Shown piece after piece: positions 1 through 64,000 of a DNA stretch of 64,000 nt. The translations under genes were made by a program, and so were the position numbers. Within the stretch, counting starts at the first letter, position 1. Each line of letters opens with the position of its first letter. The notes under the pieces were generated by a model. The model was given only the letters and a program-made list of their open reading frames with translations, was not told where the DNA came from and ran no database searches. The stretch lies in assembly GCA_949287425.1 (NCBI GenBank), contig CASEGJ010000007.1, positions 17,232 to 81,231 of the forward strand. The letters run 5' to 3'. This stretch comes from an uncultured Bacillales bacterium. Lineage in GTDB: Bacteria; Bacillota_I; Bacilli_A; RFN20; CAG-288.

Positions 1-1700
1 ACACTCAAGATGCATATTCTAAAACGGAATTAAAATTTACTAATGGTGAAGTTTATACTAATGGAATGCAATTAGGTATATCTGTTTTGGGCGTATCAAT
101 TAATTTATCTACTGATACTGTATATTTTCCGGTTCCATATAAGTATCAAGTTTCTTTAGAAAATTGCAATGTTGATTTTAATAGTAAATTTAGATTTATG
201 CCGGGTTCTTCATTATATATTGATGAAAGTTCTATAGTAAACTTTAATGAAAATATGATGTTTTATCAAAGTTATGAAGATAAATCAACTATTAGAAAAA
301 TTTATCCGACAAAAGAAAAGCTACTTGCTAAAGGCTTTAGTGACAAAGCAGATTTAGTAGTTGATGGAGAGTTAAATGTAAAATCTAATTTTGGTGGATA
401 TATTCAGCCAGGAAGTAAGGGAACTGCTACATTAAATTTTGCATCTACTTTTAAAAATGGAGTTGCTGAAAAAGAAGGTCAGGGAGATGTGTCAAAGGGT
501 GATTTACTCGGAAATACTTCTGAGGTTTTAGCAGGAAACTTAGAGGTTATTGCAAAATGTTGTAGATTTGCCACTTATGCCAATTATTCTGAATCAGCTG
601 TAGGTCCATATTTTAATTCTCAAACTGGAAATAATGATTTATATTTTGAAGCCAATCAATCTTTTAGATCTAAAGATTGTAATTGGGTTAATAATTTAGA
701 ATCTTCAGATAGTTTTTATATAAAAAAATATCGTGTAAAATTTGAATTTGCCACAAAAGAAGAATCTAACATTGATGAATTTACAGTAACAGTTGCTGAT
801 GATTCTAATGGAATTAATTCCAAAGTTTATAATTTAACTAGGGACAATATGTATCCTATTTTAGTTAAAGAAGGGCAATATTTTAAACTTGAGTCTGATA
901 GTAAAGCGACTATTGCTTTGACAACACCTTCTGGAAGCTATACTAAAGGTCAATATATTCAGCCTACTCAAGATTACTTATTTACAATTACTTTAGATGC
1001 AGATCAAAATACTCCTGGTTGTGTTATTGAAGGCACTTTAGTAACTATGGCAGATGGTAGTTATAGAAAAGTAGAAGAACTTAAAAACGGTGATTTATTA
1101 ATGGTGTTTAATCATGAAACTGGTAAATTAGATGGTGCTCCTATCATGGTATATGAAAAAGAACCATTACAAGAATATAGAATTATTAATTGTCAATTTG
1201 ATGATGAATTAGTGAAAATCAATTATGAACATGGTTTCTTCGATTTAGATTTAAATAAATATGTATATTTTAACGATAATAATTATGCCAATTTTATTGG
1301 TCATAGATTTGTTGGCTTTAAAAATGGTCAAAAGACTATTCAAACTTTAAAAGATTGTTATGTTACTTATGAAACATGTAAAGTTTATGGTTTTGCTACT
1401 TATAAACATTATAATTGTATAACTAATAATATTCTTTCTATTGAAGGTGGTATAGATGGTTTATTTAATATCTTCGAATATGAAAATGATAGTTTAAGAT
1501 ACGACCCAGTTAAGAAACAACAAGATATAGAAAAGTATGGATTATACACTTACGACGATTTAAAACATATCGCTAATGAAATTATTTTTGATGCAGCTAA
1601 TGGACCATATTTAAAAGTTGCTGTTGGTAAAGGTATATTAACTTTGGAAAGATTCAAAGAAATCGTTGATAGATATGGCGATGAAGTCGAATTAAATTAA
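1..1700 (+). CDS. Large secreted/surface protein (5' end outside window) with C-terminal Hint / bacterial intein-like domain
   Basis: The frame stays open from nt 3 upstream of the listed ORF 66..1700, so the N-terminus is outside the window. ORF aa 319-458 (nt 1020-1439) carry Hint blocks: nucleophile Cys in TPG-CVIEGTLVTMADGSYRKVEELKNGDLL, INYEHGFF (TxxH-like), and VYGFATYKHYNCITNNILS (block F-like). Confidence 0.6.
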   Translation, partial: TQDAYSKTELKFTNGEVYTNGMQLGISVLGVSINLSTDTVYFPVPYKYQVSLENCNVDFNSKFRFMPGSSLYIDESSIVNFNENMMFYQSYEDKSTIRKIYPTKEKLLAKGFSDKADLVVDGELNVKSNFGGYIQPGSKGTATLNFASTFKNGVAEKEGQGDVSKGDLLGNTSEVLAGNLEVIAKCCRFATYANYSESAVGPYFNSQTGNNDLYFEANQSFRSKDCNWVNNLESSDSFYIKKYRVKFEFATKEESNIDEFTVTVADDSNGINSKVYNLTRDNMYPILVKEGQYFKLESDSKATIALTTPSGSYTKGQYIQPTQDYLFTITLDADQNTPGCVIEGTLVTMADGSYRKVEELKNGDLLMVFNHETGKLDGAPIMVYEKEPLQEYRIINCQFDDELVKINYEHGFFDLDLNKYVYFNDNNYANFIGHRFVGFKNGQKTIQTLKDCYVTYETCKVYGFATYKHYNCITNNILSIEGGIDGLFNIFEYENDSLRYDPVKKQQDIEKYGLYTYDDLKHIANEIIFDAANGPYLKVAVGKGILTLERFKEIVDRYGDEVELN

Positions 1701-1722
1701 TTAGTTTTGTTATAATTTAATC

Positions 1723-3705
1723 ATGGACAGAGCTAAAGTTAGGGAAATATATTCTAAATTAAAAGCTAATCACCCTGAAGATATTTTGCGTCACTTTCCT
1801 AAAAAATACGAGTCTAATCAAGTTACTAATTTGAATGGGGATTTTTTTCAAGGTCAAAGTGTCGTTTTATTTGGAGTAGCAGAAAAAATAACATCCATCA
1901 AAGCCGGTAATATTATTAGATTTGAAGTTAACAGCTCCATTTTCCATATTAATACCAAGGCTATGATATTTAATCAACCATTTTATTTAAAAATGCTTTC
2001 TAATAAAGCTAGTTATTTTTTCTTTGGAACATATTCTGAAAGATTAAAGTTAGTTTTAGTTACTAGTATCTTATCTACTAACAATTATTTAGTTCAATTG
2101 CCATTTAGGCCTATATATTCTTTACCAACTTCTATTTCCCAATCTAATTTTTATATTTTGATTCACGATATTTTAGAAAACGATGGAGATTATATAGTCT
2201 CTAATTTACCTAAAAAATATATTGATAAATATAAATTAGAACCTATCTTTCAAGCATATAAAGATGTTCATATTCCTTTTAATAAAGATACTATCTATCG
2301 TGGATTAAGAGTTTTTAAATATATGGAAGCTTTAAAATACGCCTTAGTTAATCTTTATAATTTAAAAAATCAGGAAGTTATTAAGAAAAAAGAGATGCTT
2401 CCAATTGATAAAAGTAAAATCAACGATTTTATTTTAAAATTGCCATTTAAATTAACTAAGGATCAAATTGAAGCTATTAGAGAAATTATTCTCGATATGG
2501 ATTCAACTAAGCTGATGAATAGATTACTTGAAGGGGATGTTGGAACTGGTAAAACAATAGTCTGTTTCACTTGTTTATATGCTAATTATCTTAGAAAGGG
2601 TCAAGGGGTATTATTAGCTCCTACTCAAACTTTAGCTAATCAGCACTACCAAAATGCTTTAGAGACTTTTAAAGATTACGATATTAAAATTTGTCTATTA
2701 ACTTCTAATACATCTAGTAAAGAAATCAAATTAATAAAAGAAGGTTATTATAATATTGTTATTGGAACTCATTCTGTTTTTTCTAACAAAGTTGAATATA
2801 AAGATCTCACTTTAACAATTATTGATGAACAGCATAAATTTGGAGTTAAACAGCGTCAGCAGATTATTCAAAAAAGCTTATATAACGATGTTTTAATGAT
2901 GTCAGCCACCCCAATTCCTCAGACTTTAACTAAGATTATTGTCGATGATTTATCTGTTTCAGTTTTAAAAAGTTTTCCTTTTAAAGAAAGGGAAGTTACT
3001 TCTAAAGTTGTTACTAGCGATGATCCGATAATTTTTAAATCTATTTCTCACGCTTTAGAAATTAAAAAGCAAGTGTATATTGTCGCACCTAAAATTGAAG
3101 ACAATGAAAAATCTAACAAATTATCAAGTAAGTATATTTATGAAGAAATGGTTAAAAAATACGGTGAAGAAAATATCGGTTTACTTACTGGTAAAATGAA
3201 ACTTGATGAACAAGAAAAAGTCTATGAGGAATTTAAATCAGGTAAAAAGTTAATATTAGTTTCCACTTCTTTAATTGAAGTAGGAGTTGATGTAAAAAAT
3301 GCCAGTTTATTAATTATATATGAAGCTAATTATTTTGGTTTAGCTAGTTTACATCAACTGCGTGGAAGAATAGGAAGAAATGGTCAAAAAGCTTTTGCCT
3401 TATTTATCTATGATAAAGATGATCAGCAAGCTTTAGATAAATTAAACTATTTAGCTAGCACTAACGATGGTGAAAAAATCGCTATTTACGATTTAGAACA
3501 CCGTGGAGGAGGAGATCTTCTTTCTTTAAGACAAGTGGGAACTTCTTTTTTACAAGTTGCTAACTTTGTCAAAGACCAAGAGATTTTTAAATGCGCTAAA
3601 CAAGATGCTAAAGAGATTTTAGAAAACGAGAATTTAAAAGAAAACAAGCTATTTATTCAAGATACTTTAAAAGAATATGCTGAATTGAGCCTTACAGAAA
3701 AATAA
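1723..3705 (+). CDS. recG: ATP-dependent DNA helicase RecG
   Basis: 660 aa. RecG-type SF2 motifs are present: GDVGTGKT, DEQHKFG, MSATPIPQTL, LHQLRGRIGR. Confidence 0.9.
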   Translation: MDRAKVREIYSKLKANHPEDILRHFPKKYESNQVTNLNGDFFQGQSVVLFGVAEKITSIKAGNIIRFEVNSSIFHINTKAMIFNQPFYLKMLSNKASYFFFGTYSERLKLVLVTSILSTNNYLVQLPFRPIYSLPTSISQSNFYILIHDILENDGDYIVSNLPKKYIDKYKLEPIFQAYKDVHIPFNKDTIYRGLRVFKYMEALKYALVNLYNLKNQEVIKKKEMLPIDKSKINDFILKLPFKLTKDQIEAIREIILDMDSTKLMNRLLEGDVGTGKTIVCFTCLYANYLRKGQGVLLAPTQTLANQHYQNALETFKDYDIKICLLTSNTSSKEIKLIKEGYYNIVIGTHSVFSNKVEYKDLTLTIIDEQHKFGVKQRQQIIQKSLYNDVLMMSATPIPQTLTKIIVDDLSVSVLKSFPFKEREVTSKVVTSDDPIIFKSISHALEIKKQVYIVAPKIEDNEKSNKLSSKYIYEEMVKKYGEENIGLLTGKMKLDEQEKVYEEFKSGKKLILVSTSLIEVGVDVKNASLLIIYEANYFGLASLHQLRGRIGRNGQKAFALFIYDKDDQQALDKLNYLASTNDGEKIAIYDLEHRGGGDLLSLRQVGTSFLQVANFVKDQEIFKCAKQDAKEILENENLKENKLFIQDTLKEYAELSLTEK

Positions 3706-3800
3706 AATAAAAATATATTGTTAGCTAGCTAATGATATGTTGATTTTTTCCAATTTTTTCTTTATAGTTAAAATTGAGGTTTTTAATAGGAATATTAATT

Positions 3801-4982
3801 ATGGGACAAACATTAAAATACGATATTTTATCAATTCAAGAAAGAGCTGATAACGCTAAAAAAGAAGGCAAAAAGGTAGTCTGTGGATGTGCTGGTATGC
3901 TTTTTAATGAAGATAAAGAGTTAGGTACTTATAAAGTAATTAATGCGGCATTGAAATCCAATTTAACTAACTATCTTGCTTATCCTTCTGTAATTGGTTC
4001 AAGTGAATATAAACAAGGTGTTTTAAATTGGGTTTTTGGAAATAAATTAGAAGAGATTAAAAAGAGATTCGCTATACCTTTTTGTGCAACTTTAGGTGGA
4101 ACTGGGGCTGTTAGTTTTGCTTTTAAACATGAAAAAAGGGAAAATAACGGCAGTGTAGTAATTGCTGATATCCATTGGCCAAATTACGAAAATATCGCTA
4201 GTGAAGCCGATATTGAATTAGTAACTCACGAGATGTTAGATGAAAATAATCAATATAATTTTGCTGATTTACAAGAGAAAATCGATGACTTATTGATTAA
4301 ATATCCTTCTGTTTTATTCGTCTTAAATGATCCTTGTCAAAATCCATCTGGATATTGTTTTACTAAGGATGAATATATCAGATTATTTAATTTATTAAAT
4401 TCTTACGAAGGTAAAGTTAAATTGCTTTTAGATATCGCTTATCTTGATTATGCTCCTATGGGATTTTTATTTATTCCAATCTTATTGAATTTTGATGTAA
4501 AATTTAATATTTCTATCGCTTTTTCTTGTTCTAAATCTTTCGGGGTATATGGATTAAGATTAGGGGCTATTTTTGATTTAGCTGATAAAAATTCTAATTT
4601 TGATGATAAACAGTATTTTTATCGTATGTTAGCTAGATCCACTTATTCATGTCCTAATGGAGCAGCAATTGGACCAATAGCTGAAGTTTTAAATGATTCC
4701 CATAGAGTTGATAGATTGAGAAAGAATATTAAAAAAGAATGTGAAAGAATTTCTGAAGTCGGTAAAAGATTAATTAAATTCTTAGATAGAAAAGGAATTC
4801 AACATCTCCCTTATTATGGAGGTTTTTTCCTAGTTATCAAAGTAGATGATGCTATTAAGACAATTCAAGAATTAGAAGCTAAAGATATTTATTTTGCTTA
4901 TATCAATCCTAATTTAATTAGAATAGCTGTCGCTAGTTTAACATTACAAGATCTTAAAGAATTAGAAAGGAGATTAGCCTAA
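3801..4982 (+). CDS. Class I/II (aspartate/aromatic-type) PLP-dependent aminotransferase
   Basis: Motifs NDPCQNPSG and the PLP-lysine region SCSKSFGVYGLRLG. ATG at 3801 is preferred over the ORF-track TTG at 3774. Substrate specificity cannot be told from sequence. Confidence 0.7.
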   Translation: MGQTLKYDILSIQERADNAKKEGKKVVCGCAGMLFNEDKELGTYKVINAALKSNLTNYLAYPSVIGSSEYKQGVLNWVFGNKLEEIKKRFAIPFCATLGGTGAVSFAFKHEKRENNGSVVIADIHWPNYENIASEADIELVTHEMLDENNQYNFADLQEKIDDLLIKYPSVLFVLNDPCQNPSGYCFTKDEYIRLFNLLNSYEGKVKLLLDIAYLDYAPMGFLFIPILLNFDVKFNISIAFSCSKSFGVYGLRLGAIFDLADKNSNFDDKQYFYRMLARSTYSCPNGAAIGPIAEVLNDSHRVDRLRKNIKKECERISEVGKRLIKFLDRKGIQHLPYYGGFFLVIKVDDAIKTIQELEAKDIYFAYINPNLIRIAVASLTLQDLKELERRLA

Positions 4983-6634
4983 TGAAAAAATTGATTTTAG
5001 ATATTGGAAAAATTCAAACTAAATTTAAAGCTAAAGAATTACTTACATATCCAGAGTTTAAAGCTTTTATCGAAGATTATTTTTCTTATGCTAAATTAGA
5101 AAGACCTAATTCTACTTTCTTTTTAAATGTCAGTGTCGATAAATTTATCCAGTTTTTAATTGATTTAGTTAATAACGATGAAGAAGTTAGTAAACAAGTT
5201 AAAGAATATTCTTTATTAAAAAGAAACGATATTTTAAACTTGATCGATTCTATTTTTGACTATTGGAGAAAGATTGAAAGATATCTAGTTTTTGTCAATA
5301 CTCATAGACTGAGATATCAACATAGAGAATTTGTTGAAAAGTTAAGAGAATTTTCCGATTCTATCGCTGATGCATATAGAGATATTTACGAATTAGTTTC
5401 TTGTAAAGAGCAAACTGTTTATAGAGAATTACCTAGTGGAAGTAACGCAGGTGTTTTATTAACTCAATCAAAAGTTAGTTTACCTGATTCATTAAAATTC
5501 TTAGATGATATTCCACTTATGGAAATGGTTGAAACTAGACCGCCATTTATTATTAAAACTCGTCAAAATAAAAGGGTAGGTTTTTATTTTGAACAAGATA
5601 AAAAAGTTACTTCTTCTGATTTTGATAGTAAGAATGCTTATGGTGTATTAATTAATATATGTAACAAAAAAGCCTTAGTCTATTTTGATTTAGACTACAT
5701 GGGCTTTATTGTCGCTTTAGGTAACTTATTTAAAGTTGAAACTTATACTGAAGATAAAAAAGATCAAATTGATTTTGTAGTTTTATTTGGTACTACTAAT
5801 ACTGGAGATAAATGTTATTACTATAAAGAAAATGGTAAATATATAGGTGTTTTACCAAAGCAAGCCAATATCGATTATTTCGGTTATGCTAAAAAGATGA
5901 TATTGACTTTGTTTAATTTAATTATGATAGAAGAAAAACTCCTTCCAATTCATGGAGCAGGTATTCAAATTAGAAGAGATAACAAAGTTAAAAACTTCGT
6001 TATTCTAGGTGATTCAGGAGCAGGTAAATCTGAAACTATTGAAGCTATTAAAAACCTTTATAAAGATCAATATCAAATTGAAACCATCTTTGATGATATG
6101 GGAACTTTCCATTTAGATAACGATGGAGTCAATATGACTGGAACTGAAATAGGAGCCTTTGTTAGATTAGATGATTTAGACCAAGGTTATTCACTTAGAA
6201 GTGCTGATAGAGCGGTATTTTTAAATATCGATGAAGTTAATTCTAGAGTTGTTATTCCTATTGAAGATGAAATGATGGCGTTTTGTAAGCACCATGTTGA
6301 TTGTTTCTTACTAGCTGATAATTTTACTGATAATAAAGATGGTATTGTCTTTTATAAAGATGCTAATCAAGCTATTCCAGATTTCTTGCTTGGAAAAAGA
6401 ATGGCTATGTCAACAACTTCTGAAACTGGTATAGTTACTACTTTCTTCGCTAATCCATTTGGACCAGTTCAAAAAGAAGAGGAAGTTAGAAAGTTTTTAC
6501 CTAACTATTTTGAAAGATTGTTTAAAGATAATATTCCAGTAGGAAAAATCTATACTAGATTATCTTTGGATAGAAAAGATGGTCCAAAAATTGGAGCTAG
6601 TAAACTAATTGAATTATTTGAAAAGATGGATTAA
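4982..6634 (+). CDS. Uncharacterised P-loop protein with HPr-kinase/PEPCK-like nucleotide-binding motif
   Basis: 550 aa. IHGAGIQIRRDNKVKNFVILGDSGAGKSETIEAI resembles the HprK-type GxSGxGKSE P-loop, followed by a DD motif (IFDDMG). The start ATG overlaps the aminotransferase stop (TAATG). Confidence 0.4.
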   Translation: MKKLILDIGKIQTKFKAKELLTYPEFKAFIEDYFSYAKLERPNSTFFLNVSVDKFIQFLIDLVNNDEEVSKQVKEYSLLKRNDILNLIDSIFDYWRKIERYLVFVNTHRLRYQHREFVEKLREFSDSIADAYRDIYELVSCKEQTVYRELPSGSNAGVLLTQSKVSLPDSLKFLDDIPLMEMVETRPPFIIKTRQNKRVGFYFEQDKKVTSSDFDSKNAYGVLINICNKKALVYFDLDYMGFIVALGNLFKVETYTEDKKDQIDFVVLFGTTNTGDKCYYYKENGKYIGVLPKQANIDYFGYAKKMILTLFNLIMIEEKLLPIHGAGIQIRRDNKVKNFVILGDSGAGKSETIEAIKNLYKDQYQIETIFDDMGTFHLDNDGVNMTGTEIGAFVRLDDLDQGYSLRSADRAVFLNIDEVNSRVVIPIEDEMMAFCKHHVDCFLLADNFTDNKDGIVFYKDANQAIPDFLLGKRMAMSTTSETGIVTTFFANPFGPVQKEEEVRKFLPNYFERLFKDNIPVGKIYTRLSLDRKDGPKIGASKLIELFEKMD

Positions 6635-6650
6635 TCCTCCATCTTTTTTT
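6621..6650. terminator. Bidirectional hairpin terminator between convergent genes
   Basis: AAAAGATGGA-ttaatcc-TCCATCTTTT stem-loop flanked by A-run/T-run. It spans both stop codons (6634 on +, 6631 on -). Confidence 0.6.
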
Positions 6651-7140
6651 CAACATTCAATTTTTTATTTTGAATAGAACTAGTTATTTTAATTGTTAGA
6701 TAAATTAAAGAAAGGACACAAGCAATTATATAGAAAGTAAAGATAAGTGTACCATAGATAGTATCAACCATAAATATTAAGGCAAAAAGTTCAGCTAATA
6801 GATATAAGATTAAAGCTACATAAGATAAGATATTAATTAACTTAAAGTAATCTTTAAAAGATTTAACCATATAATAGCCCATGATAATTACAATTATTAA
6901 GCTAATGATAGGGAAAAGAAAGACTAATGGTTCAAAGAATAATTCAGCTCCTGAATTAGGATAGGCCATCATATTTCCTAAAGTCTGAGTAGTATAATCT
7001 ATACAATATCCATCTTTACATACTGTTTGTGCCTTACCCCAAATAGGCAAATTAGGCTCAAAACCTAAAAGAAGAAAAGCTCCAATTAAAATCAAAAATA
7101 TGACTCCAAATTTGTCGATTTTAGTAAATATTTTAGCCAT
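6631..7140 (-). CDS. Small polytopic membrane protein, function unknown
   Basis: 169 aa with about 5 hydrophobic helices. No recognisable motif. Confidence 0.5.
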   Translation of the reverse strand: MAKIFTKIDKFGVIFLILIGAFLLLGFEPNLPIWGKAQTVCKDGYCIDYTTQTLGNMMAYPNSGAELFFEPLVFLFPIISLIIVIIMGYYMVKSFKDYFKLINILSYVALILYLLAELFALIFMVDTIYGTLIFTFYIIACVLSLIYLTIKITSSIQNKKLNVEKKMED

Positions 7141-7326
7141 AATTTTCCTTTCCGAGAATTAAATTTTAAGGCAAATATTTGACCTCTCATACTTTTAAAA
7201 TACAATAATTGTCATAAAAAAGCAACTATCAAAAATAATGGAAGAATTTTGTTGTAGATTAAATGCTTATATCAAATTAGATTTCTAGTTATAAAAAATA
7301 TAAGATTTTTGTTGAATTTAATTAAA

Positions 7327-8620
7327 TCAAAATTCCAGGCTATTTTTATTTAATAAGAATTCTTTAATTCCCATGATTAAATAGCCTTTATCATTTCTTC
7401 TAGGTTCCATACTTTGAACTACTATTATAATTTTTTTAATGAGTCGTTAATTTTATCAAATGAATGAGTTTCTTTAGCTAATTTTCCTTCGCTAAATATT
7501 TCATAAGCAGATTGAATATAATATCTATTGCTACCTAAATTTGCTACAAAATCAACTTCATATTGGGCTTTGTCTTTTTTCCATCTTGATTTTTTTCGTA
7601 TGATTCAACTACTCCTACATCAACTTTAAATCCGCGATATCTAAGTTCATTATAAATAATATTTTCCATAATATGAGTTTGTTCAACTTGTCTAAAATGG
7701 AGTCTAGCGTTTCTTAAACCAATGTCTTCAAAATATATTTTAAATGGTGTATTAATATATTTTTTCCCTTTAACATCATATCTTTGAACACAACTTATTA
7801 AAAAAGTTTCTTTAAGATAATTAATATAGTTAGATATTGTGTTAACTGAAATAGAGGTACTTTTAACACTTTTAAAAGTGTTAGCTAATTTAGGTGGATT
7901 AACTAAAATAGAAATGTTAGAAGCCATAATATTTAAAAGCTCACCGATATTTTCGTCGTTATTTAAATTATATCTAGCAATAATATCTCTCAAATAAACG
8001 TTTTTCATTTGAGATTCTAAATATTCTATTTTTTGTTCGCTAGTTTTCATTGAACATATAGCAGGTAATCCACCATAAAAAGAATATTCATCAAAAGCAG
8101 TTTCTTTATTTCCAGTATAGGTAGGAAAAAATTCACTAAATGATAATGGCATTATATGAATCTCATCTCCACGGCCAGCAAATTCAGTAATAATATCGCT
8201 CGATAAAAATTTCGAGTCGCTACCAGTTACATATACATCTAAATTTTCTTTCCTAAGATAGCCATTTAAAATAGCTTCAAAACTTTCAAGATTTTGAACT
8301 TCATCTAATAATAGATAATACATATTGTTATCTGTTATTTTTGAAGAAATGTAATTTATGAATTTTTTTGGATCAACTTTTCCTTTTTCGATATTGATAT
8401 CAATTAAATTTTCATCGATTAAATTTAAATCATCAGCTGAATCAAATGCGAATTTAATGATATGATTAGCTGAAACCCCTTGTTTTATTAAATGGTTGTA
8501 AAATAAATGATTTAATAAATACGATTTGCCACATCTTCTAATTCCAGTAATAATTTTAATAAAACCATTGTGCTTTCTAATGATTAATTTGTTTAAATAT
8601 TTATCTCTTTTTATTTTCAT
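7327..8620 (-). pseudogene. DUF4143-type AAA ATPase, disrupted by two homopolymer frameshifts
   Basis: N-terminal 358 aa are collinear with the intact paralog 29558..30811 (ITGIRRCGKSYLL, LLDEVQ). The frame breaks at the T6 run 7575-7580. It resumes as EVDFVANLGSNRYYIQSAY, then breaks again at the T7 run 7431-7437. The tail IIIVVQSMEPRRNDKGYLIMGIKEFLL aligns to the paralog C-terminus. ATG 8620 follows AAGGA. Confidence 0.75.
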
Positions 8621-8633
8621 GGCAAACATCCTT

Positions 8634-8761
8634 ACTGAATATTTTGTTGCATACGCAACATTTTATTCAATGGCATACATTAAAAAGCAAATATAAGGCA
8701 GGTTTATAGGTTCTCACTGAACATTTTGTTGCAAGTGCAATAAAATATTCAATATGCCATA
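8634..8761. repeat. Two tandem ~45-bp dyad-symmetric elements upstream of the DUF4143 ATPase (pseudo)gene
   Basis: Copy A is 8634-8677 (ACTGAATATTTTGTTGCATACGCAACATTTTATTCAATGGCATA). Copy B is 8716-8761 (ACTGAACATTTTGTTGCAAGTGCAATAAAATATTCAATATGCCATA). Each has an internal inverted repeat TGAAyATTTTGTTGC / GCAAyA..TATTCA. Confidence 0.7.
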
Positions 8762-8848
8762 TATTTTCACAATAGAAAGATTAGATAGAATGTATCTTAG
8801 TTTTATAATTTAATTGAACAAATAATCTTATTAACAAATTGTTATATT

Positions 8849-8873
8849 AAAAAACGGCTATCAGAAGATAGCC
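8849..8873 (-). terminator. Rho-independent terminator after pyrE
   Basis: On the minus strand: GGCTATC-ttct-GATAGCC followed by G+TTTTTT, 10 nt downstream of the pyrE stop. Confidence 0.7.
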
Positions 8874-8882
8874 AGCAATTAT

Positions 8883-9551
8883 CTATTTTTTAGCTCCGTA
8901 AGTTAAATAGTATTGCTTGATTCTTTCAAGAAGATCAATATCCATTATTTCTTTATGGTTAGCAAATACATAATCGATAACTTCTTGCATATTTACAATA
9001 CTAGTAGCTTTGAAATTGTATTTATTAGAAAGTTCTTGTAAAGATGAATATGGACTATTTAAGGATTTTTCTTGTCTATCAACTGAGACGATTAATCCAA
9101 TAATATCGACATCTTCAATATCTTTTAATAAGCTAATTGATTCTTCAACAGAAATTCCAGAAGTAACAACATCATCGATTAAGATAACTTTAGCTTTTTT
9201 AAATAGTTGACAACCTAAGATAGTTCCTTTTTCGCCGTGATCTTTAATTTCTTTTCTGTTTGTAGAATAATTGACGTTGATTTTAAAATGGTCATATAAA
9301 GCTTGGCAAGTAGAAACACATAGTGGAATACCTTTATATGAAGGGCCAAATAGGATATCAAATTCAGGGAAATTAGCTTTGATAGCAGCAGCGTAAAATG
9401 AAGCTAATTTGGAAACTTCTTCGCCTGAATAAAATGAACCAGCGTTAAAAAAGAACGGGGATTTTCTACCAGATTTCAAGGTAAAATCACCAAATTTTAA
9501 AGCTTTAGATTCTAAGATAAATTCAATAAATTCTTTTTTATATTCTTCCAT
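8883..9551 (-). CDS. pyrE: Orotate phosphoribosyltransferase
   Basis: PRPP-binding loop VILIDDVVTSGIS. ATG 9551 is preceded by AAGGAG; the ORF-track TTG start at 9566 is less likely. Confidence 0.9.
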   Translation of the reverse strand: MEEYKKEFIEFILESKALKFGDFTLKSGRKSPFFFNAGSFYSGEEVSKLASFYAAAIKANFPEFDILFGPSYKGIPLCVSTCQALYDHFKINVNYSTNRKEIKDHGEKGTILGCQLFKKAKVILIDDVVTSGISVEESISLLKDIEDVDIIGLIVSVDRQEKSLNSPYSSLQELSNKYNFKATSIVNMQEVIDYVFANHKEIMDIDLLERIKQYYLTYGAKK

Positions 9552-9552
9552 A

Positions 9553-10257
9553 TTATTCTCCTTCAAATTCTTTTTTAATATCTAGATAGGCTTGATAAGG
9601 GTCATCTGCTTTAGTAATAGAACGACCAACTACAATATAATCACAGCCTTCTAATCTAGCAAAACTTGGTGTAGCAACTCGTTTTTGATCGTTATTGGAA
9701 TTAGAAGCTAATCTAATTCCAGGGCAGACTGTTATAAAATCTTTGCCAACTTCTTCATGGATCTTTTTAGCTTCAAAAGCTGAACAAACAACCCCGACTA
9801 GTCCAGCGGATTTACCTAGTTTAGCAAAATCGATAGCGGTTTGTTGAATAGATTTATCAATACCAATTTCGTTATGAAGTATATCTTCTGAAATAGAAGT
9901 TAAGATAGTAACTCCAATAGCTAATGGAAGTTTAGAAGGATCTTTGCTACCTTCTTTTAAACCTTGGATAGCTTGTTGAATCATTTGACTTCCACCATAG
10001 ATATGAAGGTTAATCATATCTATATCTAAGCTAGCTAATGATTTAAATGCACCTTTAGCGGTATTAGGAATATCGCAGACTTTTAAATCGAGAAATATTT
10101 TATGACCTCTAGCTTTAATTTCTTTAACTATACTAGGTCCTTCTTTATAAAATAATTCCATGCCGATTTTAACGTAGATCGGCGTTTTAAATTTATCTAA
10201 GAATTCTAGAGTTTGTTGTTTGTTTTCAAAATCCAAGGCAATTATTGTTCTACTCAT
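9553..10257 (-). CDS. pyrF: Orotidine 5'-phosphate decarboxylase
   Basis: ALDF...DLKVCDIPNT signature. 234 aa. Overlaps the pyrD stop. Confidence 0.9.
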   Translation of the reverse strand: MSRTIIALDFENKQQTLEFLDKFKTPIYVKIGMELFYKEGPSIVKEIKARGHKIFLDLKVCDIPNTAKGAFKSLASLDIDMINLHIYGGSQMIQQAIQGLKEGSKDPSKLPLAIGVTILTSISEDILHNEIGIDKSIQQTAIDFAKLGKSAGLVGVVCSAFEAKKIHEEVGKDFITVCPGIRLASNSNNDQKRVATPSFARLEGCDYIVVGRSITKADDPYQAYLDIKKEFEGE

Positions 10258-11173
10258 ATTTTAACGCTCCTTTAATTATATCTTTTAATGATGTTATATT
10301 GTATTCTTTCATAACATTTTCCAGTTCGTCAACTATCTTTTTACACGCGTAAGGATCTTTTAAATTTAATGAGCCGACTTCAACTAAACTAGCTCCGGCA
10401 TAAAGCATTTCAATAACATCTTCAGCTGAACTAACTCCTCCAACACCAATAATAGGAATAGAAGTAACTTTAGCGCATTGGTAGATAACTTTTAAAGCCA
10501 TAGGGAAGATTCCAGGACCACCATAACCACCTATTTTTCTAGATAGAATAGGTTTACCAGTTCTTAAATCAATTCTCATTCCTTGATAGGAATTAGCTAA
10601 GATTAATCCATCGGCTCCAGCTTTTTCACATTCAATAGCGATTTTAGCAATATCAACTCCATTAGGAGTTAATTTCATAAATATTGGATGTTTACTAGCT
10701 TTTTTGCATTCTTTAGTAATTTGATAGGCTAAGTTAGGATCACTAGCAAGTGCCATTCCGCCATTTTCAACATTTGGGCAAGAGATGTTTATTTCATAGA
10801 TATCGATTCCATCGACCTTATTTAATATCTCGATTTCCTTAATATATTCTTCTTTAGTTTCACCAGCTATTGAACATAAATAAGGTAAATTAGGATACTT
10901 ATTTACAATAGGTGGGATTTCTTCTTGGGCTAATTTTTTAACACCAGGATTAGTTAAACCAATACAATTTAAGCATCCTAAACTAGCATCGGCAATTCTA
11001 GGAAGGGGATTTCCAAATCTAGGGTTAAATGTACATGATTTACTTACAAATCCACCTAGAGTATCTAATGGGTAAAAACTATCTAATTCCTTACCATATC
11101 CACCAGTTCCAGAAGCGTTCATTACTGGGTTTTTAAATTCGATTCCAAATAGGTTAATTTTAGTATCTAACAT
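10250..11173 (-). CDS. pyrD: Dihydroorotate dehydrogenase (class 1B) catalytic subunit
   Basis: MNASGTGGYG, catalytic ISCPNV, GGV..AEDV FMN-binding tail. Adjacent to pyrK. Confidence 0.9.
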   Translation of the reverse strand: MLDTKINLFGIEFKNPVMNASGTGGYGKELDSFYPLDTLGGFVSKSCTFNPRFGNPLPRIADASLGCLNCIGLTNPGVKKLAQEEIPPIVNKYPNLPYLCSIAGETKEEYIKEIEILNKVDGIDIYEINISCPNVENGGMALASDPNLAYQITKECKKASKHPIFMKLTPNGVDIAKIAIECEKAGADGLILANSYQGMRIDLRTGKPILSRKIGGYGGPGIFPMALKVIYQCAKVTSIPIIGVGGVSSAEDVIEMLYAGASLVEVGSLNLKDPYACKKIVDELENVMKEYNITSLKDIIKGALKYE

Positions 11174-11901
11174 TAAAAGATTACCTCCTTTGTTTTAAAA
11201 ACTGGACCAGCTTTACAAACCCCAACTGCTCCACTTCCATCGCGTTTTTTAACAGGGCAACCATTACAAATTCCATATCCGCATCCCATTCTTGCTTCTA
11301 AAGAAATATAGCCATTGTAATTTTCATCAATCTGTTTAAGCATTCCTAAAGGTCCGCAAGCGTAAACTAATTCATCTTTAACGTTAGTTTGTTTAAGTAA
11401 ATCGATAGGAGTTAAATTATCTTCTTTAAAATAAGCTATTTGTAAGTTGTTATCGAGTTTTTTAAGTTCATCAAGATAATAACTTTCATCTTTAGAATTA
11501 AAGCCCACTAAGATATTAAAAGGGATGTTGTTTTCTTTTAGTTTTTTAGCTAGTAGATAGATAGAAGCTAATCCAACTCCACCGCTAACTAAATAGACTT
11601 TTTTAGAAGTAGTAACGATAGGAAAGCCATGTCCAAGAGGACCTAAGACACTGATTTTAGTTCCTGTTTCTAATTTAGTCATAGCTTTTGTTCCTCTACC
11701 GACATGTTTATACAAGATGGTAAAGTAATTATCATTGCAATCAAAGATAGCGAAAGGTCTTCTTAAAAAGAAGTTATCTAAAGAGATTAAAACATATTGA
11801 CCAGGGTTAGCTACAATATCGAATTTACCTTCTAATTTCATTAGATAAGTATCGTTAGCTAGCTTAATATTACTAGCTATTCTAAAATCTTTTTCTAACA
11901 T
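11173..11901 (-). CDS. pyrK: Dihydroorotate dehydrogenase electron-transfer subunit
   Basis: FAD/NAD-binding fold plus C-terminal 2Fe-2S cysteine motif CGYGICNGC...C. Confidence 0.85.
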   Translation of the reverse strand: MLEKDFRIASNIKLANDTYLMKLEGKFDIVANPGQYVLISLDNFFLRRPFAIFDCNDNYFTILYKHVGRGTKAMTKLETGTKISVLGPLGHGFPIVTTSKKVYLVSGGVGLASIYLLAKKLKENNIPFNILVGFNSKDESYYLDELKKLDNNLQIAYFKEDNLTPIDLLKQTNVKDELVYACGPLGMLKQIDENYNGYISLEARMGCGYGICNGCPVKKRDGSGAVGVCKAGPVFKTKEVIF

Positions 11902-11902
11902 A

Positions 11903-14900
11903 TTAATCCTCCTTTAATGGACTTATTGAATATGATTTTTCTTCTAAGACATCTAAAAGGGCGTTAACTGTATCTAAGCAAGTCATACAGAAAATACCAT
12001 TTTCCCAGGCGACTCTTCTAATTAAGAAACCATCTTTAGAAGAAGTGTCATCTTCAAAAAATTGAGTGTTAACTACGTAAGTTACTTTCTTAGTTCTAAT
12101 TAATTCTAAGACATCGACATTGTTAGAAGAAGTATCAGATACTTTTCTAGCATCAGATACTATTAAACCATTTTCTTTTAGGAATTTTGCTGTTCCTTTA
12201 GTAGCGTAAATTCCATATCCAATATTGAAAAATCTCTTGGCGATTTCCAAAACTTCGCTTTTATCTTTATCAGCGACAGTAATTAAGACATTGCTAGAAA
12301 GAGGTAAGCTAACACCAGTTCCTAAAAAGGCTTTAGCCATAGCTTTATTCAAACTAGTATCGACACCTAAAGATTCACCAGTAGATTTCATTTCAGGACC
12401 TAAAGTAGTATCGACACTTCTAATTTTAGAAAAGGAGAAAGAAGGATGTTTGACAAAATATTTATCTTTAATTTCTTCTTTTAGACCAGATTTATAACCT
12501 TGCTTAGCTAAGCTATTTCCTAAGATAGCTAAAGTTGCTATCTTACACATTCTAGTATTAGTAGCTTTTGATAGATAAGGGATAGTTCTACTTGAACGAG
12601 GATTAACTTCGATAACATAGACCTTATCAGTATCTTTTTCAACGTCAAATTGAATGTTAAATAGACCTATTAATCTAAATTCACGGCCGATTTTAATAGT
12701 ATAGTTAACTATCGTATCTTTAACTTTTTGAGAAAGTCCACTAGGTGGATAGATGCTAGTTGAATCGCCTGAATGGACACCGGCTTTTTCAACTTGCGAC
12801 ATAATTCCAGGAATATAGACATCTTTTCCATCGCTAATAGCATCGATTTCCACTTCTTTTCCCAAGATATATTTATCGATTAATACTGGGGAATTATGGG
12901 AGATTTCTTTAATAGCGGTCTGCATATATAATTCTAATTCTTCATTGTTAGAAACTATTTGCATAGCTCTTCCACCTAAGACGTAAGATGGTCTAATTAC
13001 GCAAGGGAAACCTATTTTGTTAGCTATTTGTCTAGCCTGGTCATAAGTGAAAGCTGAAGCGCCTTTTGGAGTAGGAATTTCAATCTTTTCCATGAGTTTT
13101 TCAAACCTATCTCTATTAGAGGCATCATCGATTGCATCTAGATCGCTTCCTAAGATTTTAACGCCTCTTTTAACTAATTCATCAGCTAAATTAATAGCGG
13201 TTTGTCCGCCAAATTGAACGATGACACCAAGAGGTTTTTCTAATTCGACTACGTGCATGACATCTTCAATAGTAAGTGGTTCAAAATACAATTTATCTGA
13301 AATAGCAAAATCAGTTGAAACAGTTTCCGGGTTGTTATTAATTACTATAGCTTTATATTTTGCTTCTTTTAATGTCAAAATACAATGGACAGTAGCATAG
13401 TCAAATTCAACACCTTGACCTATTCTAATTGGTCCTGAACCTAAAACGATGATGCTTTTTTCATTAAATGGTTTAGATTCGTTTTCTACTTGATAAGTTG
13501 AATAATAATACGGGGTTTTTGATTCAAATTCACCAGAACAAGTATCGACCATTTTATAAACTGGAACAATTTTATTATCTTTCCTATATTTTTCAATTTT
13601 CAATTGATCGATATTTAATTTTCTAGCTAAATATGAATCAGAAAGACCGTATTTTTTCCAAATTTTTAAATTAGTTGGATTTAAATTATCTTTGTTAACT
13701 TGATTTTGCAATTTAACGATATGTTCAATCTTTTGCAAGAAGAAAATATCTATCATGGTTAGTTCGTGAATGTGTTTAATATCGATTCCGCGTTTAATTA
13801 ATTCAGCGATAGCAAACATTTGCTGATAATCTTTATCAGTTAGATATTTTTCTAATTCAGGAATAGTTAAATTTTTAACTTCATCTAATTCTAAAGAATC
13901 GACTTTATTTTCTAAAGAACGAACAGCTTTTAAGAAAGCTTCTTCAAAGTTAGTTCCTATTGCCATAACTTCACCAGTCGCTTTCATTTGAGTAGTCAAT
14001 CTTCTATCTGCAAGAGGGAATTTATCAAATGGGAAACGAGGATATTTAATAACTACATAATCGATAGAAGGTTCAAAACAAGAATAAGAAACTTTAGTAA
14101 TAGGATTAATAATTTCATCTAAAGTTAATCCGACAGCTAATTTAGCAGAAATTTCAGCAATTGGATAACCAGTCGCTTTACTAGCTAATGCAGATGAACG
14201 GGAAACTCTCGGATTTACTTCAATAATATAATATTTAAATGATTTAGGATCTAAAGCGAACTGAACGTTACATCCACCGCAGATTTTTAAAGCTCTAATT
14301 ATTTTTAAAGAGACGTCTCTAAGCATTTGATTTTCTCTATCAGTTAGAGTTTGAAGTGGAGCAACGACTATTGAATCACCAGTATGAATACCGACAGGAT
14401 CGACATTTTCCATTCCACAAACAACAATGGCGTTATCTTTATTATCGCGCATTACTTCATATTCGATTTCTTTATATCCTGATAGGGATTTTTCAACTAA
14501 GCATTTATGAATTGGGGAAACTGAAATTCCAGATTTAGCAATTTCAGTTAATTCCTGATCGTTTTTAGCAAAACCACCACCAGTACCACCTAGAGTATAA
14601 AAAGGTCTAACAACAACAGGGTAACCTATTTTATTGGCGGCAGAAATAGCTTCTTGAATGGTTTCAATTTCAAAAGATTCCGCCATTGGCTCGTCTATTT
14701 TATTCATGAGTTCTTTAAACAATTCACGATCACTAGCCTTATTTATCGCTTCTAATGAAGTTCCTAAAATCTCGACGTTAAATTGTTTTAAAATTCCAGA
14801 TTTAGCAAGTTCAACAGTTAAATTTAAACCAGTTTGACCACCTAAGGTTCCTAAAATGGCATCGGGTCTTTCTTTATAGATTACTCTTTTAGCCGCTTCT

Positions 14901-15112
14901 AAAGTCAATGGTTCAAGATAGACTTTATCAGCAATTAAAGTATCAGTCATGATAGTAGCAGGGTTAGAATTAATTAAAACGACTTGATAACCTTCATTTT
15001 TTAAAGCTAAACAAGCTTGAGTACCAGAATAATCAAATTCAGCAGCTTGACCGATAACTATTGGACCAGAGCCAATAACCATTATTTTCTTAATGTCAGT
15101 TCTTTTTGCCAT
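11903..15112 (-). CDS. carB: Carbamoyl-phosphate synthase large subunit
   Basis: 1069 aa. Duplicated ATP-grasp halves ([23 protein letters not shown] / [18 protein letters not shown]) and an MGS-like C-terminus. Confidence 0.95.
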
Positions 15113-15115
15113 ATT

Positions 15116-16198
15116 TTAATATCTCTCCTTATTATCAATCATTTTCATAAATTTCTCCCACAAGATATTAGCGTCGTGAGGCCCAGCCGCCGCTTCTGGA
15201 TGGAATTGAACGGAGAAAACAGGGTATTTTTTAGATTTGACACCTTCGATAGTCTTGTCATTTAAATTTATAAAACTAACTTCTAAATCAGTATCTTTTA
15301 ACGAAGATTCATTAACAGCGTAAGAGTGGTTTTGAGAAGTGATTAAAGTTCTTCCAGTTTCTAAATCGACAACTGGTTGATTAGCACCACGATGGCCAAA
15401 TTTCATCTTATAAGTATCAGCCTTACTAGCTAAACAGATTAATTGATGACCTAGACAAATTCCAAAGATAGGAATATCTGTTTCAATTAATTTTGCAATA
15501 TTATCAATAGCTTCTTTATTATCTTTAGGATCACCTGGTCCATTAGAAATTAAAATTCCATCAGGAGAATAAGAGAGAATTTCTTCATAAGAAGTATTAC
15601 CTGGAACGACAATTAATGAACAGCCTCTTTTAACTAAAGATTGAACGATATTTAATTTACAGCCAAAATCCATAACGACGACTCTTTTACCTAAAGAAGG
15701 AATTTCATAGGTCCTTTTTGTCATTACTTGTAAGGTGTGGTCGTGTCTATAGGAGGAATTTTTTATAATTTCAAAGCCATGTTGAATATCCTCTTTATTA
15801 TCGACAAAAATTGCCTTCATAGAACCATGTTCTCTAATTTTTAAAACTAGCATTCTAGTATCGATATTTTTTAATCCCGGAATATCATTTCTTTTTAAGA
15901 ATTCATCAAGACTTAGTTGCGAACGGAAATTAGAAGGATAATCTTCTAAATTGTTGCAAATTACACCATCCATATATGGTTTAATAGCTTCAAAATCATC
16001 TCTATTAATCCCGTAATTTCCAATCATAGGATTAGTAAAAACAACCATTTGATTGAAATAAGATGGATCGGAAATAACTTCTTGGTAACCAGTTAAACCT
16101 GTATTAAATACAATTTCAGAAATTTCTTTTTTAACTTTTCCACCAAAGCTTTCACCTTCAAAAATGGATCCATCTTCTAAAAGTAGATATCTAGTCAT
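15116..16198 (-). CDS. carA: Carbamoyl-phosphate synthase small (glutaminase) subunit
   Basis: GATase class I triad context GICLGHQL and FHPEA. 360 aa. Confidence 0.95.
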   Translation of the reverse strand: MTRYLLLEDGSIFEGESFGGKVKKEISEIVFNTGLTGYQEVISDPSYFNQMVVFTNPMIGNYGINRDDFEAIKPYMDGVICNNLEDYPSNFRSQLSLDEFLKRNDIPGLKNIDTRMLVLKIREHGSMKAIFVDNKEDIQHGFEIIKNSSYRHDHTLQVMTKRTYEIPSLGKRVVVMDFGCKLNIVQSLVKRGCSLIVVPGNTSYEEILSYSPDGILISNGPGDPKDNKEAIDNIAKLIETDIPIFGICLGHQLICLASKADTYKMKFGHRGANQPVVDLETGRTLITSQNHSYAVNESSLKDTDLEVSFINLNDKTIEGVKSKKYPVFSVQFHPEAAAGPHDANILWEKFMKMIDNKERY

Positions 16199-17483
16199 CT
16201 ATTTCCTCCTTATAAATTAAATTGCCATTGACGTAAGTTTGTAAAATCTTTCCGTAAACTAGTTTATTTTCATATGGTGTATTTTTACCTTTTGAAACGA
16301 ATTTCGAACTGTCTATCTTATATTGTTTATCTAAATTAACTACAGTAAAATCCGCATAATTTCCTATCTTTAATTCACCTTGTTTATCTAATTTAAACCT
16401 TTTAGCAGGACATATAGTCATAAGTTCAATTAATCTATTTAGACTAACTAAATTAGATTTAACTAAATCGGTATATAAAACAGGAAAGGAAGTTTCTAAG
16501 GAAGTGATTCCGAAAGCCGATTCAACTAAGCCTTTAGATTTATCTTGTAAAGAATGAGGGGCGTGATCTGAAGCTATCATAGTGATAGTTCCATCATTTA
16601 TCGCCTCAATCAAAGCCAATCTATCTTCTTTAGTTTTTAAAGGTGGAGTCATTTTAAAATTGGCGTTAATTACATCATCGCAGACTAAAGTTAGATGATG
16701 GCAAGTTGCTTCAGAAGAAATATCGACTCCTTCTTTAATAGCTTGTTTAATTAAATCGATAGATTGTTTACATGAAACATGGCAGATATGGATGTGGGCT
16801 TTATATTGTTTAGCGTATTTTATATATCTAGCCACTTCAATAGCTTCTGCTAAATTAGACATTCCTCCATGAATTCCAAGTTTTTCAGCTTGCAGGCAAG
16901 TTAGCATAGTTCTTTTAGAAGATTCTAAGTTTCTATCTTCGCAGTGGAAAGCTAAGATGACATCTTCTTTGTTAGATAGTTCCATAGCTTTTTTAATTAC
17001 TGGAAGAGTACGTGGACCATATCCACCATCATCGGTAAATATATCTATACCTAACTTTTTAATATTAGGGATATCAACAACTGTTTCGCCAGCTTGTTTA
17101 TAAGTTAAACAGGCATAAGGATGAAGTTTAACTTTGCCTTTTTTATTTAAATATGCCTGGTATTTTTTAATTGATTCAACCTCATCTGGAAAAGGAATGA
17201 CATTTGACATAGGAAAGATAGTAGTAAATCCGCCTCTAGCGGCTGCTAGACTACCAGTTTCAACAGTCTCTTTATATTCTAAACCAGGATCGCGAAGATG
17301 AACGTGAGCGTCAATTAAGCCTGGTAAAACTACATTGTTATTTAAATCTATTGTTTTATAGTCTCCATTTATTTTAATATTGTCAGCTATATTTTTAATA
17401 TATTCATCTTCAATTAATATTTCTTTTTTAACTAAACTAGAATTTTTATCTACAATTCTTAAATTTTTAAATAAAGTCAACAT
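16191..17483 (-). CDS. pyrC: Dihydroorotase
   Basis: Metal ligands DAHVHLRDPG and SDHAPH. ATG 17483 (MLTLFKNLRIVD) is preceded by GGAG and lies 1 nt after the pyrB stop. The ORF-track upstream start at 17528 would overlap pyrB by 44 nt. Confidence 0.9.
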   Translation of the reverse strand: MLTLFKNLRIVDKNSSLVKKEILIEDEYIKNIADNIKINGDYKTIDLNNNVVLPGLIDAHVHLRDPGLEYKETVETGSLAAARGGFTTIFPMSNVIPFPDEVESIKKYQAYLNKKGKVKLHPYACLTYKQAGETVVDIPNIKKLGIDIFTDDGGYGPRTLPVIKKAMELSNKEDVILAFHCEDRNLESSKRTMLTCLQAEKLGIHGGMSNLAEAIEVARYIKYAKQYKAHIHICHVSCKQSIDLIKQAIKEGVDISSEATCHHLTLVCDDVINANFKMTPPLKTKEDRLALIEAINDGTITMIASDHAPHSLQDKSKGLVESAFGITSLETSFPVLYTDLVKSNLVSLNRLIELMTICPAKRFKLDKQGELKIGNYADFTVVNLDKQYKIDSSKFVSKGKNTPYENKLVYGKILQTYVNGNLIYKEEIDD

Positions 17484-17484
17484 A

Positions 17485-18399
17485 TTAAAAACTCCAATCT
17501 GAATTTTTTTCACTGAAAGGTTTTTCATTAAAAGCGCGTTTAATAATAGCTTTTCTAACTAAAACCCCATTGGTCATTTGTCTAAATATTTTAGATTTAC
17601 TAGCTTCGACTAAATCAGAATCAATTTCTAGTCCGCGGTTAACAGGAGCTGGATGCATGATGATGGAATTTTCTTTCATCATTTCATATCTTTGTTTAGT
17701 CAATCCGAATTTTTGATGATATTCTTCTTTAGAAATATGCATCGGACCTTCTAATCTTTCAAATTGAATTCTTAATAGCATGACGACATCTGAAGATTTA
17801 ATCGCTTCATCGATATTAGTAAAAGGGAAACCTTCTCTTTTAAACTCTTCTGGTCCAGAGAAAGTAACATCAGCTCCAAACATCTTTAATGCTTGATAAT
17901 CGGAATTAGCAACTCGAGAATGGGCAATATCACCTATAATAGCGACTTTTAACCCTTTAATACGATGAAAGTGTTCTAAGATAGTATATAAGTCTAATAA
18001 ACATTGACTAGGATGATTTCCACATCCATCCCCGGCATTAATTATAGGAATATTAATATTAGTAAGTTGCTTAAAATATTCATCTTGTTTATTTCTAATA
18101 ACAAGAGCTTTATAACCGATGGCTTCAAACGTCTTACAAGTATCATATAAAGATTCGCCTTTAGTTAAAGAGGAGAATTCAGGATACATATCTTCAACTT
18201 TTAAACCGAGTTGAAGTTCAGCTGATGCGAAAGAATAGTGAGTGCGTGTTGAATTTTCAAAAAAAAGATTGGCGATAGGACCATTAGTCGATAAATGCCA
18301 ATCTTTATAGAGATTTGAAAAACAATACGCATCATTTAGTAAATCAATGATTTCTTCTCGTCTTAAAGAATCGATAGTTAGTAAGCTATTTGGATGCAT
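17485..18399 (-). CDS. pyrB: Aspartate carbamoyltransferase catalytic subunit
   Basis: ENSTRTHYSF, HPSQCLLD and HPAPVNRG motifs. ATG 18399 is preceded by AAGGAG; the ORF-track TTG at 18429 is less likely. Confidence 0.9.
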   Translation of the reverse strand: MHPNSLLTIDSLRREEIIDLLNDAYCFSNLYKDWHLSTNGPIANLFFENSTRTHYSFASAELQLGLKVEDMYPEFSSLTKGESLYDTCKTFEAIGYKALVIRNKQDEYFKQLTNINIPIINAGDGCGNHPSQCLLDLYTILEHFHRIKGLKVAIIGDIAHSRVANSDYQALKMFGADVTFSGPEEFKREGFPFTNIDEAIKSSDVVMLLRIQFERLEGPMHISKEEYHQKFGLTKQRYEMMKENSIIMHPAPVNRGLEIDSDLVEASKSKIFRQMTNGVLVRKAIIKRAFNEKPFSEKNSDWSF

Positions 18400-18492
18400 A
18401 TTATCTCCTTTTGATTTAGTTTTTTCCAATAAAAAATACTATCACATTTTGAATAGATAATAAAGAAGAAATTTTGTATAGAAAGCGGTTTA

Positions 18493-19278
18493 TTAATCTT
18501 CGAGTTTTATCTTTTTTGATTTAATTTGAAAATATCTAACTATCGTTATTATTAAAATAAATATTAAAGGTAAGATTAACAATAAGTTAGCTAAGATACT
18601 TTCAAAATAATTAGCATCTATTTTAAAGTAATTAGCTTTGTTTAAAAAATAAAAATAACAAAAATAAGAAATTATACCTAAGCCGAAACTAAGAATTATA
18701 AAAATATATTCAAAACCATATATTCTTTCTTCGTTTTTATCTTTATCTTTTTTAATATAGGAAACAAAAAAGGAATGAACCATTCTATCAAGATTAGCTG
18801 TCATCATCGTTGAAGTAAAATTGTGGGAATTTATCTTTTTAAAACTTTCTAATAACATAGCTCCTATTAAAGAAAGAAGGATATCGCTAATTATGTTGTA
18901 GATTGAAAGTGAATTAGCTTCTAAAATGTTGTCATTTTGAATAAATTCAGTAGGGATAAATATATTTATTAAAATTAAGACTTCAATTAATATCAATTCA
19001 ATAACGTGGAAATCTTTTTCTTTTTTAGAATATTTATATTCGATAAAATTGGAAAAAAACAAACCTAAAATAAAACTTACAATTGTTAGTAAATAAACTA
19101 AAGCTTCATAAAAATTAGAACTGATTAAGCTAGTGAAAGTATAGATTAAATTTCCAGTTTGCATTAAAGCGAATCTACCTTTGCATACTAAAGAATATAT
19201 TTCTAAAAATCCTCCGCAGAAAGAAAGGAGTAAAGCTAATATTAAAACGGTTAGTTTTTTATCGTATTTTTTAATCAT
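18493..19278 (-). CDS. YoaK/DUF1275-like integral membrane protein
   Basis: 261 aa, polytopic. N-terminal CGGFLEIYS...FALMQTGNL resembles the DUF1275 signature as recalled from memory. Confidence 0.45.
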   Translation of the reverse strand: MIKKYDKKLTVLILALLLSFCGGFLEIYSLVCKGRFALMQTGNLIYTFTSLISSNFYEALVYLLTIVSFILGLFFSNFIEYKYSKKEKDFHVIELILIEVLILINIFIPTEFIQNDNILEANSLSIYNIISDILLSLIGAMLLESFKKINSHNFTSTMMTANLDRMVHSFFVSYIKKDKDKNEERIYGFEYIFIILSFGLGIISYFCYFYFLNKANYFKIDANYFESILANLLLILPLIFILIITIVRYFQIKSKKIKLED

Positions 19279-19335
19279 ACTTTAAAATTATAGCTTAAAA
19301 GGGTAATTAGGTTAATATGGTAGTGAAAAAATCAG

Positions 19336-19364
19336 TTGTCTTTATTTTTGAAATATAGTAAAAT
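19336..19364 (+). promoter_or_regulatory. Putative sigma-A promoter of rplS
   Basis: TTGTCT (19336-19341), 17-nt spacer, TAAAAT (19359-19364). Confidence 0.45.
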
Positions 19365-19368
19365 TATC

Positions 19369-19452
19369 AAGGTCTTTTATGACCTTTGCTGTTCCGCTAG
19401 AAAAGTCACATCTATGAACACTAAGTAAAAACGTAAAAAAGGAGGATGAAAG
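19369..19452 (+). promoter_or_regulatory. rplS 5' leader with 5'-proximal hairpin (possible L19 autoregulatory leader)
   Basis: About 80-nt untranslated leader. Hairpin AAGGTC-ttttat-GACCTT at 19369-19386. L19 leaders are known upstream of rplS in Bacilli, but I cannot verify a covariance-model match by eye. Confidence 0.3.
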
Positions 19453-19800
19453 ATGAATAAAAATCTAGTTAAAGAGATTGAGAAGTCTCAAATTAGAAGC
19501 GATCTTCCTGACTTTGCTACTGGTGATACTTTAAGAGTCTCTGTGCGTATCATCGAAAATGGTAAAGAGAGAATTCAGGCTTTCGAAGGCGTTTGTATCG
19601 CTATTCGTGGTTCTGGTGTTTCTAAAACCTTTATCGTTAGAAAACATTCTGGCGGTATCGGTGTTGAAAGAAATTTCCCTCTTAATTCGCCTTTAATTGC
19701 TTCAATTAAAGTCTTAAGACACGCTAAAGTCAGAAGAAAGAAGATTTTCTTCTTACGTAACAGATCAGGTAAATCTGCCCGTCTTGTTGAAAAGCTCTAA
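19453..19800 (+). CDS. rplS: 50S ribosomal protein L19
   Basis: 115 aa. Strong AGGAGG SD. Typical L19 sequence (GDTLRVSVRIIENGKERIQAFEGVCIA). Confidence 0.95.
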   Translation: MNKNLVKEIEKSQIRSDLPDFATGDTLRVSVRIIENGKERIQAFEGVCIAIRGSGVSKTFIVRKHSGGIGVERNFPLNSPLIASIKVLRHAKVRRKKIFFLRNRSGKSARLVEKL

Positions 19801-19811
19801 TTTAAAAAATC

Positions 19812-19845
19812 GCTGTATCTTGAAATTTATAGATACAGCTTTTTT
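19812..19845 (+). terminator. Rho-independent terminator after rplS
   Basis: GCTGTATCT-tgaaatttat-AGATACAGC followed by TTTTTT. Confidence 0.8.
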
Positions 19846-19864
19846 CATGCTATAATTTTTTAGT

Positions 19865-20542
19865 ATGAATAAGAAAAATATATACCTTTTAATTGTATAT
19901 TCTACTTTGCTAGCTATCTTAGCTATCTCTTCTTATTTTGCTATTAGTTATGTAACTAAATGGAATTTTTATACTGGGATTATCGTTACTATTATTTATA
20001 TAATCGCTATTTTTTATTTGTTGTGGCATGTTTATAAAGCTAGTTATGATATCTTTTTTGAAAAAAAGCAAAAGAGAGAATATGTTTTAGGTGAATATGA
20101 TTTAAATGAAAAAAACGCCAACTTAAATCACCTTAAAAGCTATTTTGAATATAACAAATATAAATCTATCAAAGTTGAAGAAACTAATTTAAAAGGGGAT
20201 TTATATACTAAGAAGAACAGGACAAGTATCTTAGTAACAACTAGTGAAAATATTAAAGATAAAGACTATTTTAATAACGATGTTACTAATTGTTTAAAAA
20301 ATGAAGCTTCTAGTTTAGATGGATTAATTGTCATTGTTTATATTCCAAATAAGTTAGATAAAATTACTTCTAGTCTGCATTTATTAAATAATCCATATAA
20401 TATTTCTTCTTTAAAAATTTATGTGGTTGTTTCAAATAAGATGGATAAATTATATATAGGCTTACATAAATCCTGTTTAGATAACAATTATGTAGAATCT
20501 TGTTTACAGTTATTAAAAGAAATATATTCAATCGAGGGGTGA
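19865..20542 (+). CDS. Hypothetical membrane-anchored protein
   Basis: 225 aa. Two N-terminal TM helices, no recognisable motif. Ends with TGA at 20540. Confidence 0.45.
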   Translation: MNKKNIYLLIVYSTLLAILAISSYFAISYVTKWNFYTGIIVTIIYIIAIFYLLWHVYKASYDIFFEKKQKREYVLGEYDLNEKNANLNHLKSYFEYNKYKSIKVEETNLKGDLYTKKNRTSILVTTSENIKDKDYFNNDVTNCLKNEASSLDGLIVIVYIPNKLDKITSSLHLLNNPYNISSLKIYVVVSNKMDKLYIGLHKSCLDNNYVESCLQLLKEIYSIEG

Positions 20543-20544
20543 TT

Positions 20545-21399
20545 ATGTCAATAATTAACAATATAAACTGGTTTCCAGGCCATATGAAGAAAGCTTTTGA
20601 TCAAATTAAACAAGTTTTACCAAGTATAGATTTAGTCGTTGAAATTGGAGATGGTCGCGCCCCTAAATCTTCATTAAATCCTTATTTAGATAAATTAGTT
20701 GAAAATAAAAATAAGCTAGTTGTTTTTTCTAAAAAGGATCTTAGTGATCTTGCTAAGTTGGAAAAATTTATTTTAGAGTACAAAAAAAGAAATATTCCTG
20801 CGATATATATGGATTTTAAATCTAAACAAGATATTAAAAATCTAGTTCAAGTTATGGAAGCTACTAAAACTAAAAAAGAAAATAAATATCTTAAATACGG
20901 TTTAGTTCCTCCAGCTAAAAGATGCTTAATTATTGGAATTCCAAATGTCGGTAAATCGACTTTAATTAATTCTATTGCTAATAGAAAGGCTACTAGCGTT
21001 GCTAATAAGCCAGGACATACTAAATCCCAGCAGTTAATTAAAGTTTCTTCTAAATTAGAATTAGTCGATACTCCAGGAATTTTACCACCTAATTACGATG
21101 ATAAATTAGCTAGTTTACATTTAGCTTGGATAGGCTCAATTAAAGATGAAGCGATTGATATCGAACAGATATATACTAGCTTAGATCAATTTGTCATTGA
21201 AAATTATCCTAATTATGTTTATCAAAGATATAACATAGATAGATCTATTCAATTAACTAAAGAGAATTTTTATTTAGAAATCGCTAAAGCTCGTAATTTT
21301 ATTTTAAAAGACAATCAATTAGATATTAATAGAGCAAAAGTTACATTTTTAAATGAATTTAGATTAGGTGTTTTAGGAAAGGTTGTTGTTGATGACTAA
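20545..21399 (+). CDS. rbgA: Ribosome biogenesis GTPase A (YlqF/RbgA)
   Basis: NWFPGHMKKA. Circularly permuted GTPase motifs FSKKDL, GIPNVGKST, DTPGIL. ATG 20545 follows GAGGGG. Confidence 0.9.
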   Translation: MSIINNINWFPGHMKKAFDQIKQVLPSIDLVVEIGDGRAPKSSLNPYLDKLVENKNKLVVFSKKDLSDLAKLEKFILEYKKRNIPAIYMDFKSKQDIKNLVQVMEATKTKKENKYLKYGLVPPAKRCLIIGIPNVGKSTLINSIANRKATSVANKPGHTKSQQLIKVSSKLELVDTPGILPPNYDDKLASLHLAWIGSIKDEAIDIEQIYTSLDQFVIENYPNYVYQRYNIDRSIQLTKENFYLEIAKARNFILKDNQLDINRAKVTFLNEFRLGVLGKVVVDD

Positions 21400-22030
21400 A
21401 TTAAAAGAATATGATTTAAGCTATTCTAAATTAAATGCACAAATAGTAGTCGCGGGTTTTGATGAAGCCGGAAGAGGTCCATTATGTGGGCCAGTTGTTT
21501 GTGCAGGAGTAGTTTTAAAAAGAGAATTTGATTCTATTGATATTAACGATTCTAAAAAGCTCACTGATAAACAAAGAAGGAAGGCTTATCAAGAAATTAT
21601 CGATAATTCTATTTTTTACGATATAGAAATTATTTCTAATAAGATAATTGATAAGATAAACATCTTAGAAGCTTCAAGACTAGGTATGCAGTTAGCTTTA
21701 GATAAGATGATGCAAGCTAATATCAAAGTCGATATTTTACTTACAGATTATATGAAGCTTAAAAACACATATGGGCTTAGTTTATATCCTTTAAAAAAAG
21801 GTGATGCTACTAGTTTAAATATCGCGGCAAGCTCAATTTTAGCTAAAGTAACTAGAGATGATATCATGCTTGAATTAGATAAAAAATATCCTCAATATGA
21901 GCTTTCTCAAAATAAAGGGTATCCAACTAAAAGGCATCTTGAACTACTTGAAAAATACGGTGTTATTGAAGATATATATAGACTAACATATAAACCAGTT
22001 AGAGAAATTTTAGAACCGAAATTATTTTAA
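21392..22030 (+). CDS. rnhB: Ribonuclease HII
   Basis: GFDEAGRGPLCGPVV active-site motif. ATG 21392 overlaps the rbgA stop. Confidence 0.9.
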   Translation: MTKLKEYDLSYSKLNAQIVVAGFDEAGRGPLCGPVVCAGVVLKREFDSIDINDSKKLTDKQRRKAYQEIIDNSIFYDIEIISNKIIDKINILEASRLGMQLALDKMMQANIKVDILLTDYMKLKNTYGLSLYPLKKGDATSLNIAASSILAKVTRDDIMLELDKKYPQYELSQNKGYPTKRHLELLEKYGVIEDIYRLTYKPVREILEPKLF

Positions 22031-22078
22031 TTATAAAACTTGATTGAATCTTAGCTATATCTAATTGAAGGAGATAGT

Positions 22079-22879
22079 ATGATTTTACAATCAAGACAGG
22101 TTTTATTTTATTTTAGCAACAAATATAACGGAGATTTTAAATTAGCCTTTGAAGCTATTAAGGCTAAGGAAAAATTAGATGAAAGTTTACTTAGTTATTA
22201 CTTAAGTCTTAACAAGGCAAACTTTGTAACTTTATTAGACGAAAATTATCCTGAATGCTTTAAAAATATATATAATCCACCTTTAGTAATTTACTATTAT
22301 GGAGATATTAATTTAATAGGCAAGTTACCTATTTTAGGTGTAGTTGGTTCAAGAAAGATTACTAGTTATGGTCAAAAATCTCTCGATATGCTTTTTAATA
22401 ACTTAGATGCTAGTAAAGAATTTGCTTTAGCTTCTGGTATGGCATATGGAGTTGATTCTTATTCTCAATATTTAGCCATTCAAAATAACATTAAAGTAAT
22501 TTCGGTTTTAGGTAGTGGAATAGAACAAATATATCCACTAGCGAGCAAAAAGATATATAACTATTGTAAAGATCCAAATAGCGGTTTAGTTATTTCAAAA
22601 TATCCAAATAACGTTTTGCCATTAAAAGATCATTTTCCAAGAAGAAATTCCATTTTAGCAAGCATAATAACTTCTTTATTAGTAGTAGAAGGAGAAATTC
22701 AATCTGGCACTTCTATTACAGTTAAAGATGTTTTAAATCTAGGTAAGGATATATTATGTATTCCAAATAGAATAGATTCAAAATATAAATTGACAAATCG
22801 CTTGATAAAAGATGGTGGAGAAATTTGTCTTTCGATTGACGATATCTATCAATCTTTATTTAGATATGGAAAAAAATAA
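22079..22879 (+). CDS. dprA: DNA processing protein DprA/Smf
   Basis: GVVGSRKITSYG, GMAYGVDS and FPRRNSILA motifs. 266 aa (short form). Confidence 0.8.
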   Translation: MILQSRQVLFYFSNKYNGDFKLAFEAIKAKEKLDESLLSYYLSLNKANFVTLLDENYPECFKNIYNPPLVIYYYGDINLIGKLPILGVVGSRKITSYGQKSLDMLFNNLDASKEFALASGMAYGVDSYSQYLAIQNNIKVISVLGSGIEQIYPLASKKIYNYCKDPNSGLVISKYPNNVLPLKDHFPRRNSILASIITSLLVVEGEIQSGTSITVKDVLNLGKDILCIPNRIDSKYKLTNRLIKDGGEICLSIDDIYQSLFRYGKK

Positions 22880-22946
22880 AATTTTCTTAAATATATAAAT
22901 ATATATTTAAAGGAAAAGAAGATAGAAAAAATTTAAAAATACCCCC

Positions 22947-22975
22947 TTGACAAAAATTCATCAAGTTTGCATAAT
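22947..22975 (+). promoter_or_regulatory. Putative sigma-A promoter of topA
   Basis: Consensus TTGACA (22947-22952), 17-nt spacer ending in TG, CATAAT (22970-22975), 34 nt upstream of the topA ATG. Confidence 0.55.
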
Positions 22976-23009
22976 CGGTAAGAAATATTTGATAGGAGAG
23001 CATATATAG

Positions 23010-25214
23010 ATGAAATTAGTAATTGTAGAATCCCCTAATAAGACTCATACTATTTCTCAATTTTTAGGAAAAGACTATTTAGTTTTAGCTAGTGTTGGAC
23101 ATGTTAGAGATTTAGCTACTAGTGGAAAAAATGGATTTGGTGTTGATGTCGATAACAATTTTACTCCGACTTATAAAATAATTCCTGGAAAGCAGAAAAT
23201 TATCAAGCAATTAAAAGATGCGGTAAGTAAAGCGAGTGAAGTTTATTTAGCTACTGACCCTGATAGAGAAGGAGAAGCTATCGCTTGGCATTTGGCTAGT
23301 GTTTTAGGCTTGGATATTTCTTCAGTAAAAAGACTTACTTTTAATGCGATTACTAAACATGAAGTCTTATTAGCTATGTCTAAACCTAGTCATATTGATA
23401 TGGATTTAGTCGCCAGTCAAGAAACTAGAAGAATAATAGATAGAATTATCGGCTTTGATTTATCCGAATTGATGAAATCAAAAATTAAAACAAGATCAGC
23501 TGGTAGAGTTCAATCAGTCACTTTGAGAATGATAGTTGAACATCAAAAAGAAATCGATAGTTTTATTAGTAAAAACTACTATGATGTTAAAGGATTATTC
23601 GGTTCTAATTTATTTGAAGCTAGCTTATATTCTAAAGATGGCAATATCTTTAAACCTTATTCGATCGATTCAAAAGAAAAGCTTGAAGAAATCAAAGCTA
23701 ATTTAGGTAAAGAATTTAAAGTAGAACCATTAATTGAAACTCAAAAAGTCACTAAACCAAAATTGCCATTTACCACTTCAAGTTTACAACAAGAAGCTTT
23801 TTCGAGATTCAATTATTCGGCTAAATTAACTTCTTCACTAGCTCAAAGATTATTTGAAGGTGTGGAAATTAACGGTGAATTTAAAGCTTTAATTACTTAT
23901 ATTAGAACAGATTCAACAAGGTTAGCTAACGATTTCCTCGAAGTCGCTAATCAATATATTTTAAGTAAATATGGTCCTAGTGCTTTAGCTAGTTCACCAT
24001 TAAAAACAAAGAAAACTAGCGAATTAGTTCAAGATGCACATGAAGCTATTAGACCAATTGATTTAAATTTCACTCCTAGTATGGCTAAAGAATATCTTTC
24101 AAATAGCCTTTATAATTTATATAGATTAATTTATGCTAGAACTTTAGCTAGTTTAATGCAGCCTAAAATAGATTTAGTTACTAGTGTTAGATTATCTTCT
24201 AACGGTTATGTTTTTAAATCAGAAGCTAGTAAAAATATCGAATTAGGTTTTATGCAAGCTTATAAAGATAACGGCTTTGCTTCTGAAAAAAGCAACACTA
24301 AAAAACTTCCAGATGAAATTGTCGAATTAGCTAAAACTAATGGAACAATCAGTTTAGAAAAGCTCAACTATGAAGAAAAATCAACTCAACCACCTTCAAA
24401 ATATAACGATGGTAGCGTAGTTAGATTGATGGAAGAAAAAGGTATAGGCCGTCCTTCAACTTATGCATCAACTATTTCTACATTAGAGCAAAGAGACTAT
24501 ATCGAATCAGAGAAAAATATTTTAACTCCAACTGAATCTGGTAAATTAGTTGTAGAAAATCTCGTAAAATATTTCCCAAATCTCATGGATTATTCATATA
24601 CAAGAGATATGGAAGCTAAACTTGAACAAGTAAAAGAAGGTGGAACTAGCAAGGTAGATCTCCTTTCGGATTTTTATTCTAGTTTTACAAAAGAGTTAGC
24701 TTTTGCTAAGGAAAATATGGAAAAAATACCAGATGTTCCTACTGGAGAAAATTGCCCAGTCTGCGGCTCACCTTTAGTCTATAAGAAATCTAAATATGGT
24801 CAATTTGTCGCTTGTAGCAATTATCCTAAATGTAAATACGTTCAAAAAGAGGAGAAAGTTGTTGAAGAAGTTCCTAATAGAACATGTCCAAATTGCGGAA
24901 GTAAATTAGTCTATAGAACTTCTAAAAAAGGACAAAAATTCATCGGGTGTTCTAATTTTCCAAAATGCCGTTATATTGAAAGTTTAGAAACTAATTCTAA
25001 TAGTGAAGCATCTAATCAAAATATACAGGATTCACAAAACCTTGAAAATTTCGATACTTCTTTAGAAAATACCACTTGTCCAAGATGTAAAAAAGGACAC
25101 TTAGTTATTAAAAAAGGAAGATATGGTTCATTTTACGCCTGCTCTAATTTCCCAAGATGTAGATATACTCAAAAACTAGAAACAAAAGATAGTAAAAAAG
25201 ATGAAAACAATTAA
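23010..25214 (+). CDS. topA: DNA topoisomerase I
   Basis: Toprim LVIVESPNK and DPDREGEAIAWH. Catalytic Tyr region ITYIRTDSTR. Three C-terminal C4 zinc ribbons (CPVCGS..CSNYPKC, CPNCGS..CSNFPKC, CPRCKK..CSNFPRC). Confidence 0.95.
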   Translation: MKLVIVESPNKTHTISQFLGKDYLVLASVGHVRDLATSGKNGFGVDVDNNFTPTYKIIPGKQKIIKQLKDAVSKASEVYLATDPDREGEAIAWHLASVLGLDISSVKRLTFNAITKHEVLLAMSKPSHIDMDLVASQETRRIIDRIIGFDLSELMKSKIKTRSAGRVQSVTLRMIVEHQKEIDSFISKNYYDVKGLFGSNLFEASLYSKDGNIFKPYSIDSKEKLEEIKANLGKEFKVEPLIETQKVTKPKLPFTTSSLQQEAFSRFNYSAKLTSSLAQRLFEGVEINGEFKALITYIRTDSTRLANDFLEVANQYILSKYGPSALASSPLKTKKTSELVQDAHEAIRPIDLNFTPSMAKEYLSNSLYNLYRLIYARTLASLMQPKIDLVTSVRLSSNGYVFKSEASKNIELGFMQAYKDNGFASEKSNTKKLPDEIVELAKTNGTISLEKLNYEEKSTQPPSKYNDGSVVRLMEEKGIGRPSTYASTISTLEQRDYIESEKNILTPTESGKLVVENLVKYFPNLMDYSYTRDMEAKLEQVKEGGTSKVDLLSDFYSSFTKELAFAKENMEKIPDVPTGENCPVCGSPLVYKKSKYGQFVACSNYPKCKYVQKEEKVVEEVPNRTCPNCGSKLVYRTSKKGQKFIGCSNFPKCRYIESLETNSNSEASNQNIQDSQNLENFDTSLENTTCPRCKKGHLVIKKGRYGSFYACSNFPRCRYTQKLETKDSKKDENN

Positions 25215-26475
25215 TGTTATTGGCGCTGGTTTAGCTGGAACTAGCGCTAGTTATTTTTTAGCTAACAGAGGATATAAAGTAAAATTATACGATTTAAAAC
25301 CCGATTTAATCGGTCCGTTTCATTCGACAAAATTTGGTGAGTTAGTCTGTTCTAATTCTTTAAAAAGCCAAGAAAAAGATAACGCTTGTGGTTTGTTAAA
25401 AGCAGAAATTAAGCTGTTAGATAGTTTATTTATGCAAGCTGCTGAAGTTAGTAAAATTCCTTCAGGAAGTGATTTAGCAGTCGATAGAGAAATATTTTCA
25501 AATTATATTGATAGTAAAATTAGATCTCATCCAAATATTGAAATTATTTCTCAAAAGGTCACTTGTTTGGATTTATCTAAAGTAAATATCGTTTGTGTTG
25601 GACCAATATACAATAAAGAATTTTTAGATTATATAGGTCAATTAACTTCTATAGATTCTTTATCTTTTTACGATGCTGCTGCCCCTTTAGTTTATTTTGA
25701 CTCTTTAGATATTTCTAAAATGTATTATAAATCTCGTTTTGATAAAGGCGAAGGTAAATATTTAAATATTCCTTTAACTAAAGAAGAATATTTAAATTTC
25801 ACTGCTGAATTAGTAAAAGCTGAAAGGGTAATAAGTCACGACGACATTCATTTTGAAGCTTGTTTACCTATAGAAGTTATCGCTTCAAGAGGAGAAAATA
25901 CTTTAAGATGCGGTCCTTTACAAGCTAAAGGATTAAAAACAGATACAATTGATCCATATGCGGTAGTTCAATTTAGAAAAGATGATGTTGCTGGCAATTT
26001 ATATGGTTTAGTAGGCTTTCAAACTAATTTAACATACAAAGAACAAAAAAGAGTTTTTAGCTTGCTTCCTGGTATGGAAAATGCTAAATATGCTCGCTTT
26101 GGATTAATGCATCAAAATTCGTATTTAAATTCTCCTTTATGTCTAAATAGAGATTTGAGTTTAAAAAAATATCCTAACGTATTTATCGGTGGTCAATTTT
26201 CTGGAGTAGAAGGTTATGTTGAATCAGCTGCTAGTGGATTATTAGCGGGAATTTATGCATATTTAAGAATGGAAAATAAGCCGATAGAATATATTCCAAT
26301 AAATACTATGTTAGGCTCATTAGTAAATTATTTAGTAATGTCATCACCTAAGCATTTTGCTCCTATTAATGCTTGTTATGGCATTTTACAAAATCCAAAT
26401 AGGAAAAATAAAATGCAGGCTTATGAAGAATCATTAGCTTCCTTATTATCTTGGAAAGATAAATTAGCTATATAA
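25201..26475 (+). CDS. trmFO: Methylenetetrahydrofolate--tRNA-(uracil54-C5)-methyltransferase TrmFO (Gid)
   Basis: FAD-binding VIGAGLAGTSAS. 424 aa. Conserved position after topA as in Bacillus. Overlaps the topA end by 14 nt. Confidence 0.85.
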   Translation: MKTINVIGAGLAGTSASYFLANRGYKVKLYDLKPDLIGPFHSTKFGELVCSNSLKSQEKDNACGLLKAEIKLLDSLFMQAAEVSKIPSGSDLAVDREIFSNYIDSKIRSHPNIEIISQKVTCLDLSKVNIVCVGPIYNKEFLDYIGQLTSIDSLSFYDAAAPLVYFDSLDISKMYYKSRFDKGEGKYLNIPLTKEEYLNFTAELVKAERVISHDDIHFEACLPIEVIASRGENTLRCGPLQAKGLKTDTIDPYAVVQFRKDDVAGNLYGLVGFQTNLTYKEQKRVFSLLPGMENAKYARFGLMHQNSYLNSPLCLNRDLSLKKYPNVFIGGQFSGVEGYVESAASGLLAGIYAYLRMENKPIEYIPINTMLGSLVNYLVMSSPKHFAPINACYGILQNPNRKNKMQAYEESLASLLSWKDKLAI

Positions 26476-26482
26476 TATAGTT

Positions 26483-27430
26483 GTGAAAAGAGAAGAATTA
26501 TCGCCTAAAGTATATTCCCAAGAGTTGAAAGATTTTGTTTTATATTTAGAAAAGCAAAGAAATTTTTCAAGTTTAACTTGTAAAGCGTATCAAGAGGATA
26601 TCGCTTTCTTTTTAGGCTTTGTAAAAGTAAATAAAGTGTTTTTTGATAAAGTAGATGAATCGATAATTAGAGGATATTTATTAGAATTAACTAACTGTGG
26701 ATTTACTAAGACTTCCATTAAGCAAAATTTAGCTGCTTTAAAACATTTTTACAAATATCTATATACTATTAATCGAATTCAAAAGGATCCTTTTGAATTT
26801 ATATCTTCTCCTAAAATTGATCAGCGTTTGCCAGATTTTTTAGAAAAAGATGAAATAGATCAGTTATTTAAAGCTAATAAAGAAAGAAAAGATGAATTAG
26901 CCATTAGAGATCAAGCAATTTTAGAATTGCTATATAATTCTGGTTTAAGAGCTAGTGAACTTGTTAATTTAACCTTACAAAACGTCAATTTAAAACAAAG
27001 AGTACTAAGAATCTTTGGTAAGGGTAGAAAAGAAAGAATGGTTCCATTTACTTTAGAAGCTAAAAATAGTTTAGAAATATATTTAAATCAATTAAGGCCA
27101 AAATTGCTTTTAAAATGCCCATTAAATCAAATGTCAACTTACGTTTTCTTAAATAATAATGGAAATAAGTTAACTTCAAGAGGCTTAGAATATATCATGG
27201 GTGAAATTGAAAAGAAATCCGGGTGTTATATGAAATTACATCCACATAAGTTAAGACATTCATTTGCAACTAGATTACTTTCTCAAGGGGCTGATTTAAG
27301 AGTTATTCAAGAACTTATGGGACATGAATCAATAGGGACAACTCAAATATATACTCACGTTACATATTCACAAATGAAAGATGTTTATGATAAGGCTTTT
27401 CCTCGAGCAAAAATAAAGAAGGAAGAATAG
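26483..27430 (+). CDS. xerC: Tyrosine recombinase XerC/CodV-like
   Basis: Catalytic region HPHKLRHSFATRLL...LMGHESIGTTQIYTHV. N-terminal SAM-like core-binding domain. topA-trmFO-xerC order matches Firmicutes housekeeping synteny. Confidence 0.8.
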   Translation: MKREELSPKVYSQELKDFVLYLEKQRNFSSLTCKAYQEDIAFFLGFVKVNKVFFDKVDESIIRGYLLELTNCGFTKTSIKQNLAALKHFYKYLYTINRIQKDPFEFISSPKIDQRLPDFLEKDEIDQLFKANKERKDELAIRDQAILELLYNSGLRASELVNLTLQNVNLKQRVLRIFGKGRKERMVPFTLEAKNSLEIYLNQLRPKLLLKCPLNQMSTYVFLNNNGNKLTSRGLEYIMGEIEKKSGCYMKLHPHKLRHSFATRLLSQGADLRVIQELMGHESIGTTQIYTHVTYSQMKDVYDKAFPRAKIKKEE

Positions 27431-27473
27431 CTTTCTTGCTTTTAAAAAATTAATGTGTTTTAATAAATGCGCT

Positions 27474-27550
27474 GGCCTATTGGAGAAGTGGCTTAACTCA
27501 GTGCCCTCTCAAGGCACCATTCATGGGTTCGAATCCCGTATAGGTCACCA
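27474..27550 (+). tRNA. tRNA-Glu (anticodon CUC), CCA encoded
   Basis: Manual cloverleaf. Acceptor GGCCTAT/ATAGGTC (one G-T pair). Anticodon stem GTGCC/GGCAC with loop CT-CTC-AA. T-arm ATGGG-TTCGAAT-CCCGT. Backbone closely resembles Bacillus tRNA-Glu as recalled from memory. Confidence 0.8.
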
Positions 27551-27564
27551 AAATCTGTTTGTCT

Positions 27565-27590
27565 CCGGTGTATAAATTACATCGGTTTTT
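27565..27590 (+). terminator. Rho-independent terminator after tRNA-Glu
   Basis: CCGGTGTA-taaat-TACATCGG (one G-U pair) followed by TTTTT. Confidence 0.6.
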
Positions 27591-27905
27591 ATTTGAAATA
27601 GTAGCAAACATCATTTAAATGAAAATGAGTAAACTTTAAAATTTCTTGTAATTTTGCGTGTAAATGTAGAATTTATTTTTAAAGAACAACCAATTTAATC
27701 TACTTAAATTTGATTAATTAAAAAATTGATTTTTAACATCTTTCTACTACGTAATAAAAAAGTTAAAATCAATATCAATTATCTGATTGTCATATGATTA
27801 TTTTGTTAAAGATGGAGCAGTGACTAATATATTTAGATTTGTATGCTTTAATTTACTCTTTTGATGTTTCGCTAAAGCTCAGTTTATGGATCAAAAGATT
27901 TAAAA

Positions 27906-28550
27906 TTGAAAATCTTAGGAGTTTTTAAAATGATATTACGTAGTTATGCTCGTAATATTTCAACTGAAGCGCCAAATTCTACAATTATTGAAGATGTTAA
28001 GTTTAGCAATTTACGCACCATGGATACTAAGACATTTGATGAGTATATGGATGTCTTAAAGGATTTATACATAATAGAAAATATTTCAGCATGGAATCCA
28101 AATATACGTTCTAAAACGTCAATAAGGACTTCAGAGACAAGGCATTTTGTCGATACATCTATTGCTTGTAGAGAGCTTAATATTTCGCTAAAGGATTTAA
28201 TGGGTGATTTAAATTCATTCGGGTTGTTTTTTGAAGATTTTGCCAATAGAGATTTATCGATATATGCTTCAACTCTCAATGGGGAAATTCGTCATTACTG
28301 AGATAATGCAGGGCTTGAATGCGACGCTGTGATACATTTACCAAATAAAGCTTGGGTAGCGATAGAGATAAAACTTGGTGGTGAACAACTTGTTGAAGAG
28401 GGAGCATGGTCGCTAAATAGGCTTAAGAATAAATTTGTAGAAAAAGCAGGGAAAAAGCCCATTCTTTTATGATGGTTCTAACTGCATTCGGACCATTATA
28501 TAGACGTCCAGATGGTATTATGTTGTTCCTATAAACTGCCTAAAACCATA
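27906..28550 (+). pseudogene. Decayed C-terminal two-thirds of a second-type DUF4143 AAA ATPase
   Basis: ILRSYARNISTEAPNSTI...RHFVDTSIACREL...GLFFEDFANRDL is DUF4143-like. There is an in-frame TGA at 28299-28301 (HY*DNAGLECDAVIH). At least two further frameshifts follow 28440 (MMVLTAFGPLYRRPDG.. / VVPINCLKP). No N-terminal P-loop is attached. Confidence 0.7.
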
Positions 28551-28829
28551 ATCTACGACATTTTTTAAAATGAAAAGGAATAAACATTTTAAATTTTTAC
28601 TAATTTTAATGTGAAAATGAACAATTCATCTTTAAAGAATATTTAATTACATTAATTCAATAACAGGACAATTTTTCGCTAAAATGATATATAAGTTAAA
28701 AATCATTTTTATTTTGTAAATTATGTTGAATATTCATTAATAAGGAAATGCGACGACAACAATTCTAGTAAAAATCGGAGTTGAATTCCAAATAATACTA
28801 AAATTTAATAAAGCTATGAGGTAGATACG

Positions 28830-29235
28830 ATGATAAAAAGAACAATATTTAAAGAAATAGAAAAATCAGTTAAAAGTAGACCTATTACATTAATTACAGG
28901 AGCAAGGCAGATAGGAAAGTCAACAATTGCTTCACTTTTTATAAAAAAAAGGATTTTCATATATCTCTTTGGATAATAGCAGAAATAGAGAACTTGCACA
29001 AAGAGATCCTTATTTATTTTTGGAATTAAATAAGTGGCCTTTGATTATTGACGAGGTTCAAAAAGCTCCCGAACTTTTTGTGCAATCGAAGCAAAGGTGA
29101 ATGAAAAAAACTAAAAAATATAAATAATTATGGAATGTATATTTTAACTAGCTCGCAAATGTTTAGACTCATGAAAAATGTTTCGGAATCAATGGCTGGA
29201 AGAGTTTCTATAATTCATATGTTGCCGTTATTGAA
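28830..29235 (+). pseudogene. Decayed N-terminal fragment of a DUF4143/AAA_14-type ATPase
   Basis: MIKRTIFKEIEKSVKSRPITLITGARQIGKST (Walker A) is frameshifted at the A8 run about 28943-28950. It continues as GFSYISLDNSRNRELAQRDPYLFLELNKWPLIIDEVQKAPELF, with more shifts before GMYILTSSQMFRLMKNVSESMAGRVSIIHMLPL. It lies downstream of the C-terminal fragment, so the order is scrambled. Confidence 0.7.
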
Positions 29236-29430
29236 TATTCATTTTATGATAAGTAATTTTATTACTTATAGATTATCGCATTTTATTAATAGCATGACAC
29301 ATTATGTACAGAAATTTTCTAAAATTTTTGTAGTTAATTAAAAAAGTAACTTCAAAAAATAAGGTTAACACGTCTTTTAATTAATCCTAAATATCTAGTG
29401 TTAAATCCTAGAGACAGATATAATGCCAAA

Positions 29431-29549
29431 AATACAATTGACTGAAAATGTAAAAACTTGTAAAAATGGTCAATACGATTGCTTTTATAAATATAATTTG
29501 AGATAATACAATTGACCAAGAATGTAAAAACTTGTAAAAATGGTCAATA
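29431..29549. repeat. Two tandem 45-bp dyad-ended elements immediately upstream of the intact DUF4143 ATPase gene
   Basis: Copy 1 is 29431-29475 (AATACAATTGACTGAAAATGTAAAAACTTGTAAAAATGGTCAATA). Copy 2 is 29505-29549 and differs at 3 nt. The ends are inverted (ATTGAC...GTCAAT). Copy 2 ends 8 nt before ATG 29558. Confidence 0.8.
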
Positions 29550-29557
29550 GATGAACT

Positions 29558-30811
29558 ATGGAAATTAAAAGAAATTTATATTTAAACAAGATTATTCGAA
29601 AAATTAATAATTCAATGATAAAGGTTATCACCGGAATTAGAAGATGTGGTAAATCTTATCTATTAAATAAGCTTTTTTATAATTACTTGATTCAAAACGG
29701 AATTAGTAAGGATCATATTATTTCAATAGCATTAGATAACTTACAAAGTCTTGAATTACATGATCCATATAAACTTGATAAATACATTAGAGAAAAAATT
29801 ATTGATGATGATATGTATTTCATCTTTTTAGATGAGATTCAAGAAGTGGACAAATTTGTTTATTTATTAAATGGTCTTATGCAAATTCAAAATGCTGATA
29901 TTTACATAACAGGTTCTAATTCAAAGTTCTTATCAAAAGATGTTATTACAGAATTTAGAGGAAGAGGTGACCAAATTCATGTCAATCCGCTTTCATTTAA
30001 AGAATTTTATGAAACATATGGCAAAGATTTTGATGATTCTTTAAACGAATATATGATTTATGGCGGAATGCCTATGATTTTAAATTTTGATAACGATGAA
30101 GAGAAGAATGAATACCTTATAAATCTTTACAAGGAAATATATTTAAAAGATATTAAAGAAAGATATGGAATTAGAAATGATGCAGAACTAGGAGAACTTT
30201 TAAATATTATTTCTTCTTCTATTGGATCACTTACTAATGCTACAAAACTTTCTAACACTTTTAAAAGTGTTAAAAATGTTGATATATCTAAAAATACAAT
30301 TGCCTCATACTTAGAAATTTTTGAGGAATCATTTTTGGTTCAATCATCTAATAGATACGACATAAAAGGAAAAAAATACATTGATAGTCCTAGAAAATAC
30401 TATTTCACTGACTTAGGTTTAAGAAATGCTAGACTTAATTTTAGGCAAATTGAAGAAAATCATTTGATGGAAAATTTAATCTATAATGAATTGAAAATTA
30501 GAGGTTTTTCTGTAGATGTTGGAGTTGTTTCTATTAATGAGAAAAATATTAATGGAAATTATGTTAGGAAACAAAATGAAGTTGATTTTGTTGTTAATAG
30601 TGGAAGCAATAGATATTATATTCAATCAGCATACTCACTTCCGACTTTAGAGAAAGAAAATCAAGAAATAAAATCTTTAATTAATATTCCTGATTCATTT
30701 AAAAAAATTGTTATTGTTAGAGATAATATTAAACTTAAAAGGGATGATAATGGAATTGTTACCATGAGTTTAAAGGAATTTCTTCTTGATGAGGATACAT
30801 TGAATAGTTAG
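29558..30811 (+). CDS. DUF4143-type AAA ATPase (intact copy)
   Basis: 417 aa. P-loop ITGIRRCGKSYLL, Walker B IFLDEIQ, C-terminal DUF4143-like region. Paralog of 7327..8620. Confidence 0.75.
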   Translation: MEIKRNLYLNKIIRKINNSMIKVITGIRRCGKSYLLNKLFYNYLIQNGISKDHIISIALDNLQSLELHDPYKLDKYIREKIIDDDMYFIFLDEIQEVDKFVYLLNGLMQIQNADIYITGSNSKFLSKDVITEFRGRGDQIHVNPLSFKEFYETYGKDFDDSLNEYMIYGGMPMILNFDNDEEKNEYLINLYKEIYLKDIKERYGIRNDAELGELLNIISSSIGSLTNATKLSNTFKSVKNVDISKNTIASYLEIFEESFLVQSSNRYDIKGKKYIDSPRKYYFTDLGLRNARLNFRQIEENHLMENLIYNELKIRGFSVDVGVVSINEKNINGNYVRKQNEVDFVVNSGSNRYYIQSAYSLPTLEKENQEIKSLINIPDSFKKIVIVRDNIKLKRDDNGIVTMSLKEFLLDEDTLNS

Positions 30812-30879
30812 TATTAAAAATTGATGGAATAAGTATTCCACGAAACAAAGAATTTAAGAAAATTTTGTCTGATTTAAGT

Positions 30880-31166
30880 ACGTCGAACAAACTAGTTATG
30901 GAGTACCTGAAGTTTTAAAACACTATGATAAGAATGTGTTTGATATTGAAGAAAACTATATAAATGTTTCTGCACCATATGGTGCAGAAAAAATTATTTC
31001 AGTTATAAAATCTAATTCAAATGTATTGTAAGATGCTTTAGAAAAATTGTGTAATAAATCACGTGTCACAATTTCTAGAATCATTAAGAAATTGAAAAAA
31101 ATCATAAAAGTTGTCCCAGATAAAGGTGGCCATTGGGAAATCATAGAAGAAAAGAAAAAAGATTAG
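30880..31166 (+). pseudogene. C-terminal remnant of an HATPase_c_4/wHTH-tail regulator (RecG-like 'putative DNA-binding' family)
   Basis: GVPEVLKHYDKNVFDIEENYINVSAPYGAEKIISVIKSNSNVL-TAA-DALEKLCNKSRVTISRIIKKLKKIIKVVPDKGGHWEIIEE resembles the tail of that family as recalled from memory. In-frame TAA at 31029-31031. No N-terminal part is present. Confidence 0.35.
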
Positions 31167-31384
31167 AACTATTAAACTTAGTAAGAAAAGATTTGATATT
31201 ATCAATATTTAATATTGTTGATTTTTAATATGATTATGCTACTTTTTTAAATAAACAAAATGCAACATTTTTGAAACGTTATGTTGCACTTACTATTAAA
31301 GTTAGCAAAACAAAACTGTTTTTAGTGTATTAACTATATTTTTAACATTTAATGTGATACAATCCAACTATTGGAAATGTCAAA

Positions 31385-34087
31385 ATGAATGAACATAAAG
31401 TATTGATTTATCATTATTCTTCAAAAAACAGAAAATGGTATGATGCAACTAACAGCGTTCTTTGGTATGGTGATAATAAAAAAGCGTGGAGAGTCCTATT
31501 TGTTAATTCAAAACGATATTTTTATGTTTCATTTTCAAATATGAAAATTTATGATAGTCCAAAAAGAGTGGATTTTCTAGAATTATATTATAAGAATTCA
31601 CGTTGTTTTAACGTTAAAGAACTTCTTTGTTTTAATGGACAAATCTATAAAATTTTTTATGAAAACGGCCATACTTGTATAGCTCTTCCTTCTGAAATAA
31701 AAATAGTAAAGGATGTCCTTAAAAATAATAAGCAAGCAAGTGAAATTATGGCTTATTATCATAAAGTTGTTCAAGAAACTATCCATACTAAAGAAGATCA
31801 ATTTTTGCTTCAACAATTTGATAATATCGATATTGTTAGTGAAGAAAGTGTTCTATCTTTATATTTAAATGGTCAATTAGAAAAAAGCAATTTGAAGTTG
31901 GCACATCCTATTATTTCACCTTTTGGTATAAATTTAAGCCAGTTAAAGGCAATAGAAATGGCTTTTAATAATAGAATATCAATTATTGAAGGTCCACCAG
32001 GAACTGGAAAAACACAAACTATTTTAAATTTAATTGCAAATGCTCTTATAAATAAGATGTCTATAGCGGTAGTATCAAATAATAATTCTGCAACAGATAA
32101 TGTATATGAGAAATTAGATAAATACGGTTATTCATTTATTGCTGCAACTTTAGGAAATAATATTAATATCGATAAGTTTTTTGAAGAATATGATATAGAA
32201 ATTCCTGCTTTTGAAAAAGTTAAAGTCGATATTGCTTCTTTAAAGGAGCTTTATAGTGATTTACCTTATTGTTTTGCCAATGAAAATAATAAGAAGATAG
32301 CAAGCGAAAAATTATCTGCAATAGAATTAGAATACAAGCATTTCTTATTAGATAATAAAGAAATAGATTTTTCTAAATTAAAATTTAAACCTGAAAAAGT
32401 AAAATCTGAAGATGTTATTAATGCACTTGTCTTTTTAAAAGAAAGCGATAAAAAGATTTCATTTTTTACTAAGCTAAAATTAAGATTTAAACTCAAGCTT
32501 AATAAATCGTTTTTTTCGAATAGTTTAGATAAATGTATAGTTTATTTTAATAATCTTTATTATCTAGCAAAAATTAATGAGATTAAAAAAGAAATCAATC
32601 AATTTGATAAAAGAATGAGCAATCAAACTTTAGAACAAAAAATAGACATGTTTACTAAATTGTCAAAGCAATATTTTGAAAATCAACTTTCTACTATATT
32701 TACTAATAATACTAGAAGTGGATATAGAAAAAATAATTATAAAAGAGAATTTATAGAGTTTGTGAAAGATTATCCTGTTATTTTAAGCTCGACTTATTCA
32801 TTAGCTAAATGTACTCAAAGAGGCTTTTTGTTTGATTATTTAATTGTTGATGAATCATCGCAAGTTAATATGGCTAGTGCAATTTTATCAATGAGAGTAG
32901 CAAAAAATATTGTAGTAGTTGGTGATATTAAGCAATTACCTCAAATTGATGATGATTTATTTAAAGAGAGAAATGAACAATTGTTAGCTAAATTTAATAT
33001 TCCTAGAACATATAGCTATTATGGAAATAGTATAATGAGTAGTCTTTTATCTTTATATGGAGATAAAACTCCTAAAACTATGCTTAAAGAGCATTATCGG
33101 TGTAATAAAGATATTATTTCGTTTTGCAATAGAAGATTTTATAATAATGAACTAATTATTTATACTAAGGACAAAAAGCAAGATTATTCGATGAAAGTAA
33201 TTAAAACTAATGCTGGTAACTATGCTAGAAAGAATCCAAATGGCAGTGGCTTATACAATCAAAGAGAGATTGATGAAATTAAACAATTGCTTAATAAAGA
33301 GGAATTGATAGATGTAGGGGTTATAGCTCCATATCGTTATCAAACTCAAATTATTATGGAACAAATAGGAGATAAAGTTGAAGCTAGTACAATTCACAAG
33401 TTTCAAGGTAGAGAAAAGAAAACAATAATTTTTTCTTCTGTAATAAATGATCCAAATGATTTTGTGGAAAATGACAATTTAATAAATGTTGCTGTTTCTA
33501 GAGCAATCGATAAGTTTATTTTAGTAACTTCAGATAAAATCGCTAAATCAAATAGCGGTGTACTTTCAGATTTAGTTAATTATATTACATACAATAATAA
33601 CTTTGGCATATTAGAAGAAGGCTCAATAAAATCTATTTATGATTTACTTTATGAAGATTACCAAAAAGAATTGGAAAAGTTTAGAAATGAACATCCTTCA
33701 AAAGACTTTGATAGCGAAAATATCACAAAAGAATTACTTAAAAATATTTTATCTGAATCTAAGTATTTAAGTCTGGATTTAAGAATGCATGTATCTTTAA
33801 AAGATTTTATTTCACTTAAAGGATTGTCTTTAACTAAGGAAGAATATAAATTTTTTAAAAATCCAAACTCTCATGTTGATTTTTTAATATATAACAAAAT
33901 GAGTAGAAAACCTGTTTTAGCGATTGAAGTTGATGGAATTTACTTTCATGAACAACAAAAAACTCAACAAGAAAGAGATATAAAAAAGAATTCAATATTA
34001 GAAAAAGCTGGTGTTAAGCTTCTTAGATTAAAAACTAATGAAAGTAGAGAAGAAGAAAGAATTAGATCTATTCTCGATTCAATTTAA
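31385..34087 (+). CDS. SF1B (Upf1/DNA2-like) helicase fused to C-terminal DUF559/Vsr-like endonuclease domain
   Basis: 900 aa. Helicase motifs: GPPGTGKTQT, LIVDESSQV, VVVGDIKQLPQI, YRCNKDII, IHKFQGREKKTIIFSSV, NVAVSRAIDKFILV. The C-terminal 71 aa (nt 33872-34084), HVDFLIY..PVLAIEVDGIYFHE...RDIKKNSILEKAGVKLLRL, match the DUF559/DUF2726 pattern. The N-terminal ~170 aa are unassigned. Confidence 0.8.
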   Translation: MNEHKVLIYHYSSKNRKWYDATNSVLWYGDNKKAWRVLFVNSKRYFYVSFSNMKIYDSPKRVDFLELYYKNSRCFNVKELLCFNGQIYKIFYENGHTCIALPSEIKIVKDVLKNNKQASEIMAYYHKVVQETIHTKEDQFLLQQFDNIDIVSEESVLSLYLNGQLEKSNLKLAHPIISPFGINLSQLKAIEMAFNNRISIIEGPPGTGKTQTILNLIANALINKMSIAVVSNNNSATDNVYEKLDKYGYSFIAATLGNNINIDKFFEEYDIEIPAFEKVKVDIASLKELYSDLPYCFANENNKKIASEKLSAIELEYKHFLLDNKEIDFSKLKFKPEKVKSEDVINALVFLKESDKKISFFTKLKLRFKLKLNKSFFSNSLDKCIVYFNNLYYLAKINEIKKEINQFDKRMSNQTLEQKIDMFTKLSKQYFENQLSTIFTNNTRSGYRKNNYKREFIEFVKDYPVILSSTYSLAKCTQRGFLFDYLIVDESSQVNMASAILSMRVAKNIVVVGDIKQLPQIDDDLFKERNEQLLAKFNIPRTYSYYGNSIMSSLLSLYGDKTPKTMLKEHYRCNKDIISFCNRRFYNNELIIYTKDKKQDYSMKVIKTNAGNYARKNPNGSGLYNQREIDEIKQLLNKEELIDVGVIAPYRYQTQIIMEQIGDKVEASTIHKFQGREKKTIIFSSVINDPNDFVENDNLINVAVSRAIDKFILVTSDKIAKSNSGVLSDLVNYITYNNNFGILEEGSIKSIYDLLYEDYQKELEKFRNEHPSKDFDSENITKELLKNILSESKYLSLDLRMHVSLKDFISLKGLSLTKEEYKFFKNPNSHVDFLIYNKMSRKPVLAIEVDGIYFHEQQKTQQERDIKKNSILEKAGVKLLRLKTNESREEERIRSILDSI

Positions 34088-34225
34088 TAAATATTATAAA
34101 TAGATTAATTATTTAAATATGAATATTTAAATCTTATATGTTTATACTTAAATAAAATAATTTGTTAGATCAAATAAGATTATAAATATACATTCTTGTT
34201 AGAATAATTAACTATCTTATTTTAT

Positions 34226-36211
34226 TTATAAAGTCATAGTTAAAAAGATTAAAAGATATGAAATTACATTGCTTGTTAAATAAGAAATACTTGAAAAGGT
34301 ATCAATAATAAAACTTCTTTCACTAAGTCTTTTCTTATAAAAGAATAAGATAGGAATTAAACATGGAATATAAATAAAATTTTCTAATCCTAAGATTTTT
34401 AACATTTCTAAATTGTTTAAATATGAAAGAGAAACAGCAAATAATATTAGAATAAAAACAATAAAAACTGTATTCATTATAAATTGATATCTATTGCCTT
34501 TTTGATATCTTAAAAAATTAGTTTCATCATAGATATTAATAAAATACGTATCTATTATTCTTTTTATAAATATAAAACCTAGAGCTAGGAAAGTATAGGA
34601 AAAATCAACTGAGGCTAAAAAAGAATTTAAATATTTGTTTGTTTCTAATATTCCTGAACTTGTTAATTGAGGATAAATTAATGAAAAGAGTAAAAACATC
34701 AATAGAGGAATAGAAATTAATCTAAAACAAATCCTTTTTGTTTTATTGCAATTTAAATTATCTAATTTATGAAATAAAAAGTAATAGATTAATGCATATA
34801 GTCCCATTGCAAAGAATAGGTTTTTAGGAAGAAAGGAGATAAGAATATTTATAAAAAAGTCACCTGAACGAGATAGATCATAAATTAAAAGACATTCTAA
34901 GCCAGTAAAGATAAGTCCTATAAATAAGTAATTCAAGGCAGTTTTTAACGGCTTATTATTAATTATTTTGCGGTTTAAGTTAATAAAAAGGATCAAGATA
35001 TTAGCTGGAGGCATACAATTTCTTAAAATATCTATGATGTTATCAATGTATTTAATTGTATGAATGTTGTTAACTTGGAAGGCGTTTGCAAATATCAAAT
35101 ACAAATTAAAAGAAGTTAGGAAATAGAAAAGCTGAGTGAAAATTATTAATCCGTTTTCTTTAATAAATGGTTCAATACTGATATCTTTTTTTAAGGCTTT
35201 ATATTCTTTAAGATTTTTACTATCAATTTCAGTGATTTCTATATCTTTTTTATTGTTTTTGTGTTTTATGATGAAATAACTAGAAAATACACTTAGTGAA
35301 ATAATTAAACCAAGACCGATAGCAAAAGAGTAGTAATAAAATTCCGATTCATGGGAATAACATTTATATTGTCCACTTTTTAAATAATCTAGATAATTAT
35401 CAAGAGTTATCGAATAATTAGCTATTAAGTTTAGATTGACAGTTTCATAAATGTCTGGAAATAATTCTTCGATTTTTAGAATAATTTCCACACTTTCAAA
35501 CATGTTTTCATCATCAGTTATTTCAGAATCATAAACTAGATCTTCATCAAGATAATTAAGGTAATAAAAATAGGTGAAAGTTGCCTGTGATTCTATATTT
35601 TCAACTTTGACTAATAATCTTCTTTCAAAAGAATCTGAATAAAATGAATATGTATAATCATATGTATCTAAATTAAATTTATAATCGATTCTACTTTGCG
35701 AAATATAATTGATATTTTCGTTAAATACGTAATCTATTTGTGTGTTATCATCAATACTAGTTGTAAAGATATAATTAGAATCGACTTTTATAGATTTGTC
35801 GATTGAATCTTTTCTAATTTCAAATAATTTATCATCGTAAAATGAAGTAGTATCATAAGAATAAGGAATACATTCTTTTACTGAAAGGGAAAATGAAATT
35901 AGTAAAATAACACTTAAAATAAACGAAATTATTAAAGTAAACTTTGAAGAAAATATCTTTATTAATTTAGTTGAAGACTTTTCTTCTTTATTAAAAAGAT
36001 AAGGATAATGTAAATCACTTTCTTCATTATATTCATCTAAAGAAATCGATAGAGCATTGATTAATTTTTCCTTTTCTTTTTTTCGAGGATAACTATTTCC
36101 ATTTTCAATATCTTTTAAACGATAAATAGGGATTTTAGTTAATTTCTTTAAATCTTCAAAAGAATAATTTAAAGCTTCTCTTTTTTCTTTTTGAACTTTG
36201 TTCCACTCCAT
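34226..36211 (-). CDS. Membrane-anchored XRE-family HTH protein with large polytopic C-terminal domain
   Basis: ATG 36211. N-terminus LNYSFEDLKKLTKIPIYRLKDIENGNSYP is HTH_3-like. A TM helix, a ~220-aa extracytoplasmic segment and about 10 TM helices follow. The ORF-track TTG start at 36232 is less likely. Confidence 0.6.
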   Translation of the reverse strand: MEWNKVQKEKREALNYSFEDLKKLTKIPIYRLKDIENGNSYPRKKEKEKLINALSISLDEYNEESDLHYPYLFNKEEKSSTKLIKIFSSKFTLIISFILSVILLISFSLSVKECIPYSYDTTSFYDDKLFEIRKDSIDKSIKVDSNYIFTTSIDDNTQIDYVFNENINYISQSRIDYKFNLDTYDYTYSFYSDSFERRLLVKVENIESQATFTYFYYLNYLDEDLVYDSEITDDENMFESVEIILKIEELFPDIYETVNLNLIANYSITLDNYLDYLKSGQYKCYSHESEFYYYSFAIGLGLIISLSVFSSYFIIKHKNNKKDIEITEIDSKNLKEYKALKKDISIEPFIKENGLIIFTQLFYFLTSFNLYLIFANAFQVNNIHTIKYIDNIIDILRNCMPPANILILFINLNRKIINNKPLKTALNYLFIGLIFTGLECLLIYDLSRSGDFFINILISFLPKNLFFAMGLYALIYYFLFHKLDNLNCNKTKRICFRLISIPLLMFLLFSLIYPQLTSSGILETNKYLNSFLASVDFSYTFLALGFIFIKRIIDTYFINIYDETNFLRYQKGNRYQFIMNTVFIVFILILFAVSLSYLNNLEMLKILGLENFIYIPCLIPILFFYKKRLSERSFIIDTFSSISYLTSNVISYLLIFLTMTL

Positions 36212-36353
36212 AGAAATATTATAAAAAATCAAATCTTTTTAATCTATTGTTTTCTTATAGATATAGTCATTAAAGCTTGATTTTTATTGAAAAAGAAATT
36301 TTTAAAATATAAAATATAGGTGCTAGTTAATAATACCTTGCCTCTCTCAGTGC

Positions 36354-36383
36354 TTAAAACTGTCCTGGGGGGGGGGGTAATAT
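36354..36383 (+). promoter_or_regulatory. Putative promoter whose spacer contains a G11 tract
   Basis: TTAAAA (36354-36359), 18-nt spacer (c tgtcct G11), TAATAT (36378-36383). Confidence 0.4.
36367..36377 (+). repeat. Homopolymeric G11 tract
   Basis: Counted directly: 4 G at 36367-36370 plus 7 G at 36371-36377. Confidence 0.95.
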
Positions 36384-36443
36384 TAGAATAATGTTATATC
36401 CTCAGATGGATCTAGGTGAAAGAAACTAGGTCTGTTTTTTATT

Positions 36444-36452
36444 GGGGGGGGG
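36444..36452 (+). repeat. Homopolymeric G9 tract at the RBS / N-terminal extension of the DUF2971 gene
   Basis: Counted directly. It ends 8 nt before ATG 36461. It is also read as W-G-G-D in the GTG-36416 frame. Confidence 0.95.
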
Positions 36453-36460
36453 ATATAAAG

Positions 36461-37252
36461 ATGTTAATTTATCATTTCACTACGATGAAAAATTTGGAGT
36501 GTATTTTAAATTCTAAATTATTAAAATTTTCAAAACTTGAACATTCAAATGATCCGCTTGAGCATTTATATTCAAAACAATTAATTGATAAATTTGTAAA
36601 GCAATTATATCCAGATAATTATCAGGATATACTATCTCATTTTCATATGAATGTTTCTAATAATAATGATTTGTATTTAAATGGAATTTGTTTTTCAAAA
36701 AAATTGAATGATGTACATAATTGGATGGAATATGGCGATCATGGCTATGGTGTTGCTTTAGGATTTGATTATGATAAATTGAAAGAAATTTTTGAAGAAA
36801 ATAATCTTAGTGGATATATTGATTTAAATAATGTTATTTATTCTAGAGCAAGTGTTTTAAGAAAAATTAGTAAAATTGCTAGTTTGTCAACTAATCCTAT
36901 TGAAGCTGGCCGTAAATTAGGAAGATTATATCAGCGCATAAAGCAACCTTCATATTTTGTTGAATATGAATGTCGTATAGTACATTTACCTTCTGAATAT
37001 ACTGATGAATTTAATAAATCAAATATTTTTAGTGGATTATTATTTTTTTATGATGAAACTCTTAATAGTTATGTTTTAAATCTTGAAATGTTATATGAAA
37101 AAGACGTATTTAAAAAAATAGTTTTTGGATGTAATGTAAAACAATATATTCCTAAAATTGTCAAACAACAATTTTCAAAGAATTTTATGAATATAAAATA
37201 TGAATATTCTAATGTTATTGTGAAGAAAAAGGAGGAAAAACATAATGATTAA
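36461..37252 (+). CDS. DUF2971 family protein
   Basis: MLIYHFTTMKNLECILNSKLLKFSKLEHSNDPLE, CFSKKLNDVHNWMEYGDHGYGVALGFD and YFVEYECRIV match the DUF2971 pattern. A possible GTG start at 36416 is in frame through the G9 tract. Confidence 0.7.
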   Translation: MLIYHFTTMKNLECILNSKLLKFSKLEHSNDPLEHLYSKQLIDKFVKQLYPDNYQDILSHFHMNVSNNNDLYLNGICFSKKLNDVHNWMEYGDHGYGVALGFDYDKLKEIFEENNLSGYIDLNNVIYSRASVLRKISKIASLSTNPIEAGRKLGRLYQRIKQPSYFVEYECRIVHLPSEYTDEFNKSNIFSGLLFFYDETLNSYVLNLEMLYEKDVFKKIVFGCNVKQYIPKIVKQQFSKNFMNIKYEYSNVIVKKKEEKHND

Positions 37253-40200
37253 AAGAAATTTGAAATTGGCCACACTATTTCTATTAATTTTTTCCTTTGC
37301 TTTAGCAAGTTGTAGTAATGATGGAAAAGGTGTTTCATCAAGTAGCACTAATAAATGGAGTGATATTTTATCAAATATTAGTGATAGTGATGATAATAGC
37401 ACTTCTACTCATGAACATACCTTTAGTAGTTCATATGAATATGATGATACTTATCACTGGCATCCTTCTACATGTGGACATGATGTACAAGGTGATAAAG
37501 AAAAGCATAAATTTACAACATCAATAACTAATCCAACATATGAAAAAGGTGGATATACTACTTATACTTGTTTAGTATGTGGTTATTCATATATTGATAA
37601 TAAAACTGATGCTTTGCCTATTACTATCACATGGAAAAATTACGATGGAACGATATTAGAAGTTGATAAAAATGTTACTTATGGCAGTATACCTAGTTAT
37701 GATGGGTCAACTCCAATAAGAGAAAGCGATGGAGTTAATAATTATTATTTTATAGGTTGGACTCCTGAAGTTAAAAAAGCAACTGAAAGTACAACATATA
37801 CCGCAACATTCACTGATGAAGAAATTACTTATACTATTGATTTTGATTTAAATGGTGGTACTTCAAATTCATATAAAGGTCCAATTGAAGTAAAGACATT
37901 TAGTAAAGATATGTTTTTCTTTGATTGTGTTAAAGAAGATTGGTCTTTTAGAGGTTGGGAATATAAAGGAGAAAAAATCTTTGATGAAAATGGCAATCAA
38001 CTAAAAAATATTACTTTAGTTGATAATATGGTTTTTAAAGCTATTTATTCTCAAACTGTTAAATTATCAATTGTTAGTAATATTCCTGGAGCGGGGACTA
38101 TTACTGGTGATGGTGAATATCCATATAATACTTATGTCGATGTATCAGTTAAGCCTAATCAAGGTTATGTATTTATTGGTTGGTACTACCAAGATACTTT
38201 ACTGTCAAATACTGAAGATTATAAATATATGATGTGGGATCAAGATATTACATTGGAAGCGAGATTCCAATTAGATTCATTTACCATGCATGTTTATAGT
38301 AATAGTGAAGACCTTGGTTTAGTTTTATTAAGATCTAATATAAATAATAATTATTTAACTGAATATAGTGAACAGAGAAAATATACATCTGAGGTCACCA
38401 TTGCCGCTTATTCTAAAACTGATGTTAGATTCTTAGGCTGGTATGATGAAAATAATGAGTTAGTTACTACAAATGCTGTATATACCTTTGTTATGCCTAA
38501 CCATGATTATACGTTAGAAGCTAAATGGAATTATTTTAAAATTAACTACAATTTAAATGGTGGTACTAATAGTGAAAATAATCCAGAATATTTTGATATA
38601 GATGATAATGAGATTATTCTTTCTAATCCAACAAGAGATGATAAAGACTTTGTAGGATGGAAATATAATGGTGAACTTATTGATAAAATTGATTCATCTA
38701 TTATTAATAATGGCAAAGATATAACTTTAGAAGCTGTTTGGAGCAATTATACATATAGTATCCTTGAAGATGATAATGGTGATAAATACATTAGTATTAC
38801 TGGATGGGAAAATCCTAGTGAAGAATTAGTTATTCTAGAAACACTGAATATAAATGGTGAAAATATTCCAATAAAAGAAATTGGCGCAAATGCATTTAAG
38901 GATAATAAAAAATTAAAATCTGTTACTATTCCAAATAATATTACTAGAATTGGAAGCTCAGCTTTCTCTGGATGTATCAATTTAGAAACGATAAATATTA
39001 GTGAAAATAGCCATCTCGAAATAATAGGCGATTCAGCGTTTTACAATTGTGAATTACTAAATTTTATTAATATTCCGAATTGTGTTCAAACAATTAGCGA
39101 CTCTGCTTTCTCTGGCTGCTCCTCTTTAACTTCTATTATCATTAATAATAGCGTTACCACAATAGGAAACTATGCTTTCAGTGAGTGTTCTAACTTAACC
39201 ATTTATTGTAAATTCGCATCTAAACCTAGTACTTGGAAGTCTAATTGGAATTATTCAAATTGTCCAGTTATATGGTCGTGTGAAGGGGGAGGCATATATA
39301 GTGGATTAAGATATACCATTTATGAGGAAAATAATAAGTTGTTTATTACAATTACAGATTATTTAGGAACTGATCAAAATGTAATTATTCCTAGTACAAT
39401 TAGCATCGGTAATGAAGATATACCAGTTACTTCTATTGATGAAAAAGCTTTTTATAATTGCAATTCGCTTGTTTCAATAACTATACCAGATAGTGTTACC
39501 ATGATTGGTGATAGTGCTTTTTATGGCTGTTCCTCACTAACTTCAATAACAATCTCTGATAGTGTAACAACAATTGGCTCGCAAGCTTTTAATGGTTGTT
39601 CTTCTATTACTATTTACTGTGAAGCTGCATCCAAACCTAGTGGTTGGAGTTCAAGTTGGAATTCTTCATATAGACCAGTTGTATGGAATTCTCTAGGTGG
39701 TGGAATCTATAACGAATTTAAATATGTCATTCTAATAGATGATAATGATGAACCATATATTGAAATTACAGATTATTTGGGTTCAGATAATGAAAATGTA
39801 ATTATTCCTAATGTAATTAATATTGGTAATAAAAATATATCGGTTACTTCAATTGGTCGTGAAGCTTTCAGTAATTCATCCCTATCCTCAATTATCATTC
39901 CAAATAATATAACAGCAATAGGATACTATGCTTTCTCAAACTGTACTAATTTAGAATCTATAACATTCGAAGAGAATAGTCAGTTAACAGCAATAGGTGA
40001 GTATGTTTTCTCTGGCTGTACTTCATTAATATCTATCATTATTCCAGATAGTATTACTTCAATTGAAAGTGATGCTTTTTCAGGTTGTACTAATCTAGAA
40101 TCTATAATATTTGGAGAGAATAGTCAGTTACAAATAATAGGTGATTACGCTTTTTCTAACTGTTCATCCTTAACTTCAATTACTATTCCAGATAGTGTTA

Positions 40201-42341
40201 CTTCAATTGGAAGTGATGCTTTCCGTGGATGTTCATCTTTAACCTCAATTATCATTCCCAATAGTATTATTTCAATCGGAAGTTCTGCTTTTGCTAATTG
40301 TTCCTCTATTACTATTTATTGTGAAGCCGCATCCAAACCTAGTGGTTGGAATTCAAGTTGGAATTCTTCAAATAGACCAGTTGTATGGAATTGTTTAGAT
40401 GCTAGAATAACAGATGATGGATTTGTTTATCATGTTTATATAAACGAAGAAGGTGATAAATACATTATAATTGATACATTTATTGGAGTATCATCCGAAA
40501 TTAATATTCCAGACGTAATTAATGTTGACGGGGAAAACATAAAAGTTACTATTATTGCTGACTATGCGTTTGCTAATAATAATAGAATTAAATCAATATC
40601 AATAGGAAACAATGTTACAACAATTGGAAGCTCTGCTTTTCGAAATTGTTTTTACTTAACTTCAATATTTATCTCAAATAGCGTTACTTCAATAGGAAAT
40701 TATGCTTTTTATGATTGTGCTAATTTAAAATCTATAACATTTGGAGAGAATAGTCAGCTAAAAACAATAGGTGAGTATGCTTTCAGTAGTTGGTCATCGT
40801 CTTTAACTTCAATCACTATTCCAAATAGTGTTATTTCAATAGGAAATTATGCTTTCTATAGATGTACTAATCTAGAATCTATAACATTTGGAGAGAATAG
40901 TCAGTTACAAACAGTAGGCGAGCATGCTTTCTACGGCTGTTCATCCTTAACCTCAATTACTATTCCAGATAGTGTTACTTCAATTGGGAGTGATGCTTTC
41001 CGTGGATGTGCAAATCTAAAATCTATAACATTTGGAGAGAATAGTCAGCTAAAAACAATAGGTGAGTATGCTTTCTATGGCTGTTCATCTTTAACCTCAA
41101 TTATTATTCCAAGCAGTGTTACTTCAATTGGAAGTTATGCTTTTGCTGATTGTTCCTCTATTACTATTTATTGTGAAGCCTCTTCTAAACCTAGCGGTTG
41201 GGATTTTAACACCTCAAGGCCCGTCGTATGGGTTGGAGATGATATAGTAATTAAAGGTGATTTTGCTTATGTAATACGTATAGATGGTATTGAACAATAT
41301 ATAGAAATTGTTCGATATTTAGGGAATAGCAATTATGTGACTATTTCAAAAACTATTGAGATTTGTGGACAAGAAATACCAATTAAGGTAATTGGTTCAT
41401 ATGCTTTCAATGGGTGTGCAAATCTAAAATCTATAACATTTGAAGAAAATAGTCAGTTACAAATAATAGGTGAGTATGCTTTCTATGAATGTTCTAAACT
41501 AGAATCTATAATATTTGGAGAGAATAGTCAGCTACAAAAAATCGGAAGTTATGCTTTCCGTGGATGTTCATCTTTAACTTCAATTATTATTCCAAATAGC
41601 GTTACTTCAATTGGAAGTTATGCTTTCAATGGATGTGTAAATCTAAAATCTATAACATTTGGAGAGAATAGTCAGCTAAAAACAATAGGTGAGTATGCTT
41701 TCTATGAATGTTCTAAACTAGAATCTATAATATTTGGAGAGAATAGTCAGCTACAAAAAATCGAAAGTTATGCTTTCTGGTATTGTTCATCTTTAACCTC
41801 AATTATTATTCCAAGCAGTGTTACTTCAATTGGAAGTGATGCTTTCCGTGGATGTTCTAAATTAGAATCTATAACATTTGAAGAGAATAGTCAGTTACAA
41901 ACAATAGGAAGTTATGCTTTCTGGTATTGTTCATCCTTAACCTCAATTACTATTCCAGATAGTGTTACTTCAATTGGGAGTGATGCTTTCAGTGGATGTG
42001 CAAATCTAAAATCTATAACATTTGAAGAAAATAGTCAGTTACAAACAATAGGTGAGTATGCTTTCTATGAATGTTCTAAACTAGAATCTATAATATTTGG
42101 AGAGAATAGTCAGCTAAAAACAATAGGTGAGTATGCTTTCTATGGCTGTTCATCCTTAATCTCAATTATTATTCCGAATACTGTAACCACAATAGAGAAA
42201 TATGCCTTTTATAATTGTTCTGATTTAACAGTTTATTGTGAAGCCTCTTCTAAACCTAGCGGTTGGAGTTCTTATTGGAATATAACTGCTAATGGTACAT
42301 ATCCTTCAAAATGCCGAGTAGTATGGGGATACAAAGGATAA
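37245..42341 (+). CDS. Giant surface lipoprotein: Listeria-Bacteroides repeats plus BspA-type leucine-rich repeats
   Basis: 1698 aa. AGGAGG SD. Signal peptide with lipobox LASC. The N-terminal third has repeated Y.I.FDLNGG...F.GW motifs. The rest is about 23-aa LRR_5-type units (IP.SVTSIG.YAF.GCSSLTSI), grouped in modules each capped by IYCEA(A/S)SKPSGW. Overlaps the DUF2971 stop by 8 nt. Confidence 0.85.
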   Translation: MIKRNLKLATLFLLIFSFALASCSNDGKGVSSSSTNKWSDILSNISDSDDNSTSTHEHTFSSSYEYDDTYHWHPSTCGHDVQGDKEKHKFTTSITNPTYEKGGYTTYTCLVCGYSYIDNKTDALPITITWKNYDGTILEVDKNVTYGSIPSYDGSTPIRESDGVNNYYFIGWTPEVKKATESTTYTATFTDEEITYTIDFDLNGGTSNSYKGPIEVKTFSKDMFFFDCVKEDWSFRGWEYKGEKIFDENGNQLKNITLVDNMVFKAIYSQTVKLSIVSNIPGAGTITGDGEYPYNTYVDVSVKPNQGYVFIGWYYQDTLLSNTEDYKYMMWDQDITLEARFQLDSFTMHVYSNSEDLGLVLLRSNINNNYLTEYSEQRKYTSEVTIAAYSKTDVRFLGWYDENNELVTTNAVYTFVMPNHDYTLEAKWNYFKINYNLNGGTNSENNPEYFDIDDNEIILSNPTRDDKDFVGWKYNGELIDKIDSSIINNGKDITLEAVWSNYTYSILEDDNGDKYISITGWENPSEELVILETLNINGENIPIKEIGANAFKDNKKLKSVTIPNNITRIGSSAFSGCINLETINISENSHLEIIGDSAFYNCELLNFINIPNCVQTISDSAFSGCSSLTSIIINNSVTTIGNYAFSECSNLTIYCKFASKPSTWKSNWNYSNCPVIWSCEGGGIYSGLRYTIYEENNKLFITITDYLGTDQNVIIPSTISIGNEDIPVTSIDEKAFYNCNSLVSITIPDSVTMIGDSAFYGCSSLTSITISDSVTTIGSQAFNGCSSITIYCEAASKPSGWSSSWNSSYRPVVWNSLGGGIYNEFKYVILIDDNDEPYIEITDYLGSDNENVIIPNVINIGNKNISVTSIGREAFSNSSLSSIIIPNNITAIGYYAFSNCTNLESITFEENSQLTAIGEYVFSGCTSLISIIIPDSITSIESDAFSGCTNLESIIFGENSQLQIIGDYAFSNCSSLTSITIPDSVTSIGSDAFRGCSSLTSIIIPNSIISIGSSAFANCSSITIYCEAASKPSGWNSSWNSSNRPVVWNCLDARITDDGFVYHVYINEEGDKYIIIDTFIGVSSEINIPDVINVDGENIKVTIIADYAFANNNRIKSISIGNNVTTIGSSAFRNCFYLTSIFISNSVTSIGNYAFYDCANLKSITFGENSQLKTIGEYAFSSWSSSLTSITIPNSVISIGNYAFYRCTNLESITFGENSQLQTVGEHAFYGCSSLTSITIPDSVTSIGSDAFRGCANLKSITFGENSQLKTIGEYAFYGCSSLTSIIIPSSVTSIGSYAFADCSSITIYCEASSKPSGWDFNTSRPVVWVGDDIVIKGDFAYVIRIDGIEQYIEIVRYLGNSNYVTISKTIEICGQEIPIKVIGSYAFNGCANLKSITFEENSQLQIIGEYAFYECSKLESIIFGENSQLQKIGSYAFRGCSSLTSIIIPNSVTSIGSYAFNGCVNLKSITFGENSQLKTIGEYAFYECSKLESIIFGENSQLQKIESYAFWYCSSLTSIIIPSSVTSIGSDAFRGCSKLESITFEENSQLQTIGSYAFWYCSSLTSITIPDSVTSIGSDAFSGCANLKSITFEENSQLQTIGEYAFYECSKLESIIFGENSQLKTIGEYAFYGCSSLISIIIPNTVTTIEKYAFYNCSDLTVYCEASSKPSGWSSYWNITANGTYPSKCRVVWGYKG
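41416..42115 (+). repeat. Near-identical intragenic direct repeats within the LRR gene
   Basis: The 118-bp segments 41416-41533 and 41998-42115 differ at 1 nt by eye. A 54-bp block (TCTATAACATTTGGAGAGAATAGTCAGCTAAAAACAATAGGTGAGTATGCTTTC) recurs at 40731, 41022, 41649 and, with 1 mismatch, 42087. Confidence 0.85.
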
Positions 42342-42429
42342 ATAGATAAACAATATGCTTGAAAGGATAAATTCTTAGTATGTATTTAATTTTAGCTAAA
42401 AAGGAGATTTTATTGCTCCTATTTACGTT

Positions 42430-43119
42430 TTGGTATCATATTATCTTAAAGAATATGGTAATGATGATTTTATATTAGCTTATCCGGGATATTCTTCAAG
42501 GCATTCTTATAAAAATGATAATTGTTTTGCTGGTCAAAAATTTATATGTGATAAATTATATGATATTAAAGGTAATAATAATACAGGCCTATTTGCTCAT
42601 TTTATGAATCCTCAAGAAGCAAAGTATATGTCATTTTATCTTAATAAAAGATATCCTAATAGATATATGTTTTTGGATGCTTTATCTAGTAACAAGCAAG
42701 ATCATTCTAAAATGATTATTTTCTTTAGAAAAGAAGCTTATAATTTATTTTTAAACTTCTATGGAAACAGTAAAATATCATCTTTAAATATTCCAAGTCA
42801 GCTAATTAAAGCTTGTGTTATTGGTTCATCTAATCAAAGTGACAATACATATTTACATCATCTTTATAATAAAAAAGCTGATAAAGGTGAGGCAGATTTA
42901 TTTATAGTTAATAATGACTTTTTTGGCTTAGATAGCGAAAATAAAATTAAGATATTTATTAATGATTCAATAATAAACTTTATTGAAACTGGAGAGAGGC
43001 GTAATGATGATTATTTATATAGAATTCATCGGAAATTTACTGCCTCTAAATCTTTTGATATAGGTAATGGTAATAACACTTTATCTGATTTATTTAGAAA
43101 TTTTATAGTTGAAAAATAA
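42430..43119 (+). CDS. Hypothetical protein, tentatively single-HKD PLD-superfamily nuclease-like
   Basis: 229 aa. DHSKMIIFF (HxK, nt 42703-42711) and ACVIGSSNQS (GSxN) lie 37 aa apart, longer than the canonical spacing, and the motif Asp is not evident. The start is uncertain: TTG 42430 or ATT 42412 after AAGGAG. Confidence 0.3.
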   Translation: MVSYYLKEYGNDDFILAYPGYSSRHSYKNDNCFAGQKFICDKLYDIKGNNNTGLFAHFMNPQEAKYMSFYLNKRYPNRYMFLDALSSNKQDHSKMIIFFRKEAYNLFLNFYGNSKISSLNIPSQLIKACVIGSSNQSDNTYLHHLYNKKADKGEADLFIVNNDFFGLDSENKIKIFINDSIINFIETGERRNDDYLYRIHRKFTASKSFDIGNGNNTLSDLFRNFIVEK

Positions 43120-43171
43120 GATTAGTTGTCTAGTTGAATTTATTGATTGAAAGTTAATAAGGTATATTTAT

Positions 43172-44185
43172 ATGAATCAAATAGAAATGTTTTGGCAAAC
43201 ATATTTACAAATTGAAAAAGAAATGTTAGATATAGCAAAATATATTTATATTACTGATGAAAATGGCGATAAACAATTAAATGTATATTCTCCACATATC
43301 GCTAATTTATTAGTAAGAGTTTGTGTAGAAATAGAAGCAATATCAAAAGTGTTATATTATCGCTTAGGTGGTTCTAAACAACGTGGTGATAAATCGTTAA
43401 TGTTTGATACTGATTGTTTAAAATTAGTAGATATAAATTATGCTATTTCTAAAAAAGAAGTCATTATAACTTGTCCATTATTTAACATTACTAAGGATGC
43501 TAATAAAATATTTAATACACTTAAACATGCGCATAAACGGCAAGGTACAAGTTGGGAACGTGCCTATCAGGCAGTAAAACACGATAGATATTCTTCATTG
43601 AGTAAAGGAACAGTTTGTAATTTAATACATGCTATTGGTGCATTATATTTATTAAATATTTACTATAAAAACATTAAATATTGTATTAAGTATCAGGATT
43701 TTTTAACATTTGATTTTTCTTTAGGTTCATCTATTTTTTCAGTAAATAAGCCTGAAGAAAAATATGTGATAGATGTTATTAATAATTGTCAATGCCAAGC
43801 AAAATTACAATCTAATAGTAGCCCATATATTTTAAAGTATACTGATGCATCATATAAAAGAATTTTAGAAATTAACAATAAATTAGAAGAAGACATAAAT
43901 AATTTTATTAAACAGCAACCTGAATTTAATAAAGAAGAATTTTTTGATCAAATAAAAGTACAACAAGATAAAGGTCGTGTAGTACTATTTCCTGAATTAT
44001 GTAAATATCGAATTAATAAAAAGATTCCTGTCAATTTATCTTTTGAAGAAAGAAAAAAGCTTTTAATTGAAAGTGAAGAATGGAATAGTAATTTAATAAA
44101 AACAAGTATTTCTAAAAAAATGATGAAATCACAGTGGAAAACATTCAAAAAGAGATTGATAATACTGGAATATTATATGGATTAA
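43172..44185 (+). CDS. Hypothetical helical protein (possible HEPN-like Rx6H), C-terminus apparently frameshifted
   Basis: 337 aa. N-terminal helical domain with YSPHIANLLVRVCVEIEAISKVLY and WERAYQAVKHDRYSSL...NLIHAIGALYLLNIYY. After the A7 run 44114-44120, a second frame reads on plausibly to TAA 44284-44286. Confidence 0.35.
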   Translation: MNQIEMFWQTYLQIEKEMLDIAKYIYITDENGDKQLNVYSPHIANLLVRVCVEIEAISKVLYYRLGGSKQRGDKSLMFDTDCLKLVDINYAISKKEVIITCPLFNITKDANKIFNTLKHAHKRQGTSWERAYQAVKHDRYSSLSKGTVCNLIHAIGALYLLNIYYKNIKYCIKYQDFLTFDFSLGSSIFSVNKPEEKYVIDVINNCQCQAKLQSNSSPYILKYTDASYKRILEINNKLEEDINNFIKQQPEFNKEEFFDQIKVQQDKGRVVLFPELCKYRINKKIPVNLSFEERKKLLIESEEWNSNLIKTSISKKMMKSQWKTFKKRLIILEYYMD

Positions 44186-44523
44186 AATTACAAGAAAGTT
44201 TTGAAAAAGATAGAATTTCTCAAGCTACTAACAATGAAATATGTGAGTTAATTCTAGACGATGGTAATATTAAATATAGCATATAAATTGGTAAGTATAA
44301 AATTCAAAATAAATTCAGTAATAGGCTTAAAATGCACAAATATGTAGATTTGGAATTTTTATCTAAAACAATTTATTTTTAATTATTAATACGTTTTGTT
44401 TATGTATAAGTTTATAAGTATTTTTATATATGAAATTATATATAATTTTAGCAACAAAAATATTATTTCATGTGTAGGTAATAATTGTTTACCATTTGTA
44501 TTGCTTTTAAAGATAAAATAAAT

Positions 44524-44600
44524 AGCCAAATGATATGAAAAGTCGCAGCCATATGCCACGAAAATTAACAGCCAAATGCTTCGAAATTTTTAAAAAAGCC
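44524..44600. repeat. Three 23-bp phased direct repeats (iteron-like), plus a fourth AGCC half-site
   Basis: AGCCAAATGATATGAAAAGTCGC / AGCCATATGCCACGAAAATTAAC / AGCCAAATGCTTCGAAATTTTT.., starting at 44524, 44547 and 44570. AGCC occurs again at 44597. Confidence 0.7.
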
Positions 44601-44619
44601 TGATAGTTAACGGCTTTTT
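44593..44619. terminator. Symmetric hairpin with A-run/T-run flanks (bidirectional terminator-like)
   Basis: AAAAAGCC-tgatagttaac-GGCTTTTT. Confidence 0.45.
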
Positions 44620-44804
44620 CACGATTTCATAAAATGAGTAAAATACGTTAATAGAATACTAGGAAATTAATAAAACGAAAGCTTAATTTAAATAGAGAAG
44701 GTGGGCTTTCTTGAAATTTATTCGATGATTATACAAATTAAATTAATTTGTAATATATTAAAAATTTGAATTTGTATTGTATAATTAAAAAAAGGAGTTA
44801 GAGT

Positions 44805-46097
44805 ATGAAGTATCGTAGAAAATTTACTCAAGTTCTAGCTTTAGTTAGTATATTTTCTATAAGTTGTTCACCTATTAATGCTAAGGGAAATTTATTAAAA
44901 GAAGCTAAGAAAGTTGATTCAGTATTTAGTATAGGAAATGATAGTAATTTAAAGTCTCTTTTAAATAGCGCTCAAAAATTTTCTTCTAAATTAGTTAGTA
45001 GAGGAATTAACTATTTTAAATCAAATGACAATTATATTATTTCACCTATATCAGCATATCTTTTGTTAACTATGGCTTCTGAAATGACAAAAGGTAATAC
45101 TCAAGAAGAACTTTTAAAAGCTACTAACACTAATTTAGAAATTTTAAGAAGCAGTTATTCTTCCTTGTTTAGACTTTTAGAAAGAAGTTTTAAAGGAGGG
45201 GAATTTAATATTGATAATTCTATCTGGCTTAATAGCGATAGAGAATATAATCAAGATTGTTTAGATATATTAGCTAACGATTATTATTGTTCCTCTTATG
45301 AAGTTGATTTTTCAAATAACAATCAATATGCTAACCAAGCTATCACTAATCATATTGATGAAAATACCAATGGACTTTTAAAACCTAATTTTAATTTAGC
45401 TCAAGATACTCTTTTTGCTTTAGCTAATATTATTTATCTAAAAGATATTTGGAATGAATATATAGATGAACTATCTTTTCACGATGAAAAAATAGAATTT
45501 ACTAATTCCAACAATTCTAAAGTTGATAAAGATTTTTTAAATGGTTTATATGTTGTAGGTAAAACATATAAAGGTGAAGATTTTACTACGTTTTATTCTT
45601 CAACATATAATGGATATAAGTTACATTTTGTTTTACCTAAAGCTGGATATAGTATAGAAGAAGTTTTTATAGAAGATAATATCAATCAAATTATGAATAT
45701 AACTTCTTATGGCGGAATAGATGATGTAAATAAAATAAGGACATTTACCCGCTGTGTTTTTCCTGAGTTTGAAGTTAGTGGCTCTCACGATTTAGTTGAT
45801 TTTATGGTTAATGAATTTAATATTAATGATTTATTTAATCAAAATTGCGATTTAACTGGATTAATTAATAATGGTGCTAGTGTAGGCTTATTAAAACAGG
45901 AAGTTAAATTAAGTGTCAATAAAAAGGGAATTGAAGGAGCAGCTGTAACTGTAATGGCAGGGGATGAATCAACTAGTGATCCATATTCTGATTATCAATC
46001 TATTTATGAAGAATATATTGTAGATAAGTCTTTTGGTTTTATTCTAACTGATGAAAATAACATCAATTTATTTTCAGGAATAATTTATAACATTTAA
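44805..46097 (+). CDS. Serpin-family protease inhibitor with signal peptide (possible lipoprotein)
   Basis: 430 aa. AAGGAG SD. Hinge/RCL NKKGIEGAAVTVMAGDESTS. C-terminal serpin signature IVDKSFGFILTDENNINLFSGIIYN. N-terminal hydrophobic leader ending FSISC. Confidence 0.8.
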   Translation: MKYRRKFTQVLALVSIFSISCSPINAKGNLLKEAKKVDSVFSIGNDSNLKSLLNSAQKFSSKLVSRGINYFKSNDNYIISPISAYLLLTMASEMTKGNTQEELLKATNTNLEILRSSYSSLFRLLERSFKGGEFNIDNSIWLNSDREYNQDCLDILANDYYCSSYEVDFSNNNQYANQAITNHIDENTNGLLKPNFNLAQDTLFALANIIYLKDIWNEYIDELSFHDEKIEFTNSNNSKVDKDFLNGLYVVGKTYKGEDFTTFYSSTYNGYKLHFVLPKAGYSIEEVFIEDNINQIMNITSYGGIDDVNKIRTFTRCVFPEFEVSGSHDLVDFMVNEFNINDLFNQNCDLTGLINNGASVGLLKQEVKLSVNKKGIEGAAVTVMAGDESTSDPYSDYQSIYEEYIVDKSFGFILTDENNINLFSGIIYNI

Positions 46098-46274
46098 GCA
46101 ATTATAGTTATTTTTATGTATTGTTAATGTTTTTTGTTTATCAAAAGCTAGTTATTGTATTTTGATGTGATTTAATTTTAAGTACTAAAATAAATTATCT
46201 ACTTATTTTCTACCTTTTCTAATAGTTATGAATTAACTTTAGATGAATAAATAGATTAAAATATTAATGTATTT

Positions 46275-47603
46275 ATGGAACAAGAATATCATTTAGCTAT
46301 CGATATCGGTGCAAGTAGTGGGAAAGCTATCATAGGTTATCTAGATAAAAACGAAAACAAATTAGTTAGTAATGTTATTTATAGATTCCCTAACGGATAT
46401 ATTTTAGATGAAGAAAAACACAAAATATGGGACATATCTAATTTATTTACTCAAGTTAAAAACACATTAAAATACGCTTTTCAAAATTATAAAAACATCA
46501 AAACAATGTCAATTGATACTTGGGGATGCGATTATGTTTTACTTGATAAAAACGATAGAGAAATTTTACCTTGTTATTCTTATAGAGATGAAAGAACTTT
46601 AGATATAATTGATGAAGTTTTTTCAAAGTTATCTAAAAAAGATATTTTTAATATAACTGGATCTCAATTTCAAAGTTTTAATACTATCTTTCAATTATAT
46701 AAAGATAAAAAAGAAGGAAGGTTAAATAAAGCCACTAGTTTTTTAATGCTTCCAGAATATTTGATATTTAAATTAACTGGTAAAAAAGTTCATGAGATAA
46801 CTAACGCTTCAACAACATCACTATTAGAAAAAGATAGATATATTTATTCTCCAGAAATTATTTCAAAACTAGATTTACCTATAAATCTATTTTCCAAAAT
46901 AGAAAAAGTCGGTAAAGTAGTTGGAAACTTACTTCCAGATATTGAAAAAGAAGTTGGCGGAAATTTATTAGTTAAATTAGTTGCAAGTCATGATACTGCA
47001 AGTGTTGTTAGATATATTGAAAGCAATTTAGATGATAGATCATTATATCTTTCTAGTGGGACTTGGTCTTTATTAGGGGTTAAACTTGATAGATATTTTA
47101 TTAACGATGAAGTATTTAAGTCTAATTTTTCTAATGAATTAGGGAAGAATTATATTCGTTTTCAAAAAAATATCACAGGTTTATGGATAGTTCAAAACCT
47201 AGTTAAAGAAACAAATATAGATATAGTTCAAGCAATTAAATTAGCTAGACAATCTGAAATTAACGATGTTGTTATCGATATTAATGATGATAGATTTCTA
47301 TCTACTAACAATATGAAATTAGAGATTTTATCTTATTTAAAAGAGAAAGGTTATATCGATAAATTTGAAGATAAAGATCTATTTAATATCGCTTTTATTT
47401 CTTTAGCGCATTTATATAAAAAATCAATCGATGAAATTGAAATGATGTTAAATAAAAAGTTTGATAAATTGCTTGTTTTAGGTGGAGGAGCTAAAAACGA
47501 ATATTTAAATTCTTTAATTGAAAAGATATGTCAAATTAAAGTGATTAGCTATCCTTATGAATGTTCAGCTTTAGGTAATTTGCTTTCACAAATTGAGGAT
47601 TAG
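46275..47603 (+). CDS. rhaB: Rhamnulokinase (FGGY family)
   Basis: AIDIGASSGKAI N-terminal motif and FGGY C-terminal GGGAKNEYLN. Precedes rhaA and rhaD. Confidence 0.75.
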   Translation: MEQEYHLAIDIGASSGKAIIGYLDKNENKLVSNVIYRFPNGYILDEEKHKIWDISNLFTQVKNTLKYAFQNYKNIKTMSIDTWGCDYVLLDKNDREILPCYSYRDERTLDIIDEVFSKLSKKDIFNITGSQFQSFNTIFQLYKDKKEGRLNKATSFLMLPEYLIFKLTGKKVHEITNASTTSLLEKDRYIYSPEIISKLDLPINLFSKIEKVGKVVGNLLPDIEKEVGGNLLVKLVASHDTASVVRYIESNLDDRSLYLSSGTWSLLGVKLDRYFINDEVFKSNFSNELGKNYIRFQKNITGLWIVQNLVKETNIDIVQAIKLARQSEINDVVIDINDDRFLSTNNMKLEILSYLKEKGYIDKFEDKDLFNIAFISLAHLYKKSIDEIEMMLNKKFDKLLVLGGGAKNEYLNSLIEKICQIKVISYPYECSALGNLLSQIED

Positions 47604-47629
47604 ATTTATAGATCATTTTAGGAGGGAAT

Positions 47630-48859
47630 ATGAGAAAAGAAGTAATCGAAGTTTATAAGAAATATGGAGTAGATGTTAACAAAGCTATAGAAACTTTAAA
47701 AAATATCGAAGTTTCTATACAATGCTGGCAGTTAGATGATATTGATGGATTTCTATCTAACGAAGTGTTAACTGGTGGGATTCAATCAACTGGAAACTAT
47801 CCATATAAAGCTAGAAATTTTGAAGAATTAACTAGCGATTTTAAACAAGCCATCAAATATATTCCTGGCAAAAAAAGAGTCAATCTTCACGCTATATATG
47901 AAAGTGATAATATAGTTGATAGAAGTGAAATTACTTTCTCTAATTTTAAAAGATGGGTTGATTTTGCTAAGGAAAATGACCTTGGAATAGATTTTAATCC
48001 AACCTGCTTTGCTTCTAATATGTTAAAAGATAACTTGTCTTTATCTTCCTATGATGAAAATGTTAGAAATTACTGGATTAAACATTGTATTAATTCAATT
48101 AAAACTAGTGAAGATATTTCAAGAAAATTAAACAAGAAAGTCTTAGTTAATATTTGGATACCTGATGGTTTAAAAGAATCACCTTCTAATAGATTGTCTT
48201 TAAGACAGAATTTAAAAGATTCTTTAGATAAAATCTTTGAATATAAATACGACAGGAATTTAATTGATGTTAGCGTTGAATCAAAAGTCTTTGGAATTGG
48301 GGTTGAATCATTCACCGTTGGTTCTTTTGAGTTTTATTTAAATTACGCTAAGGAAAATAATTTAATTCCACTTCTAGATATGGGGCATTTTCATCCTAGT
48401 GAGAATGTTGCTGATAAAATTTCTTCTTTACTTTTATTTAATCCTAAGATTGCTTTACATGTTTCTAGAGGAGTTAGATGGGATAGTGATCACGTTATTA
48501 AACTAAATGATGACTTGCAAGAAATTGCTGATGAATTAGTTAAAACTAACGCTTTAAATCGCACATATTTAGCTTTAGATTTCTTTGATGGTTCAATTAA
48601 TAGGGTTACTGCTTTAATTATTGGAACTAGAAATATGCATAAGGCTTTACTTAAAGCCTTACTAACTCCTTGGGATTTATTAACTAAAGCCCAAGAAGAA
48701 CTAGATCATACTAAAACTTTATATCTTCAAGAAAAAATAAAAGAATTACCTTGGAATGAAGTCTATGAAGAATATTTAAAACAAGAAGGTGTAAAAGAAG
48801 ACTTTTACGATGATATAAAAGCTTATGAAAATGAAATTATGTCAAAAAGAGGGGAATAA
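47630..48859 (+). CDS. rhaA: L-rhamnose isomerase
   Basis: Collinear with E. coli RhaA as recalled: CWQ.DD..GF, TGGIQSTGNYP, NLHAIY, NIWIPDG, GHFHP, HVSRGVRWDSDHV, LDFFD.SINR, IGTRNM.KALL. Confidence 0.9.
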   Translation: MRKEVIEVYKKYGVDVNKAIETLKNIEVSIQCWQLDDIDGFLSNEVLTGGIQSTGNYPYKARNFEELTSDFKQAIKYIPGKKRVNLHAIYESDNIVDRSEITFSNFKRWVDFAKENDLGIDFNPTCFASNMLKDNLSLSSYDENVRNYWIKHCINSIKTSEDISRKLNKKVLVNIWIPDGLKESPSNRLSLRQNLKDSLDKIFEYKYDRNLIDVSVESKVFGIGVESFTVGSFEFYLNYAKENNLIPLLDMGHFHPSENVADKISSLLLFNPKIALHVSRGVRWDSDHVIKLNDDLQEIADELVKTNALNRTYLALDFFDGSINRVTALIIGTRNMHKALLKALLTPWDLLTKAQEELDHTKTLYLQEKIKELPWNEVYEEYLKQEGVKEDFYDDIKAYENEIMSKRGE

Positions 48860-48865
48860 AATAAT

Positions 48866-49657
48866 ATGGATGTAATTAATGAAGTCTGCGAAATTTTAGA
48901 TTTGTTATATAAACATGGCTGGGATGAAAGAAATGGTGGAAATCTTTCATATATAGTTACTAAAGAAGAAGTTAAAACAATCGTTTCTGAAGAAAAAGAA
49001 ATTAGAGAATTTAAATACGATTTTGATATGACTCCATTAATTGGAAAATACTTCTTAATTACTGGAACTCAAAAGTATTTTAAAAATTGCTTAAAAGATC
49101 CTGTTACTAATTTAGGTTTATTAAAAGTTAAAGATAAGCACACGCTTTCTTTACTATGGGGATATAAAGATGGTGGAAGACCAACTAGTGAAGCTCCTAC
49201 ACATTTAAAATGCCATATTGAAAGATTAAAAATCGATCCACTCCATCGACTTGTTTGTCATTGTCATCCTATTAATATTATTTGTATGTCACATATTCTA
49301 GAATTGAACGAAAAGAAATGGACAGAAATTTTATGGAAGATGCAGACTGAATCAATCGTAGTCTTCCCAGAAGGAATAGCTGTTTTACCTTGGATTATTT
49401 GTGGTGGGGAAGAAATTGGTGAAGCTACAGCTACTAAAATGAAAGAATATAGAAGTGTAGTTTGGGCTCAACATGGTTTATTTGCAACAGGTAGAAGCTT
49501 AGATGAAGTTTTCGGTTTAATTGAGACAATAGAAAAAGCCGCAGAGATTTATATGAAAATTTGCGATAAACCTATTGTTCAATCAATAACTAATGAAAAT
49601 TTAAAGCAGTTAGCTAAAGCGTTCAATATTAATTATCGAAAAGGAATTATAGATTAA
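48866..49657 (+). CDS. rhaD: Rhamnulose-1-phosphate aldolase (class II)
   Basis: GWDERNGGNLS, Zn-ligand histidines (HCHP, QHG). 263 aa. Operon context with rhaB and rhaA. Confidence 0.8.
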   Translation: MDVINEVCEILDLLYKHGWDERNGGNLSYIVTKEEVKTIVSEEKEIREFKYDFDMTPLIGKYFLITGTQKYFKNCLKDPVTNLGLLKVKDKHTLSLLWGYKDGGRPTSEAPTHLKCHIERLKIDPLHRLVCHCHPINIICMSHILELNEKKWTEILWKMQTESIVVFPEGIAVLPWIICGGEEIGEATATKMKEYRSVVWAQHGLFATGRSLDEVFGLIETIEKAAEIYMKICDKPIVQSITNENLKQLAKAFNINYRKGIID

Positions 49658-49692
49658 TTACTAAATTAGTAATCGGTTTTTATATTTTTAGT

Positions 49693-49723
49693 GTGCGTAA
49701 AAAAATCTACGCACTTTTCTTTT
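49693..49723 (+). terminator. Rho-independent terminator after rhaD
   Basis: GTGCGTA-aaaaaatc-TACGCAC followed by TTTTCTTTT. Confidence 0.7.
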
Positions 49724-49733
49724 AAAATTTATA

Positions 49734-49762
49734 TTGACCTAAAGTTAGCTTTAGGTTATAAA
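49734..49762 (+). promoter_or_regulatory. Putative promoter with embedded 8-N4-8 palindrome operator
   Basis: TTGACC (49734-49739), 17-nt spacer, TATAAA (49757-49762). The perfect inverted repeat ACCTAAAG-ttag-CTTTAGGT (49737-49756) fills the spacer. Confidence 0.5.
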
Positions 49763-49801
49763 ATTAAGCTACTATAAAACCATTTATAGAAAGGTGTGAA
49801 A

Positions 49802-50488
49802 ATGAAAAATTATCCAAAAGTTATTTGTCATATGTATGTAACTATCGATGGGAAAATAGTTACTGATTTACAAGGCTATCCTAATTGTCAACAAGCCGGT
49901 GATATTTATGATGCATTGACTTTTTCTAATTCAAAAGCCTGGGGTTGTGGGAGAGAAACTTTTCAGTATCTTTCTGATGAAAATGTCGATTTAAGTCAAT
50001 ATCCAATTAAACAAGGTGAATTAAAAGATTATTTTGTCAAAGATGAAAGATATTGCATAGCTTTTGATAGAAAAGGCAAACTGTTTTTTAAAGAAGAATA
50101 TAACGATTACGCCAATCAAAAAAGTCGCTTTGTTTCAATTTTAACTGAAAGTGTCGATAGAAGATTTCTTTCATATTTAGACAGCAAGAATATATCATAT
50201 TTATTTTGTGGTAAAAAAGATCTAGATTTACCACTGTTTTTAACAAAAATTAAAGATTTAGGTATAGATGTATTTTACCTATGTGGAGGGGCTCAAATTA
50301 ATGCGCTTTTCTTTCAACAAGATTTAGTAGATGAAATAAGTTTAGTAATTTGTCCTGGAATTCAAGGTGGAAGAAATGAACTTACTTTTGTTGGAGGTGA
50401 TGATATTTCGGCTTTTCCAAAATATTTTAAGGTTAAAAACGTCGAGGTTTTAGAAGGAAACACTATTTATTTAACATATATGAAATAA
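49802..50488 (+). CDS. RibD C-terminal domain / dihydrofolate-reductase-like reductase
   Basis: MYVTIDGKI start motif and LCGGAQINALF. About 228 aa. ATG 49802 is preferred over GTG 49796. Confidence 0.55.
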   Translation: MKNYPKVICHMYVTIDGKIVTDLQGYPNCQQAGDIYDALTFSNSKAWGCGRETFQYLSDENVDLSQYPIKQGELKDYFVKDERYCIAFDRKGKLFFKEEYNDYANQKSRFVSILTESVDRRFLSYLDSKNISYLFCGKKDLDLPLFLTKIKDLGIDVFYLCGGAQINALFFQQDLVDEISLVICPGIQGGRNELTFVGGDDISAFPKYFKVKNVEVLEGNTIYLTYMK

Positions 50489-50507
50489 TAAAAATAAAGG
50501 AGATAAT

Positions 50508-50972
50508 ATGAAAAAGATCTTAGTTTGCTATTTTTCTGCTAGTGGAGTTACTAGATTAAAAGCTAAGGAATTAGCAAGTAAATTATCAGCTGATTTAGAA
50601 GAAATTATTCCTGTAAATCCGTATACTAAGCAAGATTTAGATTGGAATAATATTAAGTCACGTTCATCATTAGAAATGAACAATGAATCTTTACGTCCTC
50701 AAATTCTACCTAGTAAATACGATGTTAGTGATTACGATGTAATTTTTATCGGTTATCCAATTTGGTGAGATGTTGAACCTAGATGTATTGATACTTATTT
50801 AGATAGTCATCATTTAAAAGATAAAAAAATAATCTTGTTTGCTACTAGTGGTGGAAGTGGAATTTCAAATAGTATTAGCCATATAAAAAATTGCTATAAA
50901 GATCTAGATATTGAAGATGGTTTGCTATTAAATTTTGGAATTGACATAGAAAATATCAAAAAATTAATTTAA
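50508..50972 (+). pseudogene. Flavodoxin (Flavodoxin_4-like) with a single in-frame TGA at a conserved Trp
   Basis: MKKILVCYFSASGVTR...YDVIFIGYPIW-TGA-DVEPRCIDTYL...IILFATSGGSG reads through in one frame to TAA 50970-50972. The TGA (50766-50768) sits where this family has the second W of the PIWW motif. Confidence 0.7.
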
Positions 50973-50987
50973 AAACATCACTTAATA

Positions 50988-51007
50988 TTGTCTTAAAATT
51001 AAGACAA
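50988..51007 (+). terminator. Weak AT-rich hairpin after the flavodoxin gene
   Basis: TTGTCTTA-aaat-TAAGACAA followed by ATTTTA. The T-run is poor. Confidence 0.3.
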
Positions 51008-51060
51008 ATTTTACTAACTTCCATGTTATTTTTAATTTTCTTGTATATAATAATTTTAGT

Positions 51061-51414
51061 ATGGCTAAATATTATAAACAGTTTTATTATTCATTTTCTG
51101 AAATATACAGATTCGTCGATTAAACTTTTCCAAATTTATCTTCATCAACAACTTTAGAAGCTAAAGATGGTGATTTTGAAAATGATATAAAATTTGCCAT
51201 GTTTGTCTATGAAAGATATTCTTATTTTGGTAAAAACAGATTGAGCTTAACTGTATGTTTACTTGGTGATGAATCATCTTGTAAAGTTTATATGGTAACT
51301 GCAGGTGGCTCTCAATCTCTGCTTAAGCTTTATAAGATTAATGGTTTTGGTGAACATGTTTTTTTAAATTTAGCCATTAAAAAATTAGAAGAGAAATTTC
51401 AACAGACTTTTTAA
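51061..51414 (+). pseudogene. Small conserved hypothetical (DUF6054-like, recalled from memory) with in-frame TAA
   Basis: ATG 51061 MAKYYKQFYYSFSEIYRFVD-TAA(51121-51123)-TFPNLSSSTTLEAKDGDFENDIKFAMFVYERYSYFGKNRLSLTV...TAGGSQSL is all in one frame. The ORF track sees only the 71-aa tail (51199..51414). Confidence 0.4.
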
Positions 51415-51515
51415 TAATTTTAGATTCTCATGTAATTAATAGACGTTTTTGTTATTTTGTAGTGGTTAAAATATTTTTAATCATGTAAAATTTAATTTCT
51501 AGGAGGAATAAAAAT

Positions 51516-54314
51516 GTGAAATTTAAAAAAGTAAATAATCAAAATGAAACTAAAGTTAATTTATTACAATCAAAAAAGGAAAGACATCAGGACTTATTTG
51601 AATGTACTAAGTTAACTTCAGAGCAGTTTATTAAAGAAAATAATATAAATTTAAAACTTGGTTTAACTGATTTGCAAGTTAAAGAAAACATTGAAAAATA
51701 CGGATTAAATAGTATTACTAAAGTAAAAGAAGAAAGTTATTTAGTTAGATTGATCCATTCTTTTAGTTCGCCATTTATCTTTATTATGATATTTGTCGGC
51801 ATAGTTTCCGGTTTAATTTCTTATTTTTTACCATCTTCTATTGAAGAAAAAAAGACATGGTGGATAACTCCAACTATTCTTTTAGTTATTATTTTAATTT
51901 CAGGTTTAGTTTCTTTCGTTCAAAAAAATAAATCATTAAGAAGTAGCAAAGCTTTAAAATCTCTTTCAGAAAATACAGCTAGTGTAATTAGAGAAGGTCA
52001 GACTAAAGAGATATTTAATAGTGAACTTACTATTGGAGATATAGTTTTACTTTCAGCAGGAGATATGATTCCTGCAGATATTAGAATTTTAGAAAGCAAG
52101 GATCTATTTGTTTCTCAAGTAAGTTTAACTGGTGAAATAGACGCAATTGAAAAAAGCGAAGCAGAAGTTAGTTTTGATAACACATCTAAATCTATATTTG
52201 ATTTATCGAATTTAGTTTTTTTTGGAACTAATGTAGTTTCTGGACAAGCTAAAGGTGTGGTTTTAAAAGTAGGTGATCAAACTATCTTTGGTCAACTAGC
52301 TAAAAAAGTTGTTGAAAAGAAGGAAAAAACTACTTTTGAAAAAGGAATAGATGCTATATCTAAACTTTTACTTTCTTGTTTAGTTATTATGTTTCCATTG
52401 GTGTTTTTAGTTGATGGAATAGGTTTACATATTTCATCAAGTGGCATTTCTATTACTGGTGTTTCTAATTATGAGCAATGGATTGAAGCTTTTGTTTTTG
52501 CAATATCAGTTGCGGTAGGAATTATGCCTTCTTTATTACCGATGCAAGTCGCTTCTAATTTGGCTAAAGGTGCAGTAAAGATGTCAGAGAAAAAAGTTAT
52601 TGTTAAAGATATTAACACTATTCAAAATCTCGGAGCTATGGATGTTTTATGTACTGATAAAACTGGAACTTTAACTGAAGCTAGTTCGACTTTAGTAGAT
52701 TATTTTAATCTTGATAATTCTAGTGATGATGATTATATTTTACAACTAGCATATCTAAATTCTTTTTATCAAACTGGAATTAGATCTCCTATTGATAAAT
52801 CGATAATATCTTTTTCTAAGATGAATGTTTCTCATGTTTTAGATGTTTCATCTAATTATCAAAAATTAGATGAAATTCCATTTGATTTCCATAGAAAAAG
52901 ACTTTCTATATATTTAAAACCAAACGGTGATGATTCTAAAAATATTCTTATATGCAAAGGTGCTAGTAAAGAAATGTTAGAAGTTATTAGCAAAGTTAAA
53001 CTTTCTAAAGACAAAAAAGAAATACCTCTTAGTAAAGAATTAGAAAACAAAATCCTTTCTAAAGTCAATCAAGAAGAAAAGAAAGGAAGAAGAGTTATTT
53101 TATTAGCGTATAAAGAGATTTTAGATAGCAAAGATATTTCTATTGATGATGAAAACGATTTAACTTTTGTCGGATTTTTATCTTTTGAAGATAAGGTAAA
53201 AGATAATACTAAACAAGTTTTGGATTCTTTAAGATATTATGGGGTAGAAATTAAAATTCTAACTGGCGATAATCTTGTTGCAAGTTTAGAAGTTGCTAAA
53301 AAAACTGGCTTTAAAAATATCAATTATATTTCAGGTGAACAAATAAATAAATTAAATGATGAAGAACTTTTAAATGAAGTTGAAAAATATAATTTGTTTT
53401 ATAAGTTATCTCCAGATGATAAATATCGTATCGTGAAAGCCCTAAAAGAAAATAAAAACGATCATACAGTTGGATTTATGGGAGATGGAATTAATGATGC
53501 ACCATCTTTAAGATTAGCTGATGTTGGTATTTCTTTTAAAGAAGCGACTGATATTGCTAAAGAAGCAGCAGATATTATCATGCTTGAAAACAATTTAGAA
53601 GTTTTGAAAGATGGCATTATCGAAGGAAGAAAATCATACGTAAACATGATGAAGTATGTAAAAGGTCAAACTTCTTCTAATTTTGGCAATATGATTTCTC
53701 AATGTATAGGAGCGATTTGGATTCCATTTATTCCAATGAAAGCTTTGCATATTATCTTATTAGATATTATTACTGATATTTCATGCGGAGTAATTCCTTT
53801 TGATAAAGTCGATGAAGAACAGATAGTTAAGCCATTAAAGTTTTCCTTAGAACAAATTAGAGGATTTATGTTTACATTTGGGCCGATATCTTCACTAGTC
53901 GATATGATGACATTTGCCATTTTAATGTATTATATTTGTCCATCAGCTTCGCAAGGACAATTTGATTTTTCTTGGGAGACATCTTCTAGTCAATATTTGA
54001 TGTTTATGATGGTGTTTCAAACTGGTTTCTTTTTAGAGTCATTAATTACACAAAATGTCGTATATAGCTTTTTAAGAACTGAAAAGATACCATTAATTCA
54101 GTCTTTTCCATCAATTACTTTATCTTTAGGAATAATAGTGTCTTGCTTAGTGGGATTTTTTGTAGTTTATGTTCCAAGTGTCAATGAAATCTTTGATTTT
54201 ATTTCTATTGATCCGATTTTCTTACTGTTTATAATAATATTTATATTTATTTATGGAATTTTGACATTTTTTGCTAAATATCTATATAAGAAAAAATATA
54301 ATCGATTGCTATAA
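51516..54314 (+). CDS. mgtA: Magnesium-importing P-type ATPase (MgtA-like)
   Basis: 932 aa. CTDKTGTLT phosphorylation site, GDGINDAPSL, and the TM4 region VGIMPSLLPMQVASNLAKGAVKMSEKKVIVKD, close to E. coli MgtA. GTG start at 51516 follows AGGAGG (the adjacent ATG is followed immediately by TGA). Confidence 0.85.
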   Translation: MKFKKVNNQNETKVNLLQSKKERHQDLFECTKLTSEQFIKENNINLKLGLTDLQVKENIEKYGLNSITKVKEESYLVRLIHSFSSPFIFIMIFVGIVSGLISYFLPSSIEEKKTWWITPTILLVIILISGLVSFVQKNKSLRSSKALKSLSENTASVIREGQTKEIFNSELTIGDIVLLSAGDMIPADIRILESKDLFVSQVSLTGEIDAIEKSEAEVSFDNTSKSIFDLSNLVFFGTNVVSGQAKGVVLKVGDQTIFGQLAKKVVEKKEKTTFEKGIDAISKLLLSCLVIMFPLVFLVDGIGLHISSSGISITGVSNYEQWIEAFVFAISVAVGIMPSLLPMQVASNLAKGAVKMSEKKVIVKDINTIQNLGAMDVLCTDKTGTLTEASSTLVDYFNLDNSSDDDYILQLAYLNSFYQTGIRSPIDKSIISFSKMNVSHVLDVSSNYQKLDEIPFDFHRKRLSIYLKPNGDDSKNILICKGASKEMLEVISKVKLSKDKKEIPLSKELENKILSKVNQEEKKGRRVILLAYKEILDSKDISIDDENDLTFVGFLSFEDKVKDNTKQVLDSLRYYGVEIKILTGDNLVASLEVAKKTGFKNINYISGEQINKLNDEELLNEVEKYNLFYKLSPDDKYRIVKALKENKNDHTVGFMGDGINDAPSLRLADVGISFKEATDIAKEAADIIMLENNLEVLKDGIIEGRKSYVNMMKYVKGQTSSNFGNMISQCIGAIWIPFIPMKALHIILLDIITDISCGVIPFDKVDEEQIVKPLKFSLEQIRGFMFTFGPISSLVDMMTFAILMYYICPSASQGQFDFSWETSSSQYLMFMMVFQTGFFLESLITQNVVYSFLRTEKIPLIQSFPSITLSLGIIVSCLVGFFVVYVPSVNEIFDFISIDPIFLLFIIIFIFIYGILTFFAKYLYKKKYNRLL

Positions 54315-54400
54315 TTAGTTTTAAAATTGCTATAAATTTATATCGCTTGATATAGTTTATCAATTTCGCTATTATATATGCATGTTTTTAAGGACTAAAC

Positions 54401-55579
54401 ATGAATATAATAAATAGAGTATTAGAAAGTAAAATATTTGAAGTTGATTCTAACAATATATCGATTCCTCAAAAGCTAGTTTTAATATATAGCTTTCTTG
54501 TTTATGGATTATCAAATGTTTTTGGTAATACTTTTCCTTATGCTAAATATATTATTTACGGCTTATTATTTATGGGAAGCTTTGCTTGTATTTTGCTTCA
54601 AATAAAAAGAATATCTTTAAAAAGACTTATCTTGCCAATGATATTGGTAATAATTGGTGTTGTTTTATATTATTTATCTAACGCTATTGCTTTTGTTACT
54701 ATTGTTTTAGCATCTTTTGCTTCAATTAATATGCCATATAAAAAGGTTTTTAAGTATGGTTTTTATTCACAGCTGATATTTTTAATTTTTGTTTCCTTTA
54801 TTTCACTATTAGGTTTTAATAAAGAATTTAACTTAGGTTGGTTAGAAGGTGGCTTTTTTGAAATTAGACATTGTCTAGGCTTTTCTCATCCAAATACAGC
54901 TGCTACTTATTATTTATTTACGACATTTTTGTTTTTTGCTTATAAACCAAGACCACATAATGCTATATATGTTTTATTTATGCTAGCTAACTTTGGCATA
55001 TATATGCTTACTGGTTCAAGAACAACTTTGATAATTTCAGTCGCTTTTATTTTCGCGATATTTATTGCTAAATATGTAAAATTTAATAAGATTATCGCCT
55101 ATAGTTCTTCTAGTCTTTTTGTTTTATTTACTATATTTGTAGTCGGGTTAGTCTTTTTAGCTCACGACACAAAATTGAATAGCTTTTTATCAGGAAGACT
55201 ATCATATGCTTATTCTGCTATGTTAGAAAATAAAATTCACTTTTTTATCGGGACTAATCTAGGTTATCCATTAGATATCGGATATATCAGTTTAATCTAT
55301 TCTTATGGTTTATATTATTATTTAATTTACTGTATTATCTTTTCAATATATTTTATCTTTGTTGGAAAATATATGAAAAAAGAGGTAATAAGTCAATTTG
55401 TAATTATAGGTGTGTTTTATTTAATATTTACTTTATCTGAAGTATATATATTTAACTATTTTTCTGTCCCATGTATTTTAGTTTTAAAAATCGCAATTGA
55501 AAATTGTAATTGTAAAATAAATCAAAATGTCGATAGTGAATATTTTGATTCTAATTTTCCTATATATTTAAGAAAATAA
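54401..55579 (+). CDS. Wzy-like polysaccharide polymerase / O-antigen-ligase-family membrane protein
   Basis: 392 aa, about 10 TM helices. Loop RHCLGFSHPNTAATYY. Paralog of 58035..59177. Confidence 0.5.
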   Translation: MNIINRVLESKIFEVDSNNISIPQKLVLIYSFLVYGLSNVFGNTFPYAKYIIYGLLFMGSFACILLQIKRISLKRLILPMILVIIGVVLYYLSNAIAFVTIVLASFASINMPYKKVFKYGFYSQLIFLIFVSFISLLGFNKEFNLGWLEGGFFEIRHCLGFSHPNTAATYYLFTTFLFFAYKPRPHNAIYVLFMLANFGIYMLTGSRTTLIISVAFIFAIFIAKYVKFNKIIAYSSSSLFVLFTIFVVGLVFLAHDTKLNSFLSGRLSYAYSAMLENKIHFFIGTNLGYPLDIGYISLIYSYGLYYYLIYCIIFSIYFIFVGKYMKKEVISQFVIIGVFYLIFTLSEVYIFNYFSVPCILVLKIAIENCNCKINQNVDSEYFDSNFPIYLRK

Positions 55580-55586
55580 TATTAAT

Positions 55587-57110
55587 TTATTTGTTGTTTT
55601 TCTTTTTAAATTTGGAAGTTATATTTGAAAGAATAGATTTAATGTAATTTAAAATATAAATTGTAAATTTATCCTTTAATATAATAGATATTATTGCATA
55701 TACACTTATTCCTATAACTAATAAAATGAAAATTAATAACCAGTCATTTATTTTGGTATAGACAAAATATCCAGTTAAAAAGACGGTGACAAACATTAAT
55801 GAACTTGCAATTAAAGGCTTAATAGCAGAAATGAAAATTTCTTTTAAGTTCAATTTGTTTCTTGCAAAAAATAGCAGGAAAGGAATTTGAATAAATTCAG
55901 TAGTTAAAGTAGCTATTCCACATCCAATAGCACCTAAGTTAAAATAACCGATTAATAGTAAATTTAACAAGATATTTAAAATGGATGAAGATAGCATAAC
56001 TATAGTGTGTGTCCAGATCTTGTTATTTGGTCTATAATAGATATTTCCTAATAGTGAATTTAACGGAGAAAAAACTACAACTGGGCATAATAGATATAAA
56101 ACATCGATAGAGCCAAGATATTTATCAGTCAAAAAGGCTGGAAGTAAAAAGGAATTTATACTAGCCATACCTAAACTACAAGGTAAAGCTAAAGCAAAGA
56201 AGCATTCAAAGGACAATTTGGTTTTTTGCTTAATTTGTTCTTCATCTCCTCGTTTAGTTAAATATGATACTCTAGCTAACAAAACTATGCTTAAAGAATT
56301 TATTAGTGCTGTTAATAGATTGATAAATTTCATCGCCTGGGAATAATAACCATTTTGCGTGTTATCATTTCCAATAGCTCCTAGTAAAACGCTATTTAAA
56401 TTAGTGTATAAGCTAGTCGCTAAAGCTGGAATAAAATACGGAAAAGCTTCTTTTAAATAAAAGGCAGGGTGTAAATCTATTTTGTTTATTTTAACAAGGC
56501 TATTTTTTCTAAAGGAAAAATATATGATGCTTGAAGATAGAACATAGCTAATTGACATTATGAAAGTATAGATTAAAATATCTTGGTTGGATTTAACAAA
56601 GATAAAAAAGCAGATGACTGTTAATATTTTAATTATAGAATTTCTAATCGCAATAGAAATAAAATTTTCTTCTCCTTGAAATAAAAAGACAGGATCAATA
56701 AGGATAGCAATTATATTTCCAAGCATAATTAACATCATAAATAAGCTAGTTTCATCATTAGAATATAAAAAACAAAAAGGTATATAGATAGCAATGCACA
56801 TAAAAGAAAGTAGGCCTTTAGTTAACATTATGTTAAAAAAGACAATAGATTTTTTATTTACATCATCTCTAACTTCAGCTATCTTTTTAGTTCCATAATC
56901 GTTAAAGCCATAATTAGCGACCATAGTAAAAATACTTACTAATGCCGCATAATAAGAATATTGACCTAGATAAGAAGGATCTAACACTCTTGAAATATAT
57001 GGGGTAGTAATTAATGGTGTAAGAAAAGTAAGAATTTGATATAGGCCATTAAATATAGCGTTTGTTTTTACTGAATGAACCTTTAGAGTTTTGTTGCTAT
57101 TTTCTTCCAT
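55587..57110 (-). CDS. Wzx-type polysaccharide flippase (MOP superfamily)
   Basis: 507 aa, about 14 TM helices. N-terminus TNAIFNGLYQILTFLTPLITTPYISRVLDPSYLGQYSY is typical of polysaccharide biosynthesis flippases. Confidence 0.7.
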   Translation of the reverse strand: MEENSNKTLKVHSVKTNAIFNGLYQILTFLTPLITTPYISRVLDPSYLGQYSYYAALVSIFTMVANYGFNDYGTKKIAEVRDDVNKKSIVFFNIMLTKGLLSFMCIAIYIPFCFLYSNDETSLFMMLIMLGNIIAILIDPVFLFQGEENFISIAIRNSIIKILTVICFFIFVKSNQDILIYTFIMSISYVLSSSIIYFSFRKNSLVKINKIDLHPAFYLKEAFPYFIPALATSLYTNLNSVLLGAIGNDNTQNGYYSQAMKFINLLTALINSLSIVLLARVSYLTKRGDEEQIKQKTKLSFECFFALALPCSLGMASINSFLLPAFLTDKYLGSIDVLYLLCPVVVFSPLNSLLGNIYYRPNNKIWTHTIVMLSSSILNILLNLLLIGYFNLGAIGCGIATLTTEFIQIPFLLFFARNKLNLKEIFISAIKPLIASSLMFVTVFLTGYFVYTKINDWLLIFILLVIGISVYAIISIILKDKFTIYILNYIKSILSNITSKFKKKNNK

Positions 57111-57220
57111 ATTTATAACATTAATAATTATACATTAAAAATTAGTTTTCTATATATAGTAGCATCTAAATGGAAAATGGTATAAAATACAAAAGCCAAT
57201 TGTAAGGAGAACTAGATTAG

Positions 57221-57988
57221 ATGAATAAAGATAAGATATTGATTTGTATAGCTTCACATAAAAAAGGCGTTTTTCCAAAAGAAGATATATATTTACCTGT
57301 TGAAGTCGGCGCTGAATTAAGAAAAGAACATTTTTTAGTTAATTTAGATAATCAAGGTGAAAATATTTCTAATAAAAATCCTAACTATTGTGAACTCACT
57401 GGCTTGTATCAAGTTTATAAAAATTACAATTATGATATTTTAGGTTTAGTTCATTATAGAAGATATTTTGTCAATTCTAGTTTTTGTTTTAAAAAAGATT
57501 TAAAAAATGTCATAAAAACTGAAAAAATAGAAAAATTGCTTTATAAATACGATATTATTTTGCCTAAGAAAAGACATTATTATATTGAAACTAATTATTC
57601 TCATTATATCCATTCTCACAAAAAAGAAGCTTTGGATTTAACTAGAGAAATTATTAAAAATGACTATAGTGAATATCTAGATTATTTTGATAAGCATATG
57701 AAAAAGACAAGTGGGCATTATTTCAATATGTTTATAGCGAAAAAACAAATTATTAAACCATATTTAGATATGATGTTTGATATTTTATTTAAACTAGAAA
57801 AAATGATAGATTTAAATAATTATCAAGGTGAAGATAAACGCGTGTTTGGATTTATAAGCGAACTTTTAATCGATGTCTATTGTCAAAAGAACAATTTGCG
57901 TGTCAAAAATCAAAAATATCTTTTTATGGAAAAACAAAATTGGTTTAAGAAGATATTTAATTTTTTGAAAAGAAAGTTTAACAGCTGA
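57221..57988 (+). CDS. DUF4422 domain protein (polysaccharide-locus glycosyltransferase-like)
   Basis: ILICIASHKK...LPVEVGA...NPNYCELTGLYQVYKN...GLVHYRRYF matches the DUF4422 pattern. Ends with TGA at 57986. Confidence 0.65.
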   Translation: MNKDKILICIASHKKGVFPKEDIYLPVEVGAELRKEHFLVNLDNQGENISNKNPNYCELTGLYQVYKNYNYDILGLVHYRRYFVNSSFCFKKDLKNVIKTEKIEKLLYKYDIILPKKRHYYIETNYSHYIHSHKKEALDLTREIIKNDYSEYLDYFDKHMKKTSGHYFNMFIAKKQIIKPYLDMMFDILFKLEKMIDLNNYQGEDKRVFGFISELLIDVYCQKNNLRVKNQKYLFMEKQNWFKKIFNFLKRKFNS

Positions 57989-58034
57989 CTTTTTTGACAA
58001 TTTTAAATTTAATAATTCTGAATATAATTACTAA

Positions 58035-59177
58035 ATGATGGTAAATGAAATTACATATAAGCCAGTACAAATATTTATATTTCAAAAAATTGCAATTTGT
58101 TATTCATTTATTGTATATGGCTTAAATAACGTTTTTGGATCTAATTATGAAATATGCAAATATTTTATTTATGGTTTATTAGTTGTTTTAGCATCTATAG
58201 TTTTTTTAATTCAGATAAAAAACATATCTTTTAAACGCATTTGGGTTTTGCTTTTATTTGGAATTATCGGAGCATGTATATTTCCTTTTATTTATACACC
58301 AGCTTTAGCGGTAGTTTGCTTAGCTTTAGTATGTTGTATTAATGCTCCATATAGAAGGATATTTAAATATGGATTTTATTCTCAACTGGCCTTTTTCTTA
58401 TTTGCTATTTTTATATGGCTATTTGGGTATAATAAAATCTACGATATTGGTAGTGGTGAATTTATCTTTAGAGAAGTTAGATATAGCTTAGGCTTTGGAA
58501 ACACTAATACTGCTGCAGGTTACTTTTTGTTTACGATATTTTTATTTTACGCATATAAACCCCGCGCTAAAATTAAAGAAAGTCTATTATTGATTTTAGC
58601 TTTTATAATTGTATATATATTGACAGCTTCAAGAACTTCTTTGATGGCTTTTATAATATTTTATTTACTTTATCCAGTTGCTAGAATGATTAAATATTCT
58701 CCAAAGTTTAGTTACTTTTGCTCGAGCTTTTTTGTAATATTTACTATTGTTTCTATTTTGCTTTCTATTTATGGTCACGATAATGTTTTAAATGAATTTT
58801 CTACTAATAGACTTGCCTATTGTTATGAAGCGATGACCAATTATCCACTAGGTATTTTTCCAAAAGAGGAAATTACGTTGATAGTAGATATCTTTTATAT
58901 ACAGCTTTTATGGAAAAATGGGCTTTTTTATTATTTCTTGATAGCAACTATAATGACTGGATATTTTATTTTGATAGGTAAATATCTTTCAAGAAAAAAT
59001 CTCGGTGTTTTTATATTGTTAGGTGTTGTAATTCTAGTATATGGATTAGGGGAAGCATATCTAGTTAATTTTATTTCGTTAATTCACGTGTTTTTCTTTA
59101 AATTGATTACTGAAAAAGTCGATAATAGTCGCATTTATAAAGAAGATGTACAATATTTTGATGTAAAAGTAGGTTAA
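58035..59177 (+). CDS. Wzy-like polysaccharide polymerase paralog
   Basis: 380 aa. Collinear with 54401..55579 (IFQKIAICYSFIVYGLNNVFG vs IPQKLVLIYSFLVYGLSNVFG; YKPR; TASRTSL vs TGSRTTL). Confidence 0.5.
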   Translation: MMVNEITYKPVQIFIFQKIAICYSFIVYGLNNVFGSNYEICKYFIYGLLVVLASIVFLIQIKNISFKRIWVLLLFGIIGACIFPFIYTPALAVVCLALVCCINAPYRRIFKYGFYSQLAFFLFAIFIWLFGYNKIYDIGSGEFIFREVRYSLGFGNTNTAAGYFLFTIFLFYAYKPRAKIKESLLLILAFIIVYILTASRTSLMAFIIFYLLYPVARMIKYSPKFSYFCSSFFVIFTIVSILLSIYGHDNVLNEFSTNRLAYCYEAMTNYPLGIFPKEEITLIVDIFYIQLLWKNGLFYYFLIATIMTGYFILIGKYLSRKNLGVFILLGVVILVYGLGEAYLVNFISLIHVFFFKLITEKVDNSRIYKEDVQYFDVKVG

Positions 59178-59188
59178 AATATATTTGT

Positions 59189-60151
59189 ATGTTAACTTTA
59201 ATTGTCTGTATTTATAATTTAGAAAAATATATTGCTGATTTGTTTGATTGCTTTTTAAAACAGACAAATCAAAATTTTAGAATTATAGTAATTGATAATT
59301 CTTCTACTGATAAAAGCTTAGAAATTGTTAAATCATATTCTAAAAGATTAAAAATTGAAATATATAATCAAGAAAAAAGAGGGGTTCAATACGCTAGGCA
59401 ATTAGGCTTATCTAAGGTTCAAACAAAGTATTTTTGTTTTGTCGATGGGGATGATTTAATCGATATTAATTATGTAAATTGCTTTTTAAATTTGATTAAG
59501 CAACATCCAAAAATAAAAATGTTTGAAGTCAATTATCAAAATTTCAACGATGGGAAAAAGTACAAATCGACTTCGTATAGTCTAGAAACTGAAATTTTAA
59601 AAGTTGATAGTGGTAAAAACTATTCTTTTTTTGATTATAAAGGCTACTATCAAGGTTTTTTGTGGAATAAGTGCTTCAGTTTAGATATTGCTAAAAATAA
59701 CAACATTACATTTGATGAAGAAGTCTATATTGGTGAAGATGGTCTATTTATAGATAAATATCTTCAACACATAGATAAAGTTGTTGTTAATCATTCAAAA
59801 TTGTATCTTTATAGAGCTAGGAAAAATTCTTTAATTCACAGTTTAACTAAGTCAGAAACACTTAAGAAAATGTCACTATCTGAAAGTAAAAGAATAGCTT
59901 ATATAGATTCTTTTATTTCACCTAGTTGTCCAACTTATTATTATTGGATTAGAAAAAAAGTAATGTTATATCGTAGATTTTATAACATTTTAAAAAAGCA
60001 AAAAAACGATGCTATGGCAGAAGAATATAAGCAACTAGCCAAAAACAGTCTTAAACAAGCTGTTCAAGAAACTGAGAATTTTCCAAAGTTACGCTCTTCA
60101 TTTTTAATAAAATACGTGTTTTTTGAGATGTATTTTAAAACTGGATTTTAA
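59189..60151 (+). CDS. Family 2 glycosyltransferase
   Basis: LIVCIYNLEKYIADLFDCFLKQTNQNFRIIVIDNSSTDKS and the DGDD motif (FVDGDDLI). Confidence 0.8.
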   Translation: MLTLIVCIYNLEKYIADLFDCFLKQTNQNFRIIVIDNSSTDKSLEIVKSYSKRLKIEIYNQEKRGVQYARQLGLSKVQTKYFCFVDGDDLIDINYVNCFLNLIKQHPKIKMFEVNYQNFNDGKKYKSTSYSLETEILKVDSGKNYSFFDYKGYYQGFLWNKCFSLDIAKNNNITFDEEVYIGEDGLFIDKYLQHIDKVVVNHSKLYLYRARKNSLIHSLTKSETLKKMSLSESKRIAYIDSFISPSCPTYYYWIRKKVMLYRRFYNILKKQKNDAMAEEYKQLAKNSLKQAVQETENFPKLRSSFLIKYVFFEMYFKTGF

Positions 60152-63100
60152 TTATAAGTCCAATTTATCAAGTTTAGAATCGATAATTGAATAAAGATAA
60201 CAATTAATATTTTGTTTATCTGGTATTTCAAAAATTCTTGTAACATTTCTTTTATAGGTAGAAAGCTGATCTAAGTAATGTTCATCATCGATGTTTTTAA
60301 GTTTATAGTCAATAATAACAGCTTTTTTATTGATTGAATCTACACATAAAAAATCAATCGAACCATATTTTTCCTGTTCTAAATCAAAATATTCAAATTC
60401 TTGATAGAAAGTTAAATTAGAAAGATTAAAAGTACTATTAGATAAAAGAGAAATCAATTCGTTTATAAAGTTTTCAATGAGTTTTCTATCTTTTAAATTC
60501 TCGATAAAATCTAAATTGATATTAGGGAAATTAGAATAATCTATCTGTTCTAAATAAGAGTGGAGCAAGCTTCCTCTTTGAGTCTTTTTAGAAATATCAT
60601 CAAAAGTAAATACGATTTTACTGGCTCTTTTACCTAATCTTTTTTCTTTAAAATATTTTTCAGGTAAAAAATTATCAATAATATGAAAGTTTTCTATCTG
60701 TGAAACTAATTTACTAGGAAGAGAATTGGAATTTGAATTACTAACTATATCACTAGGATCATTTGGAACTTTATCTATATTAAATTCTATAAATTCTTTA
60801 TTGTAGTGATTTTGTCTTACAGCATCTAAATTAGGGAAAGATATAAAATCTTGATAATAAGAATACTCTATTGGTGTGTTAAACAAATTGTCTTTATTAT
60901 TAAAATAAAAGAAGATATTTGCTATTTTAGCTCTAGTAATTGCGACATAAAAAAGCCTTACTCTTTCTGCTAAGTTTTCAATATCGTCTTCTTTTTTATA
61001 GGCTAATCTAAAAACATTAGTAAATTCTATATTTAACCTATTTAAAACATAGATTATTTTATTGTTTTGTTTGTCTTGCTTTAAAAAGTCATCAGGATTA
61101 AATTGATCTATATAATCTAATAAATCGTCACTGAGATATTGGATTTTTATTAAATCTTGTTGATATTGTTTATCAGATAAAACTATATATCTGTCGTTAG
61201 CAAAACTAGGTAAAATAGGTCCATATTTACTAAAACAAAGTTTGGGTAGAGAATTGCTAAGTTGAATTTTAGAAGTTGTTTCAGCTAAAAATACTATATC
61301 GTATTCTAAGCCTTTTGATTGATGGATGTTAGTTATTGTAACAGCGTTCTGACTAGGTTTATAAATCTTTATGTTATCATCACCATCATCTTTAGAATTA
61401 ATTAAAAAATCTGCAACTTGTTTTATATCGAAATTAAATGTATTTAAATTGGTAATTAAGCTGTTAAAACTTAAAAACGAGGCTAAACTAGAATCGCAAT
61501 TATTTAAACTAGAAAGCTTGAAATATACATTTAGTTCTTTAGTTAAAACATTGAAAATTTCTAAGATAGTGGAATTAACAAGGTCAAATTGTCTAGTAAT
61601 GTTTTCTAATGTTTTATAAACTGTAGATTCAAATGGCTTTTGTATTTGTAAAGTCAATTCGTCATCATTCATATTAAAAATAAATGAACGCGATAAAGAA
61701 GCTAGATAGTGAACAAAATCAGTATATTCTAGGTTTTCTTTATTTATTAAATAGCATTCTACTAAGATTAACGATTGTAAGCTAAGGTAGACTACATCAT
61801 CATTAAAGCCTGTGTTAAGCTGTTTAATATAGGGGATTTGATATTTGTTTAAGAACTTTTCGTATATATCGACTTTTGTTTTAGAAGGAACTAGAATTGT
61901 AAAACTAGAATATGTGAGTTTTTTATTACTAGTATTAGAAAGAGAATTAGTTTCTTCGATTAAAGCTTGAATTGATTTAGCGATCTGTTCAGCGCATATA
62001 TAACTTTTTTGATTGACAGTTAGTTTTTTATCGTCATTTATATTCTTTTCTTTTTCAGGTGATAAAAAATAACTGTGAATATTGTTTAGCTGCAATTTAT
62101 TATAGGAAGTATTTCCACATTTTAACGCGTGATTTTGTTTTAAATAATCTATTCCGCCACCAGGTCTACCTTTCATTAAACTAGAAAAAATATCATCGGA
62201 TGTCGATAAGACATTTTGACTAGAACGATAATTAGTTGACATACTTAAGCAGATGGTATTAAATTTATCGCCCATATTCATTTTATCTAAAAACAATTGA
62301 GGGACTGCTTGTCTAAATCTATAGATTGATTGTTTCATATCTCCGACCATAAAGATATTTCCCCTAGAATAGTAATTTCCATTTTCATAATCTTGAATAG
62401 ATGAGCCTAAAAGTTTTAAAAGCTCTTCTTGTCTAAGAGAAAAATCTTGATATTCATCGACCATAATTACTTGATATTTATCTATTTCAGCTTGTCTAAT
62501 ATCAGGATAATTAGTAAGTAGATTAATGGCAAATTCGGTAATATCTTGGAATTCATAGGCGCTAATTTTATCTTTGAATTGTTTAATTTGTTTGGAAATT
62601 TCTAAATCAAAATCAATTAAATATTTTAAAGTTTCATCATTTTGTTTAGCTAATTGATTAAGTGAATCATCACTAGGTAGTAACATAATTTTAACAAAAT
62701 AAGTATTAAAATTATCTAAGATTTTTCCATATTGCTTATTAACTTCATCAGACAATTTATCTTGGGAAAAGTATGATTTTAATTCATTTGAAAAAAGAGG
62801 GGCATTAAATGGTTTAAATTCACTTTTACTAGAATAAGATTTGCTTAATTTAATTTGAGTAATATCTAAAAAAGCATCTTTTAAATCTTTTATAGAATTT
62901 AAATTATCGTAATTAAAGTTATGAATTTTGCCATAAATATAATTAAAACATCTGTTAGCTAAATTTTCATTTGGATTATATTTTTTGTCAATCAATTTAC
63001 CATAATTTGGATTTTTAGAATCAAAATACGTTTTAAAGTTAGCAAAACGTTCTAAGATGTCTTCAAAATACATTTTGGCTAAGTCTTGAATTGCGCATTT

Positions 63101-63823
63101 GAGGTTCTTAGGAAAATCTTTTAGGTAGTTTTCTTTAATTAAATTGAGCTCTTTTACTGGATTAGCAAGGCTTTTCTTATATGATTCAATATTATCGATA
63201 AGTTCATAGATTAGAGAATCTGATTTTTCTTGTGTACGATCAAAAAGATATTTAGATAAATTATTATCTTCTTTTGAAAATTCTTCTTCTATTTTCTTTT
63301 TAATAAATTCTTTTTGTTTGTATCTAATTATATTAGAAGGAATTATTGTAAAATCAGATTGAATATTTAGCTTATTAGCATATGTTTTAACTAGTTGATT
63401 ACAATATGAATCAAATGTTTGAATAGAGCTAAAATTAGCGTTTATTGCTTCTTGCCTAAGCTTATTTATTAGTTCATCACAAGCGTAACTAGGTTTGTTA
63501 GATGAAGTTAATAATTTAATTTCACGATTAATTTCTTTAATTATTCTTTCTTTCATCTCAGCACCTGAATTATTTGTAAAAGTAATAATTAAAAAATTAG
63601 AAATATTTAAAGGAGTAGTTTCTAGTAAAAATAGAGTTCTAATGGATAAAACGGATGTTTTTCCACATCCAGCACCAGCAGATAAAAGAATGTTGCTATT
63701 TTGAATTGGAGCAGTAACCGCTTCGATTTGTTCATCATTTAGATGGACATTATCGTCTTTTTTATATTCTTGATTGGCTTTGTAGTAAGAAATAATTTCT
63801 TTTCTAATTTTGTTATAGTCCAT
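60152..63823 (-). CDS. addA: ATP-dependent helicase/nuclease subunit A (AddA/RexA)
   Basis: 1223 aa. UvrD-like motifs LLSAGAGCGKTSVL, IMVDEYQDFS and YRSSQNVL. C-terminal RecB-type nuclease GSIDFLCVD...AVIIDYKL. Confidence 0.85.
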   Translation of the reverse strand: MDYNKIRKEIISYYKANQEYKKDDNVHLNDEQIEAVTAPIQNSNILLSAGAGCGKTSVLSIRTLFLLETTPLNISNFLIITFTNNSGAEMKERIIKEINREIKLLTSSNKPSYACDELINKLRQEAINANFSSIQTFDSYCNQLVKTYANKLNIQSDFTIIPSNIIRYKQKEFIKKKIEEEFSKEDNNLSKYLFDRTQEKSDSLIYELIDNIESYKKSLANPVKELNLIKENYLKDFPKNLKCAIQDLAKMYFEDILERFANFKTYFDSKNPNYGKLIDKKYNPNENLANRCFNYIYGKIHNFNYDNLNSIKDLKDAFLDITQIKLSKSYSSKSEFKPFNAPLFSNELKSYFSQDKLSDEVNKQYGKILDNFNTYFVKIMLLPSDDSLNQLAKQNDETLKYLIDFDLEISKQIKQFKDKISAYEFQDITEFAINLLTNYPDIRQAEIDKYQVIMVDEYQDFSLRQEELLKLLGSSIQDYENGNYYSRGNIFMVGDMKQSIYRFRQAVPQLFLDKMNMGDKFNTICLSMSTNYRSSQNVLSTSDDIFSSLMKGRPGGGIDYLKQNHALKCGNTSYNKLQLNNIHSYFLSPEKEKNINDDKKLTVNQKSYICAEQIAKSIQALIEETNSLSNTSNKKLTYSSFTILVPSKTKVDIYEKFLNKYQIPYIKQLNTGFNDDVVYLSLQSLILVECYLINKENLEYTDFVHYLASLSRSFIFNMNDDELTLQIQKPFESTVYKTLENITRQFDLVNSTILEIFNVLTKELNVYFKLSSLNNCDSSLASFLSFNSLITNLNTFNFDIKQVADFLINSKDDGDDNIKIYKPSQNAVTITNIHQSKGLEYDIVFLAETTSKIQLSNSLPKLCFSKYGPILPSFANDRYIVLSDKQYQQDLIKIQYLSDDLLDYIDQFNPDDFLKQDKQNNKIIYVLNRLNIEFTNVFRLAYKKEDDIENLAERVRLFYVAITRAKIANIFFYFNNKDNLFNTPIEYSYYQDFISFPNLDAVRQNHYNKEFIEFNIDKVPNDPSDIVSNSNSNSLPSKLVSQIENFHIIDNFLPEKYFKEKRLGKRASKIVFTFDDISKKTQRGSLLHSYLEQIDYSNFPNINLDFIENLKDRKLIENFINELISLLSNSTFNLSNLTFYQEFEYFDLEQEKYGSIDFLCVDSINKKAVIIDYKLKNIDDEHYLDQLSTYKRNVTRIFEIPDKQNINCYLYSIIDSKLDKLDL

Positions 63824-64000
63824 TATTCCTCCTTATCATCTATATTTTCATCTTCTTCATCTTGGCTATAATCGACATCACAATCGATTTGGAAGTCGTT
63901 AAAATAGCTTATTTGTTTTAAGTTATCTAAGTTGTCTTTATAATAAATTTGATGTTTTTGGCTTGAATCAGCAAAAGAAATATCTTTGTAATTTTGATAG
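63823..64000 (-). CDS. addB: Probable AddB/RexB C-terminus (partial, continues beyond window)
   Basis: Open frame of 58 codons running to the window edge, ending ...DEEDENIDDKEE-TAA. The stop overlaps the addA ATG (TAATG). The call rests on the addB-addA operon convention only. Confidence 0.4.
   Translation of the reverse strand, partial: YQNYKDISFADSSQKHQIYYKDNLDNLKQISYFNDFQIDCDVDYSQDEEDENIDDKEE

Follow-up and report, generated by a model that had tools for sequence, protein, structure and literature searches.

Our results support that two poly-G tracts upstream of a surface-lipoprotein operon are mutation hot spots, with lengths that differ from strain to strain. Both tracts probably lie inside a conserved 5' leader of about 140 nt, judging from where conservation of an upstream promoter would place the transcription start. 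The explanation as a whole, in which this leader acts as an attenuator and tract length bears on its folding and translation, is in our view somewhat the better bet, if by little. The features on which it is built are listed in Table 1.

Table 1. Features of the leader and the operon behind it, all on the plus strand; positions count from the first letter of the window, the whole 64-kb stretch of DNA analysed
Feature	Position	Strand	Description
Sigma-70-type promoter	36287-36315	+	TTGAAA 36287-36292, 17-nt spacer, TAAAAT 36310-36315; 10/12 consensus match
Tandem 7-nt unit	36303-36316	+	TAAAATA x2; part of spacer plus -10 box
Structured 5' leader	36320-36460	+	~140 nt; covariance model R1; conserved
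Helix P1, 5' strands	36323-36338	+	CTAGTT 36323-36328, TACCT 36334-36338; long-range; putative antiterminator
CU box	36341-36348	+	CCTCTCTC; 5' strand of P2, pairs with tract 1
Tract 1	36367-36377	+	G11; 3' strand of helix P2; hypermutable site
Helix P3	36377-36397	+	GTAATATT 36377-36384 with AATGTTAT 36390-36397; 8 pairs
Helix P4	36398-36411	+	ATCC 36398-36401 with GGAT 36408-36411; 4 invariant pairs, variable loop
Terminator-like hairpin	36408-36443	+	GGATCTAG, 10-nt loop, CTAGGTCT, then TGTTTTTTATT
Tract 2	36444-36452	+	G9; at Shine-Dalgarno position; hypermutable
DUF2971 gene	36461-37252	+	263 aa; Pfam PF11185; first gene of operon
BspA-type LRR surface lipoprotein gene	37245-42341	+	1698 aa; LRR_5 E = 1.8e-235; Flg_new

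Length variation of the G tracts

Apart from the two tracts, no G or C run in the window (27.4% GC) exceeds 5, the length of the runner-up. The run count bore out what had been predicted of their coordinates, of the 66-nt gap between them and of their standing as the sole long G/C homopolymers. A window of the same composition would be expected to hold 0.003-0.007 G/C runs of at least 9 and 6e-5 to 2e-4 of at least 11, and chance is excluded as the origin of G11 and G9. Moreover, every G/C run of 7 or longer in 188 kb of related loci falls within the homologous leader. Both tracts thus combine rarity in the genome with a length at which G/C homopolymers are capable of slippage (~7-8 or more).

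In 14 metagenome assemblies of the locus we found tract 1 with 6, 7, 9, 10 or 11 G and tract 2 with 7, 8, 9 or 10 G. The invariance across strains that had been named beforehand as evidence against a switch was thus not found. Tract length was unequal in 11 of the 12 assembly pairs that display no substitution over 1.7-2.2 kb, and the only indels in the 2.2-kb alignment were those in the two G tracts and in one 7-nt repeat. As far as assembly consensus sequences tell, length polymorphism between closely related strains exceeds the background mutation level, and the hypermutability suggested in the original prediction is supported. At another locus, where the protein is 100% identical, one assembly carries G13 and two others G10.

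Some caution is called for in reading these lengths, since all are consensus values from short-read metagenome assemblies and homopolymers are error-prone. Sequencing or assembly artefacts at tracts that are stable in vivo could produce length differences as well, and four contigs (L032, L034, L038, L044) begin in or just past tract 1, as if assembly broke there. In addition, L033 and L034 share the same nonsense allele, possibly from one sample, and differ in tract 2 (7 versus 9 G). Against artefacts stand the wide ranges (6-11 and 7-10 G) despite identical flanks, and the agreement between ENA and Logan on otherwise identical sequences (L024 and L030 both 7/9; L003 and L004 both G9). Moreover, tracts of G5 and G6 at other loci are constant between assemblies whereas tracts of G9-G13 vary, which is the pattern predicted by real slippage. 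We therefore regard an artefactual origin as very improbable. A frameshift in the divergent HTH gene was considered as a further repeat switch and rejected, as it is a CAAC-to-CAC deletion and not a repeat.

A conserved leader and its predicted folds

The surface lipoprotein of 1698 aa that had been expected downstream is indeed there, as the product of the second gene after the tracts, with the DUF2971 gene first. The protein has a signal peptide and a lipobox (L-A-S-C); its gene is preceded by an AGGAGG of its own, and the DUF2971 stop is overlapped by the gene's start. Orthologues of the DUF2971 gene use the same start codon.

Covariance model R1 has one match in each of 17 distinct loci (56-143 bits), and an 18th (L035 type) was spotted by eye, outside R1 scoring, for a total of at least 18 loci. 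Leader loci in related MAGs precede lipoprotein or defence-like operons. Rfam gave no relevant match in the whole window at the gathering threshold or in 36250-36520 with E up to 10, and the leader is a structured RNA new to Rfam. The window holds a single copy (22-mer with up to 3 mismatches, and R1), as does each related locus (R1), and 1-2 copies per genome were seen. In seven loci the leader adjoins the remnant of a large serine recombinase. The viral contigs scanned for the invariant 22-mer contained none, and literature searches found no description of this leader or of poly-G switching in Acholeplasmatales. The hosts of the leader are uncultured Acholeplasma-like bacteria of gut and rumen.

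Across the loci 97.7% of 527 pair cells in the leader are paired, compared to 43-54% when the partners are slid. Five compensatory pairs were observed, against 0.9 ± 0.9 in shuffled alignments (0/500 shuffles reached 5). Covariation lends the predicted structure moderate support, amounting to 5 pairs only, among very similar sequences in an alignment fitted to the model, and the base-pairing scheme of P1-P4 is partly shown. The 3' partners of P1 are AACTAG (36424-36429) and AGGTG (36414-36418), both inside the terminator-like hairpin, and compensatory changes in P1 occur in L019 (U-A to A-U) and L021 (A-U to G-C). In P3, three of the eight pairs show one-sided variation, and the loop differs in length among loci. 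An extended 5' hairpin, UAAUAAUACC/GGUAAUAUUA, from the minimum-energy fold of the single sequence was rejected, as L012, L006, L019 and L021 break its pairing and P1 compensates there.

Helix P2 joins the CU box to tract 1 and is paired in 96.8% of cells, with two compensatory pairs. Its pairs are C-G, U-G and U-A, and the loop between its strands spans 9-25 nt among loci. The tract 1 position is elsewhere occupied by G5-G13 or by AGAGGGGG, GGAGGGGG, GAGAGGGG or GGTGGGGG, and partner strands of the type AGAGGGGG, GAGAGGGG or GAGGGGGGGG give U-A where the homopolymer gives U-G. Its reliance on G-U pairs restricts P2 to plus-strand RNA. As the loop of P2 varies widely, extra G might just be tolerated.

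The terminator-like hairpin has eight pairs, three of them with one-sided variation, and is paired in 136/136 pair cells across loci. Its folding energy is -9.6 kcal/mol, with the U run behind it and the Shine-Dalgarno sequence directly after. A simple terminator scan did not flag 36408-36443, because its loop limit was 8 nt and the hairpin has a loop of 10 nt. The 3' strands of P1 share sequence with the loop and 3' half of the hairpin, so that an intrinsic-terminator-like hairpin is overlapped by an alternative helix, as in an attenuator. A leader peptide over the hairpin (ATG GAT CTA GGT GAA AGA AAC TAG) was rejected, since roughly half of the loci lack its start codon (TAGGATC variants).

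Other loci carry AGGAGG, GGAGG, AGGAG or G5-G6 at the position of tract 2, and by this alignment tract 2 is the Shine-Dalgarno sequence in place of AGGAGG. At this locus a pairing of GGGGAUAUA with UAUAUCCUC (36395-36403) is predicted. As a conserved anti-Shine-Dalgarno pairing, UAUAUCCUC/GGAGGAUAUA was not upheld; it is strong in several loci and weak in L003 and L011, and we keep it as a prediction for this locus only.

Promoter geometry and RNA folding as routes to an effect

Two routes from tract length to expression have to be weighed. The original prediction held that G11 is a promoter spacer tuned as in porA or vlp, and that slips in G9 change Shine-Dalgarno spacing or the reading frame. 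Its sequence layout is correct: TTAAAA (36354-36359) and TAATAT (36378-36383) are both present with 18 nt between them, and TAATAT or TAATGT stands right behind tract 1 in every locus. However, the pair reaches 8/12 of the sigma-70 consensus here and 5-8/12 in 16 other loci, and matches of 8/12 are common in AT-rich DNA, where even those of at least 9/12 number 12.5 ± 3.9 per 1.6 kb of shuffled sequence. The TTAAAA box is not conserved; it lies within a loop insertion of this lineage only, and the equivalent hexamers in 15 related loci match at 2-4/6 (CTCTCT, TCTCGA and similar). Conservation of TAATAT is accounted for by helix P3, which contains it. Alleles of G6-G11 would moreover give spacers of 13-18 nt, mostly non-functional. 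At the level of the family the tract is thus not set between functional -35 and -10 hexamers as in porA, opc and vlp, and the idea that G11 sets promoter geometry is not supported.

The conserved promoter, at 9-10/12, lies upstream of the tract. Its geometry recurs in 12 of 16 related loci (at least 9/12, spacer of 17-18 nt), in each of which the -10 box ends 4 nt ahead of the first leader position. We infer from this conservation that both tracts are within the 5' leader; the 36287-36315 promoter most likely transcribes leader and operon, and a transcript started there would reach G11 after about 45 nt. One observation counts against the leader model: in L023, L027 and L029 TAAAATA is present as a single copy, which reduces the spacer to 10 nt, and this 7-nt deletion spoils the conserved promoter while the genes are intact. 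In this clade the upstream promoter falls to 8/12 and equals the internal one (16-nt spacer at G9), which favors a promoter role for the tract. The TAAAATA indel itself is, on the alignment, not a fast switch, because shared SNPs link it to one clade.

As to tract 2, its 3' edge lies 8 nt ahead of the ATG at 36461, with which the GTG at 36416 shares a reading frame, in line with the prediction. Neither proposed consequence of slippage survived. However long the homopolymer grows, its 3' edge remains 8 nt from the ATG, leaving the spacing unchanged; and since strains with an identical protein carry 7, 8, 9 and 10 G, lengths that are not in multiples of three, tract 2 is not read as codons. The GTG itself falls in a hairpin loop, and this hairpin is conserved in front of unrelated genes. 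Taken together, we give the spacer and frame explanation little credence.

Length-dependent shifts of RNA folding and translation, i.e. a rheostat, are according to our folding model the likeliest mechanism. The 36287-36315 promoter would drive the leader at 36320-36460 and, behind it, the DUF2971 and LRR-lipoprotein operon. The leader could adopt two mutually exclusive folds, either a four-helix junction (P1-P4), in which P1 would sequester the loop and 3' half of the terminator hairpin, or that hairpin followed by its U run. Tract 1 would serve as the 3' strand of P2 opposite the CU box CCUCUCUC and tract 2 as the Shine-Dalgarno sequence. Replication slippage would change tract length heritably: an extra G in tract 1 could extend pairing further into the UACCU strand of P1 and favor termination, and the length of tract 2 would set the number of Shine-Dalgarno-like G left free of the upstream UAUAUCCUC box. 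The predicted outcome is a graded, stochastic and heritable operon output, set at the RNA level rather than by promoter geometry.

The tracts themselves lie in regulatory sequence, tract 1 in a leader helix and tract 2 at the Shine-Dalgarno position; their effect on expression is a modelled one, and termination itself is likewise predicted from the fold. In the folding model the free-energy difference between antiterminator and terminator is 0.2-1.7 kcal/mol for G4-G10, 3.0 at G11, 5.1 at G12 and 7.1 at G13. Of the natural leaders, the one with G13 leans furthest toward the terminator, by 9.0 kcal/mol. The modelled effect is non-monotonic and small over G6-G10; only G11 and longer stand out.

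This near-flat difference from G4 to G10 would also suit tracts that are hypermutable and functionally neutral, the G runs being by-products whose slippage has little effect on expression. Since G pairs with both C and U, a purine strand opposite the CU box would drift toward poly-G, and one A-to-G change converts GGAGG to G5; intermediates such as AGAGGGGG and GGAGGGGG, and G5 at the Shine-Dalgarno position, occur at other loci. The P2 loop tolerates 9-25 nt, and a poly-G Shine-Dalgarno sequence of any length is equally far from the ATG. Against by-products of drift stand the absence of other such G/C runs from the 64-kb window and from 188 kb of related DNA, and the long uninterrupted runs in all 14 assemblies of a genome with 27% GC, which suggest maintenance. 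Two expanded tracts per leader are present both here and in L020 (G13 and G6), and for tracts of at least G11 the model predicts a shift of the fold by 3-7 kcal/mol. Neutrality is in our judgement rather unlikely, although it deserves more weight than a promoter spacer.

The tracts might alternatively act through another partner, either a C/U-rich small RNA in trans, for which RepG is the precedent (PMC8295292), or an RNA or DNA G-quadruplex between the tracts, as four G3 columns could be drawn from two tracts of at least G7. The leader has a CU box in cis that co-varies with tract 1, and most family members have one G run or an interrupted run, so that a quadruplex is not a family feature. 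We find such a partner highly improbable.

Relation to known systems and significance

Slippage-driven phase variation is textbook knowledge for Neisseria, Haemophilus, Campylobacter, Helicobacter and Mycoplasma; literature searches found no description of it in uncultured Acholeplasma-like Bacilli of human and animal guts. The poly-A tract of Mycoplasma hyorhinis vlp is a promoter-spacer homopolymer switch. The poly-G tract of Neisseria meningitidis porA is one too (PMC3639595). Common to these systems and the present locus are a slippage-prone homopolymer upstream of a surface-protein gene and length variation from strain to strain, but here the -35 box is not conserved and the conserved promoter is upstream of the tract.

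In the adhesin gene uspA1 of Moraxella catarrhalis, a poly-G tract downstream of the transcription start changes the level of expression with its length; here, too, the poly-G is in what appears to be the transcribed 5' region. We know of no conserved multi-helix leader or terminator described for uspA1. In Mycoplasma, the vsp, vpma and vsa loci of variable lipoproteins have a shared 5' region, and our leader resembles them as a cassette of conserved promoter and 5' UTR before diverse surface-lipoprotein genes, sometimes with an adjacent recombinase gene. It differs in that there are 1-2 copies per genome, the serine recombinase is a remnant, and variation is by repeat length and not by DNA inversion; no inversion sites were found.

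With attenuator and riboswitch leaders the element shares a promoter-proximal conserved fold, a terminator-like hairpin and U run before the Shine-Dalgarno sequence, and an exclusive long-range helix. Unlike riboswitch leaders, it belongs to no Rfam family, neither a ligand nor a protein is known for it, the genes downstream are for surface lipoproteins or defence-like functions rather than a metabolic pathway, and one helix strand is a hypermutable repeat. We tentatively raise the possibility that the leader is a new class of cis-regulatory RNA, riboswitch-like or a factor-dependent attenuator, in a promoter-leader cassette that controls lipoprotein or defence-like operons and has a hypermutable P2 strand and Shine-Dalgarno sequence. 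If true, an element that senses deterministically would have a set-point that is heritable and varies stochastically.

In Helicobacter pylori tlpB, a G repeat in the 5' UTR pairs with a C/U-rich RNA, and expression follows repeat length gradually (PMC8295292). Features common to the tlpB-hp0102/RepG system and the present locus are a G repeat of variable length (in tlpB, 6-16 G) within the 5' UTR, a location that promoter conservation suggests here, its pairing with a C/U-rich RNA segment, and an operon affecting the cell surface. Repeat length in tlpB gives gradual and not ON/OFF control; here the rheostat effect is a modelled one. In contrast to tlpB/RepG, the C/U-rich partner is in cis and belongs to a helix within a larger conserved fold that includes a terminator-like hairpin, the Shine-Dalgarno sequence is itself a second tract, and the lineage is unrelated (Acholeplasma-like Bacilli).

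In conclusion, in public metagenome assemblies tract alleles segregate among otherwise identical strains upstream of a BspA-type LRR lipoprotein, a plausible host- or phage-facing surface molecule. If the fold is tuned by tract length, the locus would amount to a rheostat of the RepG/tlpB kind acting in cis, with a hypermutable repeat incorporated in a helix of a regulatory RNA. Both a new RNA motif and a means by which gut commensals could vary their surface by degrees can now be tested directly.

Poly-G tracts upstream of a surface-lipoprotein operon

The two poly-G tracts are real and highly non-random. A reading of 35900-36800 confirmed the coordinates of the original prediction and placed the tracts 66 nt apart between an HTH-membrane gene and the operon of a DUF2971 gene and a BspA-type LRR lipoprotein gene. 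A run census found no other G/C run longer than 5 in the window (27.4% GC), where composition predicts 0.003-0.007 runs of at least 9 and 6e-5 to 2e-4 runs of at least 11.

Features of the tract region (window positions) and of related contigs
Feature	Contig	Position	Strand	Detail
Island	window	27474-44200		contains the operon
tRNA-Glu	window	27474-27550		adjoins the island
HTH-membrane gene	window	34226-36232	minus	flanks tracts on one side
1-nt deletion	window	35603	minus	CAAC to CAC, non-repeat
Conserved promoter	window	36287-36315	plus	TTGAAA-17-TAAAAT, 10/12 consensus match
Tandem TAAAATA	window	36303-36316		7-nt unit, two copies
Leader	window	36320-36460		~140 nt
Tract 1	window	36367-36377		G11
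Tract 2	window	36444-36452		G9
DUF2971 gene	window	36461-37252	plus	263 aa; ATG at 36461, flanks tracts on other side
Nonsense change	window	36602		CAA to TAA
LRR lipoprotein gene	window	37245-42341	plus	1698 aa
Serpin gene	window	44805-46097		after the island
Leader with two G runs	L020	3813-3950	minus	G13 in P2, and G6
Recombinase block	L001	5000-5870
Recombinase block	L017 (oriented)	3160-3600
Recombinase block	L014 (oriented)	2162-2614
Recombinase block	L008, L010, L012, L016

The end of the DUF2971 gene overlaps the start of the lipoprotein gene, which has its own AGGAGG and encodes a lipoprotein signal peptide (…FALASC…), Listeria-Bacteroides repeats and BspA-type LRRs. Among assemblies with identical DUF2971 the called lipoprotein ranges from 1078 to 1698 aa, a spread reflecting either repeat copy-number variation or collapse of the repeats in short-read assembly. 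The nonsense change cuts DUF2971 short in three same-locus assemblies (L007, L033, L034), with the lipoprotein gene downstream still open. The 1-nt deletion splits the HTH-membrane gene, which is transcribed divergently from the operon, into 205 + 425 aa in 7 of the 11 assemblies of the window locus; if this protein regulates the operon, the regulator is missing from most strains. The surrounding island, with GC down to 22-25% in parts, carries defence-like genes, among them an AAA_14/DUF4143 ATPase (PADLOC PDC-S01, E = 5e-118) and an SF1 helicase with DUF2726 (Mko- or Hhe-like), and DUF2971 is itself a weak PDC-S31 match.

Tract-length variation between strains

The key check of the original prediction, comparison of tract lengths across strains, was run on public same-locus assemblies from other samples, retrieved by exact-protein look-ups, and the lengths vary.

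Tract lengths (G) at the window locus, from short-read assembly consensus sequences
Assembly	Tract 1	Tract 2
Window	11	9
L026	9	8
L028	10	8
L031	9	7
L024	7	9
L030	7	9
L025	10	9
L023	9	10
L027	9	9
L029	6	8
L007	7	7
L033	7	7
L032	at least 9 (contig begins within tract)	9
L034	at least 5 (contig begins within tract)	9

Several lines of evidence concern the mutability of the tracts. First, the 2.2-kb alignment of these assemblies contains no indels other than those in the two tracts and in one 7-nt tandem unit. Secondly, of 12 assembly pairs that lack any substitution across 1.7-2.2 kb, 11 showed a tract difference; apart from the tracts, nothing distinguishes the window, L026 and L028. Thirdly, ENA and Logan tract lengths agree in otherwise identical assemblies (L024/L030; L003/L004). 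Of three assemblies of a PDDEXK_4-type locus that encode a 100% identical protein, one (a MAG) has G13 as tract 1 and the other two have G10, with the shorter second run constantly G6. A further, 90%-identical locus shows a tract 1 of G9 in three assemblies and of G10 in a fourth, beside a stable G5 run. Long tracts that vary and short tracts that stay constant are the pattern predicted by slippage. These results are good evidence that the tracts upstream of the operon are hypermutable, subject to the caveat that the lengths derive from short-read consensus data.

Contigs of four assemblies (L032, L034, L038, L044) begin in or just past tract 1. In two contigs of the PDDEXK_4 locus from different studies (L042 1-141; L043 1-119) unrelated AT-rich sequence replaces the 5' half of the leader, comprising the P1 5' strand, CU box and G tract, with the junction exactly at the point where tract 1 would be expected to end (…CAAGG/TTAATATT…).

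A conserved leader containing both tracts

At the orthologous locus L001 (85% protein identity) the same ~140 nt precede a TTG start codon, with tracts of G8 and G5. Scanned by pattern, genome and metagenome collections yielded 17 distinct loci with the element, and a subsequent protein look-up added an 18th locus type, L035; the source records are uncultured Bacilli, an Acholeplasmatales bacterium and Ca. Scatoplasma merdavium. Downstream lies either a large lipoprotein gene directly, or a small cytoplasmic gene (DUF2971, FRG domain, PDDEXK_4 nuclease or P-loop protein) and then the large lipoprotein. No Rfam family matches the leader. The related contig L020 provides a second case of a leader with two G runs: its G6 stands immediately before a PDDEXK_4 start codon, and a large lipoprotein comes next. 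Seven related loci share a conserved block upstream of promoter and leader that ends in a degenerate large serine recombinase C-terminus; L014 retains a visible Zn_ribbon_recom fragment, and an IS3-type transposase lies between its recombinase remnant and the promoter-leader. This arrangement suggests that the promoter-leader unit has moved within a mobile cassette.

RNAalifold of 13 leaders predicted four helices: long-range P1 (CUAGUU with AACUAG; UACCU with AGGUG), P2 (the CU box CCUCUCU with tract 1), P3 (GUAAUAUU with AAUGUUAU) and P4 (AUCC with GGAU). In 18 sequences aligned to the covariance model R1, standard pairs fill 97.7% of 527 pair cells, against 43-54% with slid partners. Both sides change at 5 pairs, against 0.9 +/- 0.9 in shuffles (reached in 0 of 500), covariation being limited by the close similarity within the family. 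P1 varies as UGCCU with AGGCG in L021 and CUGGAU with AUCUAG in L019, and P2 3' strands reading AGAGGGGG, GAGAGGGG, GAGGGGGGGG or GGAGGGGG give U-A pairs in place of the U-G pairs of the homopolymer; the loops of P2, P3 and P4 vary freely in length. Since P2 and P3 rely on G-U pairs, the structure is possible in plus-strand RNA only. The position of tract 1 is occupied across loci by G5-G13 or by a purine run with interruptions. Tract 1 is the predicted 3' strand of P2, and the homopolymer is the natural end-point of a strand obliged to pair with alternating C and U.

A terminator-like hairpin (GGAUCUAG-N10-CUAGGUCY, then a U run) holds the P1 3' strands in its loop and 3' half. It is 100% paired across loci, varying between G-C and G-U and between U-G and U-A, with folding energies of -9.6 (window) and -12.9 kcal/mol (L001); a simple terminator scan did not report it, because the scan's loop limit is 8 nt. 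The leader thus has the apparent layout of a terminator/antiterminator with the Shine-Dalgarno directly downstream, and both tracts appear embedded in a conserved, unannotated, attenuator-like RNA.

Tract 2 was originally predicted to alter, by slippage, either Shine-Dalgarno spacing or a reading frame from GTG 36416. Most loci carry AGGAGG, GGAGG or AGGAG at its position (G5 in L001, L015 and L035; G6 in L020), an alignment that identifies it as the Shine-Dalgarno itself, arisen by A-to-G change followed by expansion. The 3' edge of the tract stands constantly 8 nt from the ATG, so that slippage leaves the spacing unaffected; strains with identical protein and 7, 8, 9 or 10 G show it to be non-coding; and the GTG lies within the terminator loop, which precedes unrelated genes. 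Neither effect is supported.

Tract 1 had been read as the spacer of a promoter with TTAAAA as its -35 box. TTAAAA lies within an 18-nt segment where other loci carry ~9 unrelated nucleotides instead; their hexamers at its position include CTCTCT and TCTCGA, and in no locus does the internal promoter pair score above 8/12. In 12 of 16 loci a stronger sigma-70-type promoter (at least 9/12, with a spacer of 17-18 nt) stops exactly 4 nt short of the leader's first conserved position. With the internal -35 unconserved and the upstream promoter conserved, the spacer reading is unsupported at the family level, although tract 1 could still act as one in the window lineage.

Within the conserved promoter, the two TAAAATA copies cover part of the spacer and the -10 box. 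L023, L027 and L029 have a single copy, leaving a 10-nt spacer, and in them the operon is either silenced or uses a different promoter. SNPs at 37706-37880 link this deletion to one clade, making it a slower event than the tract changes.

Modelled consequences of tract length

When the length of tract 1 was varied in the window leader, constrained ensemble folding gave free-energy differences between antiterminator and terminator of 0.2-1.7 kcal/mol for G4-G10, and of 3.0, 5.1 and 7.1 kcal/mol for G11, G12 and G13. The rise arises in the model because surplus G pairs into the P1 UACCU strand, an invasion that would favour the terminator fold; the models favour this fold for 14 of 16 natural leaders, most strongly for L020 (G13; 9.0 kcal/mol). 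Across G6-G10 they give a small effect, and neutral hypermutability of the tracts is a serious rival to a regulatory role. Folding of the full mRNA predicts pairing of GGGGAUAUA with a conserved UAUAUCCUC box, and a longer tract 2 leaves more G unpaired in the model, the opening energy falling from ~12 to ~6 kcal/mol; lengthening would therefore free G at the Shine-Dalgarno from this box. The nearest precedent comes from H. pylori, where a G repeat in the tlpB leader pairs with the C/U-rich loop of RepG and, through this pairing, controls expression gradually by its length (PMC8295292).

In conclusion, the mechanisms originally proposed are unsupported, and the claim of hypermutable tracts is supported by the population data. 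The folding models suggest that any control of the operon by tract length would be graded rather than ON/OFF.
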